In this document: positions 1-42,821 of the stretch, in pieces
Numbering within the stretch: the stretch's first letter is position 1
Layout of the letters: every line of letters begins with the position of its first letter
DNA from: Craspedostauros australis
Taxonomy: Eukaryota
NCBI GenBank assembly: GCA_030167865.1
Contig: JALAGF010006348.1
Coordinates: forward strand, 1 to 42,821
Length of the DNA: 42,821 bases
Direction of reading: 5' to 3'
Notes under the pieces: model-generated
The model's input: only the letters and a program-made list of their open reading frames with translations
Databases searched by the model: none
What the model was told of the DNA's origin: nothing
Program-made: the position numbers and the translations under genes

Positions 1-1
1 C

Positions 2-1585
2 TTGCTGCGCAGCGCCAAGATGCTGCTGGATATCAAGTCGTTCCTGAAGAAGAACACGAACGAGCAGATCATGTCCTTGCCGCTCATGACAGATCCGGGT
101 CAGATCTACAGCATGAGGATCGGCACCGACTTCGGCATTCGCTCCAACCTCATCCGCAAGGTGGTTCCGTACCTCTTCAATCTGTTCAGGACGATTCAGT
201 GTACCATTCGGTACGGCATCACCGAAGACGCGGCACCTGCTTTCGGGGCCTATGGTGTCATGATGGCCATGACAGGAGACCAAGCGATGGCACAACGCTG
301 TGCCGATCTTGCAACCGCAGTCATTGATAAAACCAACGGAAAGTCGAAGAGCGCGATTGTTTCCATCATCAGGACCAACTTCATCTCATCGTTCAACTCT
401 CCTTACCTAGACTTGATGCGAGAATGTCGGAAGGGGCATCACGATTCGATGGAAGTTGGGGAGTTCGAGATGGGCATCGTGAACTACCAGACCTCCGTCA
501 TGCTGGGTCTTCAGATTGGATGCTCGTTGCCCACTTTGATCAAGGCGACGCAAAGAGTGCGTCAAAAAATCGACATCCATCAAGTTCGTTCCTTGAGCAA
601 CATGGCCAGGGGCATGCATCTGCTGTTCACGTGGTTGACTGGTGATGAGCCGATTCCATGGCAAGATTTCGAGGCTGAAGCCGCACGAGGTCTCGACAAA
701 GAGTCATTGGATCCATCTGCAGTTATCGCAGATACGATGGACTTATATGCCCGAGAGTGGATCTTGATTCACCATCGGCGGTATGAAACTGCGGAACGAC
801 TCTACGATCCCTTTAATTACTTCGCTTCGAGAGATAGAGCTTACCTGATGGTTATGGCCTCACCCTTCTTTGCAGGCCTGATCGCGGCGGGAAGGTACAG
901 AGAGACAGGACGCCGCCGCCATCTGGCAACCCTGCGCAAGTCCATCAAGACCCTCCGCAACATCGGCAAGACCAGAGGAAGGAACTGGATTCACAAGGCA
1001 TTCTTGCTCGAGGCTGAAAAGCGCTCGATCACTATCAAGAACAAGCGCCATTCCAGAATCCAGAACGCGTACAACCTGGCGATCGTCACCGCCGCGCAAT
1101 CTATGTGCGTCCATGATGTAGCTCTCGCCTGTGAGCTGGCAGGCGAGCACTATGCTCAGAACGATGCCCCAGACCTGGTCAGCGACTACTTCGACAACGC
1201 TGTTGATCACTACACAGCATGGGGATGCAAGACCAAGGTGGATGACATCAAGGAACGACGTGGCCAATTCGTCACCACTCGGTACCGACATGGAAACCTC
1301 AACCCGAAGCTGGCGGAATGGACCCGCCGCAACCGCAAGCTCGATGAGCTGTATGGGATTGCATCGCCTGCGAATCTCTCTGGATTCGAGATCATACCGA
1401 AACCCGGTCCAGCCGACATGCGTTCTAGAAACAGTACGCGCAAGGGAATCGATGGCTGCACTCACGCCACAGGCTCCAAGACGTACAAGACAGACGCATT
1501 GTCCGAGGATGGCGAGGCAGAGTACGACTATGATGACATGGACGAGCACGATGACGATGTCTCGGTGCTAACGTACGGTTCTTGA
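2..1585 (+). CDS. C-terminal part (5' end outside the window) of a STAND/AAA-ATPase-associated helical-repeat protein, resembling the region upstream of GAF in bacterial multi-sensor Ser/Thr-AAA-His kinases; family expanded in diatoms
   Basis: ORF open from the window edge, 527 aa. Motifs recognised from this family: 'IMSLPLMTDP', 'TIRYGITEDAAPAFGAYG', 'NWIHKAFLLEAEK', 'AYNLAI..A', 'HDVALACELAGEHY', 'AVDHYTAWGCKTKV'. Ends in an acidic tail with no GAF or His-kinase domain. Confidence 0.75.
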   Translation: MLRSAKMLLDIKSFLKKNTNEQIMSLPLMTDPGQIYSMRIGTDFGIRSNLIRKVVPYLFNLFRTIQCTIRYGITEDAAPAFGAYGVMMAMTGDQAMAQRCADLATAVIDKTNGKSKSAIVSIIRTNFISSFNSPYLDLMRECRKGHHDSMEVGEFEMGIVNYQTSVMLGLQIGCSLPTLIKATQRVRQKIDIHQVRSLSNMARGMHLLFTWLTGDEPIPWQDFEAEAARGLDKESLDPSAVIADTMDLYAREWILIHHRRYETAERLYDPFNYFASRDRAYLMVMASPFFAGLIAAGRYRETGRRRHLATLRKSIKTLRNIGKTRGRNWIHKAFLLEAEKRSITIKNKRHSRIQNAYNLAIVTAAQSMCVHDVALACELAGEHYAQNDAPDLVSDYFDNAVDHYTAWGCKTKVDDIKERRGQFVTTRYRHGNLNPKLAEWTRRNRKLDELYGIASPANLSGFEIIPKPGPADMRSRNSTRKGIDGCTHATGSKTYKTDALSEDGEAEYDYDDMDEHDDDVSVLTYGS

Positions 1586-1951
1586 GAGCGATCTCGAGAC
1601 AGCCCGAGCAACCGAAGTGCTCGTACGAGTATGCTGCTGGCAACAATGAGCACGTTGTGACATCATCACATGCGCACAAGCGTAATTATCATTGGGCTGA
1701 GCTTTCTGTTCCACTATCGAAAGTCTGGCAACAATTTGCAAACAACAAAGCCATGCAAAATGTAATAGCATTGTACAGCAACATGTATAATCCGGTATCT
1801 GTTTCTCGAGTATTGTGGCCGCATAGTACCATTGTTTTGCTTTCACTATTTGTACACACAACCCCTACTCTACATCCACGTAATTGTATCGAGCCGGCAT
1901 CCTCCCTTCTGCGTCAAAAAGAAACGTCCGTTCATCGGATTCGGCGACCGT

Positions 1952-3760
1952 TCATGAGAAGATCATCGGATCATCACCATCCACATCATCGCTGTAGGGA
2001 TGTGTCAGCCGCATACCGTCGTCGTCGTCGTCATCATTATCATCCTGCAGCTCCTCATTCAAGGCCTGTTGGAAATCATCGTGCCTCGAGTCCAACAGGA
2101 TGACGGGCGCTTCGTGATATTCCACTTCGGCAACGCCACCAAAGAGCGTGTACCAGTTCCACCAGGCATAGAGCGTCTGGATGAGGAGTTCAACGACGAG
2201 CAGCCCCCATGTGCCGTCGCCGCGACCGCGGATGTCCCCGAAGAAGCCGCCGCCATTGGTAGACAAGGCCACAGCGTTGATGCCCCAGACCAGGATGGCG
2301 AAGAGGTGCAGGACGAACTTCTCCATGCCGCGGCTGGCGTGCTCCTTGCCCATGACGCGGTGAGAGCAGTTGAATTTGATCAAGGGCGTCAAGGCGAAGG
2401 GGAGGAGGAAGGAGAGGGAGGCGTTGACGATGTTGACCATGGCGTTGAGGTTCTTGGGGAAGAGGATGCTGACTATGACGCAGGGCGTGATGGCGATGAA
2501 TCGCGTGATGATCGCACGCCATTGCACGGGAATTTGCATCTGCAGGAATCCGTCCATGACGTACTGTCCCGTGTAGGTCGTGGTGATGGCGCTGGATTGG
2601 CCCGCCGCCAGCAGCGCGATGCCCCACAGGATACAACCGCCCTTGATGGTGGTGAAGTAATCGCAAAAGTTGGTGAGGCCCACCGTGTCGCCGGCGTCCT
2701 CGACGAAGCCGTAGACGGACTCGGCTGCGATGGCGACGACGGCCATGTTGACGAAGAAGCTGACGAGGATGGGCACGACGGGTTCCCACGACGAGTAGAG
2801 CACGGCCTGGTTGACTGCCGACGGCGCCACGGGACGTGCCTGCACTGCTGCCGTGTGGAGGTAGAGGTTGTGCGGCATGACGACGGCACCCAGAATGCCG
2901 GCGATCGCAAAGATGTCCGAGGAGTTGACCTCGGTGAAGCCGAAGAACCAGCCATCCACGACCTCCTTGATGTCGGGCTTGACCATGGCCATCTCAATCC
3001 ACAGCGCGATGCTCATGATCCCCACAAAGCCAAAGATGATGCGTTCGAGGATGTGGACGCCGAGGTTCATGGTCGCCAAGAAGATCATGGTGGTGACGAG
3101 GCTGAGGAGGACGCCGACGTAATACGGCCAACCGAAGAAGGCGTTGCAGGCAATTCCAATTCCGATGACCTCCGGCAGATCCGTCACGATGGTCGAGAGC
3201 TCCGCGACCGCCCAATTGAAGTAGCGCAGATTCCGAAAGAAGGTGGGGTTGTGATGCTCCTGTCTCTCATGCTCCTTTGACTGGGCTTGCGCCAGATTGC
3301 AGTTGCCGTAGTAGGCGAGACGAACGCAGAGGACCTGGACGTAAATCGAGAGCAGGGAGGTCCACCAGATGGCAAAGAGGAGGTAGTAGCGCGTGGTGGA
3401 ACCCGCCTGGATGTCGGCCTGGTAGTTGCCCGGATCGACGTACGCGATGCTGACGAACCAGCCGGGCCCCACAAAGTACCAGAAGTCCTTCCAGGACCAC
3501 CACGAGAGCGGATCGGTGTTGCTGGGCTTCCATTGCCTTCGAATTCCTCCGGCGCCTGTGATTTCCGTGGCCGTGGCGGTTGTTGTGCTGGGTGTATCGG
3601 CATCCGCAGGGTCGCCACGCAGATCATCATGGTGATGAGTGGGATGCGGATGGAAGTCGTCGTCATTGGTGTGCTCGAGGCCATCGATGAAGCTCTCCAC
3701 CTCCAGAGGAGGCGCCGAAGTGCGCTGCTGGCCTTTGCTGTCCGCTGCTTCCGGCGTCAT
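1952..3760 (-). CDS. NRAMP: NRAMP/MntH family divalent metal (Mn2+/Fe2+) transporter, intronless
   Basis: Signature motifs 'SIAYVDPGNYQADIQAG' (TM1), 'GAVVMPHNLYLH' (TM6) and 'AAGQSSAITTTYTGQYVMDGFL'; multiple hydrophobic helices. First ATG of the ORF is at 3760 (the ORF track starts at a GTG at 3829). Confidence 0.96.
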   Translation of the reverse strand: MTPEAADSKGQQRTSAPPLEVESFIDGLEHTNDDDFHPHPTHHHDDLRGDPADADTPSTTTATATEITGAGGIRRQWKPSNTDPLSWWSWKDFWYFVGPGWFVSIAYVDPGNYQADIQAGSTTRYYLLFAIWWTSLLSIYVQVLCVRLAYYGNCNLAQAQSKEHERQEHHNPTFFRNLRYFNWAVAELSTIVTDLPEVIGIGIACNAFFGWPYYVGVLLSLVTTMIFLATMNLGVHILERIIFGFVGIMSIALWIEMAMVKPDIKEVVDGWFFGFTEVNSSDIFAIAGILGAVVMPHNLYLHTAAVQARPVAPSAVNQAVLYSSWEPVVPILVSFFVNMAVVAIAAESVYGFVEDAGDTVGLTNFCDYFTTIKGGCILWGIALLAAGQSSAITTTYTGQYVMDGFLQMQIPVQWRAIITRFIAITPCVIVSILFPKNLNAMVNIVNASLSFLLPFALTPLIKFNCSHRVMGKEHASRGMEKFVLHLFAILVWGINAVALSTNGGGFFGDIRGRGDGTWGLLVVELLIQTLYAWWNWYTLFGGVAEVEYHEAPVILLDSRHDDFQQALNEELQDDNDDDDDDGMRLTHPYSDDVDGDDPMIFS

Positions 3761-4190
3761 GGTCGATCTTATTCTGGAGTCGGGTACTGTACTGTATTGC
3801 ACGACTATTACTCGTACGAGTGCTTGCACGTGAAGGCCTGGGAACGGTGACCTTTGTGCTCTGCTCTCTCCACGAGTATGAACGAGTACAATAGAATAGA
3901 ATATGAACGAGTATAATATGAATGAGAGGGCAGCCGGTGGGATGGATCAACTTGACGCTGCGTTGGTTCGGCCTGTCCTCCAGAACAGCGAATTCGTGGA
4001 AATGGATCTTCTTGTGGAGGTGATGGGGACAGCCGGGACGGAAATGAGTGGCGGCCGCGGCGATGGACGGTTTCGTTCTTTCTGCGTCTCTCGGCGAGAT
4101 CGTTGTGGCATCATGCGAGAGAAGTGGAGGGACCATGTTTCGTTGCGTCTTGTCATGTCTTGTTGCGTGGTGTCAAGCACAAGGGAGAGC

Positions 4191-4222
4191 AAGGGAAAAC
4201 GGCGTTTTTTTGTAAATGCGAC
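4191..4222 (+). repeat. Left terminal inverted repeat (with 2 flanking A)
   Basis: AAGGGAAAACGGCGTTTTTTT-GTAAATGCGAC: first 21 nt are the exact reverse complement of 13589-13609; 29 of 32 match 13578-13609. Confidence 0.9.
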
Positions 4223-5674
4223 TTAGAAAGAATAGAAAGTGGGTCCATTGTTGCTATTTTCCATATTTCCCTGCAGTTCGTTGGAATCAGCCATTTCGCA
4301 GGTTCTGCTGTAGCTTTCCTTGTGTATTTGCGACTTCCCTTCGACTCGGGACAACCAGTCCATCATCCATTGCGACTTCGTCCTTGGCTCGCATCCGCAC
4401 TTCACGACGGTCCTCCCTGTAGCAACTAATAATACTCCAGCCTACCATACTGACAATGCAAGTTGCTTCTCTCTTTCTCCCCATGCATGCTGTGTACAGC
4501 TCTTTTTCTGTTGTTGTTGTACCATATAGACTATAATCCATAACCATGTGCTGCAGCTGCTTTCGTACCGCCTCGTTTATTCCACATAAGCCATTTAGTG
4601 TGAACGGATAACGTTGGCAGGTCTTGCCTTACCATGTGGTTGCATGCAACTGTGTATGCCGGTACATATACAATGCACATGCAGGAGACACGTGTGGCGG
4701 CACCAGCTGCCCTTGCAGTGACTCCTGCGAGGCGTGCTGGGTGTGTGGTCACACTGGAGGATGTTGGGTGCAGATGGTGCATGGTGCAGCTATGCTGGAT
4801 GCTCTGGAGAAACTGTGGCCTCCGTATGCGGCTTGCCATGTGTCACAGCTAGCAGTCACTCTGCTCTCCTTGGCTGGGTTCCTGGTAGGTGCTGACCAAG
4901 CTTACACAGGGTGGGAATGCATAGATCTTCGAGGCAGCTCTACAAAGGCTTAGCAATCGGCATCCATGCTCTGTGGCGTGATGCCACGCTTGCCTTCTTT
5001 GTGGGGCTTGTGATTTCGGCTCGATCACTATTGTAGTGCCACCTGCTACAGTTTGTGAGTCACTCTGGCTTGCCAGTGGAAGGGTTTCTGGCGTTCCGAT
5101 GACCCAGTAGGGTTGGGACCGTGCTTTCTCCACTCCACCAACCATGCAGTCCATATCAGGCCGTCCCAGCCCAATCCTTGCCAAGACTCCTTGATGGCAT
5201 CGGTTGATATGCAGTTGCTGCCTTCTGGCGTAGTGTTGGCTTGCTTCAGGATGCAGAGAGGTTTGACAAGATGCTCGGCCCAATCTCCACGGACCTTGAT
5301 GGCCGGATGATGTGTCAGACTTGTTCGATGCAGGAGTCCAAAACTACCTGGTATTATGCATGGTTGTTGTTCTTATGTCATACAAGCTGCTTCTTCTTGT
5401 TCTTCCATGTGTTTGTCAACAACACAATCATGATTGCATACAAAGTGCTTCATGCCACTGTTGCTTCTCCTCTTCCTTGTCCTTGTCCTTGTCTTTACCT
5501 TTCGAGACCAGAATCATTCCTCCAGACCACCTTGGTTCGTCCTTGGATACGTTCTCGGTTGGTGCAGCCAACTGTAGTTTGTTTCCAGCAATTACAGTGA
5601 CAAATAGATTGAACAGTGCTTGTTGTTTCTATTCTAAAGCATCGTAGTTTCTTGCATGTGGTTATTGTTTATTC

Positions 5675-6755
5675 CTACGGTTCCACCAGAGAATCCAACC
5701 AATCATCCATCTCTTGGATGATCCCCACCGTTCGGGTGAGGTTAAACAGCTGATTCGTTTGTTTCAGTTCCAATTGCGTGATTGCAGCAACCATGTACAT
5801 TGCATACTGGTGCTTATCCAAACAGTGCCGCCATTTTTGCTTCAGGCACTTCCAGTTCTTGAACCTTTTATGTACAGCTTCATGGCATGCACGAATCATG
5901 CCATTGCATTGCATGCAATCCAAGCAGCAGTTAGGCTCACCTCTGTAACCTCAGTCCGCAACAACCTTCTTGGAAGAATCCAATGAATGTAGGAGCTTCT
6001 CTCAATAAATTCTGATGTCCGGCCACTGCCCACATGGATACGGTCCATCCACCCACACAAGGTGCCCTTTTGCAATGGAAATGCAAGCTTTGTAGCCGAG
6101 ACCCACAGCTTGGAATTTGTGGGAATACCAGCCTGGGTCATACAATGTAGGCTCTATGATGGAGAAGTCCGTGCCATCTACAGATGCCATGTTTGATGCT
6201 TCTTGTGCACATTCCATTTTCCAATCTTCAAAGCATATCTGGGATAGGATCAACACCTGGCAACATTGGAAAAGACAGAGATTGTGCGAGATACAGCATG
6301 TGGTTCATCAATTCCATTGTGTATGTTGCAGTCTGGCTGTTGATGTACTAACGTCATGCCACTTACAAGTTCACGGCTGAGGAGTCCCAATGCACAAAGA
6401 AAAATTTGTGTCCACTTCCGTACAGTTTTCACATCCTTTCCCATTTGTCCTGCCAGCACTCCCCATGTTGGATATTGTTTCAGAACATTAGAGTGCACAG
6501 CAGGTGCTCCATTGTTGCATTACAAGGCAGTAAGTCCTTCTCATTCAGTCCGTCCCATGCCATTGCCACCACTTTTGTGTGTGTTCCAAGGTTGCTTCGG
6601 ACACATGTTTGCACACTATCTGATGGTGAAGGCTGGAGTCCAGGATCAATTGCTTGTCCCAGAAGATCCATGCCCATGCATGCAATGGTTGTCTCTGTAG
6701 TCTCCAATGCCATTCTGATGTATCTTGGTATACCAACAGGATGGAGGACAAACAT
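5675..6755 (-). pseudogene. DDE-superfamily (DDE_Tnp_4 / Harbinger-IS5-like) transposase pseudogene with N-terminal HTH and one predicted intron (6239-6366)
   Basis: Reconstructed: HTH 'LLCTLMF/LKQYPTWGVLAGQMGKDVKTVRKW' (1-nt frameshift near 6483); intron GTAAGT..CCCAG; catalytic core 'ASVDGTDF..EP....GWYSHKF..GL.Y', 'WVDGPYPCGQWPDIRIY*', 'VVAD*GYRGE', 'RACHEAVHKRFKNWKCL...WRH'. In-frame TGA stops at 6002-6004 and 5951-5953. Exact start uncertain. Confidence 0.9.
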
Positions 6756-7089
6756 GTGACACCTACCAGTGAAACATCCATTTCAGCAACAGAGAGAGTA
6801 AAACAAACAGGGCAAGCGCTGCTATGGTTGATTTGTTCTGAACACACAATACCATGCACAATTTAGCATGTTGTTTGGCTCGTTTCCCTTTGCTGTCCGT
6901 GTCAGTTTGAACTGGCACAAAACGACCTGCATACACAGACACAGAGGAGGATTGGACATGTTGTGATTGATTGTGCCCGTGCAATTCTGTACGTGGGTCG
7001 CATGTCTGTGCAGTATTGCTGAAACAAACCAGGTATGGAGTCATGGCACACAGGGTCAATCAATCATACTGAGTAGTCACATGTGCAAC

Positions 7090-8180
7090 ATCAACAAGTA
7101 CGGACAGACAGGCTAAATCGTAACAAACCAAAACTACCGGTACACACAGACACGGACAAAGAGCAGGAGGACTGTGTCTGATGGTGTGCGATCGACGTTG
7201 TTGTTATCGTGCGTGTCATGTCTGTCATGTAGACCAAAACGGTCGCAACAAACAGGGCTGATCGTACCGACCTGTCAGACGCGCGGCATCAGCAAACACA
7301 GACAGACAGGCTACATCACAACGAACCAAAAAGACTAGTACACACGGACACGGACACGGACACGGACACGGACACGGACACGGAAACAGACGAAGATCAG
7401 GAGGACCGTGTCTGATGGTGTGCGATCGATGTTGCGCGAGCGATGGTTTTGTTTCGTGCGTGTCGTGTCTGTCGTGTAGACCAGTACCGTCGCAACAAAC
7501 AGGGGTGATCGTACCGAGTTGTCAGGAGCCCAACATCAGCAAGCACAGACAGCCTAAATCGTAACGGACGAAAGAGACCGGCACACACAGACTGATGGCA
7601 CGCGTTCAATGTTGCGCGCGTGATGTTGTTGTTATCGTGCGTGTCGTGTCGTGTCTGTCATGTCCGTGCAGCACCGTCGCAACAAGCAAGGCTTTTTGTA
7701 CCGAGTTGTCAGAAGCGCAACATCGGCAAGCACAGACAGCCGAAACCGTAACGAACGAATAGGACTGGCACACACAGACACAGACGAGGACCGTGTCTGA
7801 TGGTACGCGTCCGATGTTGTTGTTATCGTGCGTGTCGTTTCGTGTCTGTCATGTCCGTGCAGTACCGTCGCAACAAACAGGGGGCTTATCGAACCGAGTT
7901 GTCAGACGTGCAACATCAGCAAGCACAGACAGCCGAAACCGTAACGAACCAAAAAGACTGGCACACGCAGACACAGACGAGGACCGTGTTTGATGGCATG
8001 CGTTCAATGTTGTTGTTATCGCGTGTGTCGTTTCGTGTCTGTCGTGTCCGTGCAGTACCGTCGCAACAAGCAAGGCTTATCGTACCGAGTTGTCAGACGC
8101 GCAACATCAGCAAGGCACAGACAAGCTAAATCGTAACGAACGAAAAAGACCCAACACACACAGACACGGACGAAGACCGG
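7090..8180. repeat. Tandem array A, about 5.5 diverged units of ~190-235 bp
   Basis: Anchor GAGGACCGTGTCTGATGG (or variants) recurs near 7167, 7401, 7590 (partial), 7786, 7979 and 8170; each unit also carries CGTCGCAACAA, TACCGAGTTGTCAG and CATCAGCAAGCACAGAC. Confidence 0.92.
7343..7385 (+). repeat. (CACGGA)n microsatellite inside array A
   Basis: About 7 consecutive CACGGA hexamers read directly. Confidence 0.9.
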
Positions 8181-8739
8181 GAGTGCTTTGTCGTGCAAAT
8201 TTCGGCTGTGACTGTTTCACTCGGACATTTGCACCGCTTTTTCCATCTCACCCTCGAATCGTGGAACATGTTCTCATTTGTGCCTTTTTTTCTGCGTTGG
8301 CCACACCGAAACAGTGTTTCCACTGCGTCGCCTTTGGCGCATTCGCCCAACATGTTGGTCGGTTTGCACGTACGCTGCAGTTTTGAACCGTTTGCGCCCC
8401 AAGGCGCGATGTGCCACGGATGTCATTGTGGTTGTTGCAGTTCCGAATAAGCAGTTTCAGAATGAACGGTTCAAGCAGCAACATTCGGGCATTTGTTAGC
8501 CCCTTTCTATACCGATTAATGTGATTTGGAGACTAATTAATGCCTTCATGTTCATCTTGACAAAAAACAGCATTACTTAGACCCATTATTGTCGCTTGTT
8601 GTGCGGCTTGTGACAATATCAGCGCTATCAACGTCATGGAAAGTGTCATTTTGGACCAAAATGTCGCCTTTTGGGGTCTCGGTGGCGCTATTTAGTGTGT
8701 GATGTAGTGCGACATGGTTGCGACCATTCCAACTAGGGC

Positions 8740-10010
8740 GTGTTCGACAACACGAACGGACTGTCCGATCCCGCCAGGTCTTTTTACGACATTCCAAGTC
8801 ACTGGCGAACACTGCTGAGGAATGTGACATTGCGATTCGCTCGGTTTCGACTCACCAAGTGGTATTCGACTGTACTGGCAAATTGTCCGATACTGCCTGG
8901 TCTGTTCGCAACATTCCAAGTCACCGGCAAACACCGCTGTGGAATGCGAAGTTGCGCTTTGCTCGTTCTCCACTCTACAGGTTGTATTCGACCGTACCGG
9001 CAAATTGTTCGATACTGCCTGGTCTGTTCGCAACATTCCAAGTCACCAGCAAACACTGCTGTGGAATGCGACATTGCAATTTGCTCGTTCTCGACTCCAC
9101 AGGTTGTATTCGGCCATACCGGCCAATTGTCCGATACTGCCTGGTCTGTTCGCAACATTTCAAGTCACCGGCAAACACTGCTGCAGGATGCGACATTGCA
9201 ATTTGCTCGTTCTCGACTCCACAGGTTGTATTCGGCCGTACCGGCAAATTGTCCGATACTACCTGGTCTGTTCGCGACGTTCCGTGCCATTCGCACCCAA
9301 TACTACAGGATGCGACATTGCAATTTGCTCGTTCTCGACTCCACAGGTTGTATTCGGCCATACCAGCTAATTGTCCGATACTGCATGGTCTGTTCGCAAC
9401 ATTTCAAGTCACCGGCAAACACTGCTGCAGGATGAGACATTGCAATTTGCTCGTTCTTGACTCACCAGGTCATATTCGACCACACCAGCCAATTGGCCAA
9501 TACTGCATGATCGGTTTGCAACGTTCCGTGCCATTCACACCCAATACTCCAGGATGCGACATTGCAATTTGCTCGTTCTTGAATCACCAGGTTGTATTCG
9601 ACCACTCTAATAGATTTTCCGATACTACATGGTCTGTTTGCGACATTCCGTGCCATTCACACCCAATGCTGCAGGATGCGACATTGCGATTTGCTCGTTC
9701 TTGACTCACCAGGTTGTATTCGACCACTCCAATAGATTTTCCAATACNNNNNNNNNNNNNNNNNNNNNNNNNNNNNNNNNNNNNNNNNNNNNNNNNNACT
9801 CACCAACCTACTGCACTACCACGGATTGATCACCCTTCGGCGTACAGTAAGTTACCCTCGTTTTCTATATCGTTCTATCAATGCTGCAGGATGCGACATT
9901 GCGATTTGCTCGTTCTTGACTCACCAGGTTGTATTCGACCACTCCAATAGATTTTCCAATACTTCATGGTCTGTTGGCGACATTCCAAGTCATTCACCAC
10001 CAATGGTTTG
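8740..10010. repeat. Tandem array B, 122-bp period, at least 9 units, interrupted by an assembly gap
   Basis: The CCGATAC anchor (or variant) occurs at 8765, 8887, 9009, 9131, 9253, 9375, 9497, 9619 and 9741 (exact 122-bp steps), and again after the gap near 9956. Confidence 0.95.
9748..9797. other. Assembly gap (50 N)
   Basis: Run of 50 N inside array B. Confidence 1.
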
Positions 10011-10324
10011 GAGTGCGAAGTTGCGATGCATTGGGGCCAGCTTCTATTGGTCCACATAGCCACATGGGAAGGTATTGGCATTGTGGCAGAACTCAAGACC
10101 GTGCTGGTTTGTTTTTNCATGAGGTAAGAATGGGAGAAACCAAACACCCTGCACCAGCGTACCTGTATGGACCATGACGCCTACAGAGAGAGAAGTGTTC
10201 GAAAATGACAGCAACATCCGCATCATCAACCCAAATGTCCACATGTTCCGCCCAAAACAAATCAAGTTTGCCATACAATAAAAAATGCAACACTCACACG
10301 CACATCCACACATCAACCCATCAA

Positions 10325-10415
10325 CACATTTGCACATTAGTACATCAGCACATTGGTACATCAGCACATTGATACATCAGCACATTGGTGCATCAACACT
10401 TGTGCACATTGGCAC
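10325..10415 (+). repeat. Short minisatellite, ~16-bp unit TACATCAGCACATTGG, 4-5 imperfect copies
   Basis: tacatcagcacattgg-tacatcagcacattga-tacatcagcacattgg-tgcatcaacacttg read directly from 10341. Confidence 0.8.
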
Positions 10416-10499
10416 ATCCACACGTCCACGCATCCACGCATCAACACATCAACACATAGAACCAACAATTCAACAGCACAACATTGCAGACACTCCACA

Positions 10500-13247
10500 A
10501 TGGTGGGCTCCGATGACCATTTTTACAAGAATGGGCCTGATGCCGCTGAACTCGTGAAGGCATTTTTGGCTGATCCCACAAAATGGCACTGAGAGGCAGC
10601 GCCTTTGCATCTGCAGCATTCGTTCTTACTCAAGTACGATGCAAAGAAGTTTGTTCGGACCCTACGCAAGTTCAAACGGATATTGGTGAAGAAGGGTTTG
10701 TTTCACCGTAAGTACTGCATGCCCAGCCACATAATCAAAGCTCCATCATGAACTCGTCTGCTTGTATTCAGGTGCCTTCTCATCTCTTTTTCTCTTTCCT
10801 ATGACTCCAACATATGACCTTCATCTCTTCATCATCCAATCCAGAGGATGGCAAGCGGAACGAGATCTCAACCCATAGGCTTGGTGCCACCATCTGTCCT
10901 TTGGATGAACTGGCAGTCAATGATGCTGAGTTGGCAACCTCCAATCATGATACCAACACTGCAACCAGTTCTAACACCACCAACAGCCACACCAACAGCA
11001 CCAGGAGCGGAACCAACAGGAATGGCACCAACAGACGAATGACACGTGGCAGCATGTATGAAGCATCAAATGAAGGTGACACTGTCCCCTATTGGAACCG
11101 ATGACACAGATGAGAGCAGCAGCAGCGCATGGGATAGGTATGACAAAGCATTGGACAACATTGATGACACTGATTCTGACAATGACATTGCGTACCTTGG
11201 CACTACCAACAAACCAGGCTCAAGCAGATTTACAACCACCCCTTATGGCCCTATCCCTGCAAGATTGGCCACATTTTTTAGGTATCGGAGTCCAAATGAG
11301 TTGCAAGGTTTCATTAGCAGAGTCGAACCATTGAGGTCTTCCACAAACCCAGGTGTGGAGACCTCATGGTGAAAGGTATTGCATGGTTGTGGTGGATTTT
11401 CATATGCCTTCATGCACAGCCAGGAATGATGCTATGGTCACCATCGAAAGTCGGAAAGTGGATGGAGTACATTGGATGTTCCTGATGTTGCTCTGCAAAC
11501 CACCAGTCGCTTTCGGTCATGGCAGAAGCATTTTCGACATGCCCATTGACAAGTTGGGACATCCATTCTCAGACTCAGGCCAGAAACGTTCTGCCCATAT
11601 GCAACAGTTTTGGAATGAAGACTTCACAGAGTCGTTTCGATCCGACATGCTGGTACCGATGCCATTTCCAATTGACACCATCTTCTGTGACACACCATGC
11701 TGAAGATTGGGAGGAGTGGTCTGGCTTCGTCATGTTGTGAGGGATAATGATGGTGCCACCCACAACATCCTTACAATATTGGTACGTTTGAAGGAAGCAA
11801 CCAATGTTGGTGTGACCCAGCACTTCTCTGTATGCCATGTTCTGGGCTTTACAGATGGTGATGGAAGCCATCAGGATCGCAATACAGAAGCAACGAACAC
11901 ATCCAACTGAAGCACGAACATTGCCACCCACAACATCAACAACACCATGACGAGCACAAGGAACACGACTGTCGGAACCACAGCTGCCATGGCTGGCAAC
12001 AGCATGATGCCCTCAACACCCCCAACCCACAATCGACCTAGGAGGTCGCCGCTCCATGCCAGCAGGGGACAGTCTGCACAACAGCAACGGACAACTACCA
12101 TTGGCAATGCAGCCAAGGCTGCATGGCCAACAAGCCATGCCCACAGTTTCTGTAATCAGTCATCAGACAGCAACCCTGACTGCCACTGAAGACTTCATGT
12201 CAGTCTTGATGGACAGTACCAACTAATGAGAGATCGCATTGAAATACAGAGGGCAATGTTTGAGATGATGGAGTCTCAGCTGGCTCTCAAGGTTGAGGCA
12301 AAGCACGCAAACAAGGCATGGGAGGACACCTTGCAACAGAGATCCAGATTGTTTGGAGATGTCAATGAAGAAATCCAAGCAATGAGGAAGCCCCACCTTG
12401 CAAAAGAAGTGCCCCTGGCAGGTGTCCCTGAAGTCAATGTTGACGTCTCCCCAAATGGCAACAAATGGTGAGAGCACAAGGAGATCTCCCTCGATGCAGC
12501 GTTGGTTGATGTTGCTGGCCAGTCGGCATGCAGATCAGCTTGTCAAGGTCCCGTGGCAACAGTTGTGGTAGGTGTGGGAGCTGGTTCAGACCAGTACATG
12601 CACCAACGCCCTAACATGGATGAAAGAAGCCGGAGAAGTTGCATTCTCCCATCATCTCAATGGATCCTACCACCCAGGCAGTTGATGCCCATCACAGGAC
12701 ACAAACAGAGACGCAGACAATGCCACCACCATGATCACCAGCAGGAGCATTGGTGGAAGGCTCAGACATTGGAAGAGTAAGGGCACAGACAGAGGGGACA
12801 GCAGCAGCGGGGTCACCTGTACGGATCCTACCAGCCCAGGCAGTTGACACCCATCACAGAACACAAACAGAGACACGAACAGAGACGCAGGCAATGCCAT
12901 CACCACGATCACCAGTATCAACAACAGGAGCCAAAATATCTAGAATCNGGATGCCATCGCCAACTGCAACACTGGCATCAACTGCAGCGGTCCCTGAAGA
13001 TGATGCAAGAACAGGAGAGACAGCAGAAGGAAGTACGGAACAAGCACTGCAGCCTGCAGCAGCAGCACCAACAACAGCAGAAGAAGGTATGGAAGAACAA
13101 CAACCACAACACCAGCATGATGACAAAGAGAAAGAACCAGGAGAAGCTGCTACTACTGGGATGAGGACCTGGGGGAGGGCTGCACGACAGAGCCGCGGTG
13201 ATGCAAGTAAACCACATCAGCAAGGCAAACGAGCATACCATAAATAG
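10500..13247 (+). pseudogene. Decayed large second ORF of the transposon, unknown function
   Basis: ATG at 10500 (MVGSDDHF...), candidate intron GTAAGT 10708..CAG 10771. ORF-track fragments starting 11353, 11707, 11947, 12226 and 12502 are all in one frame, separated only by TGA stops (11701, 11908, 12187, 12469). Includes a globular-looking segment, a coiled-coil-like stretch (RDRIEIQRAMFEMMESQLALKVEAK) and low-complexity tails. Boundaries approximate. Confidence 0.6.
12662..12915 (+). repeat. Internal direct duplication (~80-90 bp core, 161-bp spacing) within the second ORF
   Basis: GGATCCTACCA(G)CCCAGGCAGTTGA...CACAAACAGAGAC...CAATGCCA.CACCA.GATCACCAG at 12662 and 12823. Confidence 0.85.
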
Positions 13248-13577
13248 TGGAGTCAGAATGTGCAACTTTTGATTGTTGTAACTAGATGAATCCTGCTGAT
13301 GGAATGCAACAAGCCAACTGGCAAGAGAGTTGGAACAACATCCGCAACCCCCCTTCGAAGAGAGGGGAACATGCTGGCTCTGCGGCTGTCGAATGTGTGG
13401 AATCGCATGGAGAGGTGAAGGATCTGTGGACCAGAATGAAAAAAGCCAAAAAACAACAAGATGCAGTCCGTGCACAACCCGATAATGAGCAAAAAAGCCA
13501 CAAGTTGTTTTGGAAAATACGCAAGAATTTTTCGCCATTTGGTGGCCCGCATCCCTTTTCGACTTTCGTTTTGCTTC

Positions 13578-13609
13578 GTCGCAATTTGAAAAAAACGCCG
13601 TTTTCCCTT
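13578..13609 (-). repeat. Right terminal inverted repeat (with 2 flanking T)
   Basis: GTCGCAATTTG-AAAAAAACGCCGTTTTCCCTT, reverse complement of 4191-4222 with 3 mismatches. Confidence 0.9.
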
Positions 13610-14463
13610 CCCCTCCAAGGCGGATCACCAACAACGGCCTGTTCTGGCTGTTCGCGTTCATCGTTGTGACGCGTGTTGAACTCGTGTTGATTGCCGCGTG
13701 TCGTTGATTCGGATTGACCTGATTGAGTCGAGTTTGTCGAACGGCGACTTCCAAGTCCCATTTCTCACTCCTCTCTTCAACTCTACACTCGTTTGAGGTT
13801 ACCACTGTTGATTCTACTGGTACGTACCATACTCGTCCCTTTGGCAACAACGCGCCATGCTCCATGCCTGCACATACTCACGTTTTCCGAACGACTTTCC
13901 AAAGTCTCGCCGTTCCTCTCCAAAGCGCACAAGGTCACCACCGAGAGACGTAACGATTGGATCTTTCCCTTCATTGACCTCAGGTTATAGGGTGAGAGCA
14001 GCAGAGCCAATCGCCGTGGGTCGTGTCCATGACCTTGATGTGCCACCATTGCGATGACAAACCACCATGAACAACGCATCGAACCGCCCAACAGTCTACG
14101 AGTTTTGTCCGACACAGTTCGGTACATGTCATGGATGAAGCAACTCGTGAATGGATGTTCGTTTTCGAGTCGTGCTTCTTTCCGCAGAGGTCTGTGGATC
14201 CTTTGTGCGGAGACAGCCACCACCATTGCGAACGCGAACCAACACAGAGGGGGCGTCGTCCGAACCAAGTCAAAGTACGAGAACTCGTACGACTACTCGC
14301 GCAAGTGGAGCAACACAAGATGACACTCCCATTCCTCGCCGTCCCTTGACGACAGGCTTGCCAAAACCGCACAACACAATACTCCACTCCAGAGAGATAA
14401 GGACTGTCGCAGTCATACTATAATATTATATAAGAGTGATCACAATCACGCACAAGCAATATC

Positions 14464-16343
14464 ATGACGACGAAAGCAACGGTTGATGTGGCCGGCATCG
14501 TCGAGCCGATGATCGAGGTCCATCGATCAGGCATCAACCAAACCTACGAATGGAGAAAGGAACAGCTCAAACGCATGAAGGACATGATCGCGTCCAACCA
14601 GAAAGCCATGCAGGAGGCGCTTTCCGCCGACCTCGGTCGTTGCGATGAGGAATCCTGCCTCGCCGAGATCTTCCAAATCCTGCCGCAGATCGATCTCTTC
14701 CTCGCCAATCTGCGACGATGGATGAAGCCGAAGAAGATGCCATCCTCGTTTCTCCTCTTTCCAGGATTCTCTCAGTGCCAGTACAAACCACTGCGAAAAC
14801 CCGCCGTCTGCATCATCGGTGCCTTCAACTACGCATTCCTCACGTGCTTGCAGCCCGCCATCGGCGCACTGGCGGCGGGCAATCCCATCGTCATCAAACC
14901 CAGCGAATTGTGCCCAGCATCGGCGCAGCTGATGCACGATCTCGTCGCCAAGTACTTCCCGCCCGACGTGGCGCGCGTCGTGACGGGTGGTGTGCCCGAA
15001 ACACAGGCTCTGTTGGCGCAACCGTGGGGCAAGATCGTCTTCACGGGATCGGAACGTGTGGGCCGTCTCGTGGCGGCGGCCGCGGCCAAGACGCTGACGC
15101 CCGTGTTGCTGGAGCTGGGTGGCAAGTGTCCGACCTACGTCGATGAGAATATTCCGTCGCACATGCTGGACAACGTGGCCGATCGCATCGTCTTCACGAA
15201 GCTCTTCAACTGCGGACAGACTTGCGTGGCTCCAGGTAAGTGGTGGATACTCGTGCATGGTGCTTGTAGTTGCAGACGATTGCATGTGCCACGTGCGGTG
15301 GTGCATGCATCTATCGTGTTGATACGCGCTATACAAGTATGTCAATCTGATTCCTTTGAATTGAATCGGAACTGCTCAGATTCAATCAAATTCCACGCCT
15401 CAACAACGCAATGTATCGTAATGCAACATAACGCAAGCTCATCCATTCATATGCTCGTTTCTCACCTACGAGCACGCTCCTCGTCGTCACCATCATCGCC
15501 ACTGATCATGCAGATACCCTCATTGTCCATGCAAAGCACGTTAAGGATCTGAGCCGATCGATCGTTCGGGCCGTCCAAGAGCAATTCAGCAAAGATCCCT
15601 CCCAGTCGACAATGAGCAGAATCGTAAGCAAGGCCCACACGCAGCGACTGATCGACTATCTCAAGGAAGTGGAAAGCTTGCAGTCGGAGCATCCAGACAC
15701 AGAAGTCATTTTTGGAGGAGCTGCGACATGCAATCTCGAGGACAAATACGTCTGTCCGACCTTCGTACTGAATCCACCATCTGAATGCAGGCTGCTGAAG
15801 GAAGAAATATTTGGTCCCATCCTTCCCATCGTCGTTGTGCCGTCCCGAACGGCAGCAATTGATTTCATCCAGAACAAACTCAGAGGAACGCCATTGGCAC
15901 TGTACATCTTCACTTCCACATCCAAAGTCTTTGACATCATGACGACTGCGTGTCCCTCGGCAGCAGCCGTCCGCAACGACGCCATGATCCATCTCAGCAA
16001 TCCACACCTGCCGTTGGGTGGATTGGATACGAGCGGAATGGGCCAGTATCAAGGACTGGCCTCGTTCGAAAGTTTCTCGCACACTTTTCCAACGGTCTAC
16101 CGACCGCTCGGCACTTGGCTGGCCGATTTGAACAACGTTAGATGCCAGCCGTACAGTGCCTGGAAGGTGGTTATCTTGCAACTCGCTGCCTCGATCCCCG
16201 ACATTCCCGTCATGCCGTGGAATGCATTTGCAGCTATCGGGGTGCTCGGGTTTGCAACAGCATCGTCCAGCGGCGTTGCCGTTTGGGCCAGGAATGCCGC
16301 TGCGGATGGTCTGGATCTGATGTCGGCGTACTTGCGATCGTAA
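14464..16343 (+). CDS. ALDH3: Aldehyde dehydrogenase, ALDH3 / fatty aldehyde dehydrogenase type; exons 14464-15235 and 15514-16343 (533 aa)
   Basis: Motifs 'AGNPIVIKPSE', 'FTGSERVG', 'LELGGKCP' (catalytic Glu), 'NCGQTCVAP' (catalytic Cys), 'EEIFGPILP', 'PLALYIFT', 'LPLGG...SGMGQYQG'. The GTAAGT..GCAG intron (15236-15513) restores 'CVAPD-TLIVH' in frame. Hydrophobic C-terminal tail suggests a membrane anchor. Confidence 0.93.
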
Positions 16344-17936
16344 CATGATCTGGATGACCACAGAGTGTTATTGGGCGAAGGCAGAGGCACAGGAACCTTT
16401 TGGACAGACCATGGTTGAGGTATGGGGCGCAAGTGCTGTCACAGAGCGGTGCATGGTAGCCAGGCATGGCTGCTAAGCACGGCAGCTGAGTATCGTGCGA
16501 CTCCAGTCGAGGGAAATGCTCGTCGTCGTGATGATCGGGGACAAAGAGCACGAGCAGTTGCGAGAAGTAACAAAGTGGAATGAGAGGGATCGCCTCCTTC
16601 CTTTCTCCCTCCGATGTTCATATCTCCAACGCAGCCCTCTCCGCTCTGTGACACTTTATCCTTGTATGTTCGATTCATGCCCAGGCCTGTTGATACGCAC
16701 AAACATCTACTCTTCGAGGCAGCGGCGGAAAAGGAAGTGGCGACGGAGCGTTTATCATCGCTTCGTTTCGTTTCCACCTCTTGCGTATCAACGCCAGCGA
16801 TCAACACTCCGGTTGCCATCATCGAATGATGTCACAACAAAACGCACAAGGGAGTGCGAAACAGTAGACACTCTTTGCGATCTGCGCAACGCTTCATGAA
16901 ATTTCGAGCTACGCGCAGGAGTACGCGTACCCACAACTTCTCATCATGTCTTGTTGCTGTGCTGGCGCCTCTCGAAAGTATTATGAGATGTTGATTTTTT
17001 GAAAACACGAAGGACGAATTCGGCTTGGTCTACGATCAAGTGAGACATGAACAGAATGTCGCTGGTGACGCTGTTTTTAATGAATTGAATCGCGAACAGA
17101 TGTGCACAATGTCGAACCAAGACTGTGATTGAATCATTGACATTCTCACAAAATGAAGCTGCGAAGTACGCCCACAGACAGAAACAAGGGCCTCTGAGTA
17201 CGAAAACAGCTCGCTTCTCGCAAGGTGTAACATCATGACATCAATGATACGATTATACCACCAAAGGCAAGGCTCTAAGCGTGTTCTCGGAGATTCGCCG
17301 CCTTCTGTTGTTGTTGTTGTCGTTGCCGTTTCGTTGCCACCGCAGTTCGTTGGTTGTTGGTTGTTGATTTGCGAATTGTGTCTGTGCAGAGGGCACAGCA
17401 AAAGCGTCGGTGATCGTTTCGGATGCAGAGGGGGCAAGGGCAGCGGCGTCTTCCACTTGTCTCCCCTGACAATGGTGACGGCATGGGACAAAGGCCAACA
17501 AACTCCGAAACCTCTCCCTCTTTCTTTCCATTCACTCTCCTGCCTGCAGCACGCCCACGGCTCGCACTTGCTTGTTCACTCCGACGTAGGTGACCGCCGG
17601 CACAACAAGTCCTTGCTGTTGCACTTGCCGTTGAAGTTGCTGACACCAACGAACCCCACAACTCGCCACGTCGGAAGGAAGCGGAGAGACAAACCACGCA
17701 TAGTACACTCCATAGCAAGTGAGCAACGGCACATCGGCGCATCGTTCTCCTGATCTCGTCCTCACAACTCAGAGGGTCCACAAACTTTCATTATCCACAC
17801 TCACAGAGACCGGCAAGGAGGAGGGTGAAAGGGAGCTGACAGCTGAGCTTTGCGACTTCATCCGCTTAGCACACAGAAAATCCGAAAGCAAACCTCGCGA
17901 CACCTTCAGTGATCAACGGCTCTGCTGTCGTCCAGC

Positions 17937-20900
17937 ATGCCGCTTCTGAATCGCACCCGCCCGACCTCCGAAAAGCAACAAAGCAGTGCCAACCTCCCCG
18001 ACCTGTGCTCGACCGACAGCGAGGGAGAATCTTCCAGTTCGGAGACTGCGCTGCATGCACAGCACGTACAGAGACAAGGCATGAAGAATGGCGGAAGCAG
18101 AAACAGAATTGGCGGTATCCCATGCACGACGGATGCTATCGATGCGGCAACGTCTGCAACATCATCATCCAAAGAGTTCGGCGGGAGAAGACTATCACAG
18201 CGTTCCATCAGAACTTCGTCCCTTCGTACTACCGACTCCGACAGCGCTCGTAACCCAGACAACCAAAGCGACGCTCATCAACACCCCTGTCCAGAGATTG
18301 GTAGCGAAGATGTCCCAGCCAGCTTCGCCACTGAGCATCGTGGGCATCGTGAGCGTGGGCATCGTGAGCATGGTCACCATGGTCAGCGACGGCGACCAGC
18401 TTTAGCTTCGATGCTCTCGCCTCTGTCCACCACAAGGCACTCCGAATCTCACAAATCGCCGCAATCTGATTGTACACAACTTACTTCCAACACTGGTAGA
18501 AAACCAAGCCTTGTCCTGAGTGAAGAGAACAACACTGAATCAGCCTCCAAGTCTCCATCGGGTAATCGGAAATGTAACGCAAGCATGATGAGCTTTGCGT
18601 CCACGATACACTCGTCCGCAATTACGGAAGTACCTTCCTTGGCAAGCACGACCACAGCCGACAATGACTCTACTTCAACGACAGAGCCGATAGAGGCTCT
18701 CCATGAGTCACTGACGCGATCTGCAACAACACAGCCACAACCATCGCCATTGGCAGTGCTATCGCCATCGCATCCGTCCACTCCCAAGACGAGAAATCAT
18801 CCAACACCATCTTCGCTTGTGAACGATACCCAAGACATTCCTCCGCCTCCGATCGATGTCTATCACACGCCAAAACAAAAAAGGAGAAAGCGAAGAACGC
18901 AGAGAAAAGTGCCAACGCAATCGAAAGGCAAGGACTCGGCATCACTGTTGTCTTCACCGCCGCCGCCGCCGTCCACATGCCAGCCAACGCCAATATCATT
19001 AGCATCGTCAGCAGCATCAGCATCAGTTCATTCAGTTTTACTCACACCAACCATCGGGCATCGTGTTCGGCAGCTGAGACAAGAGATGGAGAGCATGAGC
19101 TCCATCTTGAGCTCACCAATGACACCGAGCATGTCCGACAGTCTCTCCAGCATTAACTTCTCGTTGCGCATCAGACCAGCGGCGAATCAACGGCAACATC
19201 AACAGCAATCACCAGCATTGCATAGACGTTGTGAAGGCTCGTATCAGACAATGTCCTCCGAGACCTCTTCCAACGTTCGGAAAGAGAAGGTCGATGCCCA
19301 CTCTTCCCTTGGTGCTTCTGCCTTCCTTCACTTCAGTAACACCTCACCGTCCCATACCATCACCACGAACAGCAACAGCCAGGACAAGATCATGATCAAC
19401 CGCACCGACACCGACACCGACGCCACCACCAACCAAAGCACCCAGAGCAAGAGCAAAAGCAATAGTCAGAGCATCAATGTGAGTGGCGATGGTGTCTATA
19501 TCAGCAAAAGACACAGAGCAGCTTTCAACCACAAGCTGTTGCAAAAGTCGAAGTCCACCATGCACCTGTCCCAAAGCATCGATACTGAAACTACAACTGC
19601 AACCGGGGACGCCTTAGGTAGCCCATGTCTGAGACGTTCCAAGTCAAAAGTGGAGGGTGAGATCCAAAGATTCCTTCAACAGGAACTTTACCGCAGTAAG
19701 TCCTCAAGTCAGCTCTCTGACATCAAGCGAGCATCTGCCAAGGCAAGTGGGTCAAAAGTCAAACATACCGAAGCAGGTTTGGACAAGGCCAAGCAAGACA
19801 AGCACAGAAGCAAGGGCACCGGCAAGAAGTCCAAACGCAACATGTCTACATCAAAGAAGGAAAAAAGCACGAGAGTAGCCGCAGATGGAAGTGTAGCCGT
19901 GACTGCACGCCACCATGAGCAACGGCAGGAAAGCTGCCGACAGATCTCTGGAAAAGAGAGCAAAGTCAGAGATGACCGACAGGAAAAGGGGAAGCGTAAG
20001 CGCAAGGTGAAAGATGAAAAGTCATCCCAACGTGGCCGATCGTCCGCGAAGATGCGCGATCATCGACACGGCAAGCGAAGAGACAGCGTCCACGTGAACC
20101 AAGAGAAGAGTACTAAACAAAGGAAAGCAGATGTTGTCGTGGTTCCTGAGCTAGATCAGCAGAAGGAGGAAGCAGAACCTGTTGGAGAGAGGGACGGCGA
20201 CGCCGGCTCCAAGGCACAACAACCGGATCGCACGCACCAGCAGCGATATTCCTGTCCCGCCGCATCCCAGTCTCGGAGTCTAAGCCCCGCAACCACGAAC
20301 CAACGTCTCGTCGCCTCCTTCAGCGGATTCAATCCAAACGCGTCCGTTGGTCTTCAGAAGCCCCTTGGCACGTTGCTACCCAAGCCAGGCACGAGTGTCC
20401 TCAACAAGAGCGCATCATTCTTGGATGCCATCGCTGCGCTCAAGCAAACATCTCCCGGCGGTGATGACAGTACCTGCGTTTCCTTCGCATCGTTCTCACG
20501 CAACCGAAGCTCATCGGGCTATGCATCCCAAAAGATCCGATCGAGTAGAACAAGGATGGAAATAAAACCGAGAAGCCCGAGCCCAAGCCCATTCTATTCC
20601 TCCATGGGAAAATGCGATTATACATCTGAAAGCGAGCCTTCGAAATTGGCGACGCCATCTCCCGTGCCACAACAGAATAGCCGTTTGGTCGAGGCGACAC
20701 CAACAGATCTAGGAGGCAAGCCCTCACCATCGGCACCGCAAGAGGAAAGAGACAAAGGCGAGGGCAGGCATCGCCGAGGTAGCCCCAACAAGACAAGATC
20801 GTTTCGAGACAGTCGTCGCAAGGAACCTGAATCATCACAGTCGTCGTCAGCATCATCAAGCGACATGATCTCCAAACGGCGTGCATCTGTGTTGGCTGGC

Positions 20901-22775
20901 GCCTCCACACCAACTTCAAGATCAACTCCATCAAAGGACAAGCAGCAACAGGACGATAACAAGACGAGGAAGATATCTGCCACCGACCCAGAAAAGCACG
21001 AAACAAGACGACGGCGGCGGCGGAAGAGTTCCGGGAGGGACGATAGCAACGAGCATGCGCCAAAAGACGCGAAGAGTAAATCACGGCGTCGCTCATCGAA
21101 GAGCACCAGTCGCGAGAGATCGTCGGCATCGGGTTCCAAGCCTCGAGATCGGTCGAAGTCGAACGAGAGGCGCCGTTCCGAAACAGTCCGAGTTCCGTCG
21201 AAGGCATCACGAAGCGATGGCACCAAAGATGGCAAGCGCCGCGGCAGATCATCGGAATCCAGAAGAACGCACAAGCATGATCGCCCCCAACGTTCGAAGC
21301 ATCACCATGAGGATGCAACTGGACGGAGAACTTCGAGAAGTGCGTCGGCATCCGATGGTAGACGGTCTCATTCCACCGATGGCAGAAAAAGCAAGTCATC
21401 GTCTCCAGGAAGGTCAAGCAGGAGAAGGCGACGAAGATCAAGCAATCCAAACAGAAGCGAGGGTGAGAGAGATAGCGAGGGTGCAGGCGCCAATACTCGG
21501 ATGACTAGGAAGGGCAGTCGTAGCAGATCTCGTGGAGACCATGGCAGCAGCAGAAGGAGCAAATCGTCCCCCCAAGATCATGGCGTGGATAGCAGCAGGA
21601 GCGACGGCAAGCACAAGGACAACACCGCACGAATACCGACATTAAGGCCGCTGCCACCGCCGCCGACAACAAAAAGGCCAGAGGCGGTGCCCGCACCGCG
21701 ACTTGCACCTGCCGAGAAGCCGCCCATGCCAAACAATCGGTCCACCCGCAGTACAAGCCCCGACCGTCGTACCATGCGCCGATCGCAATCAGAACGCAAC
21801 ATTCGCAGCGCAAGCCCCGCCCGACGCCACAGCATTGGCTCCGTACCTTCGTCTGATTTCGGCAGTCAGGTTTCGTTCGCTATTGACGAATACTCACCGC
21901 CACAGCTCGCGGATAGCAAACCACCAGTGCCGAGGGAAATCCGCAAAAACGAAGTGCCTTTGACTCCTTTGGTGTCAAAGGAAGGGTTCTCAATTAGCCA
22001 CAGTGAAAGTACGGAAAGCACTCCGCAAGACTCCGGGCCAAGACAGCAATTCACGAGGACACCATCATCTCTGAAGCGAGAATGGATCAGTAGCCTCAAC
22101 TGGAGTTATCATTCGGAACGCGCAAACCGGCCCACCGGGATCTCGATAGAAGATGTGTTCAGTACGAACGATAGCACCATGGGTCCCACGAAGGTCAACC
22201 CAACCAGCACCTCTGTACGCAACGAACAAGGCCGAGCACGAGGACAAGGTGGAATGCGGCTGACACGAAGCAGTGAGAGTTTCAGCTCGCTGCGTCGTAC
22301 CTTGCAGAGCGCGAATTCCACCATCCTGAACAGGAGCAGTGGCAGCGGCAGCGATGATTCATCTATGAACCCGATGTTGCAAAAGGTGCGGTTGTGGAAT
22401 GAACACTTCGTGCTGCCCAAGGAGAAGCAGTACTGCCGTGGCGTGATCGAGTATGCGAATCAAAAGTTCCACATCTCGTCACAGTCATTGGCTTTGACGG
22501 CGCCGACCTCCGCATCTTCGATCCCTAGCTTATCATCGATGGAGAAGGATACGAGGAGTTCCCTCCTTGCCTCACTCGCACCGTCGTCACGCAGCCTTGG
22601 GAGCGGCGTCACGCGTTCTTTGGACAACTGTCATGCTTCATCCGCGACGGATTGTGACGTCTTTGCTGCAGCGCACAAGCATCATTTGGATGAAGTGGGC
22701 TACGGCAAGAACTACATGGAGGAGGCTCGTCTTCGCCACAAACTGAAACGGTCCAGGGATCAGAAGCGGTATTGA
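17937..22775 (+). CDS. Large Ser/Arg/Lys-rich, probably intrinsically disordered hypothetical protein (1612 aa)
   Basis: 4.8-kb uninterrupted ATG-initiated ORF; low complexity with basic clusters (RRRRRK, KRRKRR), RS/SR dipeptides and Pro-rich segments; no globular domain recognised. Confidence 0.8.
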   Translation: MPLLNRTRPTSEKQQSSANLPDLCSTDSEGESSSSETALHAQHVQRQGMKNGGSRNRIGGIPCTTDAIDAATSATSSSKEFGGRRLSQRSIRTSSLRTTDSDSARNPDNQSDAHQHPCPEIGSEDVPASFATEHRGHRERGHREHGHHGQRRRPALASMLSPLSTTRHSESHKSPQSDCTQLTSNTGRKPSLVLSEENNTESASKSPSGNRKCNASMMSFASTIHSSAITEVPSLASTTTADNDSTSTTEPIEALHESLTRSATTQPQPSPLAVLSPSHPSTPKTRNHPTPSSLVNDTQDIPPPPIDVYHTPKQKRRKRRTQRKVPTQSKGKDSASLLSSPPPPPSTCQPTPISLASSAASASVHSVLLTPTIGHRVRQLRQEMESMSSILSSPMTPSMSDSLSSINFSLRIRPAANQRQHQQQSPALHRRCEGSYQTMSSETSSNVRKEKVDAHSSLGASAFLHFSNTSPSHTITTNSNSQDKIMINRTDTDTDATTNQSTQSKSKSNSQSINVSGDGVYISKRHRAAFNHKLLQKSKSTMHLSQSIDTETTTATGDALGSPCLRRSKSKVEGEIQRFLQQELYRSKSSSQLSDIKRASAKASGSKVKHTEAGLDKAKQDKHRSKGTGKKSKRNMSTSKKEKSTRVAADGSVAVTARHHEQRQESCRQISGKESKVRDDRQEKGKRKRKVKDEKSSQRGRSSAKMRDHRHGKRRDSVHVNQEKSTKQRKADVVVVPELDQQKEEAEPVGERDGDAGSKAQQPDRTHQQRYSCPAASQSRSLSPATTNQRLVASFSGFNPNASVGLQKPLGTLLPKPGTSVLNKSASFLDAIAALKQTSPGGDDSTCVSFASFSRNRSSSGYASQKIRSSRTRMEIKPRSPSPSPFYSSMGKCDYTSESEPSKLATPSPVPQQNSRLVEATPTDLGGKPSPSAPQEERDKGEGRHRRGSPNKTRSFRDSRRKEPESSQSSSASSSDMISKRRASVLAGASTPTSRSTPSKDKQQQDDNKTRKISATDPEKHETRRRRRRKSSGRDDSNEHAPKDAKSKSRRRSSKSTSRERSSASGSKPRDRSKSNERRRSETVRVPSKASRSDGTKDGKRRGRSSESRRTHKHDRPQRSKHHHEDATGRRTSRSASASDGRRSHSTDGRKSKSSSPGRSSRRRRRRSSNPNRSEGERDSEGAGANTRMTRKGSRSRSRGDHGSSRRSKSSPQDHGVDSSRSDGKHKDNTARIPTLRPLPPPPTTKRPEAVPAPRLAPAEKPPMPNNRSTRSTSPDRRTMRRSQSERNIRSASPARRHSIGSVPSSDFGSQVSFAIDEYSPPQLADSKPPVPREIRKNEVPLTPLVSKEGFSISHSESTESTPQDSGPRQQFTRTPSSLKREWISSLNWSYHSERANRPTGISIEDVFSTNDSTMGPTKVNPTSTSVRNEQGRARGQGGMRLTRSSESFSSLRRTLQSANSTILNRSSGSGSDDSSMNPMLQKVRLWNEHFVLPKEKQYCRGVIEYANQKFHISSQSLALTAPTSASSIPSLSSMEKDTRSSLLASLAPSSRSLGSGVTRSLDNCHASSATDCDVFAAAHKHHLDEVGYGKNYMEEARLRHKLKRSRDQKRY

Positions 22776-24039
22776 CATCGATTACGTCGAGCACCCACGG
22801 TGCAAGTGCAGCTCCGTACAGGCCTCTGGTATAGAACTGAACACTCCGTGTGTCCTTCGCACAAGACGGAGCATGCCATCCAAAGACTGTGTCTCGCTAT
22901 AATGCACCGTATTGATATCTATCAGTCCTATTATAGTTTTCTATTTCGGTGCACTCGTATGTATGCGTGAAAAGCACCTGTGGAAGTACGAGCACTTTCA
23001 CGCGACCACGCATTCCTCGTTACCAGTCTCAACAAATGATTTCAATCATTGAAAGTCACACAGTCAGATGGAATAGTGTCTCGTCTGTTTTGGAGGATCG
23101 CGTCGGTTCCATTAGTCACCGTGCTGTGCTCCGCACAGGTGTAGGATACTATATTCCGTCCATTTTCTGTACTCGTTGGCAGTCCGATTCCGCAAGCATG
23201 ACGACAGCGACGATGATGGCAATGTTAGCATCGAGATCACTGTGGGGGAAATTGAAACTGGAGACGATAGGAATCACGTCGACGATCGTGGACACGACGG
23301 CGAGGAAACGGAGCACCACGAGCGCACTTCGTTTGCAGGAAACAAACGAAAGAGTCATAAATAGTGGATGTGAGTTCAAGACACAGGAGATCGGTGTGAT
23401 GAGCGATGATGCTGCGCTCTGTGGCGAACAAAAGACAAAGTAAGATCCTAGTAGGACAGAATAGAATGCACCACGCAGTGAACACAAATCTAAAGCAACA
23501 GGATGTACTCTATGTAACATTGCAAGGGAACGATATCGGTGTCACACATTTTTGATGTTCTCTGTGATCTCTCGAAACCATGTGAAAGTATTGTATTCTA
23601 CACAAGTTGAGGCTCACCACTACGAGAATGACATGCACAAGCCTCCCGAGAGGAAACGTCGGAAATCCTACTATTCTTTCGTTCTACGTCCGACAGAAAG
23701 GGGACGGCTGAAGGACATGCTTGACGAATTGGGTGAAGCATCAACCTGTCTTCCCGTCGTCAGGGAAGAACACAACATTCAAAACTTGCCTCCACAACGG
23801 CAAAGTTCGGAAAGTTGGACCAAATGCGAGACCCCAGGTCGCACAACACGCCAAACGGCAGAGTGCACAACGCGACAAAACCGTGTTGGCGACATTCAAA
23901 CCAACACAACAAAACACCACCAACAACAACACCAACAAAGGCAACACAACAAAAGCAAATCGACGCATCCAAACCAAAGAGGTCAACGATTGATCCCATT
24001 CACGATCACAGAGCAGCAGAAACGCTGGGATGCACAACG

Positions 24040-25652
24040 ATGCCAAGGGCAAAGAAGAACGCGAAGAAGAATGGTGATGCTGTGAAGGTCGCGGAGAGCC
24101 CACAAGTTCAGGAACTTCCGAAGCAATGGCGAGCGTTTGATGACAGCTTGCGTTGCGAGATATGTGCAGGTGAGGTCAATTGCTGAGTGCGTTTATGCGT
24201 TTGTGCCGCTTGTACACATCTGAGCTCCTGCTATACTCACAAATATTATCCTTGGCCACTCCAACTACACCATTCCCGATAGACTACTTCTCCAGCGCCG
24301 TGACGATCCAAGGCTGCGGACACTCCTTCTGCTCGGGATGCATCCGCGTGCACTTCAGCAAGGGCGTCTGCAGCTCGAGACGCGAGGCCTGGTGTCCAAA
24401 ATGTCGCTTCGTCGTCAAGAAGGATCCTGATCTCAGTCTCGTGCCGAACCATTCCCTGCAGCAGGTCTTGCAAGAGTACAGGCAGATGGCCGTCCAAATC
24501 GCTGGCGATGGCAGTTGCATCCCCCCAAGTGGCAGATCGGATGCTTGCGATGATGCGAACACTGCAAATCTCAGCAACGAAACATGCATCCGGCGGCAAT
24601 CTACTCCAGACAACAGCACAATGGACACGGACGATGTGCCACAGACGCCACGCACCGTCCTCAAAAAGAGAGGTAAGACGGTCTACACGGGCATGAGGAA
24701 GAACAAGCTCAAGGAGCTCTGCAAACGGGAGGGCCTCCAGGTGTCAGGGACGGAAGCGGATCTCATTGCGCGACATCGCCTCTATCAGCAGATCTGGAAT
24801 CACCATGCAGACAACGTCGTGGAGGAACCCACAACGAAGGACCAAATCCTGGCGATGGTACGACAACGTGAAAAGTCCAAAAACGACGTCGCCAAGCAAG
24901 AAAAGAAGAACGGAGTGTCGCAGCAGAATGATCGCATGGCCAAGCTCAAGGATGCCAGATCGAGGGTGGGCAAGGGCGCCAAGGATATCAAGATCACCAG
25001 CGGCGACGCTGAGTTTGACTCCAAGCTCAACGATGGCTTCTCGAATCTCATCCAGCAGCTGCATCGGCAAGAAGCGACCAACAAGGCCAAAGGCAGACCG
25101 TCCGCACACGAGCCTCAGCCAAAGGATGATTCCAGCAAGGCAACAGCATCAACATCAGCAGCAAAGAAAGCTGCATCGTCAAAAGCTAAAACTGCCACGA
25201 CCAAGACCAGGAGAGGAAAGCAAGTAGCGTCTGCAAAAGCAAAGATCGAAAATGGCACTGAAGCCATCACTAAAACCGACGCTGCCGATCCACCGAAGCG
25301 ATCAACACGGCGCAAGCTGCCAAAGCGAGCCCAACGCAAGGCTGACACAAGCGATTCAGCGACCGCTCCCATGTCATCGGATGATGAGACAGCGAAAACG
25401 CAATCTACAGCGGACACCTCAACGTCGTCGACAGCAGCAGCGGCAGTAACGAGAAAGACCAAAAGGGGAACCAAACGCAATGCCCCCTCGCCAACACCCA
25501 GCGATGTGGCGGAGATCGCCGAAGGAGAACAGCCCAGCGGACGATCCAAACGAAAGCTCGCTGTTCCTTGGGACTGTTCCGTGTGCACCTTTCGCAACAC
25601 GGTACGTACCTGGAAGAATGCAAACTGCGAGATGTGTTCCACGAAGCGGTAG
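24040..25652 (+). CDS. RAD18: RAD18-like E3 ubiquitin ligase (RING + SAP + Rad18-like helix + C-terminal RanBP2/NZF zinc finger); exons 24040-24169 and 24283-25652 (499 aa)
   Basis: Splicing GTGAGG..ATAG (24170-24282) gives the C3HC4 RING 'FDDSLRCEICADYF..AV.IQGCGHSFCSGCIR...CPKCR'; SAP 'VYTGMRKNKLKELCKREGLQVSGTEADLIARH' followed by 'LYQQIWNHHAD' as in Rad18; C-terminal 'WDCSVCTFRN...CEMC'. Confidence 0.8.
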
Positions 25653-26236
25653 TGAGATGTGCACACATGCGTGTGTGCGTGTGGGTGCGTGTGGTATTGC
25701 ACGAACAACAACACCAGCATCCATCTTCCTTGCACCATCACAGCAAAGAGGCCAAAGAGTAGAATGATTTGGAGCAGCGATCCACAACTGTTAGGATAAA
25801 CAGAAAATGGCAAAGAGAAAGGAATCGAACCCCAGACGACGAAATCTGGAATGCCCGGGGATTGCACCCGAAACCGGTAGCCCTAGCCCACTCCGTTGAT
25901 GAAACGGAGTAATTGCCTACTTAAGTAGTGTGAGTACCAAGCATATCATCTAATCTCCTATAATCTCACAACAACATCTTCCATCTAGCTCTCCGTTAAT
26001 TACACCTCTCAATGTACGAGTACAAATTGACTTGTTTCCGACAACTTGTATTACCACGAGAGCCTAGGTCCCCATCCAACAACACGCCTCCACGAATCCA
26101 AACACCAAAGTGCGCGTAGCCATCACCCACCAGGGGGCCTCGTTTGTTGGTGACATTGCTCATGTGGCTGTGATCATCTCTGCGACCGACGCGGTTGATC
26201 AGGATACTGCGGATTGCTGTTGCAGCCACTACGTCG

Positions 26237-27911
26237 ATGATGCAGATGCGCGCTTCCGTTCTCGCCACTTCGATCCTCTATTCACTCAGCGCATCAAGAT
26301 GTGACGCCTTCGGTATCTTTACCGCCAAGCCACGATCGCCATCGGTCCTGCACCGAATGAAGTGGCAGCTGCGTACGCAATTGGACGCCACTGATGTTGC
26401 AACGGATACGAAGGAGGGAGAGGGTTTCAAGGTGATCATCCCAACCCAACCATCGTCAACATGGGATTCCGCACAAGTGGAAGACAGAGTCATGGAGGCA
26501 TTTGATGCCATGGTGGATTCGACCGAGTTCTGGCAGTCCGTGGATCGTGGAATTGCCAGCATACCATTGTTTGGGGATGCGCAAGTGCGGATCCAACGCC
26601 ACGAACATCAACAAGATGCCTTTGAATTGGAGCTGACGGCATCATTGTCGTCAGCGTCTTCGTCGGCGTCATCACCAGCAGCACCAGCAGATAGTCAACC
26701 ACCACTGTCCATACGAGACTTTCGTTGGATATGCGCCAAGCTGCATGAGTGCCGTGCCATGTTCGGAGACGTCCTGGACATGTCCGTCTTGGACGATCTC
26801 ATGATCACGCATCAGCAATCTGCCCAATCCCAATTTGCTGGCACGGATGCAGCACACGCCAAGTTGTCGGGCAGCCCCGTCATCGACGAGATCTTTGCCT
26901 GCAACGTCAATGCCCTGCAGGAACTCAAGACGAACGGATACACAGTCATAGACACCAACCTGCTGGCCTCCGAAGAGTCCCACCATCGATTGTCGCAGCT
27001 CTTGCAAATCAAATCAAGCCAGGACGCCACGATACGGACAGACACGATCAAGTTCTTGGATCGCACCATGGCGACCGACTGCGGGTTGCAACAGCAGCAT
27101 GACGTCTTGATGGGCTTGGCATCTTACCTGAATGAGTATTACTTTGGTCACGATCAAGCATTGCAGGAAGCCTGGCCATTTCCACCACGGTTGCCGGCAA
27201 CCACAGAACGTCCACTGACGAATCCCAAATTCATCCAAGCTGCGGAATACAACGCCAATGAATTCTACGTGGCACATCGGTGAGTATGGCAGTATGGCAG
27301 TATGTACCCGTATAAGTCCATGCACGCCACTGTGTTCGCAACTATGGCTGAAAGAATGCATGAATAATCAATCTTGGACGTCGACGTAGCATTGCCGTCC
27401 TCCTACATACGAGTAGAAATGATCCTCACATGGCTTGTACGGATTGTTCCACACTCACTGACCGAATCCTCAAATGGCGACTCCACATGACAATGCATCG
27501 TGCTTCCCGCCGTGTTGCATTCTCCTTTTCTCCGATAGAGACAACGTGTACCTTGATGACACACAGCAGCAGCGGCGGCTGCGCCCACGACGTCGATCCA
27601 ACCTTCGCTACATCACCTGCATTCTTTACTGCAATGACAACTGGACAAAAAAAGACGGCGGGGCGTTGCGGTTGTATCCCAACACCACGACGCATCCGAT
27701 GACGAATATCAACACGGATGAATTGGAGCATGTCGATGTGCTGCCCTGCAACGGCCGGCTGCTCATTTTCGAAAGTATGCTGCTGCACAGCGTTGAAAAG
27801 GTGAAACATCCAACGAAGAAGCGCCTTGCGTTGACCTGCTGGATCAATCGACCTGACGAATCGTCGTTGGACTTCGCCGACACAGCCGGTAGTGGTAGCG
27901 ACAGCAACTGA
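26237..27911 (+). CDS. 2OG-Fe(II) oxygenase, EGLN/PHD (prolyl 4-hydroxylase)-like; exons 26237-27279 and 27539-27911 (471 aa)
   Basis: Removing intron GTGAGT..ATAG (27280-27538) creates 'FYVAHRDN' (HxD); followed by 'RYITCILYCN..W...DGGALRLY', 'P.NGRLLIFES', 'LHSVE' (distal His) and 'RLALTCW' (2OG-binding Arg). N-terminus looks like a signal peptide ending 'CDA-F'. Confidence 0.85.
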
Positions 27912-28181
27912 AGCACGCGCTGCTAACTGTTGTAATTCTTAATGGGTGGATAGATGGATGGACGCGGAGGTCAATTGATGGATGAATGTGGAGTTGATCA
28001 GTATTCTTATGAATTGTATGCAGTATTCTACGACTGTCGTGTTATCATTTTCAGCTTTCCCATTGTCCAGCTGCGAGTGAACGTGTGTGCGGTCTTAACT
28101 TCACCTCATCTTGTTTCACATTAATTCCCTGCCATGCGCTGCTTTTCCACGTGAAGTCGGTCGGCGCAGCCAGTTTCGTGT

Positions 28182-31100
28182 TCATTGACTTGTGACTTGA
28201 TCCACTTCGCGGATCATCTCCTTCATCAGTTCCTTCCCATGCTTCTCCCATTCCTCTCGATTCGCTGATGCATTCTTGAGCAGCTCCTCGTCGGCATCTC
28301 CGCCGAACAACTTGCTGTGCTCCATCTTTGTGGCCAACGGGAGGACGCAGTTATCAAAGAACCACAATTCGCCGTTGTACCATCCTCGCGTGGGATCCGA
28401 GGCAAGGCGACCGCTCTTGAATGCCGAGTACATTTCCTGGAAGAATTTCTTGTTCCATTTCTTGTACACGTTCCAAAACTGCATGGTGTGAGCGATGTCG
28501 GCGGCCTGCATCATGTTCTCCAGAACAACCGTCGCCCTCAGATGGCTTCTGGTCGTCTTGCTATCAGTGTTGGCGTCTGCATCTGTGGCTGAATCTGCTT
28601 GGTCGTTGGTCCCGAATGCCTTCTGCCACTTTTCCTTCCTCATCAGCTTCAGGTCTGCATCGAATAGATCGGTAGCGACCACCAGATTGACCAGAAGCTG
28701 TCGGAAACGTCTCTTCTCGCCATCGTTGGCAAAAAGACATCGTCGGAGGTCGGAGTAGTTCGAATCCATGAGCAATCCCCATGCCAAATCGATCGAGTTT
28801 TGTTCTGCGATGGACTTGTTGCCGTAGAGGATCGCCATCTCATCCTTTTCACGGACCAGCTGCCCATTTGGAACTCCGGGATGGTCCACATCATGAATCA
28901 GCGCCGCGAAGATGCAGGCGAAGCATGTTAGCGGATCCTTCGTAATGAGCCTTCGGAAATCGTTGCCGTCGTCGATGTTCTGCTCATCGGAGGTCGTCTC
29001 CACCAGCGCCATACGTTTCAGCATCTTGTGAACGCACATCGTCACGTGGCATGCATGTTCAAAACAATGGAATGTGTTTAGTTGGTACGAACATGCGATC
29101 TTGTTCACGTACTCGCACAGCTGCTCGTCCACCTTCTCATCAATCTCGATGCGGTCGGGAGTGATGGCGTCATCATCCTCGTCTTTGCTATCTGCGCCAG
29201 GAGACGATGGGGACGATAGCGATGCTCCGGTGGCATCGGCAGCGACAGGAAATGGGATGCATTCCACATACTCGTTGCGGGGATTGCCCCATTGCATGAC
29301 GCTCCGCCCGATGAGTCTGTCCTTGCCAGTAGCCCTGTCGGGCCGTTCGTTGCCGTGGTCGCCGGATCCGGCCCCCTGATTTCTTGAAGCGGCCGCGGCC
29401 TGTTTCATCTTGGCCTTGTTGCGCTTGTCTGCGCAAGCGCGGTTCTGGGCTATGATCCGTTTCAACTGCTGGGATAGCAGCTCGACGTTCCAATTGACCA
29501 ATCGTTGGAAGTTCGCCGATCGGACGACACCTCCGCCTGGAGGGCCGACGATGACATCAGAGGCAGACAACGCCTTCGAGAAGTCCTCGGAGACGGCTTG
29601 CGAGACGACGGAGCGGTCTGACTCGAGGAAGCTCCCGAGATCCGGAGTTGTAGATGTCTCGTCGGTGTCCTTGGGAGACAACCAGAACCTGTTTTCGTGA
29701 TGGGATGTGGATGAAAAGTGGAGCAAGTATAGAAAAGGGGAAGAAAGACTCCGTGAGAGCATGTCCAGATCTCCAGGCACCATTGAACTTCACCTTCACC
29801 TTCACATGCATACACATACACATACACACATACACACATACGCATGCACCAGTTGGACCGATCGCAACAATGAATGACGACTCACGTCTTCCTGGATCCC
29901 TTGCCCTTCACCGCCACCAATTCCTTGCGCATCTTCAACCAGCTGCCCTTGCCGGCAGCGACTAGCAGATCCGCAGTATCCTTCGAGCATTGGATGCGAT
30001 TTACTTGACCGCAGGTCTCCATGCGCGATGCCATGTTGACGGTGTCACCGAAGAGCTGGAATCGTGCCATCTGGGACTCTTTGCCTCCGTTTTGCAGTAC
30101 GCCACCCGCGACTGGTCCGGAATGGATTCCGACGCGCAGGGACAGATCGGTGGTGTCCGGTCCCAGCTTGCCCTCCAGCTTTTCGCAGGTTTTGGACATC
30201 TTCTGGAGGATGCCGGCCGCGAATCTGGACATGATGATGGCATGATCCGGCTGCGGGTTCGGAAGTCCCGTTGCGGAGACGTAGCAATCGCCCACCGTCT
30301 CGACCTTGAAGACGCCGTGCTTCTCAGCCAGCTTGTCGAATGCACCGTACACGGCTTCCAGCAGTGCGAAGACCTGCGATGGATCACGCGTGCTGGACCA
30401 GTCCGTGAATCCGCAAATGTCGGCGAACAGGATGGTGGTGTTGGGGTACATTTCTGCTTTGGCATGAGCCTTTACATTCGCGTTCGACTTGGATGGATAG
30501 GGCGACCGAATCATGGGTTGGAAGAGACTGGTGCTGCTCTTGTTGTTGTTGTTGTTGTTGTTGTTGTTCGTCATGCTGTTGCGCCTACTTCTCGTCTCAT
30601 TGGTGACCGTGCTTTGAACGTCGCCGGCAAAGCTCATGCTCGTGCCTTCCTCGTCGTCATGGTCGCCTTGATGATGCGACACGGAATGCGTGCTCATGAA
30701 CCGTTCCAATCGAGTCTTCTGCGCTTCCAGCTGCATGACGAGGTCATCGCCGCTGCGATTGGTGGTGTTGTCATGGTAGTCTCGGCCTGTGTGGTCGTTG
30801 TTGCCTCGGTCGTCGTATCCAATCGACTTGGTCGAGGACCGGAAATACGAAGACTCCTTGCCATTCTTGCCCTGCGGATGGCCCGACCCATCCATCAGTC
30901 GATCCTGGATGTCCTTGGGGAAGACGTTGGAAACGATGGCGTGCGAGCGCAGTGCCGATGCCAGCAATTCACGCTGGCTTCGCTTGACTTGGCTGTGGTA
31001 CATGAGGAATGCCACCGTCAGGAAGACGAATGGGATGATGACGATGGATGCATACACCCAAGGTGCGCTGGTGGTGTACCGATCCTCCATCTCCGAGGTC

Positions 31101-33028
31101 GGGTATATGTGGATGGAGTACGGGCAGTAGTCGGTGTTCCATGGCACGGCGGTTTCGATCGTCATGGCCGCGATATCGGCTGCCGTCGTGATGTGCTCCA
31201 TGCCGTCGTATTTGGAGTCGTGAACGTCGCGCAGGTCATCCGCCACGCGGACCTGCTGGTCCTTGATGAGGAAGGTCGTGGTTTGCTGGCACGTGTTCTG
31301 CAGCACGACGTGAACACCGTTGAAGGAGTTTGGGAGATCGTCCGTGAGCGTGTGGCGGTACAACGTCGGATGGTAGAGGTAGTCCACCCAATTCATGGCG
31401 ACCAGGAGCATGCCCCGCAGCGTCATGTCATTCCCGATCATGGGGAAGTAGATGTTGGAGGATGGTCCGTGCCTGCTCCTCTGGTGCATCGTCATCTTGG
31501 ACATGATGACGGTCCGCGATCGCAGCGCCTGAGACACCTCCGTGTCCATCGCCGAGTCTGTCTTGACATTGTAGTTGATCATGGACACGTCCGTGGGAGC
31601 ATGCTGCCACACCGGCAAGTACGGCCCCGTGTCCGGAGGTTGAGTCCTATGCTGCCCCGTTCCTTCATCGATGGAATGGATCTTGCGTATCGTCGCGGAC
31701 TGAGCCTGTGCATCGGTTCCGTCTGGAAGGATCCATTCCTTGGCGTGCTCGGCTGTGTACTGCTCCCATACCAACCGCTCTTCTTCGTGATGCTCGGCGA
31801 GCAGCGGCAAGACCGCGAAGAATGTGAAGTTACCTCGCTTGCGGATGCCATCGGCCTGCTTCTGAAAGTTGGGAATCTGCAGGAAGGGCCACTGTGAGTC
31901 GGGCTTGGCCAGCATCGGCATGCTGACAATGGACAGAGCCGTGGATTCCAACGTGGACATGGTCTGTCCCCAATGTCCCTGCCAGTTGTCGATGAGCTGC
32001 TGCGAGACATGATCGAAGTCCGTCTCGAAGGACTCCGTCTCGGCTTCGCGGATGCTGAGGAAGGTGAAGGTCGCGCTGACAGCGGCGGCGATCGACAGCG
32101 TGAGGACGATGATGGCCCGGATGCATCTGTGGCGGTTGGCCACGGAGGCCGGCAGGAAGGATGAATCGGGGGACTGCGGTGCGCTGTTGATCTCGCTCTG
32201 CTCGATCATCGATCGCAGGGTGGTCTCGCTAGGAGGACGCTTCGATATGGACGACGACTTGTAAGATGGCAGCCGCATGGTGTCGTCGTCGGACTTGTTG
32301 GAGACATCGATGGCCTTCACGGGCACCCTTCCATCGGGAGCGAAGGTGGGATGCCTGGATCCCGACCGCGATCTGGACGCGGAACGCAGAGCGGACGTCC
32401 TTACCTTGGAGCGACCGCGTTTGACGGGGCTGAAGGCGCCACCATCTTCGTTGCCGGCCCGGCTTTCATCGTGCATGGAGGACAGATCGTGCTCCAGGTA
32501 CCTCCTCTGGGAGCCGACGGAGTGGGTGCTGCGCCTCGCGCTGGATGACTTTTTGGCTTGATTGCGCTGCCGGCTGCTGCTTCCGGTGCTGTAGCTGTTG
32601 CTGCAGTTGAGCTGGCTCTTGCTGCCGGTCTCATTTTGCGTCGTCTTGCGGAGGCCGCTGAGGAAGGCGTCTGTCATGGAATCGTCATTCTCGAACACGG
32701 GTGCCTTCTTCGACGACATGACTCGCCTGCCCGTGGACTGGCTGCCCGTGCTGCCACTGCGCATGACTGGCTTGGGCGAAGTGGCGGGTGCGAGCGGGAA
32801 CACGGTGTCTGGATCGAGGCCGTCCGCGGCATCCCTGGCGGCATCAGGGCTGGCACCAGCATGGTCTGCCTCGTCCAGAATGGTCTGCAGATGCTGTTTC
32901 TGATGCGCAGGCGACTTGTTGGACGATGACGAAGACGATGTATCGACAGTCTCCAGCGTTAGTCCGCTGGTCGTCAGCGCATCATCCTGTCGTTGGCGGT
33001 GCTGCTGATGTTGTGTTGGGCGAGGCAT
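28182..33028 (-). CDS. Membrane-bound class III adenylate/guanylate cyclase fused to a class I cyclic nucleotide phosphodiesterase; exons 33028-29886 and 29688-28182 (1549 aa)
   Basis: Two TM helices flanking a ~340-aa luminal/extracellular domain; cyclase motifs 'TILFADICGFTDWSS', 'VFKVETVGDCYV', 'LRVGIHSGPV', 'RFQLFGDTVNMASRMET'; intron GTGAGT..ACAG (29885-29689) restores 'KGKGSRKTFWL'; PDE motifs 'FHCFEHACHV', 'IHDVDHPGVPN', 'ATD', 'AADIAH'. First ATG at 33028. Confidence 0.92.
30542..30568 (-). repeat. (AAC)9 coding microsatellite (poly-Asn) in the cyclase gene
   Basis: GTT repeats on the + strand, translating as NNNNNNNNN. Confidence 0.9.
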
Positions 33029-33584
33029 GTTGTTTGTCGCTGTCTTCGCACGGAGGGAAAGTCCAAATCGAAGCACCTGTCTGAGTGTACTTGGTTTGTG
33101 ATCCGCTGACCTGCAGCTTTCGCAGTTGTGGCTTGTTTTGACTTGTTTTGGCTTGTTGCGACTTGCTGTGAGTTGATCTGATTGAAGGTTGGTGATGGTT
33201 GACCTTACTTGCGTACTTAGGCACAGTTTGTCGAGCACACACAGAGGCTGACCTTGGTTGGTTTGTGCGAGTTGGAAGCTGTTGGGTCGGAGACTGCGGC
33301 TTGATCTGTTGAACTGCCGAAGTGTTGGACTGCTTTCGGGTTGTGAATCAGTCTGTCGCTGAGACTTGAGAGTGGAAGAGATGGCTCTCACAAAGTGCGG
33401 AGCGTGACGACTCTTGACCTCTTTCGGCTTTCTTCGTCCCTGCTTCGCTTGCCTGGACGCGTTTGATAGTTGCAGTTGAAGCTTTCGCGGGTTGTGCAAG
33501 TGGTGACTGCCGTATTTGATGCCACAGTTTGTCTCCTTCTGTTGTCTGTTGGAACGATCTCTTTCTTTCGTTGTGATGTTGCAA

Positions 33585-33611
33585 GATTGCGATTGCGATT
33601 GCGATTGCGAT
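33585..33611 (+). repeat. (GATTGC)4 microsatellite
   Basis: Read directly. Confidence 0.9.
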
Positions 33612-36600
33612 GTAATGTGTTGAGCTTGCGCGAGAGAACGATGTTATGGTGGTGGATGAGTTTGCTCTGCAGTAGCAATCTGGAACTGCTTCTTCCAACC
33701 TCCGGCGGCAAGCCAAGGGATGATCTTTGTTCGTTGGGGCGGATGCGGATGGAGCTCGTTTGTCTCCTTCTGTTGTCTATGGGTGCGAAGTTGTGGCAAG
33801 ATGTACAAGGTATTGCTGGTTGCACGACAAATGATGATACGAGTCCTTGCCTCCCTTCTTTGGACGCAGAGGCCCGTGTCCCAACCACGCACCTGCCGAA
33901 GTTCAACACACGACATGCGACAAACCACCCGTTGTCACCACTCGGACGCAGGCTTCACAATCCCAAATACGACCCTGTTCACGTCCTCATCGCATAGCCC
34001 AATCGCCTCGACCAAGCGTCCGGACACGATTTGCAGTCGTTCGGCAGAAAGTCCTCGTCATCTTGAAGACGATCATTTGTGACGATTTCGCAACAACGTA
34101 CCTGTCGCAGCGAGGATGAAACAACAATCGTGGCTATGTGCCCTACAATAGAACAGAAGAGTCCTTGACACCCAATCATGAAGGGCCCAACCAACCAGCA
34201 TGGAGCATTCCACACGCGTTGCCGTTCTGTGACGGTTCCCAGATGTTGGAAAACGTGAGTGTCGGTTCCGTTCGGCCAAAAATGTCAGCCTCGCCTGCGC
34301 CGATTGGTCCCTTCATTCTTATCATTGATCCGTATTCATTAAATATGCATAACCCCACCGTTCGAAAGAGCAGAACAAGAGAGAACACTGGATGCAAACC
34401 AGATGGCGCAAAAGTTCCGTTCTTTTCGCACCATGGTTGATTGGACCGGCGAAGCCCACAGAAATGCAAAGACGCGTGGCGATTGTGAAGAAGACAATGT
34501 GAAGCCAGAGAATTGTGAGCAGGCTAAGTACCTCCTTGTCCATAGTCGTACCATGCAGAGTGCGTGCTGTCGTACCCCGTGGCAGAGCAGAGCAAGAGTC
34601 ACAGCGCAAGGGAGGCATCGGTCCGAGATTTTGACTCTAATCTTCCGAGTATTACTCGTATGAAGAGTAGCGTGTCTGTTCTGTTTGCTCTGTGGTTTAT
34701 CGTTGGCAGATACTATAATCCAGTGTCCTCCCGACTCCTTGCGAGTACCGTCCCATGACATGGACGAAGACGATCTTAACCCTGATCGTGCATCTGTTCC
34801 GGAGGCAAACAACACAGACAGCCACGTGACACGTCGCGAGGTTCTGCCCCACCAAGTATCGTCATTGGAAGTGTTGTGCGAGCATGCATGTATGCGTCCG
34901 TGTACCATATGCTGTAGTCGTGGAGAACTACACTCTGCTGCCCAGAGGCTGTGATACCTTCAAGCACCGTGTCAGTTGCGAGATGATCGGACGTCACAGC
35001 GGAAGCGATCCAGCGCACATCCCCCATGTGTCTGTGCTTGCGGTTTTACAAGAGCACATGCACCATACAATGCGCCGTAGCTCGTACGAACACAAGACAA
35101 GGTTTGCTTCCATTGCTTCTGCTGCACATTACCTTCTCCGCACACTGAGAGGGGTACTTCCACTTCGACGTGTAGCGCGGGCATAGGACAAGTAAATACA
35201 TGCAACCAATGACGTCAATTTCTGTTTGGGTCCATGATGGTGAGGTACTCGTATTGGTGGAGAGTCGGCACAGCTCCCGGGTGAGCATTGGTATTCAGAG
35301 CGGTGTTGGTCTTTCGTCTTTTGCGTCTTCTGTGTGCCGAAGATGGACGTTGGCGTGGAATAGTTGCGCCAGATCGTGTATCTGTGGCAATGAAGGGATG
35401 CTGACGAGTCACCATCGCTCGTACTCATGGCTACTCGCTCACCTTCCAGTGCGCCCTCTTGGCTGCCCTTCCTTGCGTCCTGCCCGCTCAACCATTTGGG
35501 CCGTCGTCTGCGGCTCGTACTCTGGCGAGAAGCGAAGCACCATTGAAATACGATCTACTCTATGGCAGAGTACTCCAACATGGATGCAAACATCACCTTC
35601 GTGGGAGAGAGAATGAAAGTTCAGAACATTGTACGATTGTACGAGCATGCTCGAGGCATTCCACTGCCGAAGCTCGGTGAAAAGGAACATTTGTGCTTAC
35701 GACCTTCGAGTAGATGCCATGAAAGTCACCGTTCATGGCTGCTTGCTGGTTGGACATAGATCTCTCTCGTCTCGTTCTCGCGATTCTGAACATCGGCGCG
35801 ATCTCTTCTGGTGCAGAGAGGTAGCGGGAGGTTGTCTGACGTGGGTGAGGTTACCGAGATCGAATGTTCTCGAAATGCCACCTGCCAACGTTCGTTTAAG
35901 TACTTTGTACCTGAGTGGTGGCGACAGAATTCGTTGGTGTCATCGATTGTGAAGTACTCTATGCCGCTGACGACGATGACGACGGCCTCAAAAACCCCTC
36001 TTCGCTTCGCCCTCATCCCGCTTCCAAAGACGGCACAAATGACGAGGAGAGCGCGCGTCCGTAACTCGCAGCCTCGAAAGAACTGGGCGTGCACAAACAC
36101 ATCCGCGCAAAGAGAGAAACGTGTAGCCAAAGGTCTGTGCAGGAGTTGCATCCAGCGCGAGCTACACGAACACGTGCTTGAGAGAATGCAGAGTGGAGCA
36201 AGGTACGCACACTCCACTCGGGTTGATTCATTCCATTTGCAGAAAACCAAGTCGGAGACAAGTTGCCGCTTTCGTTTCTCCTTCTCTCTGGTGCTCACCT
36301 CAGCCATGAAGATCTCGTCCGAGCATCAGCTGCGTTTGCGAGGATGGAAACAAGGCGATGGACAGAGGTTGAGACGACATGATCAGCCGAAGCAATGATG
36401 GTCTTGGCCAACTCGGGAGAGACACAATCGAACGTCACAGGTTCCGTCCAAGGACGAGATTGTTGATCGAGAAAAAACGAACTCGAGCGATCGGGATGAC
36501 CACAATAGGAGCCGTTCCCGAAACGACGGTGGACCGCAATGCATCCATCCAATGCATCCACAGGGTTGATCCACCGCATCGCCTCACCTGTTAGCCACCC

Positions 36601-37808
36601 GACCAACCAACAACGAACCAGATGGGTTTCTACTCCAAGAATCAAAACACTATTACCACCGCGCCCTCAGAGTAATGTCATGTGATGCCAGCGGGGTACT
36701 CTAGATTGGGCGAGCATGTGCGGCAGGGAGGTGCCCGCAATTGTGCCCTCTGCTCCTCTTCGAGTTCTTGCTCGTGCTGGAGATCGTTTTGTGTCGCTCG
36801 ACCGAAATAGTCCAGAGGACCTTGCCCCTACCGTGGTGATGACCACGTTGCGACTCGTCCCCCTGTTGTGGGAGAAAGAGCATGGTGAAGCACTCCTACG
36901 AGCTACAAGTACTATGCGTATGGCAAGGCGGTCTGCTCGACTCGTTGTAGATCGAATCAATCTCCTTCTCCACTCTGCGTTTGCAGTGCAGATGGAAGCG
37001 CTCGATTTCCTCCATCGCAAAGATTTGTTCCTTGGATTTCGCAAAACGGAACAAAGGTCCCATACACCGGCGGCTTTCCAAGACCATCTGCAGCTTCTTC
37101 GACCACTCCAGATGTCTTGTCCGCGCGTCATTCCTATCCATTTCCTACTCGCCAATCATTCAGGAGGCAGACATGCATCCAGAATCAACTTGCTCTTGAT
37201 GGATTGCCCCAATCGTACGACCTATGCTACCTGTCCTCCCTTGACGAAGCAAATATCTCCAAACGTCGCACATGAAAGAGAGGTGGTAACTGCCTGAAGT
37301 AATGATCTTCAATCGTATCCGCTCCCTGGTGCCAATGCTCGTCGAGCATCCACAAGCAACCTCTCTCTGTCGTCATTCTGGTCCAATAGACAGCCGGTCG
37401 AGCCGATGAACGAGAGAGCGACATTTGGGACGTCCGAATACACCACCCACATCTCAATGGAAGGAGTGCCGCCAGCCTGCAGTACAGTGAAAGAGGGAAC
37501 GACACATGATCTATGTTCGTGAACAATAGACCGGCTTTGGGCAGTCGTGTGTGATTGTGACACGGATCGACCAATGATTCACGACTCGCCACACGACTTG
37601 ACAAGCAATGACAACATCACCAACAAATGACGACTTTGGGTGATGCCGACACAAAGAGGACATCAGTGAAGGCACAACACCCCGGATACCAAACGACGAT
37701 CAACAAACTAACCGCACAGCATTGGACCAACAGCGTCCTCGTAACCAACCTTATGACTCCACGAGGCCACCGCATGACTTGATCTCCCTGATAGAGTCGT
37801 ACCACACC

Positions 37809-39305
37809 ATGTCGGTGAATCCCTACACGCACCCAAACAATCGAAGACCGTCACCATCACTCGCAGCCCGTCGCACGAAGGGGCCGTCGCTGTCGGCATG
37901 GCAACGAAGGACGTTGCTGTGTCTTGTGGGATCGTTCTCATGCATCCTCTTCGTCAACACGACCCTGCAGATGCAGACCGTCTCCTTCATTCGGATCGAC
38001 AATGACTCGCATCATGGTCATCTCAAGAAGGCCGGTGGTTCCGACGAGGATGTCGCAGCGTCAGCATCTTCCACGAGGATGATCCCCATCAACGCGAACA
38101 GCACCAACGCGCAGGCATCACCTTCGTCCGGATGCTGGAGGCGTTGCAAGGAACGCAAGAACAAGATCATGTACTTCATGATTCCGCATTTCGGTGCGGG
38201 CATGAACGACCGCGTGCATCAGTTCGAGCGCTTCATCCACCTCGCTGGGTATCTGTGCGCCACCTTCGAGGCCGCGCGGCCCGTCGCCATGCTGACCGAG
38301 ATGCACAATGGTGGAGTCCCGATTTCACCCACGTTGCGATGGAGGGACTTCATTGAGCATCGATTCGCCGACACCAACGATCTGGCAATGACCGAGTTCA
38401 ATCCCATGTTCACGATGAATCGAGCCAAGAGACCCAAGCTGAAGCACTACTTGCAATACTACAGCAAGTGGAATATTTTCGACTACGGTTTTCTGGCGCC
38501 CAAGAACGCAACTCTGCCCAAGCTGATCATCACCAAGAAGCTCGAGGACTTCGAGAACGATTTTCTGAAGGCCGAATCTCATTCCTTCCACCATCCTGAC
38601 GATCCGTTCGTGTGGTTCATCGTTCCCAACTTTTACGACATGCACGACGAAGGAATAGGGAAGGACTGGGTGGAGCAGCGGCGTGACAATGTATCGCATC
38701 CCTTCCATTCCCATTGGAGGTCCATCAACAAGCTGTCCTACGTGTACGGCACGCAGAATTGCGACTACATCGCCCCCGACACGATGCCACCCCACGTAAA
38801 GCACGTTGTGAAGTCGATGATCGCAGAGATGGAGAAAATGATGCGGTCAGCCTTATCGTCCAACGACGCTGCGGCTGCTCAAGTGGATCGGATGAAGCAG
38901 CCTACGAAGGTGTTCTTTCACATCCGCCGAGGCGACACATTGGATCATTGCGACACGAATTTGGAACGCGTGCGACGCTACATCGACTGCACGTTCGGCA
39001 ACACCCACACCCGGTCGATCCTGGTGATATTCCGCAGCGACGAGCAGGATCCGTCGTATCGGCGGCAGGTGCTGGACATGCTGCACTCTCATCCCAACGT
39101 GGTTGCGGTCGACACGGATGCGCTGGTGTGGCAGCACATGAGGTCGGCCCACGAGGCAGGCGTGCTGCAACCAGAGCACATGATCAACATGCTCGCATTC
39201 ATGGTGTCCAACTTCGTGAAGTGGACGTACAGCGATCATGTCCTGCAGCTGCGCCGGACCACCTGTCCAGATTGCGACAATCTCGCGGGGTGGATGAAGC
39301 TGTGA
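37809..39305 (+). CDS. Type II membrane protein, putative GDP-fucose-dependent glycosyltransferase (fucosyltransferase-like)
   Basis: Short basic N-tail, single TM (TLLCLVGSFSCILFV), stem, then 'GAGMNDRV', 'FFHIRRGD' (HxRRxD motif of alpha-1,2/alpha-1,6/O-fucosyltransferases) and 'VIFRSDE'. Intronless; first ATG at 37809. Confidence 0.7.
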   Translation: MSVNPYTHPNNRRPSPSLAARRTKGPSLSAWQRRTLLCLVGSFSCILFVNTTLQMQTVSFIRIDNDSHHGHLKKAGGSDEDVAASASSTRMIPINANSTNAQASPSSGCWRRCKERKNKIMYFMIPHFGAGMNDRVHQFERFIHLAGYLCATFEAARPVAMLTEMHNGGVPISPTLRWRDFIEHRFADTNDLAMTEFNPMFTMNRAKRPKLKHYLQYYSKWNIFDYGFLAPKNATLPKLIITKKLEDFENDFLKAESHSFHHPDDPFVWFIVPNFYDMHDEGIGKDWVEQRRDNVSHPFHSHWRSINKLSYVYGTQNCDYIAPDTMPPHVKHVVKSMIAEMEKMMRSALSSNDAAAAQVDRMKQPTKVFFHIRRGDTLDHCDTNLERVRRYIDCTFGNTHTRSILVIFRSDEQDPSYRRQVLDMLHSHPNVVAVDTDALVWQHMRSAHEAGVLQPEHMINMLAFMVSNFVKWTYSDHVLQLRRTTCPDCDNLAGWMKL

Positions 39306-39924
39306 GATCAATAGAGTAGATTGGATTGAGGTAATCATGAACGAGCTGTGAGAAGTGACGACGAGAAGCTGCTACAGGGCCGCACTTCTGCACGGTACTT
39401 GTAAGTAGCTGCGTGTTATAATTCGTGGAGTGTCTGAGATTGTGTTGGAATGCGTGTATTGCACCCCAATTCTGGGGGGAAAGGACGAGTTTGCTTGTCG
39501 ACAATCAGGCCTATTTTAGACCTCTTGTTCTGGATTCGATGCTCTCGCGACGAACGGAAACAGAAGAAACACAATTCAACAAATCGGTGATCGCTGCGGC
39601 ATGTGCAAAGAAACCGACCTCGTTGACGAAGGCAACCCAAACACAGCGAAGGCATCAACACAAACCAACAACAGCACCAGAACATAATCCATCTCCGCAT
39701 ACTTGTGTTCCATCCACACGTACTCGACGTATACCCATTCATCGAAGCTCCATCAACCACCGACAACGCACAGCAGACGAACAATTGGGATCATCCTCCA
39801 GACGACTTCAGATCAAAGTCCGATCCACGAACTCTTCGCTGTCAATCATCCCGCCACGACTCAAAACACAAATCACTACCATTATATCCTCATCCATTAT
39901 CCATCCCTCTCGTTGCTTCAGATC

Positions 39925-40785
39925 ATGGCGCAACCCCTTCGCTGTTCATTCTGCGAAAACGCCGACGGCCCCAGCCTCCTCTATCATTTGGTGGTGGATC
40001 ATGGAGATGAGACTCAGGCAATCCTCGATCGAACCAGAACCCATGCGAACGAGGCTCAACTCCGAAGCTCGTTCGTCTTGGGTGAGGCACACCCAATGCA
40101 TTGCTTCCTGCAGTCGCCACAATTGATCGGGAACACCCCAGTGTTCGACGCACTTCTGGCAGCTTGGCGTGATGTCGTGGACGAACGTGCTCGCTGCGGC
40201 CTCCCCATTCACATTGCTTGCCAATTCAGCGCGCCAGCTGAGATCATTCGCAAGTTATTGGATGCGAGGCCAGGAAGCGCGCTGGATGCGGGTGGGTTTG
40301 GCGGCCTCACTCCGCTCGAGATCCTTTGCAAACAGCGCGACATGGCATGGAGAAGGATCCCTGCGGCGGTGGAATACATCATCCCTGATGACTCCGACGA
40401 CGAGATGGCTGACGACGAGATGGCTGACGACGAGATGCCTGACGACGACAATTCGTACGACTACAACTTGAACGAAGACACCTTCGATGAAGACAACTTC
40501 GCTCAGTGCGTGGTACACGTGATCGGAGCCGTGGCGCGTGAGCGTGGCTTCATACATGCTGACAGGCCCCTGATGGTGCATGCTGCCGAGTCCATGGGCG
40601 ATGGATGCCCAGAGTACATCTTGGAATGGATCATGCAACGTGATCACGGTGACCTCGCCATTCGTCACGCACAACCCCAAGGAGCCCTTCCATTGCTCGA
40701 GAGACTTCGCCAACGCCAGCTGAAAGATGAGGCTGCACTTCGAATCCTGCACCATTATCTCGCCCAGCCCAGAGACGAAGATTGA
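39925..40785 (+). CDS. Hypothetical protein with degenerate ankyrin-like repeats and an acidic insert
   Basis: 'GLPIHIACQFSAPAEIIRKLLDARPGSAL', 'GLTPLEILC', 'PLMVHAA....CPEYILEWIM', 'GALPL'; first ATG at 39925; an upstream exon cannot be excluded. Confidence 0.65.
   Translation: MAQPLRCSFCENADGPSLLYHLVVDHGDETQAILDRTRTHANEAQLRSSFVLGEAHPMHCFLQSPQLIGNTPVFDALLAAWRDVVDERARCGLPIHIACQFSAPAEIIRKLLDARPGSALDAGGFGGLTPLEILCKQRDMAWRRIPAAVEYIIPDDSDDEMADDEMADDEMPDDDNSYDYNLNEDTFDEDNFAQCVVHVIGAVARERGFIHADRPLMVHAAESMGDGCPEYILEWIMQRDHGDLAIRHAQPQGALPLLERLRQRQLKDEAALRILHHYLAQPRDED
40396..40449 (+). repeat. 15-bp coding tandem repeat GACGACGAGATG(G/C)CT x3 (DDEMA/DDEMP)
   Basis: Read directly. Confidence 0.9.
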
Positions 40786-42821
40786 TGTGTTCATGGGGTC
40801 CAACCTGACCCAGACCCACCATCTCCCCAAGAATCCCTCACACAAGCCCATCGCCCAGTCACCACATCACAAGCTCCGCCGCCGGATCCGAGCACAATTT
40901 GTTGTGCCACCGCACAGCCAGTTGTCCACAAGCAGACGGCTCGTGATCCGGACCCCGTCCTCATCCTCCCACTAGCGCCCCCGAAATGTCGCTTTTGCTT
41001 GCAGCCATGCCGGCAGCACTTATCACGAAATACGCACTTCGTGACAGGATCACCCCAAGGCAATCGAAGACAGCGGCTTCCCTCCTCACTCGAGTCCCCA
41101 AGTTATAGCGCAGAAGCCTGACCTCTTCGTTTCCACACGACCCGCGCAACGTGGCAACGCGAGCAGCGGAGTTTGCCAGCTCTAGTCGTTGCCCACCGTG
41201 GTTGCCACAGCGCGATGCAAAGTCCTTTGCCGCTTCGAAATGCGAAGAGAAGCGCTCTTCGCTCAAGCAAGTGCCAGAAGATGCGCAGCGGATGTCGCTC
41301 ATCATCCAGGCAGTTCCCGTAGTGGGCGGCACATGATGCAGTCCAGTCCACGCGACGCCTGCGTCTCTTCCGCTGCAGCTGGAATTCTCGGCAGCAAGCG
41401 GCCTTGTTGATGCAAGGCAACGAAGAAGCCTTCCATCGCGACGGAGCAGACACACCAGCCTGCCTGACTTCCTGCTCCTCAAGCTGAGGCCATGTTATGA
41501 TCCCAAGCGGATGCATACATCATACATCCTCGTACATGTTGAATCCACTCACGTACGAGCGAATAGAGTGCACCCTCACTCATAGACACACGGACATTGC
41601 GATCCAATGTCTTCTCAACCTCATGGTCGTCCTTCTGTCTTTGACGGTGTGACGCGTTTGGGCATGCCACATCGTTGCCTCTCGTTCTTCGGTGGTGGCA
41701 AGTTGTGGGCACGACATTGCGACTCATTCGTGTGCGCTGATTGCTGTCGTGCCCTCCTTTCTTTGTCACCGGTGCACAGTGCGAAGCACGTTTCATTCCC
41801 ATTGCGGAAGGTAGCGAGGTTGCGTTCCAGCAGCGGCAGTGCTCCACGTGCGCGACGCCGGAAGTATCTCCCACGGCGTCAACACCTTGACACCCACTGT
41901 CAAAGTGCAGGGCTCCACCCCAGCCTCACACTCTTGGCAATGGGATACCTCTTCGCGAAAGAGTTCTCTTCTCATTCCATGCACAGGCACGCAATTGCTT
42001 CGACAGAGCAGAGTTCTGCTTCTCGTTGTTCGGTTTGCGTTGTTGGCCATTGCAAACGAATCGGAATGGCCGTCACTTGGTGGACATGCCGCGCTTGTTG
42101 GAGCACGCATCGTTGTATGGTGTGTGTGTATGACACCATACGTACACGACACACCATGGTTGTTGGATGGACGCTGCACTTGCGCTTTGGTGCTCGCGTT
42201 TTGTTGTGAAGATTGGAGGAGCGTGGTCTCCAAGCCCGATCGCGACAGCAACGGCGCGTGTCGTAGGTGATACAACCTTTGGCACAAGCAGGGGAGTAGA
42301 GAGGTGCGCCCTTGGCCTGTCTGGACAACTCTCTGGTTGGTACAGATAGGGCTCGTATGGTGGTCGTATGTAGTCGTGGTGGTTGGAGCGCACGTCAACA
42401 CTTCGCCACATTTCTATCCTGTTTTGGTGAAAGTACGGCCAACAACTAGTGACGGTGATAGAGTGACATTCGTTCCAGGAATTTGTGGCCGTCTCCTCTC
42501 GTCCTGAATCACGAGCATGACATTGGACATCTTTGTTCGAGAAGGCATGGACTTCGATGTGCGATCTATCCGCGCGATGTGTCCAGAATCGCAACCAAGC
42601 ACCGTGCCAATAGAGAGGTTTTGCATTCCACTCAGAGGCCCCCAGACGAGGTGTCACACCGACATTGACTCTCGAGTGACGGAAACTGCACAGGACTGGT
42701 GCGTGACAGAATACTGCTTGGATTACGTGGAGTCAATAACAGTTGCAATATACCATGATGTCACTGAAAAATTGCTGAAAATTGGTATTTTCCCTTCATG
42801 CCCCCATTGACCGGTGACCGA

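Follow-up and report, generated by a model that had tools for sequence, protein, structure and literature searches.

Craspedostauros australis carries, on contig JALAGF010006348.1, a transposon whose flanks raise the question of whether a PHIS-group element can integrate outside animals without duplicating its target. The preliminary description of this locus had placed the element between AA and TT, had found no direct repeat at any nearby choice of boundary and had proposed a blunt integration like that of Spy elements, carried out by a compact transposase. We examined the whole stretch of DNA in which the element lies (42,821 bases, hereafter the window) for the true ends of the element, its transposase and its relatives.

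Termini and flanks of the element

The element is bounded by a 19-bp perfect inverted repeat, GGGAAAACGGCGTTTTTTT, at 4193-4211 on the plus strand and 13589-13607 on the minus strand. The 12-mer GGGAAAACGGCG, which opens this repeat, has exact copies in the window at these two ends only. Read from this inner (GGG) boundary the termini open with GGGAAAAC, and removal of 4193-13607 leaves GCAA|TTCC, which confirms the termini and flanks as first described. A repeat search, however, moved the outer limits of the inverted repeat to 4184 and 13616 (46-nt pair, 83% complementary). The outer nine bases, GGAGAGCAA on the left and GGAGGGGAA as the reverse complement of the right end, are complementary at seven of nine positions, AA/TT included; the two mismatches fall here and none in the adjoining 19 bases, while the outermost four bases, GGAG, are the same at both ends. 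Beyond the left core a fainter inverted similarity reaches 4229. The features at the ends are as follows.

4180..4184, no strand: left candidate target-site duplication CAAGG, with core AAG at 4181-4183; 4184 is equally the first base of the terminal repeat
4184..4211, plus strand: left terminal inverted repeat, imperfect in its outer part (4184-4192) and perfect in its core (4193-4211)
4185-4192: left flank at the inner boundary, ending GAGAGCAA
4193-13607: element read from the inner boundary, GGGAAAAC...GTTTTCCC
4217..4378, plus strand: three same-orientation copies of TGCGACTT, starting at 4217, 4329 and 4371
13589..13616, minus strand: right terminal inverted repeat, with perfect core (13589-13607) and imperfect outer part (13608-13616)
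13608-13615: right flank at the inner boundary, beginning TTCCCCTC
13616..13620, no strand: right candidate target-site duplication CAAGG, with core AAG at 13617-13619; 13616 is equally the last base of the terminal repeat

Three of the five copies of TGCGACTT in the window fall in one 162-bp stretch (4217-4378) and may be subterminal transposase-binding motifs.

Next to GGG itself no direct repeat is present, the flanking triplets being CAA and TTC. A boundary scan nevertheless detected a 5-bp direct repeat, CAAGG, at 8 bases outward (4180-4184 and 13616-13620) and the 3-bp repeat AAG at 9 bases outward (4181-4183 and 13617-13619), so that the claimed absence of direct repeats from all nearby boundaries was wrong: they lie just beyond the extended inverted repeat. 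A 3-bp and a 5-bp duplication are indistinguishable here, since the terminal repeat starts with G and finishes with C. AAG itself matches none of the described PHIS target consensus sequences (TWA, ANT, CWG, TNA, AT, TA).

We asked how often such a configuration arises by chance, using criteria and a boundary that were picked after the pattern had been seen in this one copy. A first test required a direct repeat of at least 5 bases, offset by 4 or more, and inverted complementarity in at least 75% of the bases in between; 4 of 20,000 random window pairs qualified, as did 46 of 20,000 pairs forced to carry AA/TT, 19 of 20,000 shuffled real flanks and 5 of 20,000 contiguous sites. Under a combined log-odds score, 10, 43 and 28 of 20,000 cases did as well as the real flanks (43 referring to pairs forced to AA|TT), and none of the 67 real AATT sites of the window outside the element did. 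With the inverted-repeat condition dropped, 5-bp repeats at whatever offset, up to a limit of 15, were much commoner (332-866 of 20,000, or 1.7-4.3%). CAAGGGA is present twice in the left flank, at 4180 and 4190, and this local low complexity makes short repeats likelier by chance than the shuffles model.

The preliminary description had also suggested tabulating the flanks of all copies of the termini. The window held no copies beyond the two ends of the element: with up to 2 mismatches allowed, three further matches appeared, the number expected by chance. None of 53 blastn matches of 4150-13650 lay outside the element, and a search for a paralogous empty site in the window returned chance matches of 12-17 bases only. 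The insertion site is intergenic, between a divergently oriented pair of genes that we named NRAMP-type and aldehyde-dehydrogenase-type from their ORF translations.

A decayed PHIS-type transposase

Inside the element lies a transposase pseudogene, some 309 codons long and read from the minus strand.

5675..6713, minus strand: transposase pseudogene, with DDE exon at 5678-6256 and stop codon TAG at 5675-5677
6257-6366, minus strand: putative GT..AG intron
6367-6713, minus strand: N-terminal part, with a change of frame near 6483

When the transposase region was submitted to Pfam as 10 separate ORF pieces, nothing significant was returned, whereas the DDE exon read whole matched DDE_Tnp_4 with 30.0 bits (cutoff 24.8). 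Its catalytic pattern is D27-(19)-K47-(32)-D80-(20)-D101 ... R122-(3)-E126, all six residues being invariant in 12 of 12 aligned sequences, and it conforms to the PHIS-wide pattern D..K..D..D..R(3)E (PMC4122938). Domain match and pattern together uphold the assignment of the element to the PHIS group. The characterization of the enzyme as compact, with a helix-turn-helix followed by a DDE_Tnp_4-type domain, stands for the domain and for the size (relatives have about 300-330 aa); for the N-terminal HTH we obtained a weak hint only (HTH_36 at E = 0.22). Canonical Harbinger transposases are usually larger and score much higher against DDE_Tnp_4 than the 30 bits obtained here. Sub-threshold matches were all that the NCBIfam IS5 models gave, no relative among solved structures was found at E ≤ 1, and tblastn of 12 proteins against the window matched at 5678-6346 only.

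The gene is inactivated. Two in-frame TGA codons interrupt the DDE exon, one at residue 84, which is R/K in relatives, the other at residue 102, which is G/D/R/L. About 10 residues that relatives possess between D101 and E126 are missing. Both TGA codons are explained by decay, as a single C-to-T change in CGA would produce each of them and CpG is strongly depleted in the gene (observed/expected 0.32). Use of TGA as a sense codon was considered and rejected on the same grounds, together with the residues that relatives carry at these positions.

Interior of the element and integrity of the copy

The remainder of the element includes tandem arrays and a second unique region, and is interrupted by a sequence gap.

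6918..8180, no strand: tandem repeats of an approximately 190-bp unit (Tandem Repeats Finder: 7455-8179, period 193, 3.8 copies; weaker copies from 6918)
8762..10027, no strand: 122-bp tandem array from the repeat search, broken by the gap
9748-9797, no strand: unsized gap of 50 N
10301..10457, no strand: microsatellite-like array with the 8-bp unit CACATCAA, from the repeat search
11035..13260, plus strand: unique region, depleted of CpG, in which a long frame of 742 codons is nearly open (10 stops)

The preliminary description had named the gap as a place where two different insertions might have been joined. The repeat units flanking it (9663-9747 before, 9878-9962 after) are identical at 84 of 85 positions, and CpG observed/expected is 0.32-0.47 in both unique halves of the element compared with 0.96-1.19 outside (1-4000, 14001-19000). 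Therefore, the two ends belong to one insertion.

Neither a homologue nor a domain was detected for the region at 11035..13260. As to a second ORF, the 17 ORF translations taken from the whole element gave just two weak Pfam matches, DUF7219 (E = 0.093) and MTP18 (E = 0.013), both below the cutoff of the family, and no Myb/SANT domain appeared among them, though decay could hide either. For a 482-codon read-through, 5,984 candidates were compared and none proved homologous, and an Atlas search for a second ORF gave no usable match.

Relatives of the transposase

The transposase has 6,693 library representatives at E ≤ 0.001. The Atlas clusters nearest to a homologue are eukaryotic, with Bacillariophyta the commonest phylum, phylum being recorded for one member per cluster. 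By homology the transposase belongs to a large clade whose proteins have 300-330 aa and are recorded from diatoms. A word-indexed search for longer or fused relatives produced 128 candidates, none of them significant.

Harbinger-like elements have been reported from Thalassiosira pseudonana (PMC2806351), and the diatom family Harbinger4_TP is reported to make 3-bp duplications (PMC12730594). Diatom genomes were among those scanned by the 2015 PHIS survey, which apparently reported no diatom family (PMC4482050). Our literature search for target-site duplications of diatom PHIS elements found no description in the library covered.

DNA for comparison came from a single relative, a distant, fungus-like locus (L001, 22% identity) recovered in a contig scan that covered prokaryotic genomes. 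Its 32-bp terminal repeat includes, 13 bases in, the motif AAGGGA....GGCGT, a match of 11 of 15 bases that 185 of 5,000 shuffles also reach. By the position of this motif, the AA of the window would fall inside the repeat, which lends weak support to the longer termini. No direct repeat was detected within 15 bases of the ends of L001; this locus lies on a metagenome contig built from short reads, and the flanks may therefore derive from different copies.

Comparison with known PHIS groups

In most of the PHIS groups described, duplications are 2-3 bp long and the terminal repeats start with GG, GGG or AG (PMC4482050). The present element shares with the group a terminal repeat that begins with G (GGG at the inner, GGAG at the outer boundary) and the DDE core described above. 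With Spy it has in common a PHIS-type DDE transposase and, at the GGG boundary, A-rich and then T-rich flanks with no direct repeat next to GGG; a second ORF was not detected in this copy, in which decay could hide one. Spy elements, however, insert at AAA|TTT and have the consensus 5'-GGANNNNG-3', whereas the flanks here are GCAA|TTCC and GGGAAAAC fails at positions 3 and 8; termini read from the outer boundary, GGAGAGCA and GGAGGGGA, fit GGA and lack the final G. The catalytic spacing also departs from the D(79-80)D(44-62)E of Spy (PMC4122938): across the window and 11 relatives it is D(71-73)D(24-34)E, and under a count that includes D80 it is D(50-52)D(45-55)E, the aspartate counted by the Spy authors being deduced from their pattern.

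NuwaII elements, which also have a DDE transposase, show GG termini and the same formal C|NNN|G pattern, with the same ambiguity between 3 and 5 bp (PMC4482050), here C|AAG|G. The NuwaII triplet, however, is TNA rather than AAG, and the second ORF of NuwaII encodes Myb/SANT, of which none was found here. PIF/Harbinger elements likewise have a DDE_Tnp_4 transposase, terminal repeats starting with G and a 3-bp duplication, the differences being the TWA sequence of that duplication and again a Myb/SANT second ORF. In Pangu/Harbinger2 only the DDE domain is recognisable, any second ORF being motif-less, terminal repeats start with AG or GG, and the transposases listed mostly have 287-537 aa. Pangu duplications are ANT or AWT, from which AAG, seen here in one copy, differs at the third base; the group occurs in a heterokont (Pangu_ESil of Ectocarpus) and a red alga (PMC4482050; PMC12730594). 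ISL2EU elements resemble the present one in their PHIS-type DDE transposase and GG-starting terminal repeats and differ in the AT duplication within A|AT|T, the THAP transposase and the YqaJ second ORF: we detected no AT repeat at either boundary and no THAP or YqaJ match in the transposase or the ORF translations of the element.

Duplication, blunt integration or a lost duplication

Taken together, the data are best explained by a single old, inactivated copy of a PHIS cut-and-paste transposon from a diatom-associated clade with compact transposases, which has imperfect terminal inverted repeats of 27-28 bp and a duplication of 3 bp (AAG) or 5 bp (CAAGG); we put the probability of this reading at roughly 0.6. 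Most likely, the real ends are GGAGAGCAAGGGAAAACGGCGTTTTTTT on the left and GGAGGGGAAGGGAAAACGGCGTTTTTTT on the right, with AA/TT as positions 8-9 of the repeats. This one reading accounts both for AA/TT within the inverted repeat and for the direct repeat outside it, and needs no special target. If instead both ends of 4193-13607 had been joined at a single phosphodiester position, between AA and TT, as in a Spy-like blunt integration, the uninterrupted empty site would have been ...GAGAGCAATTCCCCTC..., and the outer complementarity and CAAGG would be due to chance or to a palindromic target. Such an event would fit the lack of a direct repeat directly at the GGG boundary, the perfect 19-bp core next to less perfect outer bases, and AA|TT flanks that resemble the Spy target (PMC4122938). 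No second ORF was detected, as in Spy, PHIS relatives with 0-bp duplications exist (PMC12730594), and L001, also without a visible duplication, sits at ...ACA|TAT... provided that the A at its start and the T at its end are assigned to the host. Against it stand the rarity of CAAGG combined with an outward inverted repeat (43 of 20,000 AA|TT-forced pairs, 0 of 67 real AATT sites), the misfits to Spy in target, terminal consensus and catalytic spacing, and the description of Spy from invertebrates only. The complementarity of AA and TT means that a single copy does not suffice to attribute them to the host, exactly the reason for which the Spy authors needed empty sites. With AA/TT inside the inverted repeat and a direct repeat directly outside, the blunt integration proposed at first is not supported, and we regard it as quite improbable.

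A wider form of this idea, namely that a diatom-centred PHIS clade with compact transposases (about 300-330 aa) integrates at A|T without duplication in the manner of Spy, would take CAAGG as a coincidence and L001 as a second case, and appears about as improbable to us. If it were true, integration with zero stagger would have originated or persisted outside the ISL2EU/Spy lineage. Unlikely, too, though less so, is a conventional short duplication (e.g. TWA) next to GGG...CCC that has become invisible, either by point mutation or micro-deletion or because the two flanks stem from different insertions, united when two copies recombined or when the sequence was scaffolded over the N gap. The copy is indeed old and decayed, with two nonsense codons, a frameshift and a transposase low in CpG, and an unsized gap lies inside it. 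However, three of the 6 bases would have to change to make any single 3-bp repeat out of CAA/TTC, and the 38 core-repeat bases next to them, four CpGs included, show no change at all. The near-identity of the repeat units on either side of the gap speaks against flanks of separate origin, and the CAAGG repeat itself ties the two flanks together.

Proposed history of the copy

Returning to the favoured reading, with a duplication of AAG or CAAGG, we infer that the direct repeat is a true target-site duplication. The transposase would have bound the terminal repeats, perhaps also the TGCGACTT motifs, and the element would have been excised. Its 3' ends would then have been joined to staggered positions in the intergenic target ...CAC AAG GCG..., gap repair doubling the staggered bases. 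Subsequently, the copy would have been silenced; its decay is evident from CpG-to-TpG changes, nonsense codons and the frameshift, and expansion of the internal tandem arrays would have brought it to its 9.4 kb.

Significance

Integration without duplication is rare among eukaryotic DDE transposons. Its occurrence outside animals, if true, would bear on how the stagger of target-strand cleavage is set in the PHIS superfamily; at the present element it is not supported by the evidence at hand. The clade to which the transposase is assigned is large and weakly detectable by Pfam. If the ordinary reading holds, the element is another dead Harbinger-type transposon in a diatom intergenic region, and would be useful for repeat annotation.

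Termini and flanks of the element

Both ends of a 9.4-kb stretch carry the 19-bp perfect inverted repeat GGGAAAACGGCGTTTTTTT, whose first 12 bases have no further exact occurrence in the window. The left flank reads GAGAGCAA and the right flank TTCCCCTC; these termini and flanks are as written in the preliminary description, which proposed a blunt insertion at AA|TT.

Features of the element
4193-4211 and 13589-13607: perfect inverted repeat core, GGGAAAACGGCGTTTTTTT
5678-6256, minus strand: DDE exon with two in-frame TGA codons
6918-8180: tandem array, unit of ~190 bp
7342-7384: perfect microsatellite (ACACGG)x7, within the ~190-bp array
8762-10027: 122-bp tandem array
9748-9797: N gap, 50 N
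10117 and 12948: single Ns
10301-10457: 8-bp microsatellite
11035-13260: CpG-poor region; long frame of 742 codons, nearly open (10 stops)

With a repeat finder, the inverted repeat could be followed further out, as far as 4184 on the left and 13616 on the right. In this outer part, GGAGAGCAA and the reverse complement GGAGGGGAA are complementary at 7 of 9 positions, and the outermost bases, GGAG, are identical at the left and right ends. The preliminary description held that direct repeats are absent at every nearby boundary, which is incorrect: scanning of all outward offsets up to 15 detected two of them, CAAGG (5 bp) at offset 8, lying at 4180-4184 and 13616-13620, and AAG (3 bp) at offset 9, lying at 4181-4183 and 13617-13619. 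Since the inverted repeat runs outward and a direct repeat follows at offsets 8/9, AA and TT, previously taken for host bases, would on the duplication reading fall at positions 8-9 within an imperfect terminal repeat of 28 bases. Plus-strand GT-richness of both flanks fits their former contiguity. Immediately to the left of the element, host sequence at 4134-4175 holds 2.1 copies of a GT-rich 20-bp unit.

Chance occurrence was assessed by a fixed criterion (direct repeat of at least 5 bases, offset of at least 4, intervening inverted complementarity of at least 75%) and by a combined log-odds score.

Chance tests on the direct repeat combined with the outer inverted repeat, by criteria chosen after the pattern had been seen
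Random window flank pairs: fixed criterion 4/20,000; combined score 10/20,000
Pairs forced to end in AA and begin with TT: fixed criterion 46/20,000; combined score 43/20,000
Real flanks shuffled, AA/TT fixed: fixed criterion 19/20,000; combined score 28/20,000
Contiguous sites: fixed criterion 5/20,000
Actual AATT sites of the window, element excluded: combined score 0/67

The shuffle model lacks one feature of the left flank, namely that CAAGGGA is present twice, at 4180 and 4190. When the inverted-repeat condition was omitted, 332-866 of 20,000 pairs had a repeat of 5 bp somewhere within offsets up to 15, and therefore the direct repeat by itself would not convince.

Transposase gene and its clade

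With the in-frame TGA codons read as X, the DDE exon scored 30.0 bits on Pfam DDE_Tnp_4 (cutoff 24.8) and matched 11 metagenome-derived proteins, among 22 candidates, at 34-44% identity. Residues D27, K47, D80, D101, R122 and E126 are invariant in a 12-sequence alignment, reproducing the PHIS-wide pattern as it appears in section 12 of PMC4122938. At the TGA sites, relatives carry R/K at one and G/D/R/L at the other, and ~10 residues between D101 and E126 are missing from the window copy, which is a pseudogene. By tblastn, the N-terminal parts of 22 long representatives align to 6707-6307, where the frame changes near 6483; judging from the sequence, a GT..AG intron probably occupies 6257-6366. 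Of the HTH + DDE_Tnp_4 transposase initially proposed, the DDE_Tnp_4 part stands, while the N-terminal HTH is only hinted at by a weak HTH_36 match (E = 0.22).

Profile searching of 1.84 billion representatives yielded 6,693 matches at E <= 0.001, of which 752 reached E <= 1e-30. Full-length matches measure ~300-330 aa and have their DDE core in the C-terminal half. Among 15 long representatives scanned, six matched DDE_Tnp_4 (five of them above cutoff), one matched DDE_Tnp_1 only and eight gave no domain match; a recognisable N-terminal domain was found in none of the 15. A homologue's nearest Atlas clusters belong to Eukaryota, with Bacillariophyta as the commonest phylum (phylum known for one member per cluster). 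The characterization as compact, DDE_Tnp_4-type and diatom-associated thus holds.

Comparison with known PHIS groups and a distant relative

In three publications (PMC4482050, PMC4122938, PMC12730594), PIF/Harbinger is assigned a TWA duplication and a Myb/SANT second ORF, and ISL2EU a duplication of AT within A|AT|T, a THAP-bearing transposase and a YqaJ second ORF. Spy, according to PMC4122938, makes no duplication, inserts between AAA and TTT, has termini GGANNNNG and D(79-80)D(44-62)E spacing, and has been described from invertebrates alone. The same publications give ANT for Pangu (members include Ectocarpus and a red alga), CWG for NuwaI, TA for PHISTA and C|TNA|G for NuwaII, in which 3 bp and 5 bp are undecidable; for the diatom family Harbinger4_TP, 3-bp duplications are stated in PMC12730594. 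In form, C|AAG|G of the window and its GG terminus match NuwaII, whereas the triplet is AAG instead of TNA. In the searched passages of supplement 1 to the 2015 survey PMC4482050, Phaeodactylum and Thalassiosira are named only in the scanned-genome list, and the literature searched yielded no description of duplications for this diatom transposase clade.

A scan of prokaryotic genome contigs returned a single locus, L001, a 3,766-bp contig labelled as Bacteroidota (Ohtaekwangia) MAG. It carries a complete 3.2-kb PHIS-type element (399-3601) with 32-bp terminal repeats of 94% identity and an intact transposase of ~307 aa (77 bits on DDE_Tnp_4), of only 22% identity. Because this gene is split by a spliceosomal-type GTACGT...TTACAG intron, located directly before the I-x-F-E motif, a position matching one of two possible acceptor sites in the window, the contig appears to be eukaryotic (fungus-like) and mis-binned. 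Thirteen bases from its tip, the terminal repeat of L001 has AAGGGA....GGCGT, alike in 11 of 15 bases to AAGGGAAAACGGCGT of the window. The same degree of likeness arises in 185 of 5,000 shuffles and 119 of 3,000 random internal 32-mers, and the match does no more than hint that the AA of the window lies inside the terminal repeat.

We consider it most likely, with a probability of roughly 0.6, that the element is a dead PHIS transposon of the ordinary kind, having imperfect terminal repeats of 27-28 bp and a duplication of 3 bp (or 5 bp). That a duplication was lost, or that the flanks are unlinked, appears unlikely. The N gap lies within the 122-bp tandem array, and the units before and after it are identical at 84 of 85 positions, which, together with the direct repeat linking both flanks, argues against two ends from different insertions. 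Blunt Spy-like integration we regard as improbable, since the element departs from Spy in three defining features, i.e. target, terminal consensus and D-D-E spacing. Weakly in its favour, no direct repeat is present within 15 bases of the L001 element's ends, where the flanks read GAGAC and ATGTT; the contig was assembled, over a repeat, from short metagenome reads.

Remaining parts, neighbours and decay

The element lies between two divergent ORFs, at 1955-3760 (minus strand) and from 14440 onward (plus strand), which from reading of the translations we take to be a putative NRAMP-type transporter and a putative aldehyde dehydrogenase, respectively. The frame at 11035-13260 gave no Pfam family, 0 homologues among 5,984 candidates and no usable Atlas match; a second transposon gene there is neither shown nor excluded. 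The 122-bp unit contains ATGCGAC and TTGCAATTTG, alike to subterminal AATGCGAC (left end) and GTCGCAATTTG (right end); speculatively, these motifs could be reiterated transposase-binding sites.

CpG observed/expected is 0.68 for the whole element, 0.32 for the transposase gene and 1.02-1.05 in three large flanking blocks. Elsewhere in the window, it dips to 0.67 at 19001-20000 (neighbours ~1.0), which may reflect a decayed repeat. In 1-kb windows, CpG depletion affects the unique element parts (5-7 kb: 0.45 and 0.32; 10-13 kb: 0.47, 0.45 and 0.32), whereas the tandem arrays at 7-10 kb keep their CpG (1.03-1.23), suggesting expansion or homogenisation after decay, or escape from methylation. 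The element would thus be a long-methylated, silenced one, in which the nonsense codons would have arisen via CGA -> TGA.
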